Virus record (IMG/VR): IMGVR_UViG_3300005611_000008
Location: 38,204-102,203 of that record
DNA: 64,000 nucleotides
Source of the DNA: a virus
Taxonomy: Duplodnaviria > Caudoviricetes
Strand: one strand, 5' to 3'
Part shown: piece by piece, positions 1 through 64,000 of the stretch
Layout of the letters: every line of letters begins with the position of its first letter
Numbering within the stretch: the first letter of the stretch is position 1
Made by a program: the position numbers and the translations under genes
The notes under the pieces: generated by a model
The model's input: the letters and a program-made list of their open reading frames with translations, nothing else
What the model was told of the DNA's origin: nothing
The model's database searches: none

Positions 1-4
1 TACT

Positions 5-226
5 TTGTACCTAAATAATGTTCAGAGTTATAGTAATAGTCCTGCTTTCACTAAAGATGATGTTATTTTAAAAAGTGATAGCGAAACGCAAATAGCGACA
101 GTTGAAGACATAAAGGGTCCAGAAGCAAACACATTTTCTGGAGAACTGTTATATACTGAAAATGTTCGTGTAGTTACTCGTGACCCCGAACAGGTTGAAG
201 ACATAAAAATTATTTTAGATTTTTAA
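5..226 (+). CDS. Baseplate wedge subunit gp8-like, C-terminal fragment (starts upstream of window)
   Basis: C-terminus GELLYTENVRVVTRDPEQVEDIKIILDF resembles the conserved gp8 end of marine T4-like phages; lies directly before the VrlC-like gene. Confidence 0.7.
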   Translation: MYLNNVQSYSNSPAFTKDDVILKSDSETQIATVEDIKGPEANTFSGELLYTENVRVVTRDPEQVEDIKIILDF

Positions 227-237
227 AGGTAGAATAA

Positions 238-3200
238 ATGGGCATCGAAACCAATCTCAATCAAAGTCCTTATTTTGACGATTTTGATGAAGGCAAGAAC
301 TTTCACCGTGTGCTTTTCCGTCCGGGGTTTGGCGTTCAGGCACGAGAACTCACGCAGATTCAATCAATCTTACAAAATCAAATTGAACGATTTGCAAATG
401 AAGTTTTAGTTGATGGTACTATAGTCAGTGGTGTTGGTTTGTCAACCGATGATAAATTTGACTATGTTAAGTTAAGAGATAAAGATGCCAACAATCGCGT
501 TTTACTATTAGGAGATTTCTTCCAAGGCGGAGAAGTGGCAAATGCAGTAGTGACGGGTTCTACCTCCGGTCTCACCGCACAATTAATCAATGTCGTAGAT
601 GGTTCTGAAGCAGCGTCACCAGACAATCTTTCTATCTTTATTAAGTATACAAACTCTGGTGCCAACAACTCTGCTCGTGCGTTCGATAGTAATGAAACTC
701 TGATTTTGCGTCAAAGAGCAAATAATCAGTTCATCGTCGCAGCAAATACTATTACATCAAATGCAACAGGTTATGGTTTCCGAGCATCTGTTTCCGATGG
801 TATTATCTATCACAAAGGAAACTTTGTTAGAGTTTTACCGCAGTCTATTATTGTTGACAAGTATTCAACAACACCCACCAAAAAAGTTGGTTTTGAAACT
901 ATTGAATCTATTGTTGATTCAAACCAAGATTCATCTTTGTTAGATAATGCTTCCGGTGCAACCAACTTTGCGGCACCCGGTGCAAACCGTTTGAAGATGA
1001 CTCCTACATTGGTAGTTCGTAACATCAATGTTGCCAACACAACCACCTTCTTTACTGTCGCAGAAATCGAACAAGGAAGGGTCGTTCAGAGGTTTACTGA
1101 TTCGGTCTACTCTGATATAGGACAATATATTGCAGAAAGATTCTACGAAACCAACGGCAATTATGCAATTGAACCATTCAATATTCGTATACGTGAGCAC
1201 CTAAAAGGTTCTAACAACTTGGGTCGTTACAATGCCGATGGTGGTGGTAATAGCAATAAGTTGGTTGCGGAAGTTGAAAAAGGTATCGGTTATGTAGATG
1301 GCAACCGCATTTCACTTGAGTCTCCTATATTCCGCGATGTCGATAAAGCAACTGACTTTGAAACTAAAGATGCTCGTATCATAGGTCAAGCAATCGGAAA
1401 CTATGTTATAGCAAAAGAAGTTGTCGGTACTTGGGATTTTCAAGGGTTGCGTGAAGTAGATTTGCATGATACAGTACAGCAAGGTATTTCTGGATTAAAT
1501 TTTGGAAACCAATCCGCACAAGGTACAAAAATTGGTACTGCACGTGTTCGTGGTTTCCAGTGGAATTCGGGAACTGCAGGAACTCCAACAGGACAATTTA
1601 GAATTTATTTGTTTGACATCAAGATGGAAGTCAACAAGTCATTTTCGGATGTGCGGAGCATTTATGTAGATAATACTTCTGGTCCAAAGTCAATGGCAGA
1701 CTTGGTGCTGAATGCAGACGGAAACGCACAAATCGAAGAAGCAGGACTGAATACTCTAGTCTTTCCATTTACGCAAAAGGGCACAAAAACTTTGCGAGAT
1801 GAGGACAACAACATTGATACGCAATGGGTATTCAGAACAGAAAAAACTGTCAACTTTGTGGACGGTGTTGCCGCAGTATCTGCCAACTCTGCACACGCAG
1901 GGGGCACAGAGACACTAAATGATACGGGTTCTTTGACAAATGTCGATGAGAGAAATCTTATCATTGTGTCTAAGCAAGCATCAGAAACAGATCCACATAC
2001 AGGTTCGGTTACGACATTCACAGGAAATACCGTAACTGGTTCCGGTACAACATTCGAGTCATCGTATCAAGTTGGTGACATTATGACGATTGAAGACGGT
2101 GCTAATACGGTCACCGCACGTATTACCAACATTGTGAATGACACTGGATTGAATGTTGCGAATACCTTTACTTATACTCGTAGTGGTGTTACACTGGCAC
2201 ACAAAACATCATTCCCTGAAGGTTATATTTTTGATTTAACCTCTAATGGTAATATTACCTCTACATCTACGACGCATACTATTGAACTTGATCAAGCAAA
2301 CTTGGCATCGTCATTCCTCGCATCAGTCTATTTCAATGTTTCTCGTTCAGATGCAGTTCAAACCTCAAAGACTGTTAATAAGAATAAGTTCATTGAGATT
2401 GACACCACGACAAATTCTGCAGGTTCTTTGGGACCATGGTCTCTTGGTGTATCAGATGCATTTAAGATTGAAGAAGTGTACGTTGGTAATGCAAACACAG
2501 TAAATACTTCAAGCACCACTTACACCTCCGAGTTTGAACTTGATACTGGTATGAAAGATGCGTTCTATGACACATCTTCAATCCGATTGAAATCCACAAG
2601 TACCTTAGATATGAACGGCAAGGGAATGCTTGTTAAGTTCTCACACTTTGGAAGAGACCGTTCTGCAGGAATTGGTTTCTTGTCTGTTGATTCTTATCCA
2701 ATCGATGATTCTAACGCATCAAACACAACAGCAATTACTACCCAAGAGATTCCGGTGTTTAGATCACCGACAACAGGTGTAGAATATGACTTGCGAGACA
2801 GTATCGATTTCCGTCCAATCAAATTGAACAGCATTGTTCCTTCTTCTGTATATACATCTGCACCAAAGAACCCTGCTGCAAACACAAGTTATAGTATTGA
2901 TTCTGATGGAGCATATATGCCGACTCCAGACGAAAATTTCCAAGTAGATATTCAGTTCTACCTTCCACGCAAGGACCGAGTAGTTTTGACAAAAGAAGGT
3001 CGTGTTGAAGTTGTGAAGGGCATTCCTTCTATTATACCTCGTACACCGGAAGAACGTGCAGGTTCAATGACTCTTGGTATTTTGGACATTCCAGTGTACC
3101 CGTCTTTGTCGCCATTTGTGGCAAAGCAATCTGGACGCATCGACTATCAAGTTAATTTGTCTCTTGAAAATAACCGTCGATATACAATGAAGGATTTGCG

Positions 3201-5889
3201 TTCGGTAGAACAACGAGTCAATAATCTCGAATACTATTCGTCTTTGAACGCACTCGAAGCATCAGCAAAAAACAAGCAACTGTTTAACGACTCTGGATTG
3301 GATCGTTTTAAGAATGGTTTCTTAGTAGACAATTTTGATGGTCATAATCTGGCAGACACCACAAAGGTTGGATACCGTGCTGCAATTGATAGAAACAGAA
3401 CTTTATTGAGACCATCGTACATTCGTGGTGATGTTAGTATGTCTGATGGTTTGGTGCAGAATTCTACCAACTTGACAAAAACTGGAAACCTGATTACTCT
3501 ATCATATACTAATTCGACTTTATTGGATCAGAAGTTTGCATCTAAGTTGCGTAACCCAGTTCAAGAAATAACCTTTGATTGGCAAGGTGAGATTAACCTG
3601 AATCCTTCAATGGATAACACACCAGATATTACCACGCTACCAGATATTCAAGTAGATTTTGATGGTATGTATCGTGCGATTGAAGAAATTGCATCTAGAA
3701 CTGGTGTCACGGGTATTGATTGGGGCAATTGGAATACTGTAAATACTACAGTAGATAGAAGGACTGTGAGACGCGGAGATACAGAAACTCGAACCACTAC
3801 AACTCAGACTGACCAGATTCGCGAAGGCATTCAAACCACCATCAGTGCATCCACCGAAACTTTCTCAATCGGAAACTTTGTTGAGAATGTTGCGGTGCGA
3901 GACTTCATTCGTTCGCGTAATGTCCAAGTCACTGGTGTTCGGATGAAACCAAACACTCGCGTCTACCCATACTTTGACGATGAGTTAGTTGCGGATTATG
4001 TGGCACCTGCAAACAATTCATTTGCCAATACTGGCGTGGAAGGAGCAAACCTCGTAACAGATAGCACTGGTACGGTGTATGCCAACTTCCGTATTCCTAA
4101 TGATAATGAACTAAAATTTAGAATCGGTACAAGAAGATTCGAACTAAAAGATGTTGCAAACACGCAGACACAATCTAGTTTGATTACCACATCCGCACAC
4201 GGAGACTACACAAGTATTGCTCTTGATGTTACACAACGTGGAAGTGCATTGAATATTACCGTTCCGCAGATTTCAGACAACCGCGTGACAGATAATAGAA
4301 CCTTGACATCAGTGACTCGAACAGTACGAGACGTTAATGATAATCGTGGCGGTGGTGATCCTATAACTCAAACCTTTACGGTTTCTGCGGGCAATTCAGA
4401 AGGCGCATTTATTACTAAGTTGGATTTATACTTTGGACGCAAGTCTTCTACTTATCCAATCACCGTTCAGATCCGCGAAGTAGAAAATGGTTTCCCAACA
4501 CAAACCATTGTTCCCTTTGGTTCAAAGACTTTACAACCTGCATCTGTGTCAACCAGTAATGATGGTCAGACTGCGACAACCTTTACATTTGATTCTCCAA
4601 TATATCTGCAAAACAATAAAGACTATGCGCTGACAGTGATTCCTGGGGGTAATTCGGATGAGTATGCAGTTTGGGTTGGTGAATTAGGAGGTACTGATGT
4701 ATCCACTAATGAATTGATTGACAAACAACCTACAACTGGTGTATTATTTGTTTCTGCGAATAACAAAACTTGGAAACAAATTCAATCTGAAGACTTGAAG
4801 TTCAAGTTGCATCGTGCAAACTTTACTAGAAATACTGGGACTATCTATGTTGAAAATGATGCATTAGATTTCTTCACATACAGTACTATCAATGGAACAT
4901 TCCAGAATGGAGAAAAAGTCACCAATGCAGGTGGAGATCGTGGTTTCATTAAGTTTATCGATACTGCGAATCAGAAGATTCATATCGAAAACTCTACTGG
5001 TGGTTTTAGTTCCTCAGATGTAATCACTGGTTCTGTATCGGGCGCGACTGCAACCATTAGCACAGTAGACAATTTGATTTTGAATACTTTGGTTCCGAAG
5101 ATTCCTCAGATTACATATGCAAATACAAGTGCATCTTGGTCTGTAAGAGCAACATCTACTTCAGGTGTTATTCCTTCTTCTTACAAGTCTATTGATTTAC
5201 AGTTTGAAAATGACTTCATTGATGGAGAAAAGAAAGTATATTCCAAGTCTAATGAGTCTGTGTTGACTCCGGTTGATGGTTCTAGTAAGACTTTGACTTT
5301 GAAAGGAACGATTTCATCCACTGATAACTTCTTATCACCTGTTATCGATACTTCTAGAATGAATTCGATTGTTATTGAAAATGTTATTAACAACGACAAC
5401 GATGAAGAGTGGAAAGAACAAGGTAACGCACTTGTTAGATATATCACTCGCCCAGTTGAGTTGTCTGATGGGCAAGATGCCGAAGACTTGAAAGTATTCT
5501 TGACATCATACAAACCTGCAGGAACAGACATCAAGGTGTATGCTAGAATTCATAACCCAAGTGATGCGGAAGATATTGATTCAAAAGACTTCACACCTTT
5601 GACTCAAATTACTGACTCAACTTTGGTTTCTGACTCAGTTGATACGAGTGACTTTAAAGAATTTGAGTTTGGATTCAGTGCAAATACTGACGGTCAGAAC
5701 TTTTTAGCAAGTGCCAACTCGCATGCACGACTAAATAGTTCTAATAATGAAGTTGTTACTTATCGTGCGGGAGACGGATCGATTCATGCGACTTACAAAA
5801 CCTTTGCATTGAAGATTGTTATGACAAGTTCTGGAAGTAATATTGTTCCTCTTGTCCGAGATATGAGAGCAATTGCACTACAAAAATGA
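238..5889 (+). CDS. Large virion structural protein, VrlC-like / DUF4815 family
   Basis: 1883 aa; N-terminus TNLNQSPYFDDFD..FHRVLFRPG..VQARELTQIQSILQNQIE, internal DRFKNGFLVDNF and C-terminal P.VRDMRAIAL are typical of this family in marine T4-like phages. Confidence 0.85.
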   Translation: MGIETNLNQSPYFDDFDEGKNFHRVLFRPGFGVQARELTQIQSILQNQIERFANEVLVDGTIVSGVGLSTDDKFDYVKLRDKDANNRVLLLGDFFQGGEVANAVVTGSTSGLTAQLINVVDGSEAASPDNLSIFIKYTNSGANNSARAFDSNETLILRQRANNQFIVAANTITSNATGYGFRASVSDGIIYHKGNFVRVLPQSIIVDKYSTTPTKKVGFETIESIVDSNQDSSLLDNASGATNFAAPGANRLKMTPTLVVRNINVANTTTFFTVAEIEQGRVVQRFTDSVYSDIGQYIAERFYETNGNYAIEPFNIRIREHLKGSNNLGRYNADGGGNSNKLVAEVEKGIGYVDGNRISLESPIFRDVDKATDFETKDARIIGQAIGNYVIAKEVVGTWDFQGLREVDLHDTVQQGISGLNFGNQSAQGTKIGTARVRGFQWNSGTAGTPTGQFRIYLFDIKMEVNKSFSDVRSIYVDNTSGPKSMADLVLNADGNAQIEEAGLNTLVFPFTQKGTKTLRDEDNNIDTQWVFRTEKTVNFVDGVAAVSANSAHAGGTETLNDTGSLTNVDERNLIIVSKQASETDPHTGSVTTFTGNTVTGSGTTFESSYQVGDIMTIEDGANTVTARITNIVNDTGLNVANTFTYTRSGVTLAHKTSFPEGYIFDLTSNGNITSTSTTHTIELDQANLASSFLASVYFNVSRSDAVQTSKTVNKNKFIEIDTTTNSAGSLGPWSLGVSDAFKIEEVYVGNANTVNTSSTTYTSEFELDTGMKDAFYDTSSIRLKSTSTLDMNGKGMLVKFSHFGRDRSAGIGFLSVDSYPIDDSNASNTTAITTQEIPVFRSPTTGVEYDLRDSIDFRPIKLNSIVPSSVYTSAPKNPAANTSYSIDSDGAYMPTPDENFQVDIQFYLPRKDRVVLTKEGRVEVVKGIPSIIPRTPEERAGSMTLGILDIPVYPSLSPFVAKQSGRIDYQVNLSLENNRRYTMKDLRSVEQRVNNLEYYSSLNALEASAKNKQLFNDSGLDRFKNGFLVDNFDGHNLADTTKVGYRAAIDRNRTLLRPSYIRGDVSMSDGLVQNSTNLTKTGNLITLSYTNSTLLDQKFASKLRNPVQEITFDWQGEINLNPSMDNTPDITTLPDIQVDFDGMYRAIEEIASRTGVTGIDWGNWNTVNTTVDRRTVRRGDTETRTTTTQTDQIREGIQTTISASTETFSIGNFVENVAVRDFIRSRNVQVTGVRMKPNTRVYPYFDDELVADYVAPANNSFANTGVEGANLVTDSTGTVYANFRIPNDNELKFRIGTRRFELKDVANTQTQSSLITTSAHGDYTSIALDVTQRGSALNITVPQISDNRVTDNRTLTSVTRTVRDVNDNRGGGDPITQTFTVSAGNSEGAFITKLDLYFGRKSSTYPITVQIREVENGFPTQTIVPFGSKTLQPASVSTSNDGQTATTFTFDSPIYLQNNKDYALTVIPGGNSDEYAVWVGELGGTDVSTNELIDKQPTTGVLFVSANNKTWKQIQSEDLKFKLHRANFTRNTGTIYVENDALDFFTYSTINGTFQNGEKVTNAGGDRGFIKFIDTANQKIHIENSTGGFSSSDVITGSVSGATATISTVDNLILNTLVPKIPQITYANTSASWSVRATSTSGVIPSSYKSIDLQFENDFIDGEKKVYSKSNESVLTPVDGSSKTLTLKGTISSTDNFLSPVIDTSRMNSIVIENVINNDNDEEWKEQGNALVRYITRPVELSDGQDAEDLKVFLTSYKPAGTDIKVYARIHNPSDAEDIDSKDFTPLTQITDSTLVSDSVDTSDFKEFEFGFSANTDGQNFLASANSHARLNSSNNEVVTYRAGDGSIHATYKTFALKIVMTSSGSNIVPLVRDMRAIALQK

Positions 5890-6098
5890 CAAAGGTTAAG
5901 ATTGAAAATCACGAAGATTTGGTTCGTGATGTGGAAACGCAAGCAGTTTTGAATGTAGATTCATCATCGCTTGCACAGTATCGAGAAAGACGTAAACAAG
6001 AAAGAATAAAAACAAAAGAATTAGAGCATCTCAAAACCGAAGTTTCTGAAATAAAAGAGTTGCTTTATCAGTTGATCAACAGAGACAACAACCGATGA
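5886..6098 (+). CDS. Small conserved hypothetical protein (coiled-coil C-terminus)
   Basis: ATGA overlaps on both sides; KIENHEDLVRD motif like the small gene that follows VrlC in marine T4-likes. Confidence 0.75.
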   Translation: MTKVKIENHEDLVRDVETQAVLNVDSSSLAQYRERRKQERIKTKELEHLKTEVSEIKELLYQLINRDNNR

Positions 6099-9000
6099 CA
6101 GTACAAATATCAAACACTAATCTTAACGATAATTTCAACAATTGGCGATTAAATACGAATTTAATTGCCACAGTTCTTAGTAATAACGTCGTTACAGTGT
6201 CAAGAGCAGGATCTGCGAATCGCGGAGGATATGCCGTAGGTAACGGTCATATAGACGGTACTTTCTCTGCTTCAAATCTGCGAACCGAAACTTTAGGTGG
6301 GGGCAATACTACTGTAACCGACTCTTTAAGCATTGTCTCAAATGCATCTTTCACAGGCACGACACTTACAGTATCATCCAATGCCACTTTTGAAGGAAAT
6401 GTTAATTTTAATACCACTGGTTCTGACCGACTGATTTTCGGTGACATTTCTCGTATTCGTCTGACTGGTGGATCTACAAACCAGTTCTTATTCAAGAGTG
6501 CTGCCGATACAGTTTCATTTAAGACAATATCTCTTGAAGATGTTAGTAACTTAACTACAGGTGCCTCGCACTTTACTCTGGTTGGTTCAAACTCGCAGTT
6601 AAGCGACAATGGTGATTCTCCAGAGATTCGGTTAGTTACGGACAGTGGCGATACTGCCAAAATCTTTGTTGCCCAAGCACCTTTAGTCGGTGATTCAGAT
6701 TTGTATGCTAAACTTGCCGACTTACTAGGCGATAGTAAGTTTGTAATAGCAAATGTTTCAAACACTGAAGTTGCGTCAATTTCGTCGCAAGGGGATATTT
6801 CTGCGAATGCTATTACGGCAACTTCAGTCACCCCATCATCAAACTTTTTACCAAATGCCGATGACAGTCTTGATCTTGGTTCTTCCTCATTTGAATGGAA
6901 AGATTTGTACATCGATGGTGTAGCATATATCGACGAACTGTCAATGGGAACATCCGCAGGACAGGGTATTGCAACATCTCTGATTCCAAAGACAGATGCG
7001 GCAGGTAATCTTGGTTCAGTTACTCGTAAGTGGGGAACTGTTTTTGCAGATAATACGAATGGTGGGTTAGGAGTATTTAAAACACTTGGTGTATCTGGTA
7101 ATCTAAACGCAAACGGTTCATCATCTCTTAACGCAACTACAGTAACAACGCTTGATGCAAACGGTGCAGTTGATCTAAACTCTACTCTGAATGTAGATGG
7201 TGCTACAACTCTTAACGGGTTGACAGCAACAACATTCTCAGCAAACGGTGCAACGACTCTCAAAGGTACTGTAGAACTTGGTGATGCATCAACGGACACG
7301 ATTACAGTTAAGGGCAACTTTGCCAATCAATCAACGTCTGGACTTGCCACATTTGACGGTAATGTAAAAGTTCAAGGAACCAATCTGACAATCTCGTCTG
7401 AAGTTAATAGTAATATTATTCCAGACGCAGACAACGGTGTAGGACACTATAATTTGGGTTCTACTTCAAAGCGTTGGAATACTCTTTATGCTAATAATAC
7501 ATTTGCAAATAATATCACAGTCGATAATAACGTTGATATTTTGGGAGACTTGAGCGTACAAGGCAACACGACTTTTGCATCTGGTGGTGCGGTGAGTGCC
7601 CCTGAAGGTACATTTACCAGTCTTTCTGTCTCAGGCATTTCATCTTTTGAAGGCAATGTTGATTTGGGCAATGCCTCGGGCGACATCATATCTATCACAG
7701 GTTCTATTGACACTGACATTATTCCAACGGGATCTCGCAATGTAGGGTCTTCAGGTTCTCCTTGGAATAATGGTTTCTTTACTGGAACATTGAACACTGA
7801 TGTTTTAACCGTAGATGAAAATTCTACCTTCACAGGTGCGGTTGATATCAATAACAATGTTGATATTTCAGGCAATCTATCAAACGATGGCACAAAGATC
7901 ATCAGTAACAATGGTAAGATTTACGCAAATAATGCAATCACTGGTGGCACAATTACCAATGCTATGCTTGCAACACATGGGAACCCAACTGGAACCTTTG
8001 GTTCTGCTACTAAAATTCCAGTAATTACTATTGATGATCGTGGTCGCGTTACTAACATTTCAAATACATCTGTAGCAGGCGTTTCAGCATTTTCTTATGC
8101 TTCTGCCAACAACACATTTAAGATTGATGCCGCAGACGGTTCTAACTACACAGCAACCATTTCAAGTGGTTCCCTCGGAAGTGCACTTCTTGAAAACTCT
8201 GGTGTGATTGCATCAGCATATGGTTCATCTACGCAAGTTCCTGTTATCACTGTAAATGCAAAGGGTATTATTACAGGTGTAACAACATCTACGGTTGCGG
8301 GTGTATCTGGAATAACCTACACACAGTCAAACAATAATATTCGTATTACAACTGCAGATGGTTCTACGTTTGATGATGTGATTGATTCTGCAACTGCTAA
8401 CACAGATGGTTCCAATGGCGGTTTAACTAATCGTGGTGTTGCATCGTTTGATTCTGGAGATTTCACTGTATCAAATGGATTTGTCTCTCTTAAAAATGCA
8501 ACAACTGGGGCAGTACTCGCAATCGGTGGCACAGCAAACGAAGTCAACGTCTCTCGTACAAATGGTACAGTGACGGTTGGATTGCCTGATGATGTCACGG
8601 TCACTGGACAGTTGAATGTTGGTGAAAATATTGTAATCTCGGGCAACTTAATTGTCAATGGCACCACCACCACAATTAACTCGACTACTGTTCGTGTTGA
8701 AGACAACATTATTGTTCTGAACGAAGGTGTAACAGGCACACCTTCTCTGAACTCTGGTTTGACTGTTGAACGAGGAGACTTAGTAAACAAGTCTTTGTTG
8801 TGGAACGAAACAATAGACAAATGGACTGTTGGTTCGGAAACATTTGTTGCAGGAACATTTGAAGGCAACCTAACAGGAACTGCAAATAGCGTTTCAAATG
8901 CACTCTCCGCAGGATCGTATCTAACAGGAGATTCGTTTGATGGTTCTGTATCAAGAACTTTCGCAGTCGATGCTACATCATTGAATACAGCAAGTAAGGT

Positions 9001-9430
9001 TGTGGCACGTGATAGTAGTGGAAACTTTTCTGCCTCAATCATCACTGCCTCCCTAAGCGGTAATGCATCTACTGCGTCCAAATTAGCAGTTGCAAGAAAT
9101 ATTCAGGCATCAGGGGACATTTCTTGGGGGGTGACCTTTGACGGATCTAACAACGTTTCCTCAGTGGCAACCATTCAAAATGGTGTAGTTGACACAGATC
9201 AGTTGGCATCGGGTGCAGTAACAAATGAAAAATTAGCACTTAATGCTATTAACACTAATCAGATTGCAGACGATGCCGTTGACACTAATCAGATTGCAAA
9301 CAACGCGGTGACTAATGCTAAAATTGCCCCAGATGCTGTGGATTCTTCTAAACTAGATAATGTACAGTCTTTGCAGATTATAAATTCTACGGGTACTGTT
9401 TTGAAAACAATCTATGGAGCAGGTTCTTAA
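6095..9430 (+). CDS. Tail/baseplate fibre-like structural protein
   Basis: 1111 aa rich in Gly/Ser/Thr/Asn; N-terminal DNFNNWRLNTN; repeated P.TD....LGS....W..L/V.. fibre modules; C-terminal AVxxxxIA repeats. Confidence 0.75.
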   Translation: MTVQISNTNLNDNFNNWRLNTNLIATVLSNNVVTVSRAGSANRGGYAVGNGHIDGTFSASNLRTETLGGGNTTVTDSLSIVSNASFTGTTLTVSSNATFEGNVNFNTTGSDRLIFGDISRIRLTGGSTNQFLFKSAADTVSFKTISLEDVSNLTTGASHFTLVGSNSQLSDNGDSPEIRLVTDSGDTAKIFVAQAPLVGDSDLYAKLADLLGDSKFVIANVSNTEVASISSQGDISANAITATSVTPSSNFLPNADDSLDLGSSSFEWKDLYIDGVAYIDELSMGTSAGQGIATSLIPKTDAAGNLGSVTRKWGTVFADNTNGGLGVFKTLGVSGNLNANGSSSLNATTVTTLDANGAVDLNSTLNVDGATTLNGLTATTFSANGATTLKGTVELGDASTDTITVKGNFANQSTSGLATFDGNVKVQGTNLTISSEVNSNIIPDADNGVGHYNLGSTSKRWNTLYANNTFANNITVDNNVDILGDLSVQGNTTFASGGAVSAPEGTFTSLSVSGISSFEGNVDLGNASGDIISITGSIDTDIIPTGSRNVGSSGSPWNNGFFTGTLNTDVLTVDENSTFTGAVDINNNVDISGNLSNDGTKIISNNGKIYANNAITGGTITNAMLATHGNPTGTFGSATKIPVITIDDRGRVTNISNTSVAGVSAFSYASANNTFKIDAADGSNYTATISSGSLGSALLENSGVIASAYGSSTQVPVITVNAKGIITGVTTSTVAGVSGITYTQSNNNIRITTADGSTFDDVIDSATANTDGSNGGLTNRGVASFDSGDFTVSNGFVSLKNATTGAVLAIGGTANEVNVSRTNGTVTVGLPDDVTVTGQLNVGENIVISGNLIVNGTTTTINSTTVRVEDNIIVLNEGVTGTPSLNSGLTVERGDLVNKSLLWNETIDKWTVGSETFVAGTFEGNLTGTANSVSNALSAGSYLTGDSFDGSVSRTFAVDATSLNTASKVVARDSSGNFSASIITASLSGNASTASKLAVARNIQASGDISWGVTFDGSNNVSSVATIQNGVVDTDQLASGAVTNEKLALNAINTNQIADDAVDTNQIANNAVTNAKIAPDAVDSSKLDNVQSLQIINSTGTVLKTIYGAGS

Positions 9431-9433
9431 ATA

Positions 9434-10345
9434 ATGGCATTTCGACGACCTTTGAAATTAAACGGTAGTAATCTACAAGAAATGGCGAACACGGATATTG
9501 AAAACATTCAAAATCTCGCGTTCTGGCAATATATTAGCAATCCCTCAGTATCTCTGTCTGTGGTAGGTTCTAGTGGAAATCTAGGAACTATCAATGACAC
9601 TAGATTGCAAGCAGGAACATATTCTACTCTCGTCAATAGATTTCCCACAGAAGAAGAAACTGCAGAACCAACAACGGTAACTGTAGGATATGCTAGATTA
9701 GATCAAACAGTAACCGATACTAATCCACCATCTGATAATGGAACGTCTTTTCCTGTTTACTATGATTCAACTGGAAATATTAGGTCTATGAATCTGCAAG
9801 ATATGTATGATACTTTTGGGTATGCAGCAATAGAAAATTTGCAAACAGCATCCTCTATTGAAACAATTTATAGAATACATACTTCCACATCATTCACAGG
9901 GTATAGTTTGGTTAGTGCTACTCCAATATTTTCTGACTCCGGTGCTGATGTGAGTTTATACACCGCAGATGGAATTCCAGAAAGTCTAGACCAACCAGCA
10001 ATCATTGGAGATTATTATTTGTTAAAAAGAGATTATGTAGCACCTGAATTCCCCCTACCAGTAAAAAATGACAGTAATAATTTGGCATCTTTTACCAGTA
10101 GTAGTTTTGAGTCCATAATTGAAACTATGATAAGGCATCTTGCTGCAGAGGTTTCTGGTTATCGATTACGTTATTCTTGGGATGGTACAGGAACCACTGT
10201 TGGTAGTGTGCTTGATCAAAGACTCAATGGTTCAGGTAGTTTTAACGAACTGGAATTTGATGAAAACGATTATCGTGCACAAGAATTTCCCAATGGATCT
10301 TTGGTGACAGTTAATACTTATAATTTAAAGTTGAGGCAAGAATGA
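9434..10345 (+). CDS. Hypothetical, probably tail-associated protein
   Basis: 303 aa, coupled to the fibre gene; two RPLK/PVK..N.L.. and D.RL..G..-type internal repeats. Confidence 0.6.
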   Translation: MAFRRPLKLNGSNLQEMANTDIENIQNLAFWQYISNPSVSLSVVGSSGNLGTINDTRLQAGTYSTLVNRFPTEEETAEPTTVTVGYARLDQTVTDTNPPSDNGTSFPVYYDSTGNIRSMNLQDMYDTFGYAAIENLQTASSIETIYRIHTSTSFTGYSLVSATPIFSDSGADVSLYTADGIPESLDQPAIIGDYYLLKRDYVAPEFPLPVKNDSNNLASFTSSSFESIIETMIRHLAAEVSGYRLRYSWDGTGTTVGSVLDQRLNGSGSFNELEFDENDYRAQEFPNGSLVTVNTYNLKLRQE

Positions 10346-10830
10346 TATTATCTAATGGAAGATTTACACACGCAAGGTTCACGAGTTCTAAAAAAAATCA
10401 AGTCGAATCTATTTGGTTTGATGAGGAAAACAAAACTTACGAACAAGTTGCAATTGAAGTCGACTTAAAAAGTCCAGAGTATGTGAAGTTATTAGAAACT
10501 TTTACTATAGATGAAATTTCTACTATGACCGACCAATACGCAAAAGAAGAAACGCAAAACTTCCTTGCGATTGTAAAAGACATTGCGGAAAAACACGATT
10601 TGATTTACGATCCAGATGCAGTGAACGGAAAAGATAAGTTGAATATCGACCACATCTTCAGTCCTCCTGAAGGCGACGATGGTGTTGACTTGTTGTTCAA
10701 TGTGAAGTTGAAAATTTTTGAACTCGATGAAGTTCTAAATTCTGACAACGGAGAACTCAAAAAAGCATTGCGAGAATCTAAAACTCCAATGGAAGCATTT
10801 TATATCGCAGGTAAGTTCTTATACGAATAA
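10342..10830 (+). CDS. Hypothetical protein (acidic; possible fibre assembly factor)
   Basis: 162-aa ORF with ATGA overlap to the previous gene; function by context only. Confidence 0.55.
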   Translation: MILSNGRFTHARFTSSKKNQVESIWFDEENKTYEQVAIEVDLKSPEYVKLLETFTIDEISTMTDQYAKEETQNFLAIVKDIAEKHDLIYDPDAVNGKDKLNIDHIFSPPEGDDGVDLLFNVKLKIFELDEVLNSDNGELKKALRESKTPMEAFYIAGKFLYE

Positions 10831-11508
10831 GTGATACTTTGTCCACTTACTTGGATGGTTCGTCATATGAGTAAAGTGGACAAACTTAATTTCCGGATAG
10901 AATTCATCTCCGATAAACATATAAGGGTTCCCGGTCACTTTTTGATACATCCTATTGAGTTGAGTTAAGGTGTGTCTTGTGTAGGGTTCTTTTCTTGCTT
11001 CCATTCTACAGAACCATTCGTCAGGCATCTTAACCAACTCCAATCCCTCATTCACAGAATCTTCTATAAAGTGTTGTTCTCCATTGATTGGTCCTGCGGT
11101 ATATCCTTCTTCAATGTACTTTCTTTGCCAGTATTCGGGGGATTGCATAAACTTATCTAGAATGTACTTACAGTCTTTTGGATAGTATTTGTAGAATCCT
11201 CCATTGATACTAAACCGAGTTCCTTCCGCATCTCTCCACCAACCCGGCATCGCAACAAACTGTCCTCGTTCAATTGGGTACTCGAATATCTTTTTGTAGT
11301 CATTGATTAGTAAGACATCGATGTCCATCACACAGATAGGTTCATCGGTATCAAGAGTCATACCGTACATCTTATTCCATTGAAGTTTGATGTTATCGGA
11401 CATAGGTTCGCGAACCCAAGTAAATTGATACTCAGGAAGTTTGGACTCTAGGTAAGTTTCATACTCGGGACCATATCGGTCTCCGATTCTAACTGCGATG
11501 ATTTGCAT
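10819..11508 (-). CDS. Glycosyltransferase (GT-A fold)
   Basis: IIAVRIGDRYGPEY start, W.K, DxD motif (MDIDV), INGG, GEQ.F and C-terminal VHF; paralogous to 16282..16959. Confidence 0.7.
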   Translation of the reverse strand: MQIIAVRIGDRYGPEYETYLESKLPEYQFTWVREPMSDNIKLQWNKMYGMTLDTDEPICVMDIDVLLINDYKKIFEYPIERGQFVAMPGWWRDAEGTRFSINGGFYKYYPKDCKYILDKFMQSPEYWQRKYIEEGYTAGPINGEQHFIEDSVNEGLELVKMPDEWFCRMEARKEPYTRHTLTQLNRMYQKVTGNPYMFIGDEFYPEIKFVHFTHMTNHPSKWTKYHLFV

Positions 11509-12817
11509 TGATAACCATATTTCTGAAAATGTTGGTGCCTACCACGGTAGTGTTTTGTAATTGCAAGTATCTATTGAACATATCGTGAATGTCTTCAATC
11601 TTCATCTTGTGGATGACAAAATTGTAAGAAAAAATGTTAGACAAATAAATTAGGTTGCGTTTATCTGAGTCCACATTTAATGGTGATTCCAACGCATCGT
11701 GCAACAAAAATGTAGGTTTCACCTTTTTGATTGTTTCTATCCACTCTTCAGTAGAGTATGACTTTTCTATTTGTTCTAATAGTTCGAGTTTATATTGACA
11801 ATAGTCTAAAACCAAACCCTCTTTCTTTTCGAACATTTTGTTGAGTCGTGTCATATCCTCTCTGGTATCAACCATTTCATAAGTCATCTGTTTCCACTTC
11901 AGAGAATCTTTATTGTAATCATATATTACCAATTTTGTGTTCTCGTGTCCAATCTTTTCATAAAGAAACTCTGCAATGCATCCAGATGCGGGCGCGTATA
12001 TTACATCAAACTTTTTCGTATTTGCAGGTATGCGTCGGTCAAACTTGGTAATCATAGTTTCATTGTTTCGTGCATACACTATGTTCTCATTTCGAGACCT
12101 TTCGAAATCAAGTGCTTCGCAATGCCTTCTCTCAGGATAACAAAAGAACTTGGTCAACCTTTCTTGTGCAAAGTTCAATATTTTTTTATCATCCTCGAAT
12201 ACTTTGGTGAGATACTCTCCCATCTCGACATTGACGACCTCTCTGTATTCATTACTCGGAGAGACCCAATGAGGAGTGTAATCGTCGTGTACATTTGAAG
12301 TTGACCTATTGGGATACATCACCTTTCCAGTATATCTACCAAAGGAGGGTTTGGAGATGGAACGCCAGTGTTTGATGTTGAGGAACATACACTGCAGATG
12401 CATTCTCAAATAAGGTCTGTTGGGATGAAATAAAATATGACCGCGACAAGGTTCTTCTGTCTCGCAGAACTTATCAAAAAAAGTGTGTATTGTATCGGGT
12501 GCCTTATTTTGATAGTTATTGTAGAAGGTTCCGATATAACTTATCAATGCATAGTTATACTTATCTCCAACTTGCAATAACGCATCATCTAATGTTTCCG
12601 CAAAAATCAAGTTGCAGTTTTTAGAACCTCCGCGAGACCACCCAATACTTGTGTACCAAGTAAGAGTTGCCATATACTGCGCATAATCACCCCAGTCAAT
12701 CTTGGGATAGTTTAGTATGATATGTAATCTATCGGACTCTACCTCGTTATGTCGAGAGTGTTCCATAATATAATTTGCAAATTCTTTAAATGACTGCATC
12801 AGGATGTTCTTTCTCAA
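11489..12817 (-). CDS. Hypothetical protein, possibly GT-like N-half plus SAM-binding-like C-half
   Basis: 442 aa; C-half has VIYAPASG...LVIYDYN...LIYLSNIF, reminiscent of a Rossmann methyltransferase fold; family assignment uncertain. Confidence 0.45.
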   Translation of the reverse strand: MRKNILMQSFKEFANYIMEHSRHNEVESDRLHIILNYPKIDWGDYAQYMATLTWYTSIGWSRGGSKNCNLIFAETLDDALLQVGDKYNYALISYIGTFYNNYQNKAPDTIHTFFDKFCETEEPCRGHILFHPNRPYLRMHLQCMFLNIKHWRSISKPSFGRYTGKVMYPNRSTSNVHDDYTPHWVSPSNEYREVVNVEMGEYLTKVFEDDKKILNFAQERLTKFFCYPERRHCEALDFERSRNENIVYARNNETMITKFDRRIPANTKKFDVIYAPASGCIAEFLYEKIGHENTKLVIYDYNKDSLKWKQMTYEMVDTREDMTRLNKMFEKKEGLVLDYCQYKLELLEQIEKSYSTEEWIETIKKVKPTFLLHDALESPLNVDSDKRNLIYLSNIFSYNFVIHKMKIEDIHDMFNRYLQLQNTTVVGTNIFRNMVINANHRS

Positions 12818-13451
12818 ATGATTTTATGAATAATTTAATAGTGTCTTCACAATATCCTCCGTGAAGAATAAAATGGATTCTAGGTTCGGGACTGAAGTTT
12901 GCTGCTTCATGGAAAGGTCCGTTGTTGAACCAGTACACCTCTCTAGGTTTAAAAGGAACCTCTTCAAGTGTTTCGGAGTTTCGAAGATAACAATTTTCTG
13001 GTTGAGTTATCGCAATGTTTATTGCGGAGGTGATACTGTTCTTTAACTTCATACCCTCTTTCCACTGATGGGTATCAGTATGCGAACGAATAAATCCACC
13101 ACTCTCCAATAACATAAATCGACAACGACTGTACTTACCATTATTAGGAAAGTCTTCCTTCAACCACCTCGTCATTTCCGGAGCATACTCCGTTAATTCT
13201 GTCCAGTGATACTTGTCCTTTGCGTTTTCGTTGTAGGTTGTAGTGCGCATACTTTCTCCGTGCAGGGTGATGGATTTCCATCCCTTGCCGTGTGATGCGC
13301 GGTGTGGTATAAATAGACCTAGATTGTAGATGTTCAACGATTCATTGATGACTTCTTTTGGGATTAGAATGTCTGCTTTGAGGTACATTAGTTCTCGATC
13401 TTCACACCACTTTTTAATTTTTTCGAACTTAGTATAAATGGACATATTCAA
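12786..13451 (-). CDS. Aspartyl/asparaginyl beta-hydroxylase-like 2OG-Fe(II) oxygenase
   Basis: RCRFMLLESGGFIRSHTD (HxD) ... FHEAAN (distal H) ... RIH. Confidence 0.75.
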   Translation of the reverse strand: MNMSIYTKFEKIKKWCEDRELMYLKADILIPKEVINESLNIYNLGLFIPHRASHGKGWKSITLHGESMRTTTYNENAKDKYHWTELTEYAPEMTRWLKEDFPNNGKYSRCRFMLLESGGFIRSHTDTHQWKEGMKLKNSITSAINIAITQPENCYLRNSETLEEVPFKPREVYWFNNGPFHEAANFSPEPRIHFILHGGYCEDTIKLFIKSFEKEHPDAVI

Positions 13452-13887
13452 TCGCTGTGTGGTTGGGGTTAAATTTATTTGCGTGATGTATAAAAGATAA
13501 TTTACTTCTTTCTATTCTATTCAATGTATACAAGGAGTCATAGTCAATCAACATAAACCCATTGTCTAATACCAGAGTATTCGATGCATTCCAATCACAA
13601 TAGGTATAACCTAGTTCGGTTATTCTCTCAAACTCATTCCACCAAAAATCAATCATCTTGTCGGTGTCTGCGTTCATATTTATGTAATAGTTTTTTGCAT
13701 CAATATACTTGATATCTATAAAATCTTTTCCGGAATCTAGATACATACCCGGAAAACAATCTTGAATTGCGCAAACCAAGAATTCTATTTCTTCTGGACT
13801 TTTGTTCTGATATATTTTACGAACAATGTTAAGTTCGGAATCGTAGTAAACCTTGCGTTTGTTTTTGGATTGTTTGATTAGTTGCAT
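13429..13887 (-). CDS. Minimal kinase-like (APH/RIO-type fold) protein
   Basis: Catalytic-loop-like YCDWNASN and DFG-like LIDYD motifs; N-terminal VRK lysine. Confidence 0.55.
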   Translation of the reverse strand: MQLIKQSKNKRKVYYDSELNIVRKIYQNKSPEEIEFLVCAIQDCFPGMYLDSGKDFIDIKYIDAKNYYINMNADTDKMIDFWWNEFERITELGYTYCDWNASNTLVLDNGFMLIDYDSLYTLNRIERSKLSFIHHANKFNPNHTAIEYVHLY

Positions 13888-14465
13888 TCGCCGATCACCA
13901 TAAACCGAGTGTAATTTTCGGTTTTCAATTCACCACTGTAATGTATGGTGGTCAGTCCAGTCGACTCTAAGAATTCGTCCAAACTTTTCTTACAGTTTGA
14001 GTGTTCCTCTATTTCAAAATAGTCATTACTCTGAAATGCAAACACCGTATCAGTCACCACAATCTCTTTCATATCGCGCATATGTTCGCAGGAAGTATTA
14101 ATCACCAAATCATACTCTCCAATGTTTTTAATCGAACAATAATCAAATGCATCACAAGTATTATACCGTAAAGTGTATTTATCTTCAACCTTCTTCACGA
14201 ACTTCTTACTCAGTCTTTTGACCATTGGGTCAGAGTCGATGCAATCAAAGTGTCCTCCTATTTCATAGGGAATGAGTGTCGCATACCACGCACCTAACAT
14301 AAGAGTATTTTTTGGTTGAACGACCTTCAACACCTCATCCACTAACCATCGTTTGCAAAGTATTTTCTTTCTCATCAAACTGTTTGCAAAAGAATGGGAT
14401 TCGTGTAAAGACTCTGATTGCATCAAAGTGTGGGTGAACGCAAAAAAGAACTCATCGGTAATCAT
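13878..14465 (-). CDS. Class I SAM-dependent methyltransferase-like protein
   Basis: LMLGAWY motif I, acidic IDSDP, DLVINTSCEHM, C-terminal YTRFMVIG. Confidence 0.7.
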   Translation of the reverse strand: MITDEFFFAFTHTLMQSESLHESHSFANSLMRKKILCKRWLVDEVLKVVQPKNTLMLGAWYATLIPYEIGGHFDCIDSDPMVKRLSKKFVKKVEDKYTLRYNTCDAFDYCSIKNIGEYDLVINTSCEHMRDMKEIVVTDTVFAFQSNDYFEIEEHSNCKKSLDEFLESTGLTTIHYSGELKTENYTRFMVIGECN

Positions 14466-14472
14466 ATAAATA
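14465..14472 (+). promoter_or_regulatory. T4-type late promoter (gp55-dependent)
   Basis: Exact TATAAATA about 22 nt upstream of the ATG at 14495, with GAGG Shine-Dalgarno. Confidence 0.7.
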
Positions 14473-14488
14473 GTCTCACATTATTGAG

Positions 14489-15478
14489 GTGATTATGTTA
14501 GAAAATGGTATAGACGCAGTTGAAATTGAGTTGTCGTCTCGGTGCAATGCAGGGTGTCCTATGTGTGCGCGTACAGACAACGATATGATACTCAGTAAAC
14601 AACGCGATATCTCACTGGAAGAATTTAAAGTATTTTTTTCTCCGGAGTTTATATCCAAACTAAAACAATTCAAATTCTGTGGCAACTTTGGTGACCCAAT
14701 GGTCGCAAAAGATGTTGTTGAAATACATAAGTATATATGCGATAATAATCCAAACATAAAACTAATTATGAGTACCAATGGGGGACTCAGAACCAAAAAG
14801 GTTTGGACTGAACTTGCGAAGTACTATCAGAATCCCAACGGGTCTCATATACAGTTTCATATAGATGGACTTGAAGACACCAACCACATTTACAGAAAAG
14901 GTGTTCGGTGGGATAGGATTATGGAGTGCGCAGATGCATTTATTTCTGCGAGAGGTATTGCGGTATGGTACTTTATACCTTTCTTTCATAACGAACACCA
15001 AGTCGAGGAAGCAGAACAACTCGCACGAGATATGGGATTTGCAGAGTTTGTAATTAAGGTATCTGCAAGGTTTGATAGTTTTGATAAACCATTCATAGGT
15101 TCTCGGGGAGAAAGATTGTATCCCCCAACCGCAGATAGGTTTAACATTCGAGGCGTTCAAGTGCGAGGAGAACTTAAATGTGTCTCTGAAATACGGAAAG
15201 AAATTTATGTCGATTCTTGGGGAAGGGTATTCCCTTGTTGTTGGACTGCAACGAAACACGATGAAATGAATTGGGACATCGACAATTCATTGCGAGTGCA
15301 TACAATAGAAGAAGTGTTTGCATCAGAAAAAATAAATAGTTGGATTAATAAACTGTACTGCGACCAAGGTTCGGTGTGCAACAAAAGATGTACAGGCGAG
15401 TTTCAACATATGATAGACATCAACGGAAAACAAACTCCTCAGAAAGAACTGTGGTATTACGGAGATAAAGATGCTTAA
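14489..15478 (+). CDS. Radical SAM protein with SPASM/twitch-like C-terminal Cys cluster (ATG start probably 14495)
   Basis: CNAGCPMC (CxxxCxxC), GNFGDP, TNG, IDG; C-terminal C...GRVFPCC...CNKRC. Confidence 0.85.
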   Translation: MIMLENGIDAVEIELSSRCNAGCPMCARTDNDMILSKQRDISLEEFKVFFSPEFISKLKQFKFCGNFGDPMVAKDVVEIHKYICDNNPNIKLIMSTNGGLRTKKVWTELAKYYQNPNGSHIQFHIDGLEDTNHIYRKGVRWDRIMECADAFISARGIAVWYFIPFFHNEHQVEEAEQLARDMGFAEFVIKVSARFDSFDKPFIGSRGERLYPPTADRFNIRGVQVRGELKCVSEIRKEIYVDSWGRVFPCCWTATKHDEMNWDIDNSLRVHTIEEVFASEKINSWINKLYCDQGSVCNKRCTGEFQHMIDINGKQTPQKELWYYGDKDA

Positions 15479-16292
15479 AGAAGTAGTGATTTATAATGGG
15501 AAAAAGTTTAAACCAGAATTGCTTGACATTGCAGAGAATGAGTTCGTGGGAATATTCTTCACTGGAGGAATTGAGTCCACTCTTGTCGCAAAAATGATGA
15601 TTGAAAAATATGGTGTCGATAGAGTAGTCTTTGTCATACTGACTATGAATCGGTACAGTAATTATGCAAAGAATGCTGAAAAGGCACAACGAGTACTCTC
15701 AGACTTTGAAAACCGAGTTCAGAGACTCGGAGGAAAACATATTGTCGATATGAACACCGAAGACGCAGACAACTGCGATGAATGGTATGGAACTCGAGTT
15801 TTGTCCGCAATCACTAAAATGAAAATATCAAAAGAGGTTGGTTCTTGTCGGTATATTTTCACAGGTTATTCTAACATTCATAAAGAACATATGGAAATGT
15901 TAGATGAGTGTGGGTGGGAAAAAGGTTTTGTATTGCGCGAACAGGTTGAGAATTGGTTGCGCGAAGAAAACAGAATAGACAATTATCCAGAGATAAAAAG
16001 ATTTTTGGATGAACAGAAAGGCGCACTCTATTTCGTCACAGAATCAGTTCCATTTGATATTGTTCAAGAACATTACTACGACAGTATAAAACCTTTGAAC
16101 AATCTAACCAAAGACGAAGCAATCGATCTCTATCGTCAATACGATATAATAGACGAACTTGCGCATACAATATCGTGCAATGACCCAAGTTATGAGGGAT
16201 ACGACCATTGTGGGTATTGTAAAAACTGCATTCAAAGACAAGACGGATTTAAGGATACTGGTATAACAGACCCGACAAATTATGCCAACTAA
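15471..16292 (+). CDS. QueC-like PP-loop ATP pyrophosphatase (divergent)
   Basis: FFTGGIEST (variant of SGGxDS); C-terminal TISC..HCGYCKNCIQR..GF...G..DPT.Y matches the QueC zinc site and tail. Confidence 0.7.
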   Translation: MLKEVVIYNGKKFKPELLDIAENEFVGIFFTGGIESTLVAKMMIEKYGVDRVVFVILTMNRYSNYAKNAEKAQRVLSDFENRVQRLGGKHIVDMNTEDADNCDEWYGTRVLSAITKMKISKEVGSCRYIFTGYSNIHKEHMEMLDECGWEKGFVLREQVENWLREENRIDNYPEIKRFLDEQKGALYFVTESVPFDIVQEHYYDSIKPLNNLTKDEAIDLYRQYDIIDELAHTISCNDPSYEGYDHCGYCKNCIQRQDGFKDTGITDPTNYAN

Positions 16293-16959
16293 TATATTAT
16301 GTGTGAAGTGGGGGAGAAAGTACTCTCCACAATATGTGAACAATTTACACGAAATGATTCGAAGGTATTATCCAGAGGACTTTCGTTTTGTTTGTTATAC
16401 TGATGATGAGACTGGGTTGGATTGTGAAACTCTAAAGATAGAATCTGACCTTGAGGGTTGGTGGTTAAAACTAGAGTTGTTGTCTCTGTTTACTTTCGGA
16501 ACCAATATCGTTTTTGATTTAGATGTTGCGGTATTGAATAGACTAGAGAGATTGCACTCGGTCAAGACCAGAACCCTTTCAGTACTGTTCTCTAAATGGA
16601 AGGAAGGGTTCATTACTCCTCGTGCGCATGAACGCAACCCCACACTATACAACTCATCTATAATGAAGTGGGAAGGGGAACAAGGTCTTCCTGTATGGAA
16701 TCATTTTCAGAAGAACAAAGACTACCTTCTCTTCAAATATGAAGGCATCGACAGATACCTATTTAATGAATCTGTGGATGTGGATGTGTTGCCTAGTGGG
16801 ATTGCGTATTCATATTGGAAGGGTGCGTCTTATAAAAAAGACTCGACTCCCGAAAAACTCAGAGATGATTATGAAGTTTGTATTGTGAATCATAATCCAA
16901 AACCACACGAGATTGATACTTGGATTAGAGATTATTGGAATGTATCTAAGACTGCCTAG
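16282..16959 (+). CDS. Glycosyltransferase (GT-A fold)
   Basis: ILCVKWGRKYSPQYVNNL, CYTD, GWWLKL, FDLDV (DxD), NSSIM, KPH. Confidence 0.75.
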   Translation: MPTNILCVKWGRKYSPQYVNNLHEMIRRYYPEDFRFVCYTDDETGLDCETLKIESDLEGWWLKLELLSLFTFGTNIVFDLDVAVLNRLERLHSVKTRTLSVLFSKWKEGFITPRAHERNPTLYNSSIMKWEGEQGLPVWNHFQKNKDYLLFKYEGIDRYLFNESVDVDVLPSGIAYSYWKGASYKKDSTPEKLRDDYEVCIVNHNPKPHEIDTWIRDYWNVSKTA

Positions 16960-17782
16960 AAATTTACATTTCGAATTGAGTTCATATTGTAATGCGAAGT
17001 GTCCTATGTGTGTTCGAACCAATAAAGAATTTGAACCCAAACACCTTTCTTATGATATAATAGAGTCTAGGTTCAAAGATTACAAGTTTGAACAAATCAA
17101 GTACGGAGGAAATCTAGGCGACCCTCTAATGCACCTCGATGCGTTGAAGTTCTTTCGGTTGTTCTCATCATCAAGACAACTCATTCACACGAATGGGTCT
17201 TTACGGTCAAAGTCTTTTTGGAAAGATGTTGGTGAGATAGACAATCTCTGTGTGGTATTTGGTATTGATGGTATCGACCAAGAGACTCATATCAAATATC
17301 GTGTAGACACCAACCACGACAAGATTATAGAGAACGCAAAAATTTTCATTGAGTCTGGTGGAGAATCTTGGTGGCAGTTCATCGTCTTCAAACACAATGA
17401 ACACCAAATAGATGATGCAAAACAAATTGCAAAAGATATGGGATTCAAGTGGTTTGAAACCCTATACTCCAGAAGGTTTGGATCTGGAACTTACGAAGGA
17501 TTAGAACCTCCCGAAACACAACCTCTTATGATTGTAGAGGAAAGTAAGATACAGTGCAAGTCTCAAAGAAAAGAAGAGATGTACATTTCTGCAGATGGAA
17601 AAATCTGGGTGTGCGACTACACCGCAAACCATTTAGAAACTCCATTGAATATATACGAAACGGGGTTTGAGGATGCAGTGTCTAATATTTACTTTGACGA
17701 GATTTTAATTAACCCCAAACCCGTGTGTAAAATTAATTGTGGTATGAAATATAGAAACAAACATATTATTGAGGAATTATGA
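16940..17782 (+). CDS. Radical SAM protein with twitch-like C-terminus (paralog of 14489)
   Basis: CNAKCPMC, GNLGDP, HTNG, GIDG, FKHNEHQ; ATG at 16940 preferred over the TTG at 16913. Confidence 0.85.
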   Translation: MYLRLPRNLHFELSSYCNAKCPMCVRTNKEFEPKHLSYDIIESRFKDYKFEQIKYGGNLGDPLMHLDALKFFRLFSSSRQLIHTNGSLRSKSFWKDVGEIDNLCVVFGIDGIDQETHIKYRVDTNHDKIIENAKIFIESGGESWWQFIVFKHNEHQIDDAKQIAKDMGFKWFETLYSRRFGSGTYEGLEPPETQPLMIVEESKIQCKSQRKEEMYISADGKIWVCDYTANHLETPLNIYETGFEDAVSNIYFDEILINPKPVCKINCGMKYRNKHIIEEL

Positions 17783-18399
17783 ACTACGAAAGACTTCTCT
17801 CATATGGAAATATAATTCAACTAAAACACAACCTCGATTGCAATAAACTATTGGAAGAGATTAGTGGGTTTGAATTTGGATTATACAATCCGAGAAAGAA
17901 AAACAATCCTCGATACGGTTTGTCTATCACAAGTCTGGATGGAAGTCTGAATGGTATCGACTTGGATTCTTTGATTGATGCGTATGAAAAGACGGGTCAA
18001 GTGTATAATGAAATGTCCTTCCGCACACTGACAGAGGTCTATGAGAAATCTTCCGAATTGAAGAAGGTGATAGACCCCCTCAAGAATTTTTTAGGCAGAA
18101 CTCATTTTCTTAGATTTTCTAAGGGGGGACACTTCCCTCCTCATAGGGATGACCGAGGTTCTCAATCGCAACCGGATTTTCGCATCATTGTTCCAATTAA
18201 GTATACTAATCCGCCTGACTCTTATTATGTGTTCAATGGTGAGATTGTAAATCTTAATTATGGATATGCATACTTTATGAACACCAACCTAGAACATTCG
18301 TTCTTTTCTTTCAACAACGAATCTACTATGATTGTAATGAATGTTGAGGGATGTTCAGATGCGTATCAATTGGTTCTCGACAGTATGTATTCGACATAA
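17779..18399 (+). CDS. Aspartyl/asparaginyl beta-hydroxylase-like 2OG-Fe(II) oxygenase
   Basis: GRTHFLRFSKGGHFPPHRD (HxD) ... NTNLEHS (distal H). Confidence 0.7.
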   Translation: MNYERLLSYGNIIQLKHNLDCNKLLEEISGFEFGLYNPRKKNNPRYGLSITSLDGSLNGIDLDSLIDAYEKTGQVYNEMSFRTLTEVYEKSSELKKVIDPLKNFLGRTHFLRFSKGGHFPPHRDDRGSQSQPDFRIIVPIKYTNPPDSYYVFNGEIVNLNYGYAYFMNTNLEHSFFSFNNESTMIVMNVEGCSDAYQLVLDSMYST

Positions 18400-18834
18400 C
18401 TCTTCAATGTCCATATCGTAAAAGAGTTGAAGAGATATTCGAGTTTCTGAATTGTTTTGTACTTTATGTCTCGATTGTGTATTGAATGCATAACAATCCA
18501 TACAAGGAATATCTCCATCCTCGGTAGTGCAAGGTGTATAGTTTTTAGTCAACGGAAAAATAACTACCGTGTCTCTTTTGTTGTCTTTACTGTCGGTGTG
18601 CCAATCAACGAGTTTGTTGGGTTCTATTTTCAGCAGAGACATCATATAAGGTTTGGCGATAAATAAATCTGCAACCTCATCATACTGTCTAGGAAGAAAG
18701 TCGAGATTGGTGTAAGAACCAGATTTAGTCGAACGGTGACGATAGTAGTCGTCGGAAGACAATGCATCTTGAATCAGTCGAGTTTTGGTATTGTCATCTA
18801 GGGACAAGTCAATTTTGAAATAGTTCATTGCCAT
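18355..18834 (-). CDS. 2OG-Fe(II) oxygenase (Asp/Asn-hydroxylase-like)
   Basis: WHTD (HxD), FNTQSRHKVQN, RISLQ. Confidence 0.7.
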   Translation of the reverse strand: MAMNYFKIDLSLDDNTKTRLIQDALSSDDYYRHRSTKSGSYTNLDFLPRQYDEVADLFIAKPYMMSLLKIEPNKLVDWHTDSKDNKRDTVVIFPLTKNYTPCTTEDGDIPCMDCYAFNTQSRHKVQNNSETRISLQLFYDMDIEELCRIHTVENQLIRI

Positions 18835-19376
18835 CTCGGATATTTGTTCAGATTCTCTAAAAATTTTTCAGGAAATATTTCCCACACCGTCTGATTGGTA
18901 TTACGATAAAACACATCTTTTATATTTTTTACAATGCCCATTTTTTCTAAGGTGGGGAAGTAATATTTATGAACCAGTCTCTGACTTGCAACCTTACTGT
19001 CGTTAGAGGTTGCAAAGGTTCTTCCTTTACTCCATTCCAAACACACAGGCAACAAAAACTGGTCGGTCAGGTTTTGATGTTGTGCGATTGATTTGCTAGG
19101 TTTGATTAATGATTTATTCCCATACTCACTAAAGGTGCAAGTGCGTACAAGAACTCTATATGTTTTTGTTCCCATTACTTCATCAAAACTGTGTGCAACA
19201 ACAGACCCTATTGCATCAGAGTCTTTATACAATATCCACGCACTCCACTCTCTTTCGTTCTTAAAGGTGTCTATCATTCGTTTTTGAGAACTATTATTGA
19301 CAAACCCTCGCGATGCAGATTCGAGATAAAATTTTCTCAAATCTAAATCTTCAGACCATTCCAAAATATTATGCAC
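18825..19376 (-). CDS. Hypothetical protein, possible GNAT-fold acyltransferase
   Basis: WILYKDSDAIGSVVAH...YRVLVRTC pattern resembles GNAT beta strands; weak. Confidence 0.4.
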   Translation of the reverse strand: MHNILEWSEDLDLRKFYLESASRGFVNNSSQKRMIDTFKNEREWSAWILYKDSDAIGSVVAHSFDEVMGTKTYRVLVRTCTFSEYGNKSLIKPSKSIAQHQNLTDQFLLPVCLEWSKGRTFATSNDSKVASQRLVHKYYFPTLEKMGIVKNIKDVFYRNTNQTVWEIFPEKFLENLNKYPRWQ

Positions 19377-19402
19377 TACTGTATTCCTTGCGGTTTAAAA
19401 CA

Positions 19403-19410
19403 TATAAATA
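19403..19410 (+). promoter_or_regulatory. T4-type late promoter
   Basis: Exact TATAAATA upstream of the ATG at 19446. Confidence 0.75.
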
Positions 19411-19445
19411 ACAATATTGCTAATATATATGCATCGAGGGCGAAA

Positions 19446-19784
19446 ATGGCGGCAAAAGCAAATATTGTTATTGATCAAGGAGCAGACTTCTCCTCAACCA
19501 TAACTGTAACTGATGATGCAGGAGACACAGTTGACCTTACAGGGTACTCTGCTTCCGGTCAGATTCGTAAGCATTATACATCGAATACCGCGTATAATTT
19601 TACGACATCTTTTGGTGTGCCAAGAACTAATGGACTGCTAACACTATCACTTTCTCGCGCAACCACTGCCAACATAGAAGCAGGGCGTTATGTTTATGAT
19701 GTAGAGATCACGAGTGCGGCAAACACGCGCTCAAGATTAATTGAAGGTATTGTGACGATTACACCCGAAGTAACAAGGGGATAG
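19446..19784 (+). CDS. Conserved small virion structural protein (Ig-like, BppU-like)
   Basis: ANIVIDQGADF...DLTGYSASGQIRK...GRYVYDVEI...RLIEGIVTITPEVTR; ATG 19446 has a GAGGG SD. Confidence 0.75.
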   Translation: MAAKANIVIDQGADFSSTITVTDDAGDTVDLTGYSASGQIRKHYTSNTAYNFTTSFGVPRTNGLLTLSLSRATTANIEAGRYVYDVEITSAANTRSRLIEGIVTITPEVTRG

Positions 19785-19785
19785 C

Positions 19786-20028
19786 ATGGCAACAGGAAAT
19801 TTCAAGGTCAAGTTCAGTCCACCAACTCAGAGTCTGACGATCAAAAATAATAGTCAAGTTGGTGTTCGACTAGACACACTTGCGGATGTTGATCCTACAA
19901 ATTCATCTGCAAATGGTTCTATTCTTGTATACAACTCATCTACAGACACTTATGTTCAGCGAGACATTCTGACATTTGATGTTGATACTGGAGCATTCAA
20001 GTTAGACGCAGGGGATGACGGTTTCTAA
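19786..20028 (+). CDS. Small fibre-associated protein
   Basis: LDTLADVD..NGSILVYNSSTDTY fibre motif; ends LDAGDDGF. Confidence 0.6.
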   Translation: MATGNFKVKFSPPTQSLTIKNNSQVGVRLDTLADVDPTNSSANGSILVYNSSTDTYVQRDILTFDVDTGAFKLDAGDDGF

Positions 20029-20429
20029 TGGCAACTACAGTCCTTCAGATTAAGCGTTCGCAGACTACTGCCGAACCAACAACTCTTGCTAACGGTGAAC
20101 TTGCCTATTCGTATAGTTCCAATAAATTGTTTATTGGTCAAACTGATGCTAATTCATCACCAGTCACAGTAGAGTACATTGGTGGTAAATTACTTGTTGA
20201 TAAAGTAGCAAACCTTGAGTCTGTAGTTGCCAATCTTGGTGGTAGTCAAAACTCAGCAAATTTAACTGTTACAGAACAACTCAAACTATCGTATGCCACT
20301 AATAATTCTGTACTATTTGCCAAGGCAGATGGCATTGTAGATTTTATAACTGGCGACAATGGTAAGATATTACAGATTGCCGCTAACGGTACTCCAACTT
20401 TTGACGATTTAAATGGTGGAAATTTTTAA
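20028..20429 (+). CDS. Short fibre/adaptor protein with IKRS..GELA N-terminal domain
   Basis: LQIKRS...LANGELAYS...KLFIG; ends LNGGNF; TAATG coupling. Confidence 0.7.
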   Translation: MATTVLQIKRSQTTAEPTTLANGELAYSYSSNKLFIGQTDANSSPVTVEYIGGKLLVDKVANLESVVANLGGSQNSANLTVTEQLKLSYATNNSVLFAKADGIVDFITGDNGKILQIAANGTPTFDDLNGGNF

Positions 20430-20737
20430 TGAGCGATTGGCAAGATAATGAAATTTTGACAACATACGCACAACAAACTGAACAACAAATCATAGACTTA
20501 AACAGAACGATTGTTGCTCTTAGAAGTAAGATTGCTTTATTGGAAAAGGAACTTGAAGAACGAAACAGAATTCCTGTTCCTCGCACAGTGGTTAATCAGA
20601 TCGTTCAGCAAGAAGCAAAAATACGAAAGTTAGAGGATGATCTCAAGTTTTATAAAAACCATGTTAACCCTCAGATTATTATAAATAGAGAGAATAAAGC
20701 AAAACCAACCAGAAGCGGTGGAATACCCAAACAATAA
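20429..20737 (+). CDS. Hypothetical coiled-coil protein
   Basis: Heptad-like pattern; TAATG coupling. Confidence 0.6.
   Translation: MSDWQDNEILTTYAQQTEQQIIDLNRTIVALRSKIALLEKELEERNRIPVPRTVVNQIVQQEAKIRKLEDDLKFYKNHVNPQIIINRENKAKPTRSGGIPKQ
20680..20687 (+). promoter_or_regulatory. T4-type late promoter embedded in coding sequence
   Basis: TATAAATA 65 nt upstream of the ATG at 20753 (AGGAG SD). Confidence 0.65.
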
Positions 20738-20752
20738 TAAAGGAGTGCTATA

Positions 20753-21826
20753 ATGGCATCTATCATTAAAATTAAACGCAGTTCCTCTGCAAGTTCAGTA
20801 CCGGGGAGTCTGCAAGAGGGCGAATTAGCAGTCAACCTTTTTGACAGAAAACTCTATGTCGGTAACTCGACTGGTGTTACAGCAATCGCAGGTGAAAATG
20901 CGATTGCTGATGTGGCAGGACTGCAAGCAGCATTAGACAATCGCATGACGGTTGCAAACACTCAATCGCTTGTTAATGCTCGATTAGGTGCGACTGCTTC
21001 TGTTACTTTAACTGGCGATATCACTGGTACAGCATCATTCTCTGGAAACAGCGTATCAATTTCTACCACATATAATAATGATGTTGTGCTTGGAACAGAT
21101 ACAAGCGGTAATTATGTTGAAACTCTAGCAGCAGGAAATAATTCAATTGTTATTACTGGTGCTGACGGTGAAGGTGCTACCAAAACAGTATCACTTGGCG
21201 ATAACATTGGTGCGAACACCTCTGGTACTGCCGCGAGTGCTACAGCATTAGCAACTGCTCGCGACATTGGTGGTGTATCATTTGACGGTACTGCCAACAT
21301 TAACTTGCCGGGTGTCAATACCACAGGTAACCAAGACACAACAGGAAATGCGGCAACCGCAACTGCTTTAGAGACCGCCCGAAATATTGCAGGTCAATCA
21401 TTTGATGGTACTGCTGACATCACAATCGCGGCAACCGATCTTTCTGATGTTAACCAATCACTTGCTACCACAGACAATGTAACCTTTGCTGACATTTCTG
21501 CAACTGGTGATCTAACAGTCGATGGTAACTTGACTGTCGAAGGTGCAGTAACATACATCTCATCTTCTACTGTGAATGTCGATGACTCGATGTTGAAACT
21601 TTCTGCAAACAACGCAGGAGATACAGTAGATACTGGTGTATACGGTAAGTACATTGTTTCTGGAAACTCAGCAGTACAATTCGCAGGTTACTTCCGCGAT
21701 GCAACTGATGGTGCGTTCAAGTTCTACACTGGATTAGATGTAGAACCAACAACGACTGTTGATGTAACAGACACTGGTTATGGTTTGGCACAAGTTGATG
21801 CAATCATCGATGGCGGCACATACTAA
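20753..21826 (+). CDS. Tail fibre segment/adaptor protein
   Basis: IKIKRS...LQEGELAVN...KLYVG N-terminus; ATALATAR.I.G.SFDGTA.I repeats; ends IDGGTY. Confidence 0.75.
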   Translation: MASIIKIKRSSSASSVPGSLQEGELAVNLFDRKLYVGNSTGVTAIAGENAIADVAGLQAALDNRMTVANTQSLVNARLGATASVTLTGDITGTASFSGNSVSISTTYNNDVVLGTDTSGNYVETLAAGNNSIVITGADGEGATKTVSLGDNIGANTSGTAASATALATARDIGGVSFDGTANINLPGVNTTGNQDTTGNAATATALETARNIAGQSFDGTADITIAATDLSDVNQSLATTDNVTFADISATGDLTVDGNLTVEGAVTYISSSTVNVDDSMLKLSANNAGDTVDTGVYGKYIVSGNSAVQFAGYFRDATDGAFKFYTGLDVEPTTTVDVTDTGYGLAQVDAIIDGGTY

Positions 21827-21872
21827 ATAATAGTAAGATTGGGGGACAATAGGATTACATAATCCGTCCCTC
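21822..21872 (+). promoter_or_regulatory. Late promoter variant ACTAAATA (21822-21829) followed by a bulged stem-loop (21841-21872)
   Basis: GGGGGAC-aata-GGATT-acat-AATCC-GTCCCTC; could be a terminator or a 5' leader structure. Confidence 0.45.
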
Positions 21873-21921
21873 TTAATTATAAACGGTCTATATAGACTTT
21901 GAATACAAGAGAACCATTTTT

Positions 21922-22419
21922 ATGGCATCCATTGTCAAGATAAAGCGTTCCTCCGTACAGGGGAAAGCACCGACAACAGACAACTTACAAGTAGGAGAAC
22001 TGGCACTCAATACGAGAGACAGTAAACTCTTTTCGTCTGATGGTTCTCGTGTATTCGAAGTCGGTTCTAATTTACACTCTATTTTCGTCGGGTCCGGTGG
22101 TTTAACCATAGGAAATGGCGCAATATCTTTTCCTACATCCGACGGATCAGACGGTCAGTATCTCGGCACTGATGGTAATGGTAATTTAACGTTCAACACA
22201 TTCGATAGCGGTAGCGGTAGTATTGGATTTGTGAGAGGAACGCTTAATTCTTTTCCTAGTGGAGATTTGGGAGAAAATGAAGATTTTGTTGGAGAGAATT
22301 CGGAAACACAAATAGATCCTTTTGGTGTTCCTATACAATCAATTTACGATTGTATGGATCCAAATGGAAGATTCATAGTAGAAAACCTCGGCACAGAAGA
22401 AGCATTTGTAGGTGCTTAA
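21922..22419 (+). CDS. Short fibre/adaptor protein with IKRS..GELA N-terminal domain
   Basis: VKIKRS...LQVGELALN...KLF; FPTSDGSDGQYLGTDGNGNLTF fibre motif. Confidence 0.7.
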   Translation: MASIVKIKRSSVQGKAPTTDNLQVGELALNTRDSKLFSSDGSRVFEVGSNLHSIFVGSGGLTIGNGAISFPTSDGSDGQYLGTDGNGNLTFNTFDSGSGSIGFVRGTLNSFPSGDLGENEDFVGENSETQIDPFGVPIQSIYDCMDPNGRFIVENLGTEEAFVGA

Positions 22420-22435
22420 TTTTTGGAGAAAATAA

Positions 22436-25400
22436 ATGCCAACAACAGTACAATTTAGACGCGGGACAACAGCACAAAACGATAACTTTACTGGTGCTGT
22501 TGGAGAAATTTCAATTGATACTACTTTAGACCAAGTTCGTGTACATGATGGCGCGACTCAAGGTGGTTTCAAAGTAGGACGACAAGTCGATGTTGATGAT
22601 CGCATGCAGGTGGCAAATGCTCAAGCACTGTTCAGTACTGCTGTTGCTAATTTAGTATCTACAGTCAACGTTCAGAGTTACATGGCAGTATCTAATGCTC
22701 AAGCATTGTTTAGCACAGTCAATGCTAACAATATGTCGGTTGCCAACACTCGTGCTCTTGTCAATGATCGACTGGGGGCAACTGCTTCTGTTACTCTCAC
22801 TGGCGATGTCACTGGTTCAGGTTCATTTAGTTCTAATGCCGTATCAATTGCTCTGACAGATACAAATCTAGGTAATACTAATCTTGCGATTGCAGATCGA
22901 ATGCAAGTTGCCAATGTAACTTCTGCTATTGCAACAGCAGTTTCAGATCTTGTAGACTCAGCACCTGCTACATTGGATACTTTAAATGAACTCGCGGCGG
23001 CACTCGGTGATGATGAAAACTTTGCGACAACCTTAACAACTAACTTGGGGCAAAAGTTAGGTTCAACTGCAACCGTCACTTTAACTGGTGATTTAACAGC
23101 AAGCGAAACTGCGTTCTCATCTAATGCTGTATCTCTCTCTACTACACTTGCTGATACTGGAACACCAACTGGCACATTTGGTTCAGGTTCATTGATTCCT
23201 GTTATAACAGTAGATTCAAAGGGTCGTATCACAAATATTTCTAATACCTCAGTTGCAGGTGTTTCTAGCGTTGCGTACACTGCGGCAAACAGTAACTTCC
23301 GCATCTCAACTGCGGATGGAACAACTTATGATGCTGTCATTGCGACTGAAAAAATGTCCGTTGCAAATACTCAAGCATTGCACACAAGCATCACAGCAAA
23401 CCTAAACTCTTACATTGCGAATACAAACCCTCGCATTACCAACATTCTAACAAGTGTAGGTAGCACCAATACTGCTTTGCGTACTATCATTTCAAACAAT
23501 GAAGCAAACACAGTAACTCGCTTGGCAAACGTTGATAGTTCTATTATCACTGCAAACACTCGTATTACAAATGCATTAACTAGTATTGGTTCAACAAACA
23601 CTGCTATCCGTGCTATTGTTGCCAACCACGAAGCAAATACAGTTACACGCCTCGATAATCGTATGACTGTAGCAAATACTCAAGCACTGGTCAATGCTCG
23701 TTTAGGTGCAACTGCAACTGTGGAGATTACTGGTGATGTTGCAGGTGGTCCGACTGCCTTTTCTGGTAATACGGTTTCAATCGCTGTTACTCAACAGAAC
23801 AACTCTGTTGACCTCGGAACCCACACTACTGGTAACTATGTTGCGACAATCTCTGGTACTGCTAATGAAGTTGAAGTTTCTGGTTCTGGATCAGAAGGTG
23901 CTTCTGTTACCATTGGATTACCGGATGATGTCACTGTAGCAGGACAATTAAGTGTCGGAGAAAACGTAGTTGTATCTGGAAATCTTATCGTATCAGGAAC
24001 AACCACAACCGTTAACTCTGAAGAAGTTAATATTGCTAATACTAAGATCACTCTAAACTCAGACTTGAATGGAGCAACGCCTGCAAGCGAAGACGCAGGA
24101 ATTATTGTCAACCGTGGTTCGGACTCAGATGTTTCTTTCATTTATGATGAAGGAAATGATCGTTGGACATTAGGATCGGAGCAATTAGTTTCTGGTGATC
24201 TAATCCCTAATACAGATAGCGCGGAAGATTTAGGAACTACATCAGTTCGTTGGCGTAAATTGTATGCAGACGATGGTGATTTCAGTGGTGATGTTTCTGT
24301 CACAGGTGATATTACTGTTACTGGGTCAATCAATGCAACAATTGAAGGTCAAGCGAACACTGCTGCAGCATTATCTACTGCTCGTGAGATTGCTTTGGGT
24401 GGCGATTTATCTGGTAGTGCCGATTTTGATGGTAGTCAAGACATTACAATCATAGCAACAGTTGCAGATGATTCACACAATCATGTCATCTCTAATGTTG
24501 ATGGTTTACAAGATGCATTAGACAACCGTATGACTGTCGCGAATACACAAGCACTTGCCGATGCTCGTTTAGGTGCAACTGCAACTGTGGAGATTACTGG
24601 AGCAGTTGCAGGTGGTGCAACAGCATTTTCTTCTAATGCGGTTTCCATTGCAGTAACTCAGCAGAACAACTCAGTAACGCTTGGTACACATACCACTGGT
24701 AACTATGTCGGAACAATTACTGGTGGAACTGGTATTGCATCAACTGGAGCAACTTCTGGCGAAGGCATAGCACACACACTTTCTGTCGATTTAAGTGAAT
24801 TGACAGACATGACTGCCACTATGGTTGGTACTGATGAGTTTATCGTACTCGACGCAGGTGCTGATAGACGAAAAGCAGCAAGCGAGATTGGATTAAGTAT
24901 CTTTAATAACGATTCGGGATTCTCTACTACAACTGGTACTGTTACATCAGTAAATCTTACAGCAGGTAATCTGATTGATGTATCTGGTGGTCCTATTACT
25001 TCATCAGGCAGTATAACAGTCAATGTAGACTTATCTGAATTGACAGATGGTACTGATGCTATTGTGGGTGGTGAAGACGAATTAGTCTATCTCGACAATG
25101 GTTCTCAGAAACGCAAATTAGTTTCAGAAATTGCAATTGGTCAGTTCAACACCACAAATCAAATTGCACTTGGCACGGATACAACAGGTAATTACATTGC
25201 AACCATCTCTGGCACTACTAACGAAGTCGAGGTCTCTGGATCAGGTTCCGAAACTGCGGGAGTCACAATTGGGTTGCCGAATGACGTAACACTCACAGGC
25301 GATCTCACAGTCTCTGGTGGAGACATTACGCTTGGTGGTACTGGTCGCATTCAAGGTATTGATACAGTATCTTCTGGCACAGATGCCGCAAACAAGACTT

Positions 25401-27766
25401 ATGTTGACAATGCAGTCGCGGGTGTTGTAGATTCTGCTCCTGCCGCATTGGATACGCTGAACGAACTTGCCGCGGCACTTGGCGATGATGCTAACTTTGC
25501 AACAACCGTTTCTACAAACATCGGACAAAAGTTGGGTGCAACTGCAACAGTCACTTTAACTGGAGATGTCACTGCAAGTGCGACTGCTTTCTCATCCAAT
25601 GCAGTATCAATCTCTACAGATATTGCATCAAATGTAGTTGGTGCGGCAGAACTGAAGGTTACTGGTAATGGTTCGGTGGATCAGTATTTGGCATCAGATG
25701 GTGATGGAACATTCACATTTAAAGATGTTCCTGCGGGATATACAGATAGCGATGTAGATGATCACCTTTCTGGTGGAACTGGTATTGCATATTCAAGCGG
25801 AACAATTTCAGTTGACTTATCTGAATTAACTGACATGACCCAAACAATGGTAGGCACTGATGAATTCATCGTACTCGACGCAGGTGCTGATCGTCGCAAA
25901 GCAGCAAGTGAGATTGGATTAAGTATCTTTAATAACGATTCGGGATTCTCTACTACAACTGGTACAGTAACCTCTCACACCGTAGGCGCGGGGGATGGTC
26001 TCACTGGTGGTGGTACGGTTACATCAAGTGGAACAACAACAGTAAATGTTGGAGCAGGAACTCTTATCGATGTAACTGCTGATGCGGTTAATGTAGATTT
26101 ATCCGAATTGACTACTTCTACCTCAGATGGCGATGGTGATTTCTTTGTTGTTGTTGATGACGCAAACGCGCAAAAGAAGTTGACGAAAGGCAACATTAAC
26201 ATCTCTGGATTTAACAATGATGCTGGATTCTCAACCACAACTGGTACTGTTACATCAGTAAATCTTACAGCAGGCAATTTAATCGATGTATCTGGTGGTC
26301 CTGTTACCTCATCAGGAAGCATAACAGTCGATGTAGATTTGTCTGAATTGACAGACGGTACTGCTGACATCGTGGGTGCTGAAGATGAACTGGTTTATCT
26401 TGACAATGGTTCTCAGAAACGTAAATTAGTTTCAGAAATTGCAATTGGTCAGTTCAACACCACAAATCAAATTGCACTTGCTACAGACACCACTGGTAAC
26501 TATGTATCAGGCATTTCTGGCACTACCAACGAAATCGAAGTTTCTGGTTCTGGGTCAGAAAACGCAACAGTCACGATTGGACTTCCAAATGATGTAACAC
26601 TCACAGGCGATCTCACAGTCTCTGGTGGCGACATCGTATTGGGTGGTACTGGTCGTATTCAAGGCGTAGACACAGTATCATCTGGTACAGATGCGGCAAA
26701 TAAGACTTATGTTGATAACGCAGTCGCAGGTATTGTAGACTCTGCCCCTGCCGCATTGGATACGCTGAACGAACTTGCTGCGGCACTTGGCGATGATGCT
26801 AACTTTGCAACTACTGTTGCGACTAACCTTGGTCAAAAGTTAGGTGCAACTGCTACCGTTGCGATTACTGGTGCTGTTGCAGGTGGCGCAACTGCCTTCT
26901 CATCCAACTCAGTATCTATCGCAGTAACTCAGCAAAACAACTCAGTAACGCTTGGTACACATACCACTGGTAACTATGTTGCAACGATTACTGGTGGAAC
27001 TGGTTTAACTTCATCGGGGGCAACTTCGGGTGAAGGGATTGCTCATACATTGTCAGTTGACTATGGAACTAGTTCAGGCACTGCTTGTCAAGGTAACGAT
27101 GCTCGACTCAGTGATAGTCGTACTTGTGATAATACATTCGACAATGCATCGACTGCTCGTTCAAATCTTGGATTAGGTTCACTTGCTACACTGTCAACAG
27201 TCAATGCGGCAACCATCACTGATAACTCAGTCGGTGCGGCAGAACTAAATGTTTCTGGCAATGGTTCAGCAGGTCAATACCTTGAATCCGATGGAGACGG
27301 TACATTCACTTGGTCTACTGTATCAGCAGGTGCTACCGTTGAAAGCAAATCTGATGATGTAGATTACAATGTGATCTTCACAGCAGAAACATCAGGCACA
27401 CAAGACAACGCATTTATTAACGCATCAAAGTTGTATTTCAACCCATCTTCTGGTACACTAAATGCTACAGACTTCAACTCTTTGTCTGATGAGAAGTACA
27501 AAGAGAACATTGAGTCTATCGAAAATGCATCTGATGTAGTAAGTCAATTACAAGGACGTTCATTCACTTGGAAAGAAACTGGTAAGAATACCTTTGGTGT
27601 TATTGCACAAGAACTTGAACAAGTACTTCCTGAGTTGGTTAAAGAAAGCAACTCAGGCGACAAAACTGTGAACTACTTAGGACTGATTGCATTTTTGATT
27701 GAGAGCAACAAAGAACTACAAACTCGTTTGGACGCACTTGAAAAGGAAGTGATGAATGGCAATTAA
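22436..27766 (+). CDS. Long tail fibre: Mtd_N-like N-terminus, repeated shaft modules, C-terminal peptidase S74 intramolecular chaperone
   Basis: VQFRRGTTAQN..FTGAVGEI.IDT....RVHDG N-terminus; three APxxLDTLNELAAALGDD modules; SDEKYKENI...GVIAQELEQVLPELV...VNY..LIAFLIES.KEL at the C-terminus. Confidence 0.85.
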   Translation: MPTTVQFRRGTTAQNDNFTGAVGEISIDTTLDQVRVHDGATQGGFKVGRQVDVDDRMQVANAQALFSTAVANLVSTVNVQSYMAVSNAQALFSTVNANNMSVANTRALVNDRLGATASVTLTGDVTGSGSFSSNAVSIALTDTNLGNTNLAIADRMQVANVTSAIATAVSDLVDSAPATLDTLNELAAALGDDENFATTLTTNLGQKLGSTATVTLTGDLTASETAFSSNAVSLSTTLADTGTPTGTFGSGSLIPVITVDSKGRITNISNTSVAGVSSVAYTAANSNFRISTADGTTYDAVIATEKMSVANTQALHTSITANLNSYIANTNPRITNILTSVGSTNTALRTIISNNEANTVTRLANVDSSIITANTRITNALTSIGSTNTAIRAIVANHEANTVTRLDNRMTVANTQALVNARLGATATVEITGDVAGGPTAFSGNTVSIAVTQQNNSVDLGTHTTGNYVATISGTANEVEVSGSGSEGASVTIGLPDDVTVAGQLSVGENVVVSGNLIVSGTTTTVNSEEVNIANTKITLNSDLNGATPASEDAGIIVNRGSDSDVSFIYDEGNDRWTLGSEQLVSGDLIPNTDSAEDLGTTSVRWRKLYADDGDFSGDVSVTGDITVTGSINATIEGQANTAAALSTAREIALGGDLSGSADFDGSQDITIIATVADDSHNHVISNVDGLQDALDNRMTVANTQALADARLGATATVEITGAVAGGATAFSSNAVSIAVTQQNNSVTLGTHTTGNYVGTITGGTGIASTGATSGEGIAHTLSVDLSELTDMTATMVGTDEFIVLDAGADRRKAASEIGLSIFNNDSGFSTTTGTVTSVNLTAGNLIDVSGGPITSSGSITVNVDLSELTDGTDAIVGGEDELVYLDNGSQKRKLVSEIAIGQFNTTNQIALGTDTTGNYIATISGTTNEVEVSGSGSETAGVTIGLPNDVTLTGDLTVSGGDITLGGTGRIQGIDTVSSGTDAANKTYVDNAVAGVVDSAPAALDTLNELAAALGDDANFATTVSTNIGQKLGATATVTLTGDVTASATAFSSNAVSISTDIASNVVGAAELKVTGNGSVDQYLASDGDGTFTFKDVPAGYTDSDVDDHLSGGTGIAYSSGTISVDLSELTDMTQTMVGTDEFIVLDAGADRRKAASEIGLSIFNNDSGFSTTTGTVTSHTVGAGDGLTGGGTVTSSGTTTVNVGAGTLIDVTADAVNVDLSELTTSTSDGDGDFFVVVDDANAQKKLTKGNINISGFNNDAGFSTTTGTVTSVNLTAGNLIDVSGGPVTSSGSITVDVDLSELTDGTADIVGAEDELVYLDNGSQKRKLVSEIAIGQFNTTNQIALATDTTGNYVSGISGTTNEIEVSGSGSENATVTIGLPNDVTLTGDLTVSGGDIVLGGTGRIQGVDTVSSGTDAANKTYVDNAVAGIVDSAPAALDTLNELAAALGDDANFATTVATNLGQKLGATATVAITGAVAGGATAFSSNSVSIAVTQQNNSVTLGTHTTGNYVATITGGTGLTSSGATSGEGIAHTLSVDYGTSSGTACQGNDARLSDSRTCDNTFDNASTARSNLGLGSLATLSTVNAATITDNSVGAAELNVSGNGSAGQYLESDGDGTFTWSTVSAGATVESKSDDVDYNVIFTAETSGTQDNAFINASKLYFNPSSGTLNATDFNSLSDEKYKENIESIENASDVVSQLQGRSFTWKETGKNTFGVIAQELEQVLPELVKESNSGDKTVNYLGLIAFLIESNKELQTRLDALEKEVMNGN
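24950..26860 (+). repeat. ~600-bp direct duplication in the fibre gene (24950-25552 and 26258-26860, offset 1308), plus a ~160-bp duplication (~24788-24949 and ~25814-25975)
   Basis: Near-identical peptides VNLTAGNLIDVSGGP...GQKLGATATV and DLSELTDMT...FSTTTGTVTS, with high nucleotide identity. Confidence 0.85.
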
Positions 27767-28724
27767 AGTTGGTGGTACTAATGTAGTATCGGACAGTAGA
27801 GAACTTGTCGGTCAAGATACGATTACTATTGCGGCAGGAAATCCGTTGGAGGTGCTTGTTCCTCCTCCTATGTCAGGCACTGTGTCGGGGTATAATTCTG
27901 GCGGAACATTTTCGGGTGTCAACACAATCGACAAGTTTCCTTTTGCAACAGATGCTAATGCGACTGATGTTGGTGATTTAACACAAGGAAGATATATTCC
28001 GGCAGGTCAGTCCTCATCCGACAATGGATACGCTTCTGGTGGACGTCCACCATTTGTCACCACAATCGACAAGTTTCCTTTCGCAACTGATGCTAATGCG
28101 ACTGATGTTGGTGATTTAACACAAGGAAGATATGGTGCGGCAGGACAATCTTCATCCGAAAATGGATACAGTTCTGGTGGTTATGCACCACCAACACTAA
28201 ACACAATCGACAAGTTTCCTTTTGCAACAGATGCCAATGCGACTGATGTCGGTGATTTAACACAAACAAGACTATCACCTGCAGGTCAATCTTCATCCGA
28301 AAATGGGTACGCTTCTGGCGGATTTCGACCACCACAAAGCAACGTAATCGACAAGTTTCCATTTGCAACCGATGCCAATGCGACTGATGTTGGTGATTTG
28401 ACACAAGCAAGAAGTAGTCTCTCAGGTGGTCAATCTTCATCGACAGATGGGTATGCTTCTGGCGGTTTTGCACCACCACGAGTCACCACAATCGACAAGT
28501 TTCCATTTGCATCAGATGCCAATGCGACTGACGTTGGTGATTTGACACAAGTAAGAAGTGCTACGGCAGGGCAATCTTCATCGACAGATGGGTATGCTTC
28601 TGGCGGTAATGCACCACCAAATGTCACCACAATCGACAAGTTTCCTTTCGCAACCGATGCTAATGCAACCGATGTCGGTGATTTAACACAAGCAAGAAGT
28701 GGTCCGGCAGGTCAACAGGATTAA
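27756..28724 (+). CDS. Six-bladed Kelch-like beta-propeller protein A (putative fibre tip / receptor-binding)
   Basis: Short N-terminal adaptor, PPP linker, six ~46-aa repeats GYxSGG-var-IDKFPFAxDANATDVGDLTQxR-var-GQ. Confidence 0.75.
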   Translation: MAIKVGGTNVVSDSRELVGQDTITIAAGNPLEVLVPPPMSGTVSGYNSGGTFSGVNTIDKFPFATDANATDVGDLTQGRYIPAGQSSSDNGYASGGRPPFVTTIDKFPFATDANATDVGDLTQGRYGAAGQSSSENGYSSGGYAPPTLNTIDKFPFATDANATDVGDLTQTRLSPAGQSSSENGYASGGFRPPQSNVIDKFPFATDANATDVGDLTQARSSLSGGQSSSTDGYASGGFAPPRVTTIDKFPFASDANATDVGDLTQVRSATAGQSSSTDGYASGGNAPPNVTTIDKFPFATDANATDVGDLTQARSGPAGQQD

Positions 28725-28729
28725 GAGAT

Positions 28730-29707
28730 ATGGCATATAAAATAAATGGTACAGATGCAGTAAACGACGACAAAGAAGGAAACTTTGTTAGTGTCACTAT
28801 GGAAACCGACACAGGGTTCATTCATTTGTTAGATCCTCCTCCTATGTCAGGAACTGTGTCGGGATACACTTCTGGCGGTTCTGCACCACCAACATCCAAC
28901 GTAATCGACAAGTTTCCATTTGCATCAGATGCCAATGCGACTGACGTTGGTGATTTGACACAAGCAAGAACGCGCCCAGCAGGTCAATCCTCATCCGACA
29001 ATGGATACACTTCTGGCGGTTATGCACCTTTCTCAGGTCGCAACACAATCGACAAGTTTCCTTTTGCAACAGATGCCAATGCGACAGATGTTGGCGATTT
29101 AACACAAGCAAGATTTGGTTCGGCAGGTCAATCTTCATACGACAATGGATACAGTTCTGGCGGTTTTGCACCACCAGCAGTCAACACAATCGACAAGTTT
29201 CCATTTGCGTCTGATGCCAACGCGACTGATGTTGGTGATTTATCACAAGCAAGATATTCTGCGACAGGTCAATCTTCATCCGACAATGGATACACTTCTG
29301 GCGGTAGATCACCATCACTTACCACCACAATCGACAAGTTTCCTTTTGCATCAGATGCCAATGCGACAGATGTCGGTGATTTGACACAAGCAAGAAGTGC
29401 TCCGGCAGGTCAATCTTCATCCGACAATGGATACACTTCTGGCGGTGCTACACCACCAAATGTCAACACAATCGACAAGTTTCCATTTGCAACCGATGCC
29501 AATGCGACTGATGTTGGTGATATAACAATAGCAGGAAATTATTTGACAGGTCAATCCTCATCCGACAATGGATACACTTCTGGTGGTGCTGCTCCAAGAC
29601 AAACCGTAATCGACAAGTTTCCATTTGCAACCGATGCCAATGCGACTGACGTTGGTGATTTGACACAAGGAAGAAGTTTTCTTGGCGGGGTAGGTCAACA
29701 AGACTAA
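28730..29707 (+). CDS. Six-bladed Kelch-like beta-propeller protein B
   Basis: Same architecture as A; six repeats; ends GQQD. Confidence 0.75.
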   Translation: MAYKINGTDAVNDDKEGNFVSVTMETDTGFIHLLDPPPMSGTVSGYTSGGSAPPTSNVIDKFPFASDANATDVGDLTQARTRPAGQSSSDNGYTSGGYAPFSGRNTIDKFPFATDANATDVGDLTQARFGSAGQSSYDNGYSSGGFAPPAVNTIDKFPFASDANATDVGDLSQARYSATGQSSSDNGYTSGGRSPSLTTTIDKFPFASDANATDVGDLTQARSAPAGQSSSDNGYTSGGATPPNVNTIDKFPFATDANATDVGDITIAGNYLTGQSSSDNGYTSGGAAPRQTVIDKFPFATDANATDVGDLTQGRSFLGGVGQQD

Positions 29708-29722
29708 TATTTAATTTTCAGA

Positions 29723-29730
29723 ACTAAATA
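29723..29730 (+). promoter_or_regulatory. T4-type late promoter variant
   Basis: ACTAAATA in the intergenic gap upstream of the oxygenase cassette. Confidence 0.55.
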
Positions 29731-29767
29731 GTGTATTCTTTTATGAAAATGGTAAGGTGAAAATATA

Positions 29768-30331
29768 ATGTACGGCAAAGAACATCCAAGTCAACATAAT
29801 GTGTTTCAATCTCCGATTTGGGGGTTTATACTAAATACAGAGCAATATCACGCAATTGACTACATTGACACAATTATGAAAATGAAAGAGACGATGCCAT
29901 CCCAAGTGAAAAGTAATATGGGGGGATGGCAGTCTGATGACAACCTCCACTCTCACGGCATCTTTCGTGAGTTTGCATCAATTATCAGAAAGTTGTCAAG
30001 TGAAATATTAGAATCGTATACCAAACGTGAAGTTTATGTTCAGTCTATGTGGGCAAATGTTAATCATAAATACAATATGAATATGGCACACACGCACGAA
30101 GGCGAACTCTCGGGGGTGTTTTATTTGAAGATTCCACCAGATTCTGGACGATTGATTCTTGTGAATCCCATGATTCGTTCAGAGATGAAAGTGATTCGAG
30201 AAAAGAACTATTCGATAGAACCGGAAAATCTTGCGTGTATCATGTTTCCTAGTTGGATGGAGCATTATGTGGAAATGAATCAAAGTGATGAAGATAGAAT
30301 TAGTATTAGTTTTAATATTGGAGTTAGATAA
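29768..30331 (+). CDS. 2OG-Fe(II) oxygenase (TIGR02466-like)
   Basis: SNMGGWQS, WANVN...HTH..LSGVFYL, FPSWMEHYV..N.S.EDRISISFN. Confidence 0.8.
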   Translation: MYGKEHPSQHNVFQSPIWGFILNTEQYHAIDYIDTIMKMKETMPSQVKSNMGGWQSDDNLHSHGIFREFASIIRKLSSEILESYTKREVYVQSMWANVNHKYNMNMAHTHEGELSGVFYLKIPPDSGRLILVNPMIRSEMKVIREKNYSIEPENLACIMFPSWMEHYVEMNQSDEDRISISFNIGVR

Positions 30332-31608
30332 TGGGAAGTGAAATTAAAGACTATTTTGAAGACAATGGATATGTTGTTCTTTCGAATGCGATTACACAAG
30401 ATCGTGCAAACTTTTTAACACATCATATGTTTAGTCTATACGATTCAAACAAATTAGTTCGTGATGACCAATGCCCTAAATCGGATGCTGTGTATGGTGA
30501 TGCACATATGGAAGAACTGCTACACGAGTTTGCAGTTCCAATCGGTAATCAAATCGGTCGTCTTCTTGCTCCCACTTATGCGTATGCTCGCATTTATCGT
30601 CCCGGCGAAGTGCTGAAAAAACACAAAGATCGTCCTGCGTGTGAAATTTCTGCTACGATGACTCTTGGTTTTGATGGCAAGTCAGTATACCCCATCTTCT
30701 TCTCAAATGGTGAAAAACATCAAGTTCCAGTTCAGTTGGACGTAGGTGAACTCGCAGTCTATAAAGGGTGTGAGTTATTGCATTGGAGAAACGAGTTCAA
30801 GGGCAAGTGGCATGTACAAGTATTCTTACATTATGTCGATCTAGATGGTCCTTATGCAGATGAAGCAGGTGATAGTCGCACACGAGGCAAACGACCCACT
30901 CCTAATGTGGTTCATCATCAAGAACAACAACAACTTGATGAAACTCCTAAAATAACTGAAAAAAAAGTAAAGGTTTCAAGACCTCATTATGACTCAGTGT
31001 ATATTCCAAGCAGTGATGATACTTTACCCGGATACATTGGCATTAACTCAAAACATATGCCAGAACTGATGTTTACCAAAGAAGAGTGCGACCGAATTGT
31101 TAATCTGACAAAAGATTTATACCACGCAGATGCAACAGTAGGTGGTGATCACAAAGGTAAGTTTGAACAAGAAATTCGTAAGGCAAATATTTTCGTATTG
31201 GAAAACGACGAAGAAAACCGTTGGATTTTCGAAAAACTTTGTAAGATTATTTCAGTTCTTAATCAAGAACATTACGACTATGAGATTTCAGGTATTGTCC
31301 ACGGTTTGCAATTGATTCATTATACAAGTGATGATGAAGTCAAGGGGCATTACGATTGGCACGTAGATGCAGGTCGCGGTCCAGTAGCAACAAGAAAGAT
31401 TAGTGTGACCGTTCAACTGACTGATCCTAATGAATATGAAGAATGCGATTTAGTCGTCAACGATCACGGCAACATTTTTGAGGCAACTCGTGAGCAAGGA
31501 TCTATAAATAGTTTTCCAAGTTATATGCCACATAAAGTGACCAATATTACAAAAGGCGAGAGATATGCTCTTGTCATCTGGGTTCATGGTTCTAGGAGAT
31601 TTAGATAA
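30331..31608 (+). CDS. Tandem two-domain 2OG-Fe(II) oxygenase (C-domain prolyl-4-hydroxylase/PKHD-like)
   Basis: Domain 1 YARIY..G..L.KHKDRPACEIS...HWR; domain 2 YDWHVD...RKIS...FPSYMPHKVT.ITKGERYALV.W. Confidence 0.8.
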   Translation: MGSEIKDYFEDNGYVVLSNAITQDRANFLTHHMFSLYDSNKLVRDDQCPKSDAVYGDAHMEELLHEFAVPIGNQIGRLLAPTYAYARIYRPGEVLKKHKDRPACEISATMTLGFDGKSVYPIFFSNGEKHQVPVQLDVGELAVYKGCELLHWRNEFKGKWHVQVFLHYVDLDGPYADEAGDSRTRGKRPTPNVVHHQEQQQLDETPKITEKKVKVSRPHYDSVYIPSSDDTLPGYIGINSKHMPELMFTKEECDRIVNLTKDLYHADATVGGDHKGKFEQEIRKANIFVLENDEENRWIFEKLCKIISVLNQEHYDYEISGIVHGLQLIHYTSDDEVKGHYDWHVDAGRGPVATRKISVTVQLTDPNEYEECDLVVNDHGNIFEATREQGSINSFPSYMPHKVTNITKGERYALVIWVHGSRRFR

Positions 31609-31609
31609 T

Positions 31610-32584
31610 ATGACAGCAAAAGTGAAAGAAGAAGTGCAGATTGCACAAGAGTTAGAAGAGTCTAAAATGAATACTATTTCGGTATTTGAAGACATTCGTA
31701 CAAACAATGATATTGTGGTGGCAGATCCAGAAAAGTTGAAGATCCCTCTTGCCACTGTGTTTGGACGAGGCACTACAACTAACCTACCAAGTTTTGGTGG
31801 AAGAACTTTGAGTGAGAACACTCAACTTGTAGATGCAGCAATGAAAAATGTAGGACAGTTGGAAAATATCTGGAATCACTCTCATTCACAATGGACTTGG
31901 AAGCACATCAACTTTTCATACCACAGTCCTATCAAAAATATGCGTCAGATTTCTGCGGAAATGACTAAGAAGAAAACTGCACTGTCCGAGGCAAAGTGGA
32001 GACACGTCAAGAACGAAGCAAAGATTTGCAAACTTCAAGACGAGTTGCAAGACACATCTGATATGGACTATTGGAGAGAGGTTGAACTTAAAATCAAACT
32101 CGCAGAACTGAAAGAAAAAGCAGTTGAGTCCATGACTTACATTGAAGGTGCAATGAAAGATGTGCTTGCCCTTCAAGAAATTTACGAAGATCTCAAAGAG
32201 AAAGTCAGTGAGTTCAGTGAGCAAGATGTCGAGTTGCTTGAATCTAAAACTCATATGAAAAGAAGTTTAGTACAATGTATTCGTGATATACGCCAAGCAG
32301 GGCACATCTCAAAAGGCGAGCAAGAATACGTAGAACAAATTGGAGTTAATGTAGGTAAACTCCAACACATCTTGAAAAAGTATGTTGAGTCAGAAGCATC
32401 CCAAGAGTCTTGGGACAGTTCTGGTCTTTTTGAATTCGTAGATAAATTAGCAGATGAATTAATTACTGTGCACAAGGTTGATGTGAAGAGAATGGAACTT
32501 CTTGGTTATGATCCAGACCCAACAGAAGAAATCACTTATAACAGCAAATTAGCACTACCAAAAAGTAGTCAGGAGGAAGAGTAA
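31610..32584 (+). CDS. Hypothetical helical/coiled-coil protein
   Basis: ATG 31610 with AGGAG SD; long charged heptad region. Confidence 0.7.
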   Translation: MTAKVKEEVQIAQELEESKMNTISVFEDIRTNNDIVVADPEKLKIPLATVFGRGTTTNLPSFGGRTLSENTQLVDAAMKNVGQLENIWNHSHSQWTWKHINFSYHSPIKNMRQISAEMTKKKTALSEAKWRHVKNEAKICKLQDELQDTSDMDYWREVELKIKLAELKEKAVESMTYIEGAMKDVLALQEIYEDLKEKVSEFSEQDVELLESKTHMKRSLVQCIRDIRQAGHISKGEQEYVEQIGVNVGKLQHILKKYVESEASQESWDSSGLFEFVDKLADELITVHKVDVKRMELLGYDPDPTEEITYNSKLALPKSSQEEE

Positions 32585-32919
32585 TGGCAGTAGTTGAATA
32601 CATGCTTCAAAAAATAAATGGTAATAGCAAAGCAGAAATTCCCGGTTTTATCGGAGATCGAGGGCATTGGTACAATTCAGCAGATCATACCTATGTTGGT
32701 TGGATCGATGACGAAAGAGATTATTATGTACCAGACTCAATCAAAACTTTAACCAAAGAACAGTTCGTGACTCGTACACTTGGAATGCATGCAACCAATC
32801 CTATGATGAACGAAATGGATATGGAAAACCCAGATGCTGAACCAGAAGCAATGACTGATGCAGAAGTCACGACAATGGCAGAACAGTGGTACGATAATTT
32901 CGTTTCACAAAATTCATGA
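32584..32919 (+). CDS. Hypothetical protein
   Basis: TAATG coupling, GGAGG SD; 111 aa, acidic. Confidence 0.7.
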   Translation: MAVVEYMLQKINGNSKAEIPGFIGDRGHWYNSADHTYVGWIDDERDYYVPDSIKTLTKEQFVTRTLGMHATNPMMNEMDMENPDAEPEAMTDAEVTTMAEQWYDNFVSQNS

Positions 32920-33653
32920 AGTTATATGAGAAAATCTCACATATAAAACAACTGACCGATTCTATCGGAACAATCTACGGTACAGAGGACTTTTCAGTTT
33001 TTCTGTACTCGTTGATTAAAATGAAAAGACCAAACACCGTGGTTGAACTAGGAACTGGTGTTGGCACAGCAATGTTGTGGTCAGCACTGGCAATGGAAGA
33101 AAACGGGTTTGGTTCCTTCATTACAGTTGATGATGGTTCAGAGTGGCAGAGAATTTCTCAAGTAGCACCGAGATTTAGTTCGTACTACCGTGAAGACTAT
33201 GCAACGTATATCAACAGTCTCATAAAGACTTTTGAGTTTGAGAATCAAATTCAGTTTGTTAATAAACGAATTGATGTGGTGGATGTTGAAGACACTATTG
33301 ACATTTTGTTTTCTGATTTCGCGCACTCTGTGTATGACATCGTGAAGTTGTTGGTGCAGTATCTGCCAAAGATGAGTGCAGATTCTGTTCTGTTTATTGA
33401 CAGTGCCTCGACTAACTTTTCCAGTATGAGTATGCTTGAAAAGACTGTGGAACTGTTTAACATGAACCAAGTGCCTTTGTCAATGTTGGAGTTGTCGAGC
33501 AACCCACACGAGTTGCAACAGATTGTTTCGAGTCATCGGTTCAGTGTAGAGCATATCATAGAAAATAAAGACCGAGCACAGAACAGTACGGCAATGATAC
33601 GAATGACTCCGATAGATATATTTCCGCATCCGAGAGTGAATTTAAAGTTATGA
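32916..33653 (+). CDS. Class I SAM-dependent methyltransferase (Methyltransf_24-like)
   Basis: VVELGTGVG motif I, TVDD, IDILFSDFAH. Confidence 0.75.
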   Translation: MKLYEKISHIKQLTDSIGTIYGTEDFSVFLYSLIKMKRPNTVVELGTGVGTAMLWSALAMEENGFGSFITVDDGSEWQRISQVAPRFSSYYREDYATYINSLIKTFEFENQIQFVNKRIDVVDVEDTIDILFSDFAHSVYDIVKLLVQYLPKMSADSVLFIDSASTNFSSMSMLEKTVELFNMNQVPLSMLELSSNPHELQQIVSSHRFSVEHIIENKDRAQNSTAMIRMTPIDIFPHPRVNLKL

Positions 33654-34210
33654 TTAAGGTAATAGATAATGTAATCGGTGATAAATATTCTAGTTACGTA
33701 TTTGAAGAGTGTGCTAAGTTAAAATGGACTTTCGTACCAGAGATTAGTGTAGGAAACAACCCAAACGGTAGGAATACCTCTGGGTTTTCATACAATTTCT
33801 TTCTGAACAAACACTTTAACAACAATGAACAAAAGACGATTCGAGATAGTAAGTACGACTTGATTTGTCCTATTTTTTTAGAAGCATTTGACAAACTGCA
33901 AATGAACTTGGACTTGTCAGATATTTTCAGATGTCGTGCTAGATTGACTCTGCCACAATATGGATTGTCGGAAAAAGATCGTGTGGATGTGCCACATAAC
34001 GATTATAAGTCTCCTCATTGGGTGATGATCTATTATGTGAATAATGTAGACGGAGATACGCTGATGTTTGATGGCAACAAGATTATTGATCGCATTGCCC
34101 CTCGACGAGGACAAGTTGTTTTGTTTGATGGTTCAATATTACACGCAAGCACAACACCTGCACTAAACCCTCGTATTATTATAAATAGTAACATATTCAA
34201 GAGAGATTAA
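33650..34210 (+). CDS. 2OG-Fe(II) oxygenase
   Basis: PHND (HxD), IYYVNNVDGDT, FDGSILHAS, RIIIN. Confidence 0.8.
   Translation: MIKVIDNVIGDKYSSYVFEECAKLKWTFVPEISVGNNPNGRNTSGFSYNFFLNKHFNNNEQKTIRDSKYDLICPIFLEAFDKLQMNLDLSDIFRCRARLTLPQYGLSEKDRVDVPHNDYKSPHWVMIYYVNNVDGDTLMFDGNKIIDRIAPRRGQVVLFDGSILHASTTPALNPRIIINSNIFKRD
34180..34187 (+). promoter_or_regulatory. T4-type late promoter embedded in the oxygenase 3' end
   Basis: TATAAATA upstream of the small ORF and the second propeller cluster. Confidence 0.65.
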
Positions 34211-34214
34211 AACT

Positions 34215-34343
34215 GTGGAAATCGAAATTGCAAACAAAATTGAAGAACTAGATCTAAATGAACTTATTGAAGTGTTGATGAAATTTAAAATGGAAGATAT
34301 GGAAGCATTTTTGATTTTAAAGGAAATCATAGAGGACTTATAA
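34215..34343 (+). CDS. Small acidic helical protein (42 aa; below the ORF-track cutoff)
   Basis: GTG..TAA reading MEIEIANKIEELDLNELIEVLMKFKMEDMEAFLILKEIIEDL; fills the gap exactly; GAGAG SD. Confidence 0.6.
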   Translation: MEIEIANKIEELDLNELIEVLMKFKMEDMEAFLILKEIIEDL

Positions 34344-34344
34344 A

Positions 34345-35334
34345 GTGGCAATTCGCGTCTACAATGATAGAATTGAGTTAGGAGATTATACGCTCACATA
34401 TTCTTCCGCAGAATCTCGTTTCGAGTTTGATGGCACTATCACAGCACTATCTTATTCTTTACCACCACCTCCTGCGTCAGGTACTGTGTCTGGATACACT
34501 TCTGGCGGTGCTTCACCATCAACAGTCAACACAATCGACAAGTTCCCTTTTGCGACAGATGCCAATGCGACTGATGTCGGTGATTTAACACAAGCAAGAA
34601 GGTTGATGGCAGGTCAATCTTCATCGACAGATGGATACACTTCTGCCGGTTTTGCACCACCACATAGCAACACAATCGATAAGTTCCCATTCGCGACAGA
34701 TGCCAATGCGACAGATGTCGGTGATTTAACACAAGCAAGAGAAGGTTCGGCAGGTCAATCTTCATCTGACAATGGATACACTTCTGGCGGTAATACACCC
34801 ACACCAAGGACCACAATCGACAAGTTTCCATTTGCAACTGACGCAAACGCGACTGATGTCGGTGATTTGACACAAGCAAGAAGGTTGATGGCAGGTCAAT
34901 CTTCAACCGACAATGGATACAGTTCTGGCGGTGAGGCACCGGGACGAGTCAATACAATCGACAAGTTTCCTTTTGCAACAGATGCCAATGCGACTGATGT
35001 TGGGGATTTAACACAAGCAAGAAATAGTGCGGCAGGTCAACAATCGCTCGAAAATGGATACAGTTCTGGCGGTTATGCACCATCTAGTGCAGTCACCACA
35101 ATCGACAAGTTTCCTTTCGCATCAGATGCCAATGCGACTGACGTTGGTGATTTAACACAAACAAGAAGGTTGACAGTAGGTCAATCTTCAACCGACAATG
35201 GATACACTTCTGGCGGTTATGCACCACCAAATGTCAACACAATCGACAAGTTTCCTTTCGCATCAGACGCCAATGCGACAGATGTTGGTGATTTGACACA
35301 AGCAAGAAGGGAGTTGGCAGGTCAACAGGATTAA
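34345..35334 (+). CDS. Six-bladed Kelch-like beta-propeller protein C
   Basis: GTG start with GAGG SD; six repeats. Confidence 0.75.
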   Translation: MAIRVYNDRIELGDYTLTYSSAESRFEFDGTITALSYSLPPPPASGTVSGYTSGGASPSTVNTIDKFPFATDANATDVGDLTQARRLMAGQSSSTDGYTSAGFAPPHSNTIDKFPFATDANATDVGDLTQAREGSAGQSSSDNGYTSGGNTPTPRTTIDKFPFATDANATDVGDLTQARRLMAGQSSTDNGYSSGGEAPGRVNTIDKFPFATDANATDVGDLTQARNSAAGQQSLENGYSSGGYAPSSAVTTIDKFPFASDANATDVGDLTQTRRLTVGQSSTDNGYTSGGYAPPNVNTIDKFPFASDANATDVGDLTQARRELAGQQD

Positions 35335-35339
35335 GAGAT

Positions 35340-36314
35340 ATGGCAATAAAAATCTACCCAGAAAAAATTGAATTCGATGACTATACCTTAACTGTTACTG
35401 ACAATGGTTTTGAGTTTGATGGCGATATTAGAACATTAGGAAGAATCACCCCTGCACCTCCTATGTCAGGCACTGTGTCGGGATACACTTCTGGCGGTGC
35501 AACACCATTTGCCACCACAATCGACAAGTTCCCATTCGCGACAGATGCCAATGCGACAGATGTTGGTGATTTGACACAAGCAAGAGCACAACAGGCAGGT
35601 CAATCTTCAGAGACAGATGGATACAGTTCTGGCGGTAATGCACCACCATTTGTCAACACAATCGACAAGTTTCCTTTTGCATCAGATGCCAACGCGACTG
35701 ACGTTGGTGATTTAACACAAGCAAGAAATAATTTGGCGGGTCAATCTTCATCGACAGATGGATACAGTTCTGGCGGTGCAGCACCGGCAATAGGCAACAT
35801 AATCGATAAGTTTCCATTTGCAACCGATGCCAATGCAACCGATGTCGGTGATTTAACACAAGGAAGATATAGTGCGGCAGGTCAATCTTCATCGACAGAT
35901 GGATATACTTCTGGCGGTACACCACCAATAGTCAACGTAATCGACAAGTTTCCTTTCGCAACAGATGCTAATGCGACTGACGTTGCCGATTTAACACAAG
36001 CAAGAAGTAACCTATCAGGTCAATCTTCATCCGACAATGGGTACAGTTCTGGCGGTGCTACACCAACACGAGTCAACACAATCGACAAGTTTCCTTTCGC
36101 AACTGATGCCAATGCGACTGACGTTGGTGATTTATCACAAATAAGAAGTAGTGTGGCAGGTCAATCTTCATCCGAAAATGGATACACTTCTGGTGGTTTT
36201 GCACCACCATTTGCCACCACAATCGACAAGTTCCCATTCGCGACAGATGCCAATGCGACTGATGTCGGTGATTTAACACAAGCAAGAAGTGCTCCGGCAG
36301 GTCAACAGGATTAA
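35340..36314 (+). CDS. Six-bladed Kelch-like beta-propeller protein D
   Basis: Six repeats; ends GQQD. Confidence 0.75.
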   Translation: MAIKIYPEKIEFDDYTLTVTDNGFEFDGDIRTLGRITPAPPMSGTVSGYTSGGATPFATTIDKFPFATDANATDVGDLTQARAQQAGQSSETDGYSSGGNAPPFVNTIDKFPFASDANATDVGDLTQARNNLAGQSSSTDGYSSGGAAPAIGNIIDKFPFATDANATDVGDLTQGRYSAAGQSSSTDGYTSGGTPPIVNVIDKFPFATDANATDVADLTQARSNLSGQSSSDNGYSSGGATPTRVNTIDKFPFATDANATDVGDLSQIRSSVAGQSSSENGYTSGGFAPPFATTIDKFPFATDANATDVGDLTQARSAPAGQQD

Positions 36315-36319
36315 GAGAT

Positions 36320-37303
36320 ATGTCAATAAAAATCTATAAAGACAAAATAGAATGGGATGATCAAACAATCTCTGTTACAGGTGAAGGTTTAGAGTTTGAC
36401 GCGGAGTTGCTTGCTCCAGAGTTTCTTGTACCACCATCTCCTCCTATGTCAGGCACTGTGTCAGGATATACTTCTGGCGGTAATCCAACATCCAACGTAA
36501 TCGACAAGTTTCCATTTGCATCAGATGCCAATGCGACAGATGTTGGTGATTTATCACAAGCAAGAAGGCAGTCGGCAGGTCAATCTTCAACCGACAATGG
36601 ATACACTTCTGGCGGTGATGCACCACCACGAGTCACCACAATCGACAAGTTTCCTTTCGCAACAGATGCCAATGCGACTGACGTTGGTGATTTAACACAA
36701 GCAAGAAATAATTTGGCGAGTCAATCTTCAGAGACAGATGGATACAGTTCTGGCGGTTATGCAGCACCACGAGTCAACACAATCGACAAGTTTCCTTTTG
36801 CAAGTGATGCCAATGCGACTGACGTTGGCGATTTAACACAAATAAGAAATTATGTGGTAGGTCAATCTTCAGAGACAGATGGATACAGTTCTGGCGGTTT
36901 TGCACCAACAGGACGAGTCAACACAATCGACAAGTTTCCTTTCGCATCTGATGCTAATGCGACTGACGTTGGTAATTTAACAGTGGCAAGAAGTGGTTCC
37001 GCAGGTCAATCTTCAACCGATAATGGATACGCCTCTGGCGGAGCAGCACCACCAGGACGAGTCAACACAATCGACAAGTTTCCGTTTGCATCTGATGCTA
37101 ATGCGACTGATGTCGGTGATTTATCACAAACAAGAGATGTTGCGACAGGTCAATCTTCATCGACAGATGGATATACTTCTGGCGGTGATGCACCACCAAG
37201 TGTCAACACAATCGACAAGTTTCCTTTTGCAACTGATGCCAATGCGACAGATGTCGGTGATTTGACAGTAGCAAGAAGTTCCGCGGCAGGTCAACAGGAT
37301 TAA
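36320..37303 (+). CDS. Six-bladed Kelch-like beta-propeller protein E
   Basis: Six repeats; ends GQQD. Confidence 0.75.
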   Translation: MSIKIYKDKIEWDDQTISVTGEGLEFDAELLAPEFLVPPSPPMSGTVSGYTSGGNPTSNVIDKFPFASDANATDVGDLSQARRQSAGQSSTDNGYTSGGDAPPRVTTIDKFPFATDANATDVGDLTQARNNLASQSSETDGYSSGGYAAPRVNTIDKFPFASDANATDVGDLTQIRNYVVGQSSETDGYSSGGFAPTGRVNTIDKFPFASDANATDVGNLTVARSGSAGQSSTDNGYASGGAAPPGRVNTIDKFPFASDANATDVGDLSQTRDVATGQSSSTDGYTSGGDAPPSVNTIDKFPFATDANATDVGDLTVARSSAAGQQD

Positions 37304-37308
37304 GAGAT

Positions 37309-38283
37309 ATGGCAATAAAAGTAAGCGGTACAACAGTATTCGATGACGATTTAACTTCTTCTCTAGAAAAAGTGTCGGTTCCTGATGGATTTGTTTTGGT
37401 GGATGCAGAACCACCTCCTCCTCCTATGTCAGGCACTGTGTCGGGGTATGCTTCTGGTGGTGGTTCACCACCACGAGTCAACACAATCGACAAGTTTCCA
37501 TTTGCATCAGATGCCAATGCGACTGACGTTGGTGATTTGACACAAGCAAGATATTATGCGTCAGGTCAATCTTCAACCGACAATGGATACAGTTCTGGCG
37601 GTGAGTCACCCTCGGCACCGGGACGAGTCACCACAATCGACAAGTTTCCTTTTGCGTCTGATGCCAATGCGACTGACGTTGGTGATTTAACACAAGCAAG
37701 AGATGGTGGCGCAGGTCAATCCTCATTCGATAATGGATACACCTCTGGCGGTGCTACACCATCACGAGTTATCACAATCGACAAGTTTCCTTTTGCAAGT
37801 GATGCCAATGCGACAGATGTTGGCGATATGACAGTAGCAAAAGCATATCTTGCAGGTCAATCTTCATCCGACAATGGGTACTTTTCTGGCGGTGGTACAC
37901 CATCAATAGTCAACACAATCGAAAAGTTTCCATTTGCAACCGATGCCAATTCGATTGACGTTGCCGATTTAACACAGGCAAGATCGGCGGTGCAAGGTCA
38001 ATCTTCATCGACAGATGGATACAGTTCTGGCGGTTTTGCACCACCTGCAGTCAACACAATCGACAAGTTTCCATTTGCGTCAGATGCCAATGCGACTGAT
38101 GTTGGTGATTTAACACAAGCAAGACAAGATGCGGCAGGTCAATCTTCATCCGACAATGGGTACGCTTCTGGCGGTTTTCTTGTCAACACAATCGACAAGT
38201 TTCCTTTCGCAACAGATGCCAATGCGACTGATGTCGGTGATTTATCGCAAACAAGATTTGCTGCGGCAGGTCAACAAGACTAA
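37309..38283 (+). CDS. Six-bladed Kelch-like beta-propeller protein F
   Basis: Six repeats; ends GQQD. Confidence 0.75.
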   Translation: MAIKVSGTTVFDDDLTSSLEKVSVPDGFVLVDAEPPPPPMSGTVSGYASGGGSPPRVNTIDKFPFASDANATDVGDLTQARYYASGQSSTDNGYSSGGESPSAPGRVTTIDKFPFASDANATDVGDLTQARDGGAGQSSFDNGYTSGGATPSRVITIDKFPFASDANATDVGDMTVAKAYLAGQSSSDNGYFSGGGTPSIVNTIEKFPFATDANSIDVADLTQARSAVQGQSSSTDGYSSGGFAPPAVNTIDKFPFASDANATDVGDLTQARQDAAGQSSSDNGYASGGFLVNTIDKFPFATDANATDVGDLSQTRFAAAGQQD

Positions 38284-38293
38284 ATCCAAAACA

Positions 38294-38328
38294 TATAAAT
38301 AGTCCTAGCAGATTAGTGTTAGGATTAT
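38294..38328 (+). promoter_or_regulatory. Late promoter TATAAATA (38294-38301) overlapping an SD-sequestering hairpin (38299-38328)
   Basis: ATAGTCCTAGCA-gattag-TGTTAGGATTAT, 12-bp stem with 2 G-U pairs, covering the AGGA SD of gp13. Confidence 0.7.
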
Positions 38329-38332
38329 AAAA

Positions 38333-39076
38333 ATGGCAAATCCAAGAAGCAGAACAGATTTAAAAAACTACTGTCTCCGTAGACTTGGGCATCCGGTTAT
38401 TGAGATCAACATCGATGAAGATCAGATGCAAGATCGCATAGACGATGCTCTTGAATTCTATCGCGACTATCACTATGATGGTGTGGAAAGAACTTACTAC
38501 AAGCACCAAGTCACATCATCAGATCAGACAAACGGTTACATTGATATTCCTACTAACATCAATGGTGTTATTAACGTCTTTCCTATTGGCACTGGACTCA
38601 ATGCTAATAATCTATTCAACCTACGCTATCAGATTACACTCAACGAAATCTACGATTGGTCGCATGCTCAGTTTGTAAACTATACTGAGTCTATGCGTCG
38701 AGTAGCACTGATGGAAGAGATTTTCGTTGGTAAGCAACCACTGCGTTTCAATCGTCACATGGATCGTTTGTTTATCGACATGGATTGGAACACTCGCACT
38801 GTTGTCGGTGAGTATCTCATCATCGAAGCATATCGTGTACTTGACCCAGACACCTACACATCTGTTTGGGGTGATCGTTGGTTACGACAATATACTACAC
38901 AACTATTCAAACGTCAATGGGGCGAGAACATGAAGAAGTTTGAAGGGATGCAATTGCCCGGTGGTGTGCAGTTCAATGGACAGCAAATCTGGAACGAAGC
39001 AGATGAGGAAATTAAGCGGTTAGAAGAAGAAGTTGTAAACAACTACTCAATGCCCGCGATGGACATGATTGGGTAA
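38333..39076 (+). CDS. gp13: Neck protein gp13
   Basis: LKNYCLRRLG.PVIEINID..Q..DRID.AL; QWG.N..KF.G.QLPGGV..NG; start of T4 core synteny. Confidence 0.92.
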   Translation: MANPRSRTDLKNYCLRRLGHPVIEINIDEDQMQDRIDDALEFYRDYHYDGVERTYYKHQVTSSDQTNGYIDIPTNINGVINVFPIGTGLNANNLFNLRYQITLNEIYDWSHAQFVNYTESMRRVALMEEIFVGKQPLRFNRHMDRLFIDMDWNTRTVVGEYLIIEAYRVLDPDTYTSVWGDRWLRQYTTQLFKRQWGENMKKFEGMQLPGGVQFNGQQIWNEADEEIKRLEEEVVNNYSMPAMDMIG

Positions 39077-39080
39077 TTAA

Positions 39081-39836
39081 ATGCCAACAACAAACCTCTA
39101 CTTCAACAACTATGCGTTCACGCAAGAGCAGAACCTTATTGAGAATCTGATCATTGAATCGATCAAGATTTACGGTATTGAAGTGTTCTACTTGCCACGC
39201 ACACTCGTGAAAGAAGATAATCTATTTCATGAGGATGTGTTGTCGAAGTTTGAAAATGCCTATCCTGTGGAGATGTACATCAAGTCTGTGGATGGATTCC
39301 AAGGGGATGGCGACTTCCTTTCTAAGTTTGGATTGGAGATTCGTGATGAGATGGTTCTTACAGTTTCGCGTCGTCGCTTTGGCGAAGAACTCGCAGTTGA
39401 AGATACCACTCCAGTTGATGAGGCAGAAGGTGTAGCACGTCCGTCAGAAGGCGATCTTATCTACTTCCCACTCAATGGTAAAATCTTTGAGGTTAAGTTT
39501 GTCGAGCACGAAGCAATCTTCTATCAGATGGGAAGTTTGCAAACCTACGATCTCACACTTGAACTCTTTGAATACAGTCACGAAATTATCGACACTGGCA
39601 TCGCAGATATTGATGCGATTGAAGATACTTACTCAGGTGTTAAAGAAGGTCTTGAACTGCTTACAGAAGTAGGAGATCGTCTTGTCTTTGAAAATGGATT
39701 TGCAATCGTACAAGAAGAATATAGAATTGAGACAACAGACAATCAAGCAAACAATGAGTTCTTTGGTGCAACCTCTAATATCAGTTTCATTGACTTTACT
39801 GAAATCAATCCGTTCTCTGAAGGGAGTAATTGGTAA
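39081..39836 (+). CDS. gp14: Neck protein gp14
   Basis: EQNLIENLIIESIKIYG..V.YLPR; SKFGLEIRDE; RP.EGDLIYFP; NPFSE. Confidence 0.92.
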   Translation: MPTTNLYFNNYAFTQEQNLIENLIIESIKIYGIEVFYLPRTLVKEDNLFHEDVLSKFENAYPVEMYIKSVDGFQGDGDFLSKFGLEIRDEMVLTVSRRRFGEELAVEDTTPVDEAEGVARPSEGDLIYFPLNGKIFEVKFVEHEAIFYQMGSLQTYDLTLELFEYSHEIIDTGIADIDAIEDTYSGVKEGLELLTEVGDRLVFENGFAIVQEEYRIETTDNQANNEFFGATSNISFIDFTEINPFSEGSNW

Positions 39837-40668
39837 TGTTTGGTCATAGTTATTATCACGGCATACTACGAAAGTATGTCATCATGTTCGGAAACATGTT
39901 CAATGACATTGATGTCGTTCGCTACAACAATGCAGGTACTGCAACGCAAACGATTCGTGTGCCAATCGCATACGGTCCTCGCGAAAAGTTTTTAGCACGA
40001 TTACGTGCTGATCCAAACCTCGACAGAGATGTTGCGATTCAGTTGCCTCGTTTGGCATTTGAAATGACGAATGTATCATACGCACCAGAACGAGGACTGA
40101 ACAAACTGACTCGTAATGTCGGTATTCGTACCTCAGACAACGACACACTCCGTTCTGCTTGGACACCGACTCCATACGACTTGGACTTCACACTACACGG
40201 TATGTTTGCCAACCAAGAAGATGCAGTTCAAGTCGTCGAACAGATTCTTCCGTTCTTTAGACCAGAATGGACTCACACTCTGAACCTTGTGCCAGAGATT
40301 GGTGATAAGTACGATGTGCCAACGATTTTAAAAGACATGCAGATTGAAGATACATATGAAGCAGACTTTCTGACTCGTCGTGCTATTTTATACACTTTTA
40401 ACTTCACTGTCAAGGGGTATTTATTTGGACCGACTACGAACAAAGGCGTTATTAAGCGCACCATCGTTGATCTGTCTGCAAACAATATTGTTGGCGCACC
40501 TAACAATGTACGACTTGATTTGAATCCGGGTCTTCTTGCCAACGGTTCACCAACAACAAACGCAACCGCATCGATTGCCACATCATCAATCAGTGCGAAC
40601 AGCGACTACGGTATTACATTTGAGAAAGACGATTATTTTGATGGAATAGATCGACATGGGCATGGATC

Positions 40669-40672
<4 letters not shown>
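39836..40672 (+). CDS. gp15: Tail sheath stabilizer/terminator gp15
   Basis: FG..FNDI, VPIAYGPREKFLARL, LPRLAFE, QILPFFRP; ATG 39836 overlaps the gp14 stop. Confidence 0.92.
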
Positions 40673-42718
<2,046 letters not shown>

Positions 42719-42729
42719 ATAACCGTTTT

Positions 42730-42737
42730 TATAAATA
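42730..42737 (+). promoter_or_regulatory. T4-type late promoter
   Basis: TATAAATA upstream of gp18. Confidence 0.8.
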
Positions 42738-42786
42738 CTTGAACGAAATTATAAAAATGAACTCTTTAATGAGAAGGAGATAAAAA

Positions 42787-44709
42787 ATGCCTTTCCAAGT
42801 ATCACCGGGCGTTAATGTTAGTGAGATTGATCTAACCACTGTCGTCCCTGCGGTGAGCACAACTGAAGGTGCAGTCGCAGGTAACTTCAAGTGGGGACCA
42901 GTAAATCAGCGCGTACTCGTTGATTCTGAAGATCGTCTTGTAAATATTTTTAATAAACCAAATGCAAACACCGCAACTGATTTCTTCACCGCGGCAAACT
43001 TCCTTGCATACGGTAATCAACTTTATGTAGTTCGTGGTAACGCATCTGCAAACAATGCCGCTACTGGCACAGTTGGTGCTTTCATTGAAAACGAAGAATA
43101 CTACAACGAAACTTACACACACAAATCTACACATGGCGATTGGGTTGCCAAGTATCCGGGTGATCTGGGTAACTCGCTGAAGGTTTCTGTTTGTCACAAT
43201 GCTAATGCATGGCAGTCAACAGTTACTACTTCCTACTATGCAACTCGCAATTCAGCAACTGTAACTTTAGCAGGTGATGGGCAAGGCACCTCAAATGCTG
43301 AAACCCAGTTTGTTGTTGGGGATTTGATTCTTCTTGGACCAGATAATGAGTCTCGTAAGATTTCTGCGGTTTCTGGAAACACAATTACACTGAATTCAAA
43401 CTACACTGGTAATACAGTTTCTAACTACACTCCAAACATCACTCGTCGTTGGGAGTATTTCGGTGAGTTTGACACAGCACCAACTACAACTGCGTATGCA
43501 AATACAGCAGGTGTTACTGGCGATGCACTTCATGTTGCAGTCATCGACGAAGATGGTCAGTTCTCTGGTGCACAAGGCACTGTCCTTGAAGTGTATCAGA
43601 ATGTATCACAAGCATCTGATGCGAAGACAGACACTGGTGCAACTAACTATTACAAAGACGTTATTAATCAGCAATCATCATACATTTGGTGGGGTGCTCA
43701 CAATAGCAACTTGACAAGTTCAGGTGGCATATCAACAACTGTCGGAAATTCATACTTAGCAGGTTCTAATTTACCAATAACTAATTCTATGACTAAGGGT
43801 AAGGACGGTACTCAGTTATCATCTGCTCAAAAGATTGCATCATACAATAAATTTAAGTCAAGCGAAGATGTTGATGTTTCACTAATTCTGGGTGCTGATG
43901 CAGATACTACTTTGGCAACTCATCTGATCACAAACATTGCAGATACTCGCAAAGACTGTATTGTTGTACTCTCTCCAGAGCGAGCAGATGTTGTAAACAA
44001 CAACGGTTTCGAAGGTAAAGAGCGTGATGATGTCATCTCGTTCCGTGATGGACTTCCATCATCTTCATATGCAGTGATGGATTCTGGTTGGAAGTATCAA
44101 TACGATAAGTACAACGATGTGTATCGCTATGTACCACTGAATGCTGATACAGCAGGTCTCATGGTTCAGACTGATTTGACTCGTGATCCTTGGTTCTCAC
44201 CTGCGGGATTCAACCGTGGTAATGTCAAGAATGTTGTCAAGTTAGCGTTTAACCCATCAAAAGCAGATCGCGATCAACTGTACAAGAAGGGCATTAACCC
44301 AGTTGTTACATTCCCCGGACAAGGCACAGTTCTTTATGGTGATAAGACATTGTTGGCACAACCTTCTGCGTTTGATCGAATCAATGTTCGTCGTTTGTTC
44401 ATCGTACTTGAGAAAGCAATCTCAACTGCCTCGCAGTTCACATTGTTTGAGTTCAACGATGAGTTCACACGCGCACAGTTCAAGAACTTGGTAGAACCGT
44501 TCTTGCGTGATGTCCAAGGTCGTCGTGGTATTACTGATTTTGCTGTTGTGTGCGATGGCACAAACAACACTGGTGAAGTCATTGACCGCAACGAGTTTGT
44601 TGGCGACATCTACATTAAACCTGCTCGTTCTATCAACTTCATTCAGTTGAACTTTGTTGCTGTTAGAACAGGCGTTGAGTTCTCTGAAATCGTTGGTCGT
44701 GCGACATAA
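42787..44709 (+). CDS. gp18: Tail sheath protein gp18
   Basis: SPGVNVSEIDLT; WFSPAGFNRG; FDRINVRRLF; IKPARSINFIQLNFVA. Confidence 0.95.
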   Translation: MPFQVSPGVNVSEIDLTTVVPAVSTTEGAVAGNFKWGPVNQRVLVDSEDRLVNIFNKPNANTATDFFTAANFLAYGNQLYVVRGNASANNAATGTVGAFIENEEYYNETYTHKSTHGDWVAKYPGDLGNSLKVSVCHNANAWQSTVTTSYYATRNSATVTLAGDGQGTSNAETQFVVGDLILLGPDNESRKISAVSGNTITLNSNYTGNTVSNYTPNITRRWEYFGEFDTAPTTTAYANTAGVTGDALHVAVIDEDGQFSGAQGTVLEVYQNVSQASDAKTDTGATNYYKDVINQQSSYIWWGAHNSNLTSSGGISTTVGNSYLAGSNLPITNSMTKGKDGTQLSSAQKIASYNKFKSSEDVDVSLILGADADTTLATHLITNIADTRKDCIVVLSPERADVVNNNGFEGKERDDVISFRDGLPSSSYAVMDSGWKYQYDKYNDVYRYVPLNADTAGLMVQTDLTRDPWFSPAGFNRGNVKNVVKLAFNPSKADRDQLYKKGINPVVTFPGQGTVLYGDKTLLAQPSAFDRINVRRLFIVLEKAISTASQFTLFEFNDEFTRAQFKNLVEPFLRDVQGRRGITDFAVVCDGTNNTGEVIDRNEFVGDIYIKPARSINFIQLNFVAVRTGVEFSEIVGRAT

Positions 44710-44732
44710 ATAAAGGATAAAAGGAGAACGAA

Positions 44733-45284
44733 ATGGCGTTTAATGTAAACGAATTCGCAGGGGCATTAAAGGCGGGCGGTGCTCGTCCCTCACTGTTCCA
44801 AGTGCAGATTACTAACCCGATCAACGGTGTTGCCGATGCACAGGTTCCATTCCTGTGCAAAGCAGCAACTATTCCAGAAGCAACTTTGAGTGCGATTGAA
44901 GTACCATACTATGGTCGTAACATCAAGTTAGCAGGTACTCGTACTTTTGCTGAATGGTCACCAACGATCATCAACGATGAAGACTTTGCAATCCGCAATG
45001 CTATGGAACAGTGGTCAAATGCGATCAACTCTTTCCAAGGCAACTTAAACAATGCGGGCGGTACAGCACCTTCACTCTATAAAGCAAACGCACAGGTCAC
45101 TCAGTATTCTAAGACTGGTGAGATTCTGCGTGTATACGACTTTGTAGGTATCTTCCCAACTGCGGTTGCGGAAATTACCCTTGGGTGGGATCAAGGCGAT
45201 TCTATCGAAGAGTTTGGAGTTACCTTTGCATATGACTACTGGCAAGTATCAGGTGGTCAAACTGGTAACGCGGGCGGAATTTAA
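44733..45284 (+). CDS. gp19: Tail tube protein gp19
   Basis: GGARPSLFQV, GR.IKLAG.RTF.EW, IEEFGVTFAYDYW; CATAAATA at 44705-44712 upstream. Confidence 0.95.
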   Translation: MAFNVNEFAGALKAGGARPSLFQVQITNPINGVADAQVPFLCKAATIPEATLSAIEVPYYGRNIKLAGTRTFAEWSPTIINDEDFAIRNAMEQWSNAINSFQGNLNNAGGTAPSLYKANAQVTQYSKTGEILRVYDFVGIFPTAVAEITLGWDQGDSIEEFGVTFAYDYWQVSGGQTGNAGGI

Positions 45285-45301
45285 CCCGCAAAAGTGATTG
45301 A

Positions 45302-45340
45302 AGGGGCGACTAAATAGTAGCATAGAAGTCGCCCCTGTTT
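45302..45340 (+). terminator. Hairpin after gp19 that contains a late promoter variant
   Basis: AGGGGCGACT(45302-11)/AGTCGCCCCT(45327-36) perfect 10-bp stem followed by GTTTATT; ACTAAATA at 45309-45316. Confidence 0.6.
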
Positions 45341-45357
45341 ATTATTGAGGAAAACAA

Positions 45358-46836
45358 ATGGCAATCGAACTCTTTGGTTTTACCATAGGAAAGAAAGACG
45401 AAGAAACAAAACCTAATGTAGTATCTTTCGCTCCCCCACCAAACGATGATGGCACTCTCGCAGTGGCAGAAGGTGGTGTCTATGGCACTACCGTTGATGT
45501 TAACAACACAGCAAAAAACGAAGCACAACTCATTACTCGCTATCGTGAGATGGCATCACAACCTGAGTGTGAGCGAGCAGTTGATGACATCGTAAACGAA
45601 GCAATCGTTGGAACAGAATACGATGCACCTGTCTCTATTGTCCTTGATAATGTCGAGGAGATGGATGATCAGATTAAAGATCGTATTCGTGAAGAGTTTG
45701 ACGAAATCCTAAACATGCTTAACTTCCACAATCGTGCATACGACATCTTCCGTAACTGGTATGTCGATGGTCGATTATACTATCACATTATGATTGATAA
45801 TAAGCAACCTCGTGCAGGCATTCAAGAGTTGCGATTCATTGATCCACGAAAGATCAAGAAAGTCCGTGTCGAAAAACGCGACAATCAAAACCAAGTTTCC
45901 AAAGAAGTATTCAACAAGAAGTACAATGAATACTTTGTCTATTCTGCCAAAGGTATTACTGCGGGCAATCAAGGTGTCAAGGTTGCACCAGATTCAATCG
46001 CATACTGTCATTCTGGCATCATGGATCAGAACAATAAGATGATTCTGTCCTACATGCACAAGGCAGTCAAACCACTGAATCAACTCCGTATGTTGGAAGA
46101 TGCCACAGTCATCTATCGTCTCGCTCGTGCCCCAGAGCGTCGAATCTTCTACATCGATGTGGGTAACTTGCCGAAAGCAAAGGCAGAGCAGTATCTGCGT
46201 GACATGATGGTCAAGCACAAGAACAAGTTAGTCTACGATGCAAACACTGGCGAAGTCCGTGATGATCGTAAGTTTCTCACGATGCTTGAAGACTATTGGT
46301 TGCCTCGTCGTGAAGGTGGTAAAGGCACAGAGATTTCAACATTACCGGGTGGACAGAACCTTGGTGAGATCGAAGATGTTCAATACTTCCAAAGAAAACT
46401 GTATCAGTCACTGAATGTACCGATGTCTCGTTTAGAAGCAGATAACTCATTTAACTTGGGTCGTGCGTCTGAGATCACTCGTGACGAACTCAAGTTCTCA
46501 AAGTTTATTGCGCGTCTGCGTTATCGGTTTAGTGAGTTATTCCACATTCTGTTAGAACGACAGTTGCTTTTGAAGGGTATCATTACCAAGCAAGAATGGA
46601 ACGAGGTCAAGGGTCAGATTTACTACGACTTCCTTGAAGACAACCATTTCTCAGAACTGAAGAATGCAGAGATCATGCGTGAGCGTTTGAATACACTCCG
46701 CGACATCGATGAGTATGTTGGAAAGTATTACTCTGCTGAGTGGGTTCGTAAGAACATTCTCATGCAGACCGAAGACGAGATCGAAGAAATCGATCAGCAA
46801 ATCGCAGATGAACCGTCTGATGAAGACGAGATGTGA
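45358..46836 (+). CDS. gp20: Portal protein gp20
   Basis: WYVDGRLYYH, YRLARAPERRIFYIDVGNLPK.KAEQYL, EDYWLPRREGGKGTEI. Confidence 0.96.
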   Translation: MAIELFGFTIGKKDEETKPNVVSFAPPPNDDGTLAVAEGGVYGTTVDVNNTAKNEAQLITRYREMASQPECERAVDDIVNEAIVGTEYDAPVSIVLDNVEEMDDQIKDRIREEFDEILNMLNFHNRAYDIFRNWYVDGRLYYHIMIDNKQPRAGIQELRFIDPRKIKKVRVEKRDNQNQVSKEVFNKKYNEYFVYSAKGITAGNQGVKVAPDSIAYCHSGIMDQNNKMILSYMHKAVKPLNQLRMLEDATVIYRLARAPERRIFYIDVGNLPKAKAEQYLRDMMVKHKNKLVYDANTGEVRDDRKFLTMLEDYWLPRREGGKGTEISTLPGGQNLGEIEDVQYFQRKLYQSLNVPMSRLEADNSFNLGRASEITRDELKFSKFIARLRYRFSELFHILLERQLLLKGIITKQEWNEVKGQIYYDFLEDNHFSELKNAEIMRERLNTLRDIDEYVGKYYSAEWVRKNILMQTEDEIEEIDQQIADEPSDEDEM

Positions 46837-46841
46837 CAATT

Positions 46842-46849
46842 TATAAATA
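46842..46849 (+). promoter_or_regulatory. T4-type late promoter
   Basis: TATAAATA upstream of the prohead core genes. Confidence 0.75.
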
Positions 46850-46868
46850 GTTGACAGGAGATTACGAC

Positions 46869-47078
46869 ATGAGCGATTACACTACACAAGACGCAGTACA
46901 AGCGGCAATGGATGGAGATGCCTCCACATTCCGTAATGCTGTGAATGACATTTTAATGGATAAGGTGCATGATGCAGTCAACTTGAAAAAGATTGAAGTA
47001 GCATCGTCCTTCATGTCATCAGATTCAGAAGAAGAAGTAGAAATCCAAGGGGAAACCGATGGCGATCAAGAAGTTTAG
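46869..47078 (+). CDS. Small prohead core protein (gp67-like position)
   Basis: ATG 46869 with AGGAG SD; acidic; directly after the portal gene. Confidence 0.6.
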   Translation: MSDYTTQDAVQAAMDGDASTFRNAVNDILMDKVHDAVNLKKIEVASSFMSSDSEEEVEIQGETDGDQEV

Positions 47079-47901
47079 TGCATATATCGCGGAAGCACCT
47101 GCCGCAGACTATGTTGCACCTAAAGACGACGATGCTGAAGTAAAGGGATACAAACCTCGCTCAAAGGGTGAGGAAGACTTTGCCAATCAGCACATGGTGC
47201 AAAAAAATGACTACTATGCCGTTCCCGGTCAAGACCATGTATTTAATGGTTCAGTAAAAGAAGTCACCATTCAACCAAACAACGGTGAACCTACACAGAA
47301 GCAAGGTTCGTCTGATGTGAACCAACCTACTGGTGGCGGTGATTCTAAGCGTGGTGCTGATAGAAAGCAAGGCGATATGAAACCAGTCAACCCTATCAAA
47401 GAAGGTTTGGAAGACAATCAAGATAACCCTGCTAACCGTCAGCATTTGTGTGCAAAGAATGTTGTGCATGAGCAGTATGGCGAAGGCACTTGTATCTCAG
47501 AAGAGCATGCAGAACCAGACGAGTTTGGGCATGTTGAGTGGTACGATGTAATGTTCAAGCATGGACTTGAGAGATTTGTTCCAGTTGCAGAGATGAAGGT
47601 TACTAAAGCAGAAGCACACATGCATGCGTCTAAGAAACCTAAAGCACGAATCAAAGAAGATGTTGAACTCGTTGAAGGCAAGGTAATGGATGCATTGCAA
47701 AAGATTGTCAAGGACAAGTCAGCAGGTAAGGTCAAGTTTGAAAACGGCAAGACCCTTAAAGTAGACATGACAACTGCTAACGCGATGCTCAATCTACACA
47801 AGAAGATTAACGACAAGAACAAAGCAAAGATGGCAGACCAAATCGAAAAGTCTCCAGAAGTGTTCATGAAGTTGATGGATGTGGCATTCGGAGGTAAGTG
47901 A
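47059..47901 (+). CDS. Putative prohead core/internal head protein
   Basis: Between gp20 and gp21; highly charged; several I/L/V-x-E motifs. Confidence 0.55.
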   Translation: MAIKKFSAYIAEAPAADYVAPKDDDAEVKGYKPRSKGEEDFANQHMVQKNDYYAVPGQDHVFNGSVKEVTIQPNNGEPTQKQGSSDVNQPTGGGDSKRGADRKQGDMKPVNPIKEGLEDNQDNPANRQHLCAKNVVHEQYGEGTCISEEHAEPDEFGHVEWYDVMFKHGLERFVPVAEMKVTKAEAHMHASKKPKARIKEDVELVEGKVMDALQKIVKDKSAGKVKFENGKTLKVDMTTANAMLNLHKKINDKNKAKMADQIEKSPEVFMKLMDVAFGGK

Positions 47902-48185
47902 TGGCAATTAAAGTATTAGCAAATACTGTTGCTTTCACTGCATCAGGAAACAATGTCTTTGATGCGACTGCTGTTCGTATTACAAACGACAGTTCAGCAA
48001 GAACAATCACAATCGCAAACACTGCTGATCCAACAGATACTGGACTGCATGGTAACTATCCGGGTGGACAAGTTTCTATTCGCTTGAATGCGAATGAAGT
48101 GGTAACAGTTCGCAAAAGACCAAAGGACGAGATCACTGCCGCAGCAGGGGTGTTCGGCACAAAGGTGGCAGAGGTAAGTTCATGA
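47898..48185 (+). CDS. Small hypothetical virion protein
   Basis: GGAGG SD, coupled to both neighbours; beta-rich. Confidence 0.6.
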   Translation: MMAIKVLANTVAFTASGNNVFDATAVRITNDSSARTITIANTADPTDTGLHGNYPGGQVSIRLNANEVVTVRKRPKDEITAAAGVFGTKVAEVSS

Positions 48186-48835
48186 AACTGATCACAGAAC
48201 TCAACGAAGACATTCAGTACATCTCTGAAGCAAAAGAAGATGGTAAGAAGAACTACTTCATCGAAGGCATCTTTATGCAAGGAGACATCAATAACCGTAA
48301 TGGTCGTATGTATCCTGCGGAAGTCTTGGATAAAGAAGTACAGCGTTACAACAAAGAGTATGTCGAAAAGAATCGTGCATATGGCGAGTTGGGACACCCT
48401 AGCGGACCAACCATCAACCTTGAGCGTGTATCTCATTTGATTACTGATCTAAAGCGTGACGGTTCTAACTTCAGAGGTCGTGCAAAGATTTTAGCAGAAA
48501 CACCGATGGGTGCGATTGTCAAGGGTATCATGGACGATGGAGGACAGTTAGCAGTGTCTTCTCGTGGCATGGGTTCTCTCAAGCAGAATCGCCAAGGTGT
48601 AAACGAAGTTCAAAAAGATTTCTATCTTGCCACAGCAGGTGACATTGTTGCTGACCCATCCGCACCAGATGCATTTGTCAACGGCATCATGGAAGGTAAA
48701 GAATGGGTATGGGACAACGGTCTTATCAAAGAAGCATCAATTGCTTCTTACGAGAAAGAAATTAAGACTGCTTCAACCAAAGAATTAGAAGAAGCAAAGT
48801 TGCGAGTTTTTAGCGATTTTCTATCGAAACTCTAA
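48182..48835 (+). CDS. gp21: Prohead protease gp21
   Basis: IEGIFMQ..NRNGR.YP, GELGHP, VSSRGMGSL, DIVADPSAPDAFV. Confidence 0.95.
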   Translation: MKLITELNEDIQYISEAKEDGKKNYFIEGIFMQGDINNRNGRMYPAEVLDKEVQRYNKEYVEKNRAYGELGHPSGPTINLERVSHLITDLKRDGSNFRGRAKILAETPMGAIVKGIMDDGGQLAVSSRGMGSLKQNRQGVNEVQKDFYLATAGDIVADPSAPDAFVNGIMEGKEWVWDNGLIKEASIASYEKEIKTASTKELEEAKLRVFSDFLSKL

Positions 48836-48839
48836 GATT

Positions 48840-48858
48840 TATAAATACTCTATAAATA
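48840..48858 (+). promoter_or_regulatory. Tandem T4-type late promoters
   Basis: TATAAATA at 48840-48847 and 48851-48858, upstream of gp22. Confidence 0.75.
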
Positions 48859-48887
48859 AATGACTAAACCGTAAAGGAGATAACAAC

Positions 48888-49988
48888 ATGTCCGATAAAG
48901 AACTGGAAATGTTGGATCAAGAAGAAGGACAACTGGAAGAAGTGAAAGCATCTTTCGGTGATCCATCAGAAGTACCTGATCCATCAACCAAGGAAGTAGA
49001 CGCACCGGGTGCGGAAGGTAAAGATGCTGATGCTGAAAAGAAAGCAGCACCAAAGCGTTCACCATCTGAAGTGCCAAAGACTAAAGTAGCAATGATCACT
49101 GCTATGGCAGATGCTATGAAGCAAATGAATGCTTCTGCGCTGAAAGCAAACTACGGCAAAATGATGAATGCTATGTATGGCGAGTCTGTTGAAGCAGAAG
49201 AAGAATCAAATACTGCTACTTCAATCAAAGAAATCAAGCAAATCTCTGCTGAAGACGTAAATGTCGCAGAAGATGTAGAAGCAATGTTCGCAGGTTCTGA
49301 ACTGAGCGAAGACTTCACTTCTAAAGCAACTACTATCTTTGAAGCAGCAGTTGTGTCAAAGGTTAACGAGATTCTGGAAACAGTCACCGTTGATCTGGAA
49401 GCAGAACTGGAAGCAGAGAAAGAAGAGATCGTCGAGTCAATGACTGCACGTTTAGACGACTACATGGAGTACGTAGTCGAGTCTTGGATGCAAGAAAATG
49501 AACTCGCTGTTGAGCAAGGTATCAAAGCAGAAATCACTGAGAACTTCATGGTTGGTCTGCGTAACTTGTTCACTGAATCATATATCGACATCCCAGAAGA
49601 GAAAGTTGACCTAGTTGACGAACTCGCAGCAAAGGTTGCTGAATTGGAAGAATCTGTAAACGAAGAAGTTGAAAAGAACATCGCTACTCGTAAGGAACTT
49701 GCTGAAGCAAAGAAATCAGTTGTTCTGCGCGATGTAACTGAAGGTCTGACTGAATCACAAGTAGTCAAGATGAAGTCTCTCGCTGAAGGCGTTGAGTTTG
49801 AATCTGCTGAAGACTATGCGAAGAAGTTGGAGACAATCAAAGAGAACTACTTCCCACAAGAAGAAGAACTCTCTGAGGACACTTCATTCGATTCAGAACC
49901 AGTTGAACTGGAAGAAGAAAACGAACCTACAGTCGCTCCAGAGATGAAGGCATACATGGATGCTATCTCTCGTTCGATCAAAAAGTAA
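48888..49988 (+). CDS. gp22: Prohead scaffolding protein gp22
   Basis: Glu-rich; KATTIFEAAV, YVVESWM.EN.LAVE.GI, KLETIKENYF. Confidence 0.92.
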   Translation: MSDKELEMLDQEEGQLEEVKASFGDPSEVPDPSTKEVDAPGAEGKDADAEKKAAPKRSPSEVPKTKVAMITAMADAMKQMNASALKANYGKMMNAMYGESVEAEEESNTATSIKEIKQISAEDVNVAEDVEAMFAGSELSEDFTSKATTIFEAAVVSKVNEILETVTVDLEAELEAEKEEIVESMTARLDDYMEYVVESWMQENELAVEQGIKAEITENFMVGLRNLFTESYIDIPEEKVDLVDELAAKVAELEESVNEEVEKNIATRKELAEAKKSVVLRDVTEGLTESQVVKMKSLAEGVEFESAEDYAKKLETIKENYFPQEEELSEDTSFDSEPVELEEENEPTVAPEMKAYMDAISRSIKK

Positions 49989-49993
49989 CAATT

Positions 49994-50001
49994 TATAAAT
50001 A
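49994..50001 (+). promoter_or_regulatory. T4-type late promoter
   Basis: TATAAATA upstream of gp23. Confidence 0.8.
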
Positions 50002-50036
50002 CAATTAGGTAAAAAAACCTCTAAGGAGAAATAACA

Positions 50037-51404
50037 ATGGCAACTGATGCTCTTATTCAAAAGTGGCAACCAGTCCTTGAGCATGCGGACCTTGAACCGA
50101 TCAAGGACTTACACAAGCGTAGTGTGACTGCTCAACTTCTGGAAAACCAAATGGTATCTGCTCGTGAGCAAGCATACCAACAAGGTGGCGCACATGGCGT
50201 ATCACTGTTAGGTGAAGCACCAACTAACGCAATGGGAAGTTCTTCTTCTACTGCGTCTGATGGTTCTATCGATACTTTCGATCCAGTATTAATCTCACTG
50301 GTTCGTCGTTCAATGCCTAACCTCATTGCATACGATATCTGTGGTGTACAACCAATGACTGGTCCTACTGGACTGATCTTTGCAATGCGTTCACGCTACA
50401 CTAACCAGACTGGAACTGAAGCACTCTTCAACGAAGCAGATGCATCATTCTCTGGTAACACGTTTGCTGCAAACGCTACACTGTCTAACAACCAAATCGG
50501 TACTGATCCTAATGATCGTGGTACTGGTGAAATCGGTTCTGGTGGTTCATACAACGTTCACACTGGTTTTTCTACTTCACAAGCAGAACAGTTAGGTTCA
50601 GCAGGTGGTCCTCAGTTTGCTGAAATGGCATTCTCAATCGAGAAGGTTGCGGTAACTGCGGTAACTCGTGCTTTGAAGGCAGAGTACACAATGGAACTCG
50701 CTCAAGACCTCAAGGCAATCCATGGTTTGGATGCAGAGCAAGAACTCAGCAACATTTTGTCTGCTGAAATCTTGGCAGAAATCAATCGTGAAGTTGTCCG
50801 TACTATCAACTACTCAGCAGTTGCAGGTGCTACTAAGAACACTACAACTTCTGGTACTTTCGACTTGGATACAGATTCAAACGGTCGTTGGTCAGTTGAG
50901 AAGTTCAAGGGTCTGATGTTCCAGATCGAGCGTGACGCTAACGAAATTGCGAAAGCAACTCGTCGCGGTAAGGGTAACGTCCTGATCACTTCTTCTGATG
51001 TTGCTTCTGCACTTCAGATGGCAGGTGTTTTGGATTACACTCCTGCACTGTCTAACAACTTGCAAGTTGACGACACTGGCAACACATTCGCAGGTGTTCT
51101 GAATGGTCGTATCCGTGTATACATCGATCCATACTTCTCAGATGCAACTAACAACTACTACACAATCGGTTACAAAGGTTCCAATGCCTTTGATGCTGGA
51201 TTGTTCTACTGCCCATACGTACCACTCCAGATGGTTCGTGCAGTTGGAGAGAATACTTTCCAACCTAAGATCGGATTCAAGACTCGCTACGGCATGGTCG
51301 CTAATCCTTTCGCAACTAACGATGGCAACGGTGTTGCTGCTCGTTTGGGTAGCGGAGATGGTAACATCTACTACCGCATCGTCAAGGTAACTAACTTGAT
51401 GTAA
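50037..51404 (+). CDS. gp23: Major capsid protein gp23
   Basis: KWQPVL, LVRRSMPNLIAYDICGVQPMTGPTGLIFAMR, ELAQDLKAIHGLDAE, FQPKIGFKTRYG. Confidence 0.97.
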   Translation: MATDALIQKWQPVLEHADLEPIKDLHKRSVTAQLLENQMVSAREQAYQQGGAHGVSLLGEAPTNAMGSSSSTASDGSIDTFDPVLISLVRRSMPNLIAYDICGVQPMTGPTGLIFAMRSRYTNQTGTEALFNEADASFSGNTFAANATLSNNQIGTDPNDRGTGEIGSGGSYNVHTGFSTSQAEQLGSAGGPQFAEMAFSIEKVAVTAVTRALKAEYTMELAQDLKAIHGLDAEQELSNILSAEILAEINREVVRTINYSAVAGATKNTTTSGTFDLDTDSNGRWSVEKFKGLMFQIERDANEIAKATRRGKGNVLITSSDVASALQMAGVLDYTPALSNNLQVDDTGNTFAGVLNGRIRVYIDPYFSDATNNYYTIGYKGSNAFDAGLFYCPYVPLQMVRAVGENTFQPKIGFKTRYGMVANPFATNDGNGVAARLGSGDGNIYYRIVKVTNLM

Positions 51405-51437
51405 GATAAAAAGACTGATTCTAAATCAGCATTTTGG

Positions 51438-51463
51438 AGAGGGACGCAAGTCCCTCTTTTTTT
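51438..51463 (+). terminator. Rho-independent terminator after gp23
   Basis: AGAGGGAC-GCAA-GTCCCTCT plus T-run; CCTAAATA late promoter variant follows at 51467-51474. Confidence 0.9.
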
Positions 51464-51498
51464 ATGCCTAAATAGTAGTATCAAAATGAGGGTACACC

Positions 51499-52029
51499 AT
51501 GGCACTTCAAGGTTCACAACCAGACAATAAAAGTTTTCTGTCACCGATTGGGTTTAAGTTCGCGATCAAGCGTCTTCCCCATGTTAACTATTTCTGTACG
51601 TCTGCTGAACTCCCAGACATCACATTGGGACAAGTAGATACTGTCGAGAATACCTTTATCAAACTACCAGTACCCGGTGATAAACTGGTATTCGGTGCAT
51701 TGAACCTACGCTTCCGTGTCGATGAGGACATGAAGAACTTCCGCGAGATTTACGATTGGTTGATCGGTCTTGGTTATCCAGATAACTTCTCACAGTCTTC
51801 CGCATTGCGTTCTGGCAATGGACTTCTACCGCAAGGCGATGTGTACTCAGATGGTTCTCTGATCATTACCACATCCAACTTCCAACCAAACATTGAGGTT
51901 CAGTTCATCGACATGTACCCAGTGTCTTTGACATCGTTGTCATTTAACATCGATAACACTGATATTGAATATCTTCAAGCAGATGTCAACTTTGCTTATC
52001 GTAAGTACGAATTGACAACCATCGTATAA
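51499..52029 (+). CDS. gp3: Tail completion protein gp3-like
   Basis: FLSP.GFKF.I.RLP.V.YFC, PGDKL.F, F.VDEDMKN..EIYDW; position after gp23. Confidence 0.85.
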   Translation: MALQGSQPDNKSFLSPIGFKFAIKRLPHVNYFCTSAELPDITLGQVDTVENTFIKLPVPGDKLVFGALNLRFRVDEDMKNFREIYDWLIGLGYPDNFSQSSALRSGNGLLPQGDVYSDGSLIITTSNFQPNIEVQFIDMYPVSLTSLSFNIDNTDIEYLQADVNFAYRKYELTTIV

Positions 52030-52040
52030 TCTGATATACT
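52012..52040 (+). promoter_or_regulatory. Sigma70-type promoter for uvsY-uvsW
   Basis: TTGACA-17 nt-TATACT with extended -10 TG. Confidence 0.85.
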
Positions 52041-52067
52041 ATACAATATTTTACTTATGGATTTATT

Positions 52068-52499
52068 ATGAAGATTGAAGACATCGTGTCCGAATGGGAC
52101 AAAGATTGCAAAATGGATGAGACAGAACTTGGAGAGGAATCTACCAAGATACCTGTGATTCACAATAAATATCTCAAAATCTTTATGGGTGAAAACGCAC
52201 AACTCAAGCGCATGTTTGCACAGCGTTCTAAACTGAAGAGAACTCTGACCGAATACTACCTTGGTGAGTTAGACCAAGATGAGTTAGAGGATTTGGGTCG
52301 CGATCAGTTCTATAAGAAAATCCTCAAGAACGAAGTAGATACATATATTGAATCGGATGATACTTTTATTGATCTGAATCTCAAGTTAGCACTACAGCAA
52401 GAGAAAGTCAACTACCTTGAGTCAATTCTCAAGAGTATCAACAACCGAGGGTTTCAGATTAAAAATGCAATTGATTGGTTAAGATTTACGAATGGATAG
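52068..52499 (+). CDS. uvsY: Recombination mediator UvsY
   Basis: W.KD..MD, IP.IHNKYL, YY.G, I.NRGFQIKNAIDW.RF..G. Confidence 0.92.
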   Translation: MKIEDIVSEWDKDCKMDETELGEESTKIPVIHNKYLKIFMGENAQLKRMFAQRSKLKRTLTEYYLGELDQDELEDLGRDQFYKKILKNEVDTYIESDDTFIDLNLKLALQQEKVNYLESILKSINNRGFQIKNAIDWLRFTNG

Positions 52500-53949
52500 A
52501 ATCGACATCCTACCCAAGGATGAAGTAAATGTGAAGATTGAATGTGATCGAGGGTTGGCACAAGAACTTTCAGACTACTTTACCTTTGAAGTACCCGGTG
52601 CGAAGTTCATGCCCTCATATAAAAATCGCATGTGGGACGGTAAGATACGATTGTTCAATACTGCGAGTCAGACACTCTACAAGGGTCTCGTTCGTCGTGT
52701 TGAAAAGTTTTGCCAAGATAGGGACTATGAATGTGTCGTACATGGGGGACTCAATCATGTTAACGACATCCCTTTGAATGAGTTGGAAGAATTCCTCAAA
52801 GGTAAATACTCCCCCAGAGATTACCAACTCAGAGCAATTGCTCATGCTTTGCGTGTTCATCGTGCTTTGATCCTTTCACCGACTGCCTCTGGCAAGTCGT
52901 TCATCATCTATTGTATTTTAAAATACTTGCTTACGCAAGGGGAGTGCCAAAGGGCACTCCTTATCGTACCTACTACGTCTTTGGTACATCAGATGAATAC
53001 AGACTTTATAGAGTATTCTGAGAACCAACAGTTCTATTATACACATCTTATTATGGAAGGTCAAGAGAAAAACAACGATGAGGCACAGATTTTTATCAGC
53101 ACATGGCAGTCCATCTATAAGCAACCCAAGAAATGGTTTGACCAGTTCGATGTAGTCATTGGGGATGAGGCACACCAGTTCAAGGCAACCTCGCTCACCA
53201 AGATCATGACAAAGTTGGATGCGTGTAAGTGGCGGTTTGGACTCACAGGAACACTTGACGGGACACAGACAAATAAGTTAGTATTAGAAGGTCTGTTCGG
53301 TCCAGTGATGAAAGTGATCCAGACAAAAGAACTGATCGAGTCTGGTACGCTGTCAGACTTTCGTATCAAGGCATTGGTGCTCAAGTATCCAGAGGGAACT
53401 TGTAAGCAGATGAAGCAGTCTAACTATCAAGACGAGATTCAGTTTCTGATTGCCAACGAGTACCGCAATAAGTTCATCAAGAACCTCGCGCTCACACGCG
53501 AGGGCAATACTTTAGTTCTGTATCAAATGGTTGACAAACACGGTCAAATATTGTACAATAGTATAAATGAGTCGGATAAAGAAGTTTATTTCGTGCATGG
53601 GGGTATCGATGCAAATACACGGGAAGAGATTAGACATAGAGTTGAGCAATCAGACAATGCCATTATTGTGGCATCTTATGGCACTTTCTCCACAGGAATC
53701 AACATTCGTAACCTCCATAATGTCATATTTGCTTCCCCCTCTAAGTCTCGTATTCGCAATCTTCAGTCAATAGGTCGCGCACTAAGAAAAAGTGATAGTA
53801 AAGAATTTGCGACATTATATGATATTTCTGACGATTTGTCATATAAATCTTACACTAATCATACGATTAAGCACTTTGCTGAACGAGTGAAGATTTACAA
53901 CGAAGAAGAATTTGATTACAAAATCTACAACATAAAGGTAGGGGAATGA
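52492..53949 (+). CDS. uvsW: SF2 helicase UvsW
   Basis: PRDYQ, SPTASGKS, GDEAH, GLTGT, TFSTGINI, LQSIGR.LR. Confidence 0.95.
   Translation: MDRIDILPKDEVNVKIECDRGLAQELSDYFTFEVPGAKFMPSYKNRMWDGKIRLFNTASQTLYKGLVRRVEKFCQDRDYECVVHGGLNHVNDIPLNELEEFLKGKYSPRDYQLRAIAHALRVHRALILSPTASGKSFIIYCILKYLLTQGECQRALLIVPTTSLVHQMNTDFIEYSENQQFYYTHLIMEGQEKNNDEAQIFISTWQSIYKQPKKWFDQFDVVIGDEAHQFKATSLTKIMTKLDACKWRFGLTGTLDGTQTNKLVLEGLFGPVMKVIQTKELIESGTLSDFRIKALVLKYPEGTCKQMKQSNYQDEIQFLIANEYRNKFIKNLALTREGNTLVLYQMVDKHGQILYNSINESDKEVYFVHGGIDANTREEIRHRVEQSDNAIIVASYGTFSTGINIRNLHNVIFASPSKSRIRNLQSIGRALRKSDSKEFATLYDISDDLSYKSYTNHTIKHFAERVKIYNEEEFDYKIYNIKVGE
53531..53559 (+). promoter_or_regulatory. Internal sigma70-type promoter inside uvsW
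   Basis: TTGACA-17 nt-TACAAT, about 390 nt upstream of the 53946-gp55-gp47-gp46 run. Confidence 0.65.
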
Positions 53950-54323
53950 ACTCAATCATAAAACTCACGAATGGTGAGACAATCATCGCAGAGATCGTGC
54001 ATCAAGATGAAAGCACGACAAGTATTCTCGAACCTCTTTTACTTGAGATTGGAGAAAGTCAAAATGGAAGACCAATGATGGTCGCAATGACATGGGTTCC
54101 TCTGACGAAGAGTATTAATATGGTTAATCTGAATACAAATCATGTGGTCGCAGTGGCAGAAGTGGACGAGGAAATCAATGCCTATTATGTGAGATCGCTT
54201 GGCGTACTCAAAGGGAATGCTTCAATTGACGAACCAGAAGAAGAATCAGATGTAGAGGTAGACGATTCTTGGATGGAAAAGTTTGGGCAACCTGTAGAAT
54301 TATCAGCAAATACGGTACATTAA
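53946..54323 (+). CDS. Conserved hypothetical protein (Sm-like fold) between uvsW and gp55
   Basis: IIKLTNGETIIAE...W.P motif typical of this position in marine T4-likes. Confidence 0.7.
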   Translation: MNSIIKLTNGETIIAEIVHQDESTTSILEPLLLEIGESQNGRPMMVAMTWVPLTKSINMVNLNTNHVVAVAEVDEEINAYYVRSLGVLKGNASIDEPEEESDVEVDDSWMEKFGQPVELSANTVH

Positions 54324-54324
54324 T

Positions 54325-54891
54325 ATGGCAGAGACTAGAGCAGAGAAAAGAAAAAAACCCTACTATGTGGACAATAAAAAGTTCCTAGAAGCAATGGTGG
54401 AGTTTCGCGAATCAGTACAGAAGGCAAAGGACAACGATGAACCTCGTCCGATTGTGCCGATGTACATCGCAGAGTGTATTATGAAGATTGCGACACACCT
54501 ATCTTACAAACCAAACTTTGTGAACTACTCGTTCCGTGAAGAGATGATCTCAGACGGTATCGAGAACAGTTTGCAATACATCGACAACTTTAATCCAGAG
54601 AAATCGAGCAACCCTTTTGCATACTTTACTCAGATTATCTACTATGCGTTTTTACGAAGAATTCAAAAAGAAAAGAAGCACCTCTACACCAAATACAAGG
54701 CAACCGAAAACGCAAACATTTTTGGTGAAGTCAGTGATCGACAATCACATGACTATGGACAAGACTACAATGATGGTGTAAAATATGGAGAGTGGACAGA
54801 AGAATATATGTCCGACTTTATTCAAAATTTTGAAGAACACAAAAGACGCAAGAAGAAGCGAGTAAAGAGTGAAGATAGCATTAGTAACTGA
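54325..54891 (+). CDS. gp55: Late transcription sigma factor gp55
   Basis: YVDNKKFL, KIATHLSYKPNFVNY, MISDGIEN, NPFAYFTQIIYYAFLRRIQKEKK. Confidence 0.95.
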   Translation: MAETRAEKRKKPYYVDNKKFLEAMVEFRESVQKAKDNDEPRPIVPMYIAECIMKIATHLSYKPNFVNYSFREEMISDGIENSLQYIDNFNPEKSSNPFAYFTQIIYYAFLRRIQKEKKHLYTKYKATENANIFGEVSDRQSHDYGQDYNDGVKYGEWTEEYMSDFIQNFEEHKRRKKKRVKSEDSISN

Positions 54892-55930
54892 TACGCATTG
54901 GGGAGTCAGGAATGATAATCTTAGTTTCCTTGACTATTTTGATAAGTTTTATAGTAATCTTTTCTTCCCTACTTTGGATGAGCGAGGAATCAGCACTGTA
55001 CTTCATTTGGGTGATATTGTTGATCGGAGGAAGTACATTTCTTATGTCACTCTAAGACGACTTAAAGAAGGGTTCATCGAACCGTGTCTGTACCGTAACA
55101 TTGATCTGCATGTCATCGTAGGCAACCACGATGTGCCATACAAGAACACCAACGAGATCAACGCAATGCAAGAGTTGTTTGACAGCACTGGTGTCAAGTA
55201 TTACTCAGAGGTCAAAGAGGTTCTTTTTGATGATGTGGCACACGCGATTGTGCCATGGATCAACAACAGTAACTATGCTGACACAATGGATTTTCTGAAG
55301 ACCACTGAAGCACAAGTTGTGTTCGGTCACTTTGAGATCGCAGGGTGTCTCATGGATCGAGGCAACATGAATGATCACGGTATGAAGATTTCGGACTTCA
55401 AGCGATTTGATCGTGTGATGTCTGGTCACTTTCATCACAAGTCAACCACTGGCAACATTGATTATTTGGGGTGTCCTTATGAACTCACATGGAGCGACTA
55501 CCAAGACCCGAAAGGTTTTCATATTTACGACACAGAGACTAGGGAACTGGAGTTCATACGAAACCCGTACTCGATGTTTAACAAGGTGTTCTATAATGAC
55601 GAAGGGAAAACGATGGACGAGTTGCTTGATCAGGACTTCTCCGCTTACGAAGGCACATATGTCAAAGTCGTCAAGCACTCCAGTGGCAATCCGTATTGGT
55701 TCGATAAGTTCATGGACAAACTCCTCAAAGTCGAACCCATCAGCGTCCAAGTCGTAGAGGATCATCTCAATCTGGACTTAGAAGACGATGATGATTTGGT
55801 GAACGAGGCAGAGGATACCATGACGATTCTGTCTAAGTACATTGATGGAATGCCAGACAATGTGCCAAAGAAAAAACTTGACTCACTCATGAAATCATTG
55901 TATACTGAAGCATTGCACTTTGAAGTTTAA
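54869..55930 (+). CDS. gp47: Recombination endonuclease subunit gp47 (Mre11/SbcD-like)
   Basis: DTHWG, LGD..DRR, GNHD, GHFE, SGHFH metallophosphoesterase motifs. Confidence 0.95.
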   Translation: MKIALVTDTHWGVRNDNLSFLDYFDKFYSNLFFPTLDERGISTVLHLGDIVDRRKYISYVTLRRLKEGFIEPCLYRNIDLHVIVGNHDVPYKNTNEINAMQELFDSTGVKYYSEVKEVLFDDVAHAIVPWINNSNYADTMDFLKTTEAQVVFGHFEIAGCLMDRGNMNDHGMKISDFKRFDRVMSGHFHHKSTTGNIDYLGCPYELTWSDYQDPKGFHIYDTETRELEFIRNPYSMFNKVFYNDEGKTMDELLDQDFSAYEGTYVKVVKHSSGNPYWFDKFMDKLLKVEPISVQVVEDHLNLDLEDDDDLVNEAEDTMTILSKYIDGMPDNVPKKKLDSLMKSLYTEALHFEV

Positions 55931-55933
55931 TCT

Positions 55934-57652
55934 ATGATCAAGTTTAAGAAACTGCGTTGGAAGAACATGCTTTCAACAGGGAATGTCTTCACTGAGATTC
56001 AGATGGATCGTTCCCCATCTACGATTATCACTGGAGAGAATGGAGCAGGTAAGTCTACCATTCTCGATGCGTTGTGCTTTGTACTATTCAACAAACCATT
56101 CCGCAACATCAACAAGAACCAACTGCTCAACAGTATCAATGAGAAGGGTCTCATGACAGAGATCGAGTTCACTATTGGTAATGTGGAGTACATGGTGCGT
56201 AGGGGCATTAAACCTGCTGTGTTTGAGATTTTCAAGAACGGCAACCTCATTGACCAACCGGGATCGATACGAGATTACCAGACTCAGTTTGAAGATACCA
56301 TTCTCAAACTGAATTATAAATCTTTCACCCAAATCGTCGTGTTAGGTAACGCATCATTCACTCCCTTCATGCAACTTACGACAAAGGATCGTCGTGAGGT
56401 GATTGAAGACTTACTGGACATTCAAATCTTCAGTCACATGAACACATTGCTGAAGGATCGGTTAGCAACTAATAAAAGCGAGAAGCAAGAGGTGGAGTAT
56501 CAGATTGAGTTGCTTGGTGAGAAGATCAGTGTACAGAAAGAGTATCTGGAAAAATTGAACGCTGATATCACAAAGCAGAGGCAAGAACTGATAGACGAGA
56601 TCAAAGAGTGGTCTTTGCAGTATCTATCCACAGAAACACAACAGCATGAGCATCATGAAACGATTGGAGAGTTGTCTGCGTCGATTTCTGATTCGGATAA
56701 GGTAAACGCAAAGTCGGCAAAGGTTTCTGAACTGATGATGAAACTGCACGACAAGATTACGAAAGCAGAGAAGAGGATTCGATTCTATGAAAAGAACGAC
56801 AACTGTCCGACATGCGAACAGGTTATCGATGCTGTGGAAAAAGCAAGTCACATTGAAAGAACGCAACAGATTGAGTCGGAAACCAGAGAAGCGATACAGA
56901 AACTGGAAGAACAGCAGACTGCGCTTAACGAGGAACTTTCTAGGATTACCACTACTCAGTCAAAGATTACCGAACACCAAGCATACTGGCGTGATTGCAG
57001 GTCGTCTATGGAGACTTACCAGAGTAACATCGACAGACTCACGAGTAAACTGGAATCTTTATCGAAAGGACATGAAAAGACCGAAGACAGTCCTAGTACG
57101 AAAATACTTGAACTTGAAACGCAACTTGAATCGTATGAGACCAGAAAAGAATCCCTTTCAAAGGACTTTGAGGTACTCAAAATTGCTACAGAGATGCTGA
57201 AAGATGGTGGCATTAAGAAAAAGATTATTCGACAGTATGTCCCAATCATCAACAAGTTAGTCAATAAATACTTGGCATCGTTAGATTTCTTTGTGAACTT
57301 TGAGTTAGATGAGGAGTTCAATGAGGTTATTAAGAGTCGTTATCGTGATGAGTTTTCTTATGCTAGTTTCTCCGAGGGAGAAAAGATGCGTATTGACCTT
57401 GCCTTACTATTTACATGGAGGGCAGTCGCCAAACTCAAGAATAGTACAAACACCAACTTGCTTATCTTGGATGAAGTATTTGACGCATCACTTGATACAA
57501 GTGGGTGCGATGAGTTCCTTAAACTTCTCCAAGAGATTGGCGGTGACACTAATGTATTCGTGATCTCTCACAAGGGCGATGTACTGACTGACAAGTTCCG
57601 CAGTCAGATTCGATTTGAAAAAGTGAAAAACTTCAGCAGGATGGCATTATGA
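55934..57652 (+). CDS. gp46: Recombination ATPase subunit gp46 (Rad50/SbcC-like)
   Basis: GENGAGKST, CPTC zinc hook, FSEGEK signature, LILDEVFD, ISH. Confidence 0.95.
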   Translation: MIKFKKLRWKNMLSTGNVFTEIQMDRSPSTIITGENGAGKSTILDALCFVLFNKPFRNINKNQLLNSINEKGLMTEIEFTIGNVEYMVRRGIKPAVFEIFKNGNLIDQPGSIRDYQTQFEDTILKLNYKSFTQIVVLGNASFTPFMQLTTKDRREVIEDLLDIQIFSHMNTLLKDRLATNKSEKQEVEYQIELLGEKISVQKEYLEKLNADITKQRQELIDEIKEWSLQYLSTETQQHEHHETIGELSASISDSDKVNAKSAKVSELMMKLHDKITKAEKRIRFYEKNDNCPTCEQVIDAVEKASHIERTQQIESETREAIQKLEEQQTALNEELSRITTTQSKITEHQAYWRDCRSSMETYQSNIDRLTSKLESLSKGHEKTEDSPSTKILELETQLESYETRKESLSKDFEVLKIATEMLKDGGIKKKIIRQYVPIINKLVNKYLASLDFFVNFELDEEFNEVIKSRYRDEFSYASFSEGEKMRIDLALLFTWRAVAKLKNSTNTNLLILDEVFDASLDTSGCDEFLKLLQEIGGDTNVFVISHKGDVLTDKFRSQIRFEKVKNFSRMAL

Positions 57653-58170
57653 TTCTAAAACTCGTTCCCCCCTCACACCCATGCCTCAGAAAGAAAACTG
57701 AGCGATGGGACTTTGACAATCCCCCATTTGATTTAGAAGAGTTTGTTGAGAATCTCTGTGCTACTATGGTAGCAAAGCGCGGTGTTGGACTATCAGCAAA
57801 CCAAGTTGGTGTACCATACCAAGTGTTCGTTATTGGACATCCAGATACTCCAGAAGAAATCATCTGTGTTGTCAATCCAAAAATTGTAGATCATAGTAAA
57901 AATATCTTGTTGGGTGAAGAAGGATGCTTGACATGGGAAGGATTATTTGGTAAAGTAAAGAGATATGATAAAATTCGTGTTAGATTTGCTAACCCGAAAG
58001 GTGTTGTTGAAACTGCAGAAGTTACAGGATTTACCGCACGTGCATTTCAACATGAGTATGATCATTTACAAGGTGTAACCTACTTGGATCGGATGTCTAG
58101 GTATCATTTAGACCAAGCAAGGCGACAGCAGAAAAAGTTGATAAAACTGAGAAAGAGGAATGCGGCATGA
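57649..58170 (+). CDS. def: Peptide deformylase
   Basis: GVGLSANQ, EGCLT, QHEYDHLQG. Confidence 0.92.
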   Translation: MILKLVPPSHPCLRKKTERWDFDNPPFDLEEFVENLCATMVAKRGVGLSANQVGVPYQVFVIGHPDTPEEIICVVNPKIVDHSKNILLGEEGCLTWEGLFGKVKRYDKIRVRFANPKGVVETAEVTGFTARAFQHEYDHLQGVTYLDRMSRYHLDQARRQQKKLIKLRKRNAA

Positions 58171-58457
58171 GCATAACCGTACAGCGTATTGAGTATCACC
58201 AAGTTCATTCTTACATGACTTATGTGATTGAAGAGCAAGACATTATCGAGGAGTTCGGTTCATTAGAACGATTCCAAGACATCGGATTCGCGATGGATAA
58301 TGACATGTATGAACCAGATGAACCGATTGAACCAGAAGAGTTCGACAAGTTCTATGACTTTATCGCAGAGCACGACTATGATCGTGAAGACGATTGGTTT
58401 ACTGATCGCAAAGGCGGTTATGATGTTGAGTATCGATTCCCAGAGGTAGATGAATAA
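58167..58457 (+). CDS. Hypothetical acidic protein
   Basis: Coupled at both ends; D.FTDRKGGYDV motif. Confidence 0.7.
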   Translation: MSITVQRIEYHQVHSYMTYVIEEQDIIEEFGSLERFQDIGFAMDNDMYEPDEPIEPEEFDKFYDFIAEHDYDREDDWFTDRKGGYDVEYRFPEVDE

Positions 58458-59248
58458 TGGCAAAGACAATCTTAGTATTCGGATTGCCGGGGAGTGGTAA
58501 ATCCACTCTCGCCAACAAACTGTCTAAGAAGTTGGACGCAGATCACTACAACGCAGATCAAGTGCGTGAGATGTTCAACGATTGGGACTTCTCAGAGATG
58601 GGTCGTCGTCGCCAAGCAGAGCGCATGAAGCAACTTGGAAAGGACTCTAAGAAGCAGTGGGCAATCCTTGACTTTGTTTGTCCTACACAAGCACTGCGTG
58701 ACATCGTGGATGCGGATGTGGTTGTGTTTATGGATACCATCGAAGAAGGGCGTTACGAAGACACCAATGCTTTGTTTGAGTATCCAATGAACGAGATGGG
58801 TGCTTTCGATGGCATCGACTTTCGGTTTGAAGCAATGGAGTCAGACGCACAGTCACAGTTGATCTCTGAGCATCTACAACCATTCAGTTGGAGAAAGGAA
58901 ACGACTCAGATGCTTGGACGGTGGCAACCATTCCACGATGGACACTTGGCACTGTTTGAACGCGCATTAGCAAAGACAGGGCAAGTCGCAATCCAAGTAC
59001 GAGATTGTCAAGGTTGGAACGATTCTAACCCATTTGACTTTGAGTTCGTCAAAGAAAAAATCATTGAAAAGTTGAGCGAACACGGGTATACTTATAACAA
59101 TGAGTACACAATCATGCTCGTACCGAATGTCGTCAACATTACCTATGGACGCGATGTAGGGTACAAGATCGAGCAAGAAGTATTCACTGATGAGATTCAT
59201 GACATCTCTGCCACAAAGATTCGTAAGGAAATGGGATACGATAAGTGA
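58457..59248 (+). CDS. Fusion of an adenylylsulfate-kinase-like P-loop domain and an HxGH nucleotidyltransferase domain
   Basis: GLPGSGKST, NAD.VR, DFVCPT; then GRWQPFHDGH and ISATKIR. Confidence 0.8.
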   Translation: MAKTILVFGLPGSGKSTLANKLSKKLDADHYNADQVREMFNDWDFSEMGRRRQAERMKQLGKDSKKQWAILDFVCPTQALRDIVDADVVVFMDTIEEGRYEDTNALFEYPMNEMGAFDGIDFRFEAMESDAQSQLISEHLQPFSWRKETTQMLGRWQPFHDGHLALFERALAKTGQVAIQVRDCQGWNDSNPFDFEFVKEKIIEKLSEHGYTYNNEYTIMLVPNVVNITYGRDVGYKIEQEVFTDEIHDISATKIRKEMGYDK

Positions 59249-60417
59249 ATAAAGTTCGTTATGAGGTTCTGGTTGGGGACAATCGTGAGACGATCAAGTC
59301 TCTCCCCGATCAGAGTGTGAACACGGTGGTGACATCACCGCCATACTTTGGATTACGAGACTACGGTACTGCCACTTGGGAAGGTGGTAGTGCTGATTGT
59401 AATCACATGCGAGACTCCAAGGTTGGTGACTCAACATCAACTGGTCACAAAGGAATGGACGATAAAGGGCATGCTGTTGGTGATGCTATCTACAAGGATG
59501 TGTGTAAAAAGTGTGGTGCAGTTCGTAAAGACTCTCAGATCGGATTAGAAGAGACACCAGAAGAGTTCGTTCAGACATTAGTTGAGTTATTCCGCGAGAT
59601 TCGTCGTGTATTGCGTGACGATGGCACAGTCTGGTTGAACCTTGGTGATTCGTATGCAGGTTCTGGTAAAGGACGCAATAGTGACGGTTCTCCAAATGTA
59701 GATGAGAACTCTAAGCAAGCAACAAGTAAGGGAACAACTGAGGGTGCTCTTCAGAAGATGAAGATGGGGGGTGATCTCAAAGCAAAAGACTTGATTGGCA
59801 TTCCTTGGATGGTAGCATTCGCACTACGAGCAGACGGTTGGTATCTACGCCAAGACATTATCTGGAACAAACCAAATCCGATGCCAGAGTCAGTCAAAGA
59901 TCGTTGTACGAAAGCACATGAGTATATCTTTCTACTATCTAAAAGCAAAAAATATTACTTTGATTACGAAGCAATCCGTGAACCTGCCGCTTATGATGGA
60001 CGAAAAGACGAGCAGTTGAAGGGTAGTCCCAAGTACGCCAATGCTGACATTATGCCAAATGGCAACCCTAATAGTTTGGCGGCATCAGGACATGCCCGTT
60101 GGACTAAGGACGAGGAGGGCAATCGAGTTCGCAATAAGCGTAGTGTATGGACTATTCCTCCAAAACCATTCAAAGGTGCTCACTTTGCCACATTCCCATC
60201 AGAACTGATTGAACCCTGTATTCTCGCAGGTTGTCCAGAAGGTGGGACAGTGCTTGATCCATTTGGTGGTTCTGGTACAACAGCAGGTGTTGCGTATCTA
60301 CATGATCGCAACTCGATTATGTGCGAACTCAATCCAGAGTATGTTGAGATGGTTGAGAGACGCATCGAAGGTATCATTGAGGGCAAGAGAACTTTGGGTG
60401 CTACCCTGCCCTTATAA
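59245..60417 (+). CDS. DNA N4-cytosine/N6-adenine methyltransferase (beta class)
   Basis: TSPPY motif IV precedes DPFGGSGTT motif I; HFATFP. Confidence 0.9.
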   Translation: MNKVRYEVLVGDNRETIKSLPDQSVNTVVTSPPYFGLRDYGTATWEGGSADCNHMRDSKVGDSTSTGHKGMDDKGHAVGDAIYKDVCKKCGAVRKDSQIGLEETPEEFVQTLVELFREIRRVLRDDGTVWLNLGDSYAGSGKGRNSDGSPNVDENSKQATSKGTTEGALQKMKMGGDLKAKDLIGIPWMVAFALRADGWYLRQDIIWNKPNPMPESVKDRCTKAHEYIFLLSKSKKYYFDYEAIREPAAYDGRKDEQLKGSPKYANADIMPNGNPNSLAASGHARWTKDEEGNRVRNKRSVWTIPPKPFKGAHFATFPSELIEPCILAGCPEGGTVLDPFGGSGTTAGVAYLHDRNSIMCELNPEYVEMVERRIEGIIEGKRTLGATLPL

Positions 60418-60499
60418 CTTTTAGTTCTATGCTTATAACAAAATAATCTTAACTTTTTTGCATTTAGGTGTTGACCTACTCCAAAGAATCGATTAAACT
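60411..60499 (+). promoter_or_regulatory. Sigma70-type early promoter with upstream repeated CTTATAAC boxes
   Basis: TTGACC(60471)-17 nt-TAAACT(60494); CTTATAAC at 60411 and 60432. Confidence 0.7.
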
Positions 60500-60525
60500 G
60501 GTTCTGTAAATGAGAGGTAACACAT

Positions 60526-62733
60526 ATGAACAAAGACATTCTCGCTAAACTCCTTGCCACTGAGAACATCACAGTGGTTCATGAGAACGCACCAACAGCA
60601 TCTTTCAATGTGAAAGATCGAGTGCTGACTCTGCCATTGTGGGATGATCTCACTGGCGACAACTACGATCACTTCATCGGTCACGAGGTTGGACACGCAC
60701 TCTACACTCCAGAAGACGGTTGGCACGATGCTGTGTGTGACCGTGGTCGTGCGTACAAGTCTTTCCTTAATGTGATCGAAGATGCTCGCATCGAGCGTAT
60801 GATTCAGAACAAGTACCCCGGTCTGCGTCGAAACTTCATCAAGAGTTATCGCAAACTGTTTGCTGATGGTTTCTTTGGTGCGAACCTTGACGAGATCAAT
60901 GAGTTTGATTTGATTGATCGAATAAATACTTACTTCAAGTTGGGTGAAACTTGTGGTGTTCGCATCGAGAAAGACGAGATGCAGTGGATCAATGAGATTC
61001 GCGAGTGTACGACTTGGGAACAAGTGGTAGACATTGCTGATCGTCTCTTTGCTCAAGAGAAAGCAAAGAAAGAAGAAGAGCGCGAGCAACAAGAGCAAGA
61101 ACAACAGCAAATGCGCGATGAAGGTCAAGATCAAACCGAAGAGGTTGAGACTGATGGATTCGGTCAAAACGATTGGGAGATGGATAACGATGGTGATGAG
61201 GAGCAGGAAGGCAACGAGTCGCAAAGCACAGACACTGGCGAAGATGCCGATGAAGAAGAGGATGGGACTGATCCTTCTGATGAAGACGGTGAAGGCGAGG
61301 AAGAAGATGATGGAGAATCTTCAGAACTGACTGATGGTGAGTTAGACAACTACTCTGATGAACCAATCTCTAAGACTGAAGAAGCACTACACTCTAACAT
61401 TCGCAAAGAGTTTGGTAACGATGAGAACACCAAGGCATACAATCTGCGTTTGAACATGAACAAGGTTGATGATCTGATCATCGGTTACAAGAAGGTAATG
61501 ACATTCGGTGACAATCCAAGCGGATACGGTGAGACTAAACCACACCTCGCAAACTACGGTGAGAAGTTGTGGAGCGAGTTTCAGCGCGACAACAAGAAGA
61601 CTGTGAACTACATGGTCAAAGAGTTTGAGATGAAAAAGAAGGCATCTGAGTATGCTCGCACGACTCTCGCAAAGACTGGTGTGATCTGTCCAGTGAAGAT
61701 GAACAACTACAAGTTCTCTGACGACATCTTCCGCAAGATGTCTGTGACTCCAGAAGGTAAGAACCACGGCATGGTGCTTTACCTCGATTGGTCTGGTTCA
61801 ATGCACAAGCACATGAAACCTACGATTGATCAGTTGTTGAACCTCGTGATGTTCTGTCGTCAAGTCAACATCCCATACCGTGTGTATGCGTTCTCTGATC
61901 GGTTTAGTACCTCTGCTGATGCAACTCCTAATCGAGAAGTCAACGATGTTGAAGTCAATACACTCCAGTACAAGTGTGGATTCAAGTTGATGGAGTTCTT
62001 CAACAATCGGATGAGTCGTGGTGAGTTCACCAAGATGGCACAGATGCTTTTGGCAATCGGTCAGAACTACAGCAAGGATGTGTCATACTACTTGCCTTGG
62101 GAGTTCTACTTAGGCGGTACGCCACTTGATGATGCAATCATGGCAGGTATCCAGATTCACAAAGAGTTCAAGAAGACAAACCGTCTCGACATCGTGAACA
62201 CTGTATTCTTGACAGATGGTGACTCACACCCGATTGAAGCAAAGATTGTTTCATTCAGTGGAAGCATTCGCAGTAATGTCGCAATCTGGCATCTTGGTGT
62301 AAAGTACAACATCGTCAAGTTCATTGACCCAGTGACTAAGAAGCAGTACCGTCTGCAAGAGCGCAACGGTTACACTAAGGCATTGCTTGAGATGTTCCGC
62401 GATCACACTGGATCAAACGCGATTGGATACCGCATCCTTCCACAGAACAAGCGTTCGTTGATGTCTGATCTGCGTAGTGCAGGATTGTCCTTTGAGCAAG
62501 TATCTAAACTAAACGAAGATCTCAAGAAGAACAAGTTCACCACGATTCCAAACTGTGGGTATGACAAGTTCTTTGCGCTCCAAGGCGGTAAGAACCTTGA
62601 GACTTCAAATGGCGCGATTGAGGTTGCGGATGATGCCAAGGTTGGCGCGATTCGCCAAGCATTCAAGAAAGCAAATGCAGGTCGCAAGACTTCACGAGTG
62701 TTATTGTCATCATTTATCGAAATGGTGGCATAG
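60526..62733 (+). CDS. CobT-like protein: HExxH N-domain, acidic linker, VWA domain
   Basis: HEVGH, NVIEDARIE, D/E-rich linker, LDWSGSM (MIDAS), GGTPL, LTDG. Confidence 0.85.
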   Translation: MNKDILAKLLATENITVVHENAPTASFNVKDRVLTLPLWDDLTGDNYDHFIGHEVGHALYTPEDGWHDAVCDRGRAYKSFLNVIEDARIERMIQNKYPGLRRNFIKSYRKLFADGFFGANLDEINEFDLIDRINTYFKLGETCGVRIEKDEMQWINEIRECTTWEQVVDIADRLFAQEKAKKEEEREQQEQEQQQMRDEGQDQTEEVETDGFGQNDWEMDNDGDEEQEGNESQSTDTGEDADEEEDGTDPSDEDGEGEEEDDGESSELTDGELDNYSDEPISKTEEALHSNIRKEFGNDENTKAYNLRLNMNKVDDLIIGYKKVMTFGDNPSGYGETKPHLANYGEKLWSEFQRDNKKTVNYMVKEFEMKKKASEYARTTLAKTGVICPVKMNNYKFSDDIFRKMSVTPEGKNHGMVLYLDWSGSMHKHMKPTIDQLLNLVMFCRQVNIPYRVYAFSDRFSTSADATPNREVNDVEVNTLQYKCGFKLMEFFNNRMSRGEFTKMAQMLLAIGQNYSKDVSYYLPWEFYLGGTPLDDAIMAGIQIHKEFKKTNRLDIVNTVFLTDGDSHPIEAKIVSFSGSIRSNVAIWHLGVKYNIVKFIDPVTKKQYRLQERNGYTKALLEMFRDHTGSNAIGYRILPQNKRSLMSDLRSAGLSFEQVSKLNEDLKKNKFTTIPNCGYDKFFALQGGKNLETSNGAIEVADDAKVGAIRQAFKKANAGRKTSRVLLSSFIEMVA

Positions 62734-62753
62734 ATAGAAAAATACCATTGTAC

Positions 62754-62781
62754 AGGTAGTGTCGAATATGAGACACTACCT
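62754..62781. promoter_or_regulatory. Perfect inverted repeat between cobT-like and cobS-like genes
   Basis: AGGTAGTGTC-8 nt-GACACTACCT; no clear U-tract. Confidence 0.5.
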
Positions 62782-62807
62782 ATGTTGATTGAGAGAGGAA
62801 ATATATT

Positions 62808-63935
62808 ATGAATTTGAATCGTCCACAAACTGCCTTGATCGAGGCAATCAATGAGAAGTTCGGTACTACGGCAACCAAGGCACAGATCGTTGATCTCTGC
62901 GAAGAGAAAGGTTTCCGCAAACCATCCTTCATTTTCAATAACAAAGACATGCGCGTTGGGCGCGGTCTTTACGAAGTTCCGATGCTTCTGAAGTTTGCTC
63001 CTCGTGTTGAGGAAGCACCAGTCGCAAATACTTCTGCGACTCTGACTGCTGAGTTCGATGGGTTCAAAGAGAACCTCGTACCTGAGAATGATCCTCTGTT
63101 CGTTCCATTCGGCAACTACAAGACTGTTGAGAAGATCATCAAGTCTGGCATGTTCTATCCAGTGTATGTGACTGGTCTGAGTGGTAACGGTAAGACTTTC
63201 TCTGTTGAGCAAGCATGTGCCAAGACTCGTCGCGAAGTGATCCGTGTGAACTTCACACTTGAGACTGACGAAGATGACTTGATCGGTGGTTTCCGACTCG
63301 TCAATGGTGAGACCAAGTTCTTCAAAGGTCCGGTGATTGCCGCAATGGAGAAGGGTGCAGTCCTACTCCTCGACGAGATTGATCTTGCAAACCCTGCGAA
63401 GATTATGTGTCTTCAGTCAATCCTTGAAGGTAAGGGATACTTCATCAAGAAGACTGGTGAGTTCATTAAACCTGCTGACGGTTTCACAGTTGTCGCAACT
63501 GGTAACACCAAGGGTAAGGGTTCAGAAGATGGACGATTCATCGGCACTAACGTGATGAACGAGGCATTCCTTGAGCGTTTCCCAATCACTTGTGAGCAAG
63601 ACTATCCAACACCTGCAATCGAGAAGAAGATTCTCGGCAAAGTGTTTGCTGACCTTGATGTCACCGACACTGAGTATTGTGAGAAGTTGGTCGATTGGGC
63701 AGACATCATTCGTAAGACTTTCTACGATGGTGGGGTTGATGAGGTGATCTCAACTCGTCGTCTGGTTCACATTGCCAAGGCATACAGCATCTTTGAAGAT
63801 CGTATGACTGCCATTGACATGTGTATCAATCGTTTCGATGACGACACCAAGCAATCGTTCCGCGAACTCTACGCGAAGATCGATGCAGGTGTTATGACGA
63901 GCGATGAAGAAGTTACTGATCCAGTTCCTTTCTAA
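62808..63935 (+). CDS. cobS: CobS-like MoxR-type AAA+ ATPase
   Basis: GLSGNGKT, LLLDEID, TGNTKG.G, NEAFLERF, ISTRRL. Confidence 0.88.
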   Translation: MNLNRPQTALIEAINEKFGTTATKAQIVDLCEEKGFRKPSFIFNNKDMRVGRGLYEVPMLLKFAPRVEEAPVANTSATLTAEFDGFKENLVPENDPLFVPFGNYKTVEKIIKSGMFYPVYVTGLSGNGKTFSVEQACAKTRREVIRVNFTLETDEDDLIGGFRLVNGETKFFKGPVIAAMEKGAVLLLDEIDLANPAKIMCLQSILEGKGYFIKKTGEFIKPADGFTVVATGNTKGKGSEDGRFIGTNVMNEAFLERFPITCEQDYPTPAIEKKILGKVFADLDVTDTEYCEKLVDWADIIRKTFYDGGVDEVISTRRLVHIAKAYSIFEDRMTAIDMCINRFDDDTKQSFRELYAKIDAGVMTSDEEVTDPVPF

Positions 63936-63944
63936 GGAGATGTT

Positions 63945-64000
63945 ATGAAAAGTAGAAATGAAACACCAAGGAAACGAGGAATGGGGGGAATCGGTTGGAG
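63945..64000 (+). CDS. Start of a truncated ORF
   Basis: AAGGAG SD then ATG; open to the window end. Confidence 0.4.
   Translation, partial: MKSRNETPRKRGMGGIGW

Follow-up and report, generated by a model that had tools for sequence, protein, structure and literature searches.

Enzyme islands comparable to the one described below are already known from related ocean phages. The segment between a VrlC-like baseplate gene and a neck gene was described in 2020 as a "host recognition cluster", and islands of this kind have been interpreted in print as remodelling the host O-chain (PMC7029224). In PBCV-1, the A064R protein builds and methylates a capsid glycan (PMC9614988). The window analyzed here, a 64,000-nucleotide stretch of a 102-kb marine T4-like phage contig (approximately 57% complete), carries a twelve-gene island that lies in such a host recognition cluster, and its features are as follows.

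238..5889, plus strand: VrlC-like giant baseplate protein (DUF4815), upstream border of the host recognition cluster (PF16075, phrog_358)
9434..10345, plus strand: u1, conserved 303-aa baseplate/fibre-module protein of no known family (locus conservation)
10342..10830, plus strand: u0, conserved acidic 162-aa protein (locus conservation)
10819..11508, minus strand: g01, GT-A fold glycosyltransferase, GT8/GT24-like (fold match, invariant DxD)
11489..12817, minus strand: g02, GT-A plus class I SAM methyltransferase fusion (AlphaFold model, fold matches)
12786..13451, minus strand: g03, AspH-like 2OG/Fe(II) oxygenase (PF05118)
13429..13887, minus strand: g04, near-orphan 152-aa protein (Rio2, E 0.14)
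13878..14465, minus strand: g05, probable class I methyltransferase-like protein (Spermine_synth, identity to Mosig)
14465..14472, plus strand: T4-type late promoter motif TATAAATA (exact match)
14489..15478, plus strand: g06, radical SAM with a SPASM/twitch-type C-terminal Cys motif (PF04055)
15471..16292, plus strand: g07, divergent QueC-family PP-loop protein (PF06508)
16282..16959, plus strand: g08, GT-A glycosyltransferase, distant g01 paralogue (phrog_1962, hhalign, DxD)
16913..17782, plus strand: g09, second radical SAM, twitch-like, g06 paralogue (PF04055, phrog_21308)
17779..18399, plus strand: g10, AspH-like oxygenase with H122-x-D124 (PF05118, E 0.036)
18355..18834, minus strand: g11, small cupin-type 2OG oxygenase (family motif)
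18825..19376, minus strand: g12, GNAT-like acyltransferase fold (Atlas structure search)
19371..19784, plus strand: LtfC-like tail-fibre assembly protein, downstream island border (phrog_3304, E 4.6e-25; PF23926)

Layout, promoters, and recurrence of the island

All twelve ORFs were present at 10819–19376, where a sequence-only reading had placed them, tightly packed in three strand blocks (g01–g05, minus; g06–g10, plus; g11 and g12, minus), with the tight overlap it had claimed measured at 4–47 nt between same-strand neighbours and essentially no non-coding space. The flanking modules also agreed with that reading, with the VrlC-like gene and further structural proteins upstream and the LtfC-like protein followed by fibre genes downstream. 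The VrlC-like protein matched PF16075 (E 1.6e-53) and phrog_358, and showed 31% identity to the "putative VrlC protein" of the cultured Pelagibacter phage Mosig. The u1 protein, with zero matches in Pfam and PHROG searches, was present in 47 of 81 loci anchored on g01 and has a counterpart in Mosig (44% identity), and u0 was present in 49 of the 81, adjoining g01 and convergent with it in at least 27; in the window, the 3' ends of these two convergent genes overlap by 12 nt. Homologues of the LtfC-like protein align from residue 26 onward, and translation probably begins near 19446, downstream of a TATAAATA copy at 19403.

The exact late promoter claimed at 14465 was likewise recovered, as TATAAATA at 14465–14472, 22 nt ahead of an ATG (14495) that is probably the g06 start and stands behind a GAGG at 14484–14487. 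The window holds 12 copies of this motif, all on the plus strand (chance expectation, 2.05), and several lie directly ahead of the sheath, portal, scaffold, and capsid genes. No late motif was found ahead of the seven minus-strand island genes (five and two). In 16–18 of approximately 19 related loci, the radical SAM (rSAM)/QueC cassette runs antisense to the structural genes. Within one subgroup, four loci that are close relatives have it downstream of a perfect TTGACA-17-TATAAT sigma-70 promoter, suggesting early transcription by the host polymerase.

Copies of the island's modules are found in no fewer than 185 IMG/VR contigs as well as in Mosig. Neighbourhood analysis over the 81 g01-anchored loci detected g08 in 53, g02 in 38, an rSAM gene in 37, g05 in 33, and a GNAT gene in 28, and the island proved to be a mosaic of recurring modules, not the single inserted unit that had been proposed. 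Nine of the 12 genes occur together in one 165-kb phage contig. The most conserved island gene is g01 (55–78% identity over 80 loci, versus 40–55% for the structural genes beside it), which is anchored beside u0, u1, and VrlC. FA_desaturase and AspH-family genes are present in sister islands, and one phage carries at least nine tandem rSAM genes. A bacterial homologue cluster places a g06-type rSAM and a g10-like oxygenase beside a UDP-sugar dehydrogenase, a GT2, and a PMT_2-type transferase, a combination that belongs to envelope-glycan chemistry.

Enzymes encoded in the island

HMM and structure searches left nearly all of the earlier enzyme calls standing, those for g04 and g05 being the weak ones. 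Three GT-A glycosyltransferase (GT) domains were shown, namely g01, g08, and the N-terminal half of g02, and both g01 and g08, already read as GTs, have GT-A folds with an invariant DxD (D62-x-D64 and D79-L-D81, respectively). The model of g01 (residues 1–165) matched 2bo4 (Z 9.4) and LgtC (Z 8.3), and Foldseek linked it to UGGT and GlyE (probability 0.98–1.0) and to the A64R structure 2p72 (0.90). For g08, phrog_1962 (glycosyltransferase) was matched at E 3.7e-10, and hhalign aligned it with g01 (E 1.3e-4). The g02 gene, listed before as unknown, was borne out as a gene and can now be given an identity from its AlphaFold model (pLDDT 93.3, pTM 0.90): residues approximately 25–240 form a GT-A domain (Z 9.1 to 6p61; Foldseek probability 0.99 to A64R) and residues approximately 240–441 a class I methyltransferase (Z 9.6 and 9.2; probability 1.0 to NNMT). 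The true start of g02 is probably Met7 (12799); its 59 homologues have no Pfam domain on record and are all named "hypothetical protein", and its Atlas clusters are 88–94% viral. The methyltransferase call for g05 is probable at best, as suggested by a Spermine_synth match (E 0.11) and by similarity to a gene that Mosig annotates as "putative methyltransferase" (31% identity) and to one of L028 (44%).

All three AspH-like calls were retained, with differing firmness. The g03 protein exceeded the PF05118 cut-off (33.4 versus 22.6 bits) and has the motif H124-x-D126...H181-x9-R191; a g03-type gene adjoins the g02 homologue, codirectionally, in 12 of 18 loci. The membership of g11 is indicated by its 55 relatives, in which H79, D81, H123, and R132 are invariant, and by PF05118 matches in three of 39 relatives (best E 5e-6). 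The g10 protein may also belong here, given its E 0.036 to PF05118, its BLAST match to g03 (E 0.013), and its similarity to a Mosig gene carrying the annotation Asp_Arg_Hydrox (45% identity) and to a bacterial gene adjoining rSAMs (36%).

The rSAM assignments of g06 and g09 were confirmed, since both exceeded the PF04055 cut-off of 29.5 bits (47.3 and 32.4 bits, respectively) and share CxxxCxxC (CNAGCPMC and CNAKCPMC) and the auxiliary-cluster motif C-x13-G-x4-C. In addition, g06, with 1691 relatives, has C-x5-C-x3-C and scored just below the SPASM cut-off (19.9 bits), and g09 matched phrog_21308 (E 1.6e-24). The QueC-like call for g07 agreed with PF06508 (36 bits) and the PHROG annotation "QueC-like queuosine biosynthesis". 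It retains the Zn Cys4 site and has TGGIES as its PP-loop, and a scan found none of SGGxDS, YxQxHxxE, VPxRN, and YPDC, which are essential for preQ0 synthesis (PMC13329287). A g07-type gene adjoins a g06-type rSAM gene in 17 of 17 loci; the PP-loop is degenerate in many homologues, so the catalytic role of the QueC-like protein is uncertain.

The GNAT-like call for g12 is supported at fold level by the Atlas structure search (GNAT families, TM 0.54–0.63), sequence-level searches giving zero matches, and a g12-type gene lies between the QueC-like gene and a GT gene in nine related loci. A kinase-like identity for g04 is at most hinted at by the Rio2 match, which spans the catalytic-loop region, and by visual inspection, which picked out D-x4-N and IDYD motifs. 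Among 5.8 billion proteins, g04 has a single homologue.

Candidate acceptors and products

The evidence agrees well with the earlier proposal that the genes form a pathway for making a glycan or adduct and attaching it: three GT-A domains, two methyltransferase-type domains, a GNAT-like fold, three AspH-like oxygenases, and two rSAM enzymes, all soluble, co-recur in many related phages. Membrane-type hydrophobic stretches are absent from all 12 proteins (maximum KD19, 1.55), and the set includes no recognizable flippase, polymerase, GT-C, or Und-P priming enzyme. The island most likely encodes a cytoplasmic kit for the assembly and decoration of a glycoconjugate. Inside the infected cell, the cytoplasmic GTs would move sugars from nucleotide sugars onto an acceptor, the oxygenases would make or alter hydroxyl positions, and methyl- and acyl-transferases would cap the glycan, with hydroxylation, glycosylation, and then methylation as the possible order for the g03–g02 pair. 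The rSAM/QueC-like dyad could make or attach an unusual substituent via radical chemistry followed by ATP-dependent carboxylate activation.

Like that proposal, we tentatively favour a putative virion-protein acceptor, i.e., at least one structural protein of the adjacent baseplate/fibre module, in which case progeny virions would bear a decorated adsorption apparatus. The late TATAAATA before g06–g10 and the location within the structural module argue for this reading, whereas the antisense cassette in relatives, the minus-strand genes without a late motif, and the envelope-glycan setting of the bacterial homologues argue against it, as do the non-specific fold matches to protein-glycosylating GTs (Z 8–9) and the action of some bacterial AspH-family members on lipids (LpxO, OlsC). 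Because of that antisense arrangement and those bacterial homologues of g06 and g10, host-surface remodelling stays a serious, albeit somewhat less likely, rival. Its targets would be LPS core, O-chain, or other envelope glycolipid precursors at the cytoplasmic face; the soluble GT8-like transferases and the tailoring enzymes would modify these, and the host export machinery would display a changed surface that blocks superinfection or the adsorption of progeny to lysing cells. The sigma-70 type promoter of one subgroup and the FA_desaturase and AspH-family genes of sister islands (bacterial AspH members include lipid hydroxylases) are consistent with it, and GT-rich host recognition clusters of pelagimyophages and cyanomyophages have been read in this way (PMC7029224, PMC12801897). 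However, the island lacks any recognized membrane-anchored component, a late promoter motif before g06–g10 in this phage is late for an exclusion function, and the kit sits within the virion-structure module, not among early genes.

A diffusible or intracellular product, such as an unusual nucleotide sugar, another small molecule, or a modified peptide of RiPP-like type, is improbable. The SPASM/twitch rSAMs, the oxygenases, and the ATP-dependent QueC-like enzyme would synthesize it, and glycosylation or methylation would follow; the best NCBIfam matches of g06 and g09 are indeed SPASM/twitch maturases of peptides and cofactors, but all score far under the family cut-offs. The tandem rSAM array suggests elaborate small-molecule or peptide chemistry, and similar cyanophage rSAM/aminotransferase genes were read as "antibiotic synthesis" by the genome's authors (PMC12801897), but the island, with almost no non-coding space, offered no recognizable precursor-peptide ORF, RRE domain, protease, or exporter, and three GTs with capping enzymes suit a glycoconjugate better. 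Modification and glycosylation of phage bases by the QueC-like protein, rSAMs, and GTs, evading restriction, is very improbable. The PHROG match of g07 speaks for it, and QueC-family enzymes and GTs participate in known phage DNA modifications; however, g07 lacks the preQ0 motifs and its rSAM partner is of the SPASM/twitch type, not QueE. The hallmarks reported missing before (TGT/DpdA, QueD, FolE, and a thymidylate-synthase-like hydroxymethylase) were not found in the 102-kb contig, whose incompleteness means that partner genes could lie elsewhere, nor was TGT found in the complete Mosig genome or three related contigs.

Likeness to known systems

For the favoured virion-protein acceptor, known systems offer parallels. 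The AspH gene beside GT-A and methyltransferase domains recalls LH3 hydroxylase-plus-GT protein glycosylation, and the GT-A plus methyltransferase architecture of g02 parallels that of PBCV-1 A064R. Freeman et al. in 2023 are said, in a citation by PMC12619734, to have documented phage-encoded virion glycosylation for mycobacteriophages. The equivalent island of Mosig has further genes of sugar-tailoring type, coding for a sugar aminotransferase, an epimerase, and a carbamoyltransferase. In summary, the island is best explained as the form taken in this phage by a glycan-tailoring kit that is modular, has been shuffled horizontally, and occupies the flexible host recognition cluster of T4-like aquatic myoviruses.

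Genomic setting and the host recognition cluster

The window covers the final 64 kb of an IMG/VR virus contig (102 kb, estimated completeness ~57%) and harbors genes for terminase, sheath, portal, scaffold, and major capsid proteins. The CobS-like and peptidase genes also present are characteristic of aquatic T4-like myoviruses. Its major capsid protein shares 63–67% identity with those of Pelagibacter phages HTVC008M and Mosig, Methylophilales phage Melnitz, Synechococcus phage S-SCSM1, and Stenotrophomonas phage DLP6. Among sampled sequence words of the stretch, 5–6% were present, in four seawater DNA runs only, and the island had no megablast match among 50,697 phage records, a collection that may lack close relatives. 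The twelve tightly overlapping ORFs proposed from sequence alone at 10819–19376 (g01–g05, minus strand; g06–g10, plus strand; g11 and g12, minus strand) were all present, with fibre genes on both sides as had been claimed, and the GC content of the island (0.367–0.385) was slightly below that of its flanks (0.39–0.45).

At 10.8–19.4 kb, the island falls within the span from the VrlC-like gene to the neck gene, which in pelagimyophages and cyanomyophages is the address of the host recognition cluster, or HRC (Zaragoza-Solas et al. 2020, PMC7029224). The flanking fibres, and an enzyme content that differs between the 98 related loci, also fit the non-syntenic mixture of fibre, glycosyltransferase, radical SAM (rSAM), and other non-structural genes of such clusters. 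The borders of the HRC, the conserved genes upstream of g01, and the members of a second enzyme cassette are located as follows:

238–5889 (+), DUF4815/VrlC-like giant baseplate gene, upstream border of the HRC
9434–10345 (+), u1, conserved protein upstream of g01
10342–10830 (+), u0, conserved protein upstream of g01
29768–30331, 2OG-FeII_Oxy_5 gene, second cassette
30331–31608, 2OG-FeII_Oxy_3 gene, second cassette
32916–33653, Methyltransf_24 gene, second cassette
39081–39836, neck gene (T4_neck-protein), other border of the HRC
39830–40672, gp15
40669–41091, small terminase

The second cassette (29768–33653) lies in the same HRC, nested among propeller-like genes, with copies of the T4-type late promoter motif TATAAATA at 31503 and 34180. 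For the LtfC-like fibre-assembly gene (19371–19784), homologue alignments begin only at residue 26, and the listed ORF contains a TATAAATA copy at 19403; the listed start is probably too far upstream, and a start near 19446 would give a divergent intergenic region of ~70 nt facing g12. Also, at 27756–28724, the first of the propeller-like genes that follow the long fibre showed odd short Pfam matches (THDPS_M, DUF4907, and NucA_NucB) in which no stretch passes alone, probably repeat-driven noise.

Module composition among related loci

A search with g06 (rSAM) retrieved 18 IMG/VR loci, and one with the alignment of g01, a glycosyltransferase, retrieved at least 185, of which 80 were kept. The g06-anchored core consists of the rSAM gene, the QueC-like gene, sometimes a g12-like gene, the g08 glycosyltransferase, a variable stretch, and the g01 glycosyltransferase, oriented convergently to u0/u1 and the VrlC-like gene. 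De novo clustering of the ORFs within 10 kb of g01 in 81 loci recovered the families of g08 in 53, u0 in 49, u1 in 47, and g02 in 38 loci, along with rSAM (37), g05 (33), Pfam-supported GNAT (28), g03 (23), and QueC-like (19) families, and g04 and g11 were rare among the related loci. Nine of the twelve island genes occurred on one 165-kb contig in a different order, and g01 identity across loci (55–78%) exceeded that of its structural neighbours. This neighbourhood analysis revealed that the island, taken as a single inserted unit in the sequence-only reading, is a mosaic of modules and not one insertion.

Among cultured phages, only Pelagibacter phage Mosig EXVC030M (MT647606) has this neighbourhood; its island (at ~54.7–72.5 kb) occupies the same site between VrlC and fibres and carries homologues of u1 (44%), u0, g01, g08, g05, g10, and the rSAMs. 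Unlike the present island, that of Mosig is larger (~18 kb), has three rSAMs, and adds a DegT-type aminotransferase, a carbamoyltransferase, an epimerase, TauD, and nitroreductases, and homologues of the QueC-like protein, g02, g03, g11, and g12 were not detected in it at the thresholds used. The paper on Melnitz and Mosig (PMC9004378) contains nothing on these genes.

Among cellular sequences, a bacterial cluster beside secE-nusG-rplK (GCA_030425045.1, L022:2093–13376) encodes five rSAM proteins, of which one shares 40% identity with g06, together with a g10-like oxygenase (36%), a UDP-glucose/GDP-mannose dehydrogenase, and two transferases (GT2 and PMT_2-like); the phage cassettes may have their cellular relative, or their origin, here. 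In addition, CheckV-type completeness values of relatives (114 kb = 32%, 71 kb = 20%, and 66 kb = 18% for the contigs of L013, L019, and L004) imply genomes of ~350 kb, twice the size implied here (102 kb = 57%). Unless the completeness estimates are unreliable, the kit may thus occur in ordinary as well as jumbo T4-like lineages.

Predicted enzymes of the island

For g01, g08, g02, g05, and g12, PDB sequence and profile searches gave nothing usable, and folds were therefore predicted instead. The g01 model, folded with 15 homologues, was moderate (pLDDT 65), with residues 1–165 well folded as a GT-A domain that matched mannosylglycerate synthase 2bo4 (VIA Z 9.4, rmsd 4.2, 146 aa) and LgtC (Z 8.3). 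Foldseek probabilities were 0.98–1.0 for GlyE and the catalytic domain of UGGT, and 0.90 for A64R of PBCV-1 (2p72), and the D62-I-D64 (DxD) of g01 is invariant in the alignment. In g08, a distant g01 paralogue by hhalign (E 1.3e-4, probability 53%), D79-L-D81 is invariant and a glycosyltransferase family of PHROGs (phrog_1962) is matched, and the GT-A evidence and invariant DxD thus uphold both glycosyltransferase calls of the sequence-only reading. That reading had listed g02 as unknown, whereas its excellent model (29 sequences, pLDDT 93, pTM 0.90) shows two domains, predicted as an N-terminal GT-A (~residues 25–240; Z 9.1, rmsd 3.0, 140 aa to 6p61; Foldseek probability 0.99 to A64R) and a C-terminal class I SAM methyltransferase (~residues 240–441; Z 9.6 and 9.2; probability 1.0 to NNMT). 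Candidate DxD-type sites in g02 are D76-D77 and the invariant D178-D179, their placement in the fold being putative. A GT-A fold is accordingly assigned to g01, g08, and the g02 N-terminus, at moderate Z values. The g02 family comprises 59 relatives, which have no recorded Pfam domain and, where named at all, are called just "hypothetical protein", and its Atlas clusters are 88–94% viral. As a side observation, g01 and the conserved acidic u0 are convergent with 3' ends overlapping by 12 nt (10819–10830), and the same abutment occurs in at least 27 related loci.

Of the three proposed AspH-like oxygenases, g03 exceeded the PF05118 cut-off (33.4 vs 22.6 bits) and has the expected triad plus Arg (H124/D126/H181/R191), and g10 is weakly AspH-like (14.4 bits, below the cut-off), with 45% identity to a Mosig gene annotated Asp_Arg_Hydrox. 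The third, g11, has no PF05118 match itself and is tentatively placed by its family, in which 3 of 39 relatives match PF05118 and H79, D81, H123, and R132, the 2OG-oxygenase triad plus Arg, are invariant among 55 relatives. The g03 gene adjoins g02 in 12 of 18 loci; a lead to an AspH–g02 fusion was dropped, and only this adjacency is used, because its Atlas row score (0.83) was below trust level and no fused ORF occurred in 98 loci. The predicted fold of g12 is GNAT-like (TM ~0.6), in agreement with the earlier call. Weak evidence was obtained for the other two calls, methyltransferase-like for g05 and kinase-like for g04; the latter, a near-orphan in PDB, Pfam, and 5.8-billion-protein searches, is weakly kinase-like by a Rio2 match (E 0.14) and motifs seen by eye.

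Both rSAM calls were borne out, with PF04055 scores of 47.3 (g06) and 32.4 bits (g09) against a cut-off of 29.5, agreement from PHROGs, and the CxxxCxxC motif as CNAGCPMC and CNAKCPMC. The SPASM/twitch pattern was taken as C-x9-15-G-x4-C, followed by CxxCx5Cx3C for a full SPASM. Both proteins have the auxiliary-cluster motif C-x13-G-x4-C, supplemented in g06 by C-x5-C-x3-C (lacking the CxxC) and in g09 by just two further Cys; PF13186 scored 19.9 bits, below its cut-off of 21.5, and the NCBIfam matches of g06 and g09 were all SPASM/twitch maturases, far under the family cut-offs. Elsewhere, an aquatic phage contig (L025:10001–21173; also L026 and L027) carries at least nine rSAM genes in a row directly downstream of Collar-domain fibre and Peptidase_G2-like genes, the first of the nine being 36% identical to g06 and preceded by a g05-like gene.

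The QueC-like call for g07 held. The protein passed the PF06508 cut-off only via its C-terminal zinc region and a weak PP-loop N-terminus, and, like canonical QueC and the protein-conjugating members of the QueC family, Cap9/QatC (PMC13329287), it combines an N-terminal PP-loop Rossmann fold with a Cys4 zinc site at the C-terminus (C236-x10-C247-xx-C250-xx-C253), corresponding to C(x)8CxxCxxC in QueC; all four Cys are invariant in the alignment, and most homologues have the x8 spacing. In contrast, the SGGxDS PP-loop is replaced by TGGIES and is degenerate or variable across 12 homologues (TAGIKS, TGDIET, and EADIES), and a regex scan of g07 found no YxQxHxxE, VPxRN, or YPDC; all four motifs are essential for preQ0 synthesis (PMC13329287). 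Since these motifs are absent and the PP-loop is degenerate across homologues while the zinc Cys are invariant, g07 is, on its sequence features, not a canonical QueC. The QueC-like gene adjoins a g06-type rSAM gene, codirectionally, in 17 of 17 loci. The neighbours of g07 are a putative SPASM/twitch-type rSAM and glycosyltransferases, whereas those of QueC, Cap9, and QatC are queD/queE, CD-NTase, or qatABD; linkage to queD/queE/folE or dpdA was not found in the 102-kb contig (~57% complete). The 2026 QueC-family survey (PMC13329287) reports no rSAM/QueC-like neighbourhood of this type.

Transcription signals, acceptor, and known systems

In line with the late promoter called at 14465, an exact TATAAATA lies at 14465–14472, 22 nt before the probable ATG of g06 (14495, with GAGG ahead), where the public protein cluster of g06 likewise begins. 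The window contains 12 copies, all on the plus strand, against 2.05 expected, with several standing ahead of the genes for sheath, portal, scaffold, and capsid; owing to this plus-strand-only excess and these positions, the motif is meaningful as a putative late promoter by analogy with T4 biology. No late motif was found ahead of the minus-strand genes of the island, and since its 29 sigma-70-like sites do not exceed the 30.6 in shuffled sequence, no promoter can be assigned to these genes.

The enzyme set, together with the sugar aminotransferase, epimerase, and carbamoyltransferase of the sister island, is best read as encoding a putative cytoplasmic kit that assembles and decorates a glycoconjugate. 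Phage structural proteins are tentatively favoured as the acceptor, because the late motif precedes g06–g10, the genes are embedded among baseplate and fibre genes, the most conserved glycosyltransferase lies beside u0/u1, all enzymes are predicted to be soluble (KD stays below 1.6 across every 19-residue window of the twelve proteins, indicating no transmembrane-like stretch), and parallels exist with PBCV-1 A064R and with hydroxylase-plus-glycosyltransferase protein modification (LH3 is among the fold matches). In this scheme, a baseplate or fibre protein would be hydroxylated at one residue by an AspH-type oxygenase, the GT-A enzymes would glycosylate that residue, the fused methyltransferase and the GNAT would cap the glycan, and the rSAM and zinc-binding QueC-like dyad, previously undescribed, would install an additional adduct. 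The wider proposal, that aquatic T4-like phages encode such a series of post-translational steps to modify their own adsorption apparatus and that module shuffling diversifies virion surface chemistry, is speculative; if true, host range or resistance to host or grazer enzymes could change with fibre sequences unchanged.

Alternatively, the kit may remodel the host surface, as in the O-chain change offered as a suggestion for the HRC in PMC7029224. The rSAM/QueC cassette is antisense to structural genes in 16–18 of ~19 related loci, and in four closely related loci (L006:1190–1271, L007, L008, and L017) a perfect sigma-70 consensus (TTGACA-17-TATAAT) followed by CATAAATA lies just upstream of the rSAM gene, which suggests dual early/late control of the cassette in this subgroup. 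Given these features, the lack of a late motif before the minus-strand genes, and the envelope-glycan context of the bacterial g06 and g10 homologues (further rSAM, UDP-sugar dehydrogenase, GT2, and PMT_2-like transferase genes accompany them), host-surface remodelling stays a serious, if less probable, rival explanation. A small-molecule or RiPP-like product is unlikely: the island has no spare coding space for a precursor peptide and no domain matching one or an RRE. For DNA modification, TGT/DpdA, PTPS/QueD, FolE/GTP cyclohydrolase I, and thymidylate-synthase-like genes were not found in the 102-kb contig (~57% complete), as the sequence-only reading had noted for the island, and searches of the complete Mosig genome and of three related contigs likewise revealed no TGT; with g07 also devoid of the preQ0 motifs, this target is highly improbable.

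The question of virion, host surface, or DNA is experimentally approachable, since the proteins are soluble and the cultured relative Mosig, which infects Pelagibacter ubique HTCC1062, has several of these modules. Should virions prove to be the target, phage virion glycosylation would extend beyond actinobacteriophages to the most abundant marine phage–host systems, and a non-genetic layer would be added to host-range evolution.

Among known systems, the GtrABC proteins of temperate phages are likewise phage-encoded glycosyltransferases potentially altering the host surface. Gtr systems consist of membrane proteins (flippase, bactoprenol glycosyltransferase, and GT-C) expressed in lysogeny, whereas the island proteins are all soluble and lie in a lytic T4-like structural module. 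GtrABC-type O-antigen modification was rejected, as neither a membrane GtrA flippase, GtrB, or GT-C, nor other Gtr-type or Wzx/Wzy-type components or such Pfam matches, were found in the island. In human LH3/PLOD3, a 2OG oxygenase and a GT-A enzyme act successively on the same protein side chain, as is proposed for the g03–g02 pair, and LH3 and ColGalT1 are among the fold matches of g01 and g02; the island oxygenase is, however, of the AspH cupin type and not the lysyl-hydroxylase type, and a collagen-like acceptor was not identified in the island. PBCV-1 A064R (capsid N-glycan rhamnosyltransferases plus methyltransferase) is also a virus-encoded, soluble, cytoplasmic fusion of GT-A and class I SAM methyltransferase, which acts on the capsid glycan (PMC9614988), and its N-domain is a good fold match to g02 and a weaker one to g01. 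In contrast, identity is just 14–16%, A064R has three domains and belongs to a eukaryotic virus, and its capsid-glycan acceptor is demonstrated, whereas the island is linked by fold resemblance and structural-module location. Virion-glycosylation systems in general (mycobacteriophage capsid/tail glycans and the PBCV-1 capsid glycan) are recognised by a glycan demonstrated on a virion protein and dependent on virus-encoded glycosyltransferases; the likeness of the island to them is limited to the A64R-like fold and the structural-module location.

A further counterpart is the HRC itself (PMC7029224), with the same address and with tail fibres mixed with GT8-like glycosyltransferases, rSAM cassettes, and AspH-type genes in a mosaic that varies between relatives; individual families are not resolved in that description. 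Large cyanomyovirus "cell-wall" and "antibiotic" genes have also been described (PMC12801897). The kind of island is thus already known, and glycosyltransferase/rSAM/oxygenase islands in ocean myovirus tail regions have been catalogued for years under putative labels such as "LPS", "cell wall", and even "antibiotic". Absent from PMC7029224, and with no description found in the literature consulted on these islands, are the modules into which the present analysis resolves the island, namely a lineage-core GT-A, g01, anchored to u0/u1 beside the baseplate genes, an AspH paired with the GT-A plus methyltransferase fusion g02, and an obligate rSAM/QueC-like dyad with a degenerate PP-loop.

What the first reader, a model, noticed from the sequence alone, without database searches (positions are those of the whole stretch)
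27756..38283. Six-gene, 36-blade repertoire of Kelch-like propellers with a constant framework and two hypervariable loops per blade
Seen: six genes directly downstream of the long tail fibre, each with exactly six ~46-aa repeats. The scaffold IDKFPFA(T/S)DANATDVGDLTQ..GQSSS.NGY.SGG is almost invariant across all 36 blades. Variation is confined to the ~3 residues after the Arg (YIP, YGA, RLM, NNL, DGG, YYA...) and the Pro-rich, length-variable loop after GG. Each domain starts mid-repeat and ends AGQQD. Known: Kelch propellers have the R...GG pattern, close by such a strand permutation, and bind ligands with the two top-face loops. Inferred: an antibody-like set of receptor-binding tips with a fixed framework and variable loops on one face, giving a multi-specific adsorption apparatus.
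Basis: partly seen in the sequence, partly recalled or inferred. Interest (0 to 1): 0.9.

Follow-up and report, generated by a model that had tools for sequence, protein, structure and literature searches.

The report
Six phage Kelch-propeller binding-head genes
An uncultured marine T4-like phage carries six late genes beside its tail-fibre and neck genes; each encodes a six-bladed Kelch-type propeller with a nearly identical scaffold and its own surface loops on one face, probably host-binding heads from a very large, undescribed phage-only family, although none has yet been shown in a virus particle.

Summary
Six paralogous genes of 322-329 aa each carry six ~47-aa repeats, 36 in all. The scaffold is almost invariant, and diversity peaks just after the conserved Arg and just after the GG doublet. 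One correction: the genes lie as 2 + 4, split by a 4.6-kb cassette of oxygenase and methyltransferase genes.

AlphaFold2 gives a confident six-bladed propeller (pLDDT 93). Its best matches are the Keap1/KLHL Kelch domains (TM 0.89). No Pfam Kelch model matches, so this is a separate sequence family with the Kelch fold.

By strand order, both variable loops lie on the face that Kelch proteins use for ligands. Loop codons show pooled dN/dS of about 2.2, against 0.07 in the scaffold. Scaffold DNA is homogenised within this genome without regard to gene or blade position, which points to concerted evolution. I found no reverse transcriptase and no template copy, so the 36 loop sets are fixed in the genome, not generated anew.

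Three things favour virion-borne binding heads: relatives fuse the propeller to fibre anchors (Mtd_N, collagen, TIG, Gly-rich, ConA-like), late promoters precede the genes, and the fibre-to-neck position recurs in many phages. No data show virion presence or a ligand.

The family has over 11,000 sequence clusters and is essentially virus-only. This scan has already met it in at least seven other genomes.

The parts
22436..27766 (+). Long tail fibre (1776 aa) with an Mtd_N anchor at the N-terminus and a self-cleaving Peptidase_S74 chaperone at the C-terminus. Its stop overlaps the start of propeller gene 1 by 11 nt.
   Evidence: Pfam Mtd_N E 9e-10, Peptidase_S74 E 7e-15; coordinates
27756..28724 (+). 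Propeller gene 1 (322 aa), six blades, class I N-terminal adaptor (MAIKVGGT...)
28730..29707 (+). Propeller gene 2 (325 aa), six blades, class I adaptor
29768..30331 (+). 2OG-Fe(II) oxygenase (187 aa)
   Evidence: PF13759 E 1e-19, phrog_81; homologue near propeller arrays in 25 of 68 loci
30331..31608 (+). Two-domain oxygenase (425 aa). The N-terminal half matches the PHROG labelled 'ferrochelatase'. The C-terminal half is a P4H-type 2OG-Fe(II) oxygenase.
   Evidence: PF13640 E 6e-10, phrog_2954 and phrog_61; homologue in 39 of 68 loci
31503..31510 (+). T4-type late promoter motif TATAAATA ahead of the conserved helical gene
   Evidence: 12 matches in the window, all on +, 2 expected
31610..32584 (+). 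Conserved helical protein of unknown function. The ORF opens at 31565; the start at 31610 is the likely one by comparison with homologues. It is the most conserved gene of the cassette.
   Evidence: No Pfam or PHROG hit; 65% mean column identity over 15 phages; in 34 of 68 loci; AF2 all-helical, pLDDT 67, no fold match
32584..32919 (+). Small unknown protein (111 aa) of the cassette
   Evidence: No family; homologue in 32 of 68 loci
32916..33653 (+). SAM-dependent methyltransferase (245 aa)
   Evidence: PF13578 E 1e-8; homologue in 17 of 68 loci
33650..34210 (+). 2OG-Fe(II) oxygenase-like protein (186 aa)
   Evidence: PF13640 E 6e-5, below the curated cut-off; phrog_274 and phrog_61
34180..34187 (+). 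T4-type late promoter motif ahead of the four-gene propeller block. A 42-codon ORF at 34216-34344 lies in between.
34345..35334 (+). Propeller gene 3 (329 aa, GTG start), six blades, class II adaptor (MAIRVYNDRIE...)
35340..36314 (+). Propeller gene 4 (324 aa), class II adaptor; this is the protein that was modelled
   Evidence: AF2 pLDDT 93.2, pTM 0.86; Keap1 Kelch E 5e-22, TM 0.89
36320..37303 (+). Propeller gene 5 (327 aa), class II adaptor
37309..38283 (+). Propeller gene 6 (324 aa), class I adaptor; it has both the longest and the shortest 2-3 loops
38333..39076 (+). gp13-like neck protein, the downstream boundary of the module, preceded by a late promoter motif at 38294-38301
   Evidence: phrog_211 E 1.5e-42; promoter; gp14 and gp15 follow

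Best explanation
The six genes are late-expressed paralogues. Each encodes a short N-terminal beta adaptor, a Pro-rich linker and a six-bladed Kelch-fold beta-propeller. The propeller is closed by pairing the N-terminal SGYxSGG strand with the C-terminal AGQQD strand.

Most likely they are virion-borne binding heads that recognise surface structures of the host, or other surfaces the phage meets. Whether they attach to the fibre apparatus or to the neck/collar is open. Binding would use the top face, built from twelve loops per propeller: six 4-1 loops after the conserved Arg and six 2-3 loops after GG.

The scaffold is kept by strong purifying selection across the whole family. In this genome it is also homogenised at the DNA level by recombination among all 36 repeats. 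About six loop codons per blade are kept different by diversifying selection. The repertoire of 6 heads and 36 loop sets is hard-wired in the genome and evolves slowly; it is not generated on demand.

Shown or computed here: the genes, the repeats, the predicted fold, the loop positions in the strand topology, the selection signature, the homogenisation, the synteny, the late-promoter motifs and the fusion architectures. Inferred: virion location, ligand binding, and any modification by the nested oxygenases.
For: Fold: the AF2 model has pLDDT 93.2 and pTM 0.86, with 24 strands in six four-strand units plus a four-strand N-terminal domain. Foldseek's top 50 are Keap1, KLHL3, KLHL12 and designed SAKe6 propellers (E down to 5e-22, TM 0.85-0.92, rmsd ~2.2 A over ~285 residues). 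A profile search of PDB sequences returns only Kelch proteins (KLHL12 E 0.01), with GG and Arg in register.

Loop placement: the variable columns fall in the segments 125-132 and 98-106 of the model, which are the 4-1 and 2-3 loops.

Selection: codon positions 1 and 2 of the six hypervariable columns have pi 0.69 and 0.61, against 0.24 at four-fold sites of the scaffold and 0.02-0.03 at scaffold positions 1 and 2. Pooled Nei-Gojobori dN/dS is 2.2 in the loops and 0.07 in the scaffold.

Homogenisation: synonymous codon differences are 0.23 within this array and 0.43-0.55 against 14 other phage arrays. The 66-nt framework distance is the same for blades of one gene (0.118), of one blade position (0.114) and all others (0.115). 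All four gametes occur in 100 of 153 site pairs.

Virion link: the genes sit between a genuine tail fibre (Mtd_N + Peptidase_S74) and gp13/gp14/gp15. TATAAATA late motifs lie before the blocks. The same position recurs in IMG/VR relatives: gp13 is found in 34 loci and a fibre homologue in 35 of 68. Relatives carry the propeller at the C-terminus of Mtd_N, collagen, IPT/TIG, Gly_rich_2 or Laminin_G_3 stalks. Kelch-fold proteins are recorded as virion components of jumbo phages (BFVD hits; CBB_552 by mass spectrometry, PMC5259590).

Virus-only: only 10 relatives turned up among 185,579 species' genomes, all on short MAG contigs.
Against: No proteomic, microscopic or binding datum exists for any family member. 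The only cultured carrier found is Synechococcus phage S-SKS1, where all copies are annotated hypothetical.

The window's six proteins lack a recognised fibre anchor. Their ~35-aa adaptors match no family and occur in no other protein of the window.

Three of the five AF2 models had low confidence.

The dN/dS values are pooled over non-independent pairs close to saturation, and no site-model likelihood test was run. The four-gamete result could partly reflect recurrent mutation at two-fold sites.

Variants within 90%-identity clusters are not focused on the loops, so there is no sign of fast ongoing diversification.
Confidence: 0.6

Rival explanations
1. The propellers are substrates of the nested tailoring cassette. 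The P4H-type 2OG oxygenases and the methyltransferase would modify the exposed loops, for example the kept Pro at GG+3 in the GG-x-A-P-P segment. The functional surface would then be chemically decorated, and further enzymes might glycosylate or sulfate it. This extends the best explanation and does not exclude it.
For: The cassette lies inside the array. Homologues of the 425-aa oxygenase are within 10 kb of propeller genes in 39 of 68 loci, and homologues of the conserved helical protein in 34. In the unrelated phage S-SKS1 the propeller genes are also interleaved with 2OG oxygenases, a 'ferrochelatase'-labelled homologue and a sulfotransferase. Pro at GG+3 is kept in 28 of 30 blades here, and the xAPPxVNT loop form is kept in S-SKS1 at 33% identity. 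A 'hydroxylate then sulfate' logic has been proposed for such bacterial and phage neighbourhoods (PMC2938197).
Against: Cyanomyovirus S-SM2 has the same type of oxygenase cassette among its fibre genes but no propellers, so the link may be to fibre modules in general. Loop-proline frequency does not differ between loci with and without the oxygenase (0.49 against 0.52). That test is weak, because many of the loci are truncated. No chemistry has been shown anywhere.
Confidence: 0.3
2. The propellers are non-structural host-takeover proteins. Like eukaryotic and poxviral Kelch adaptors, they would bind different host proteins inside the infected cell.
For: The closest solved folds are substrate adaptors of Cul3 ligases. 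Poxvirus Kelch proteins appear among the viral structural matches.
Against: There is no BTB/BACK or other effector domain. The genes are late, on the structural strand, between fibre and neck. Relatives are fused to fibre anchors and collagen stalks. A takeover function would be expected among early genes.
Confidence: 0.07
3. The propellers are virion decoration with no specific ligand. The loops would vary because they are unconstrained surface segments, possibly aiding antigenic or defence evasion or general stickiness. The conserved opposite face (the invariant DANATD 3-4 loops) would be the functional, partner-binding side.
For: The 3-4 loop motif is invariant in all 36 blades and nearly invariant across the family, which is more than a passive loop needs. 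Population variants are scattered rather than loop-focused.
Against: Diversity at codon positions 1 and 2 of the loop codons exceeds both their own third positions and scaffold synonymous diversity. That is not expected from relaxed constraint on homogenised DNA. Conversion would erase neutral loop differences unless selection kept them.
Confidence: 0.12
4. The loop variation is produced by a dedicated diversity generator, either a DGR-type retroelement or another targeted hypermutation.
For: The framework-plus-hypervariable-loop pattern resembles DGR variable proteins. The fibre and some relatives carry the Mtd_N domain, first described in the Bordetella phage DGR target protein.
Against: There is no reverse transcriptase in the 102-kb record, which is 57% complete. 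There is no non-coding template copy: all 36 units are coding. Changes are not adenine-specific and hit codon positions 1 and 2 with all bases. Members of 90% clusters do not differ preferentially in the loops.
Confidence: 0.03

Closest known systems
BTB-Kelch substrate-adaptor propellers (Keap1, KLHL3, KLHL12)
   Same: Six four-stranded blades of ~47 aa, with a GG doublet ending strand 2 and a conserved Arg before strand 1. The predicted structure superposes at TM 0.85-0.9 and ~2.2 A. The variable loops correspond to the top-face loops. Keap1 binds Nrf2 on its top face, with all six blades contributing (PMC4629420).
   Different: About 17-19% identity. No Pfam Kelch model matches. The conserved Trp of strand 4 is absent. 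There is no BTB/BACK domain. Blades are ~80% identical to each other, against ~20-25% in cellular Kelch proteins (the latter figure is my own knowledge). The context is a phage late structural module.
Podospora anserina het-d/het-e/HNWD WD40-repeat genes (Paoletti et al. 2007, PMC1805685)
   Same: These are propeller repeats with very high internal conservation. Concerted evolution exchanges repeats within and between paralogous genes. A few codons per repeat on the interaction face are under positive diversifying selection. Here the matching results are: no gene or position structure, homogenised synonymous sites, and dN/dS 2.2 against 0.07.
   Different: The fold family differs (WD40 against Kelch), as do the kingdom and the role (fungal NLR allorecognition against a phage structural module). 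Repeat number varies in HNWD but is fixed at six here. RIP plays no part here.
Kelch-domain virion proteins of jumbo phages (Pectobacterium phage CBB gp552, PhiPA3 and Phabio virion structural proteins)
   Same: They are phage-encoded Kelch-fold proteins, some of them found in virions by mass spectrometry (PMC5259590). They appear among the structural matches.
   Different: They are recognised by standard Kelch models, are single or few genes, and have no reported arrays, homogenised scaffolds or hypervariable loop sets. Structural similarity is weaker (E 1e-9 to 1e-13) than to the family's own members.
PHROG 19111 / Synechococcus phage S-SKS1 hypothetical proteins (SWZG_00001, 00287, 00289-291)
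   Same: This is the same sequence family (phrog_19111 E 1e-26 to 1e-33; S-SKS1 at 33.7% identity over 89%). S-SKS1 also has an array near a tail-fibre gene, interleaved with 2OG oxygenases.
   Different: S-SKS1 is classed in a different genus (Llyrvirus) from the T4-like relatives of this window's phage. Its blades read YGYFGGG...IDRIDFSNETTS. It has eight or more blades in some proteins and a sulfotransferase in its array. All copies are annotated hypothetical.

Membership tests
Kelch-repeat beta-propeller (fold class) | Five to seven tandem repeats of ~44-56 residues | tested here: met
   Six repeats spaced 44-50 aa apart in each of the six proteins
Kelch-repeat beta-propeller (fold class) | Each repeat forms a four-stranded antiparallel blade, arranged radially, with closure by a strand from the other terminus | tested here: met
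   The AF2 model has 24 strands in six groups of four and pLDDT 93. The best structural matches are Keap1/KLHL Kelch domains, TM 0.85-0.92. This is a prediction, not a solved structure. Closure is inferred from the sequence and the strand map, since model coordinates could not be inspected.
Kelch-repeat beta-propeller (fold class) | Sequence signature: hydrophobic strand plus GG doublet, spaced aromatic residues (Tyr, Trp), conserved Arg | tested here: inconclusive
   GG is present in 29-30 of 30 blades, Arg in 28 of 30, and Phe stands at the Tyr position (KFPF). No Trp equivalent exists. The register with KLHL12 is consistent in the profile alignment.
Pfam Kelch families (Kelch_1 to Kelch_6) | A match to a Pfam Kelch model at or above the gathering score | tested here: not met
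   No Kelch model was reported for any of the six proteins even at E <= 1; only spurious short matches appeared. A profile against PDB sequences reaches Kelch proteins only at E 0.01-1.3.
Phage receptor-binding or fibre-head protein | Encoded in the late structural module beside fibre, baseplate or neck genes | tested here: met
   The genes lie between the Mtd_N/Peptidase_S74 fibre and gp13-gp15. Late-promoter motifs are present. The synteny recurs in the 68 loci.
Phage receptor-binding or fibre-head protein | A modular N-terminal anchor or stalk with a C-terminal binding head | tested here: inconclusive
   Relatives have Mtd_N, collagen, TIG, Gly_rich_2 or Laminin_G_3 N-terminal to a C-terminal propeller. 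The window's own six have only a ~35-aa adaptor that matches no known family.
Phage receptor-binding or fibre-head protein | Present in the virion and binding a host surface receptor | not testable with these tools
   No proteomics or binding data were found for any member.
HNWD-type repeat diversification (concerted evolution plus positive selection) | Repeats are exchanged within and between paralogues, so there is no phylogenetic structure by gene or position and synonymous sites are homogenised | tested here: met
   Distances are 0.118, 0.114 and 0.115. Synonymous differences are 0.23 within the array and 0.43-0.55 between phages. The four-gamete test gives 100 of 153 pairs.
HNWD-type repeat diversification (concerted evolution plus positive selection) | A few codons per repeat on the interaction surface are under positive selection | tested here: met
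   Pooled NG86 dN/dS is 2.2 at six columns and 0.07 in the scaffold. The columns lie in the 4-1 and 2-3 loops. No likelihood site-model test was run.
HNWD-type repeat diversification (concerted evolution plus positive selection) | Repeat number varies between alleles and paralogues | tested here: not met
   All six genes have exactly six repeats. Most relatives also have about six per propeller.
Diversity-generating retroelement target | A reverse transcriptase and a template repeat nearby, with adenine-specific substitutions | tested here: not met
   No RVT_1 match in the 102-kb record, which is 57% complete. There is no non-coding copy. All bases vary at codon positions 1 and 2.

The most novel reading that the evidence does not exclude
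The array is a recombination-maintained recognition repertoire for a virus. Six heads, possibly working as two sets of three defined by their adaptor classes, would present 36 selected loop sets. These would be post-translationally hydroxylated or otherwise tailored by the co-encoded oxygenase/methyltransferase cassette. The phage would thereby gain a multi-specific, chemically decorated adsorption surface, in a new structural class of receptor-binding protein that is widespread in aquatic phages.
Probability: 0.25. Interest if true: 0.8.

Novelty: new variant of a known kind. Interest (0 to 1): 0.6.

Why it matters
If these propellers are host-binding heads, they define a major unrecognised class of phage receptor-binding module. 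The family has more than 11,000 clusters at 50% identity, is essentially confined to viruses, and sits in tail modules of abundant aquatic T4-like phages and a cyanophage.

That would improve host-range prediction for uncultured marine phages. It would also supply a natural, highly symmetric scaffold with twelve designable loops. And it would be a viral example of the 'concerted evolution plus diversifying selection' route to recognition diversity, known so far from fungal NLR WD40 repeats.

The recurrent pairing with 2OG oxygenases would also make post-translational tailoring of phage adhesins directly testable.

Tried and rejected
Complex prediction of the three class II N-terminal adaptors (residues 1-42, 1-40 and 1-41 of genes 3-5) returned 'no answer', score 0.01. 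It says nothing either way about oligomerisation.

Public runs: no RNA holder is listed. Four seawater or plankton DNA runs, held as contigs only, were laid on 27000-39100. A ~99%-identical strain covers the cassette (30173-34490), but contigs break at both array edges and the many 'joints' are repeat artefacts. No information on loop microdiversity could be drawn.

Variants within two 90%-identity clusters of relatives are scattered or absent, not loop-focused.

The test is weak, because loci without the oxygenase are mostly truncated contigs.

The conserved helical cassette protein gave nothing: no Pfam or PHROG family, an uninformative ESM Atlas result (best 0.81), an AF2 pLDDT of 67, and no Foldseek match with E <= 0.001.

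Megablast of 24 kb against cultured phages found nothing.

I first took the phage for a cyanomyovirus. TerL is in fact closest to Sinorhizobium phages phiM12 and phiN3 (57-58%), with cyanophages at ~50%, so the host is unknown.

Literature searches for Kelch tail-fibre proteins returned only author-name hits.

The idea that adaptor classes come in exact threes is only partly borne out. Class II genes number three and lie adjacent in about six lineages and never exceed three, but class I counts vary.

Loop placement therefore rests on strand order.

Full report
**What is there.** The window is part of a 102-kb IMG/VR virus record estimated to be 57% complete. The region holds six + strand ORFs of 322-329 aa: 27756-28724, 28730-29707, 34345-35334, 35340-36314, 36320-37303 and 37309-38283. 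Each contains six I(D/E)KFPF anchors spaced 44-50 residues apart. At the DNA level there are exactly 36 copies of a 104-nt unit, 70-90% identical (TRF period 141). The profile of the family finds these six copies and no others in the record.

The genes are not contiguous. Two follow the long fibre, and the first start overlaps the fibre's stop. Then comes a 4.6-kb cassette. Then come four more genes, separated by 5-nt spacers.

**Repeat anatomy.** In 30 complete blades, 19 columns are invariant. Entropy peaks at the three residues after the conserved Arg (columns 23, 24, 26) and at GG+1, GG+4 and GG+8 (columns 41, 44, 48), reaching 2.3-3.2 bits. Moderate variation occurs at about ten further columns, and Pro at GG+3 is kept in 28 of 30 blades. 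The 36 blades carry 32 distinct post-Arg loops and 35 distinct post-GG loops. Each protein begins its repeat region with half a repeat (SGTVSGYxSGG) and ends with AGQQD. Ahead of that lie a ~35-aa N-terminal segment and a Pro-rich linker.

**Fold.** No Pfam Kelch model matches. PHROG 19111, of unknown function, matches at E 1e-26 to 1e-33. A profile of 46 family members searched against PDB sequences returns only Kelch proteins (KLHL12 at E 0.01), with the GG doublets and the Arg in register.

AlphaFold2 on that alignment gives pLDDT 93.2 and pTM 0.86 for gene 4. The model has 24 strands in six groups of four, a four-stranded N-terminal mini-domain and a low-confidence linker. Two of five models were confident and three were not. 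Foldseek's best matches are Keap1, KLHL3, KLHL12 and designed SAKe6 propellers (E to 5e-22, TM 0.85-0.92, rmsd about 2.2 A). Among viral models, the family's own members come first, including S-SKS1. Phage and poxvirus Kelch proteins follow, some of them annotated virion structural proteins. One such jumbo-phage Kelch protein, CBB_552, was found in virions by mass spectrometry (PMC5259590).

**Where the variable residues sit.** In the model, the post-GG segment links strands 2 and 3 and the post-Arg segment links strand 4 to strand 1 of the next blade. In a four-strand antiparallel meander these two loops emerge on the same face. The invariant A(T/S)DANATD loop (3-4) and the S-x-(D/N)-G turn (1-2) emerge on the other. 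The Keap1 Kelch domain binds Nrf2 on its top face, with all six blades contributing (PMC4629420).

**Evolutionary signature.** At the six hypervariable columns, nucleotide diversity is 0.69 and 0.61 at codon positions 1 and 2, and 0.44 at position 3. Four-fold synonymous sites of the scaffold show 0.24, and scaffold positions 1 and 2 show 0.02-0.03. Pooled Nei-Gojobori estimates give dN/dS 2.2 in the loops and 0.07 in the scaffold. Loop dN is 3.9 times scaffold dS.

Scaffold synonymous codons differ in 23% of comparisons within this array, but in 43-55% of comparisons with 14 other phage arrays. Several of those arrays are not homogenised internally (0.49-0.61) yet keep the same protein scaffold. 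So the scaffold is held family-wide by purifying selection, and in this genome it is homogenised as well.

The 66-nt framework is equally distant between blades of one gene (0.118), blades at one position (0.114) and all others (0.115). All four gametes occur in 100 of 153 informative site pairs. Recombination among all 36 repeats is the simplest explanation. Recurrent mutation may contribute.

There is no reverse transcriptase in the record and no non-coding template copy. Natural variants within 90% clusters are not focused on the loops. The diversity is therefore hard-wired and selected, not generated on demand. The closest described parallel is the Podospora HNWD WD40 gene family (PMC1805685).

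**Context.** Upstream lies a 1776-aa fibre with an Mtd_N anchor and a Peptidase_S74 self-cleaving chaperone. Downstream lie gp13, gp14, gp15, the large terminase and the sheath. TerL is closest to Sinorhizobium phages phiM12 and phiN3 (57-58%) and about 50% identical to cyanophages, so the host is unknown.

The T4 late-promoter motif TATAAATA occurs 12 times, always on the + strand, against 2 expected. It stands before the four-gene block, before the conserved helical gene and before gp13.

The insert encodes three 2OG-Fe(II) oxygenases (two of them P4H-type), a methyltransferase and two unknown proteins.

**Relatives.** The family is very large. More than 4,000 of 8,000 scored candidates matched in one search. 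A second search found 11,447 clusters at 50% identity (3,273 at E <= 1e-30), including multi-propeller proteins and many forms with the propeller at the C-terminus of a longer protein. Among 185,579 prokaryote species' genomes, only ten short MAG contigs hold a relative.

In IMG/VR, 68 loci carry arrays of one to nine paralogues. Of these, 34 also show gp13, 35 a fibre homologue, 39 the 425-aa oxygenase and 34 the helical protein within 10 kb. In some loci a single propeller gene lies between gp14 and gp15 (L006).

Longer relatives fuse the propeller to Mtd_N (E 1e-13), collagen triple helix (E 5e-13), IPT/TIG, Gly_rich_2 or Laminin_G_3 domains. These are anchor, stalk and adhesin modules of fibres.

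Synechococcus phage S-SKS1 is the only cultured phage with the family. It also has an array next to a tail-fibre gene, interleaved with 2OG oxygenases and a sulfotransferase. Cyanomyovirus S-SM2 has an oxygenase cassette among its fibre genes without any propellers. The enzyme link may therefore be to fibre modules in general.

**N-terminal adaptors.** The six fall into two classes: genes 1, 2 and 6, and genes 3, 4 and 5. Class II genes occur as three adjacent genes in about six lineages and never number more than three. A complex prediction of the three class II adaptors gave no verdict.

**Verdict.** The Kelch-fold and same-face readings are supported. 'Receptor-binding tips' is the best but unproven reading, at about 0.6. 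'Antibody-like' applies to the architecture only.

The family appears undescribed in the searched literature. It has been met by this scan in at least seven other genomes. Those notes reached similar readings and were treated here as leads only.

Noticed in passing
window 31610-32584 (ORF opens at 31565): This helical protein is the best-conserved gene of the cassette, more conserved than gp13: 65% mean column identity across 15 phages, with an invariant WNHSHxQWxWKH-type motif. It has its own late promoter at 31503. It matches no family or fold and accompanies propeller arrays in 34 of 68 loci.
   Followed up: partly
window, every blade (e.g. 28022-28050); L001 7809-9034: The invariant 3-4 loop reads D-A-N-A-T-D, which fits the bacterial N-glycosylation sequon D/E-x-N-x-S/T. 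The N-x-T is kept as N-E-T-T in S-SKS1 at 33% identity. It may simply be the Kelch T-(N/D)-x-W turn. No test was possible.
   Followed up: no
window 10819-19376 and 29768-34210: There are two separate enzyme islands inside the fibre module. I examined only the second. Cyanophage S-SM2 likewise has four oxygenase genes between tail-fibre genes (L070 8971-11505).
   Followed up: partly
L006 9890-10858; also L045, L030, L046: In some relatives a single propeller gene sits between gp14 and gp15, the neck and tail-terminator genes. This hints at a neck or collar location, whisker-like, rather than a fibre tip.
   Followed up: partly
window 34216-34344: A 42-codon ORF lies between the late promoter motif at 34180 and propeller gene 3. 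It was not examined further.
   Followed up: no
window 22436-27766: The long fibre contains large internal duplications: the DSAPAxLDTLNELAAALGDD segment recurs three times, and the LSELTD and IGLPxDVT blocks recur several times.
   Followed up: no
window 27844 and 34490: Contigs from independent seawater metagenomes that match the flanks at ~99% stop at the edges of both arrays. Short-read assemblies evidently cannot cross these repeats, so array length and blade order in metagenome records deserve long-read confirmation.
   Followed up: partly
L072-L080 (MAG contigs): Five of the ten prokaryote-genome hits lie on short contigs binned into one gammaproteobacterial MAG (Nau_16). These are probably mis-binned phage DNA and at best a weak host hint.
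   Followed up: no
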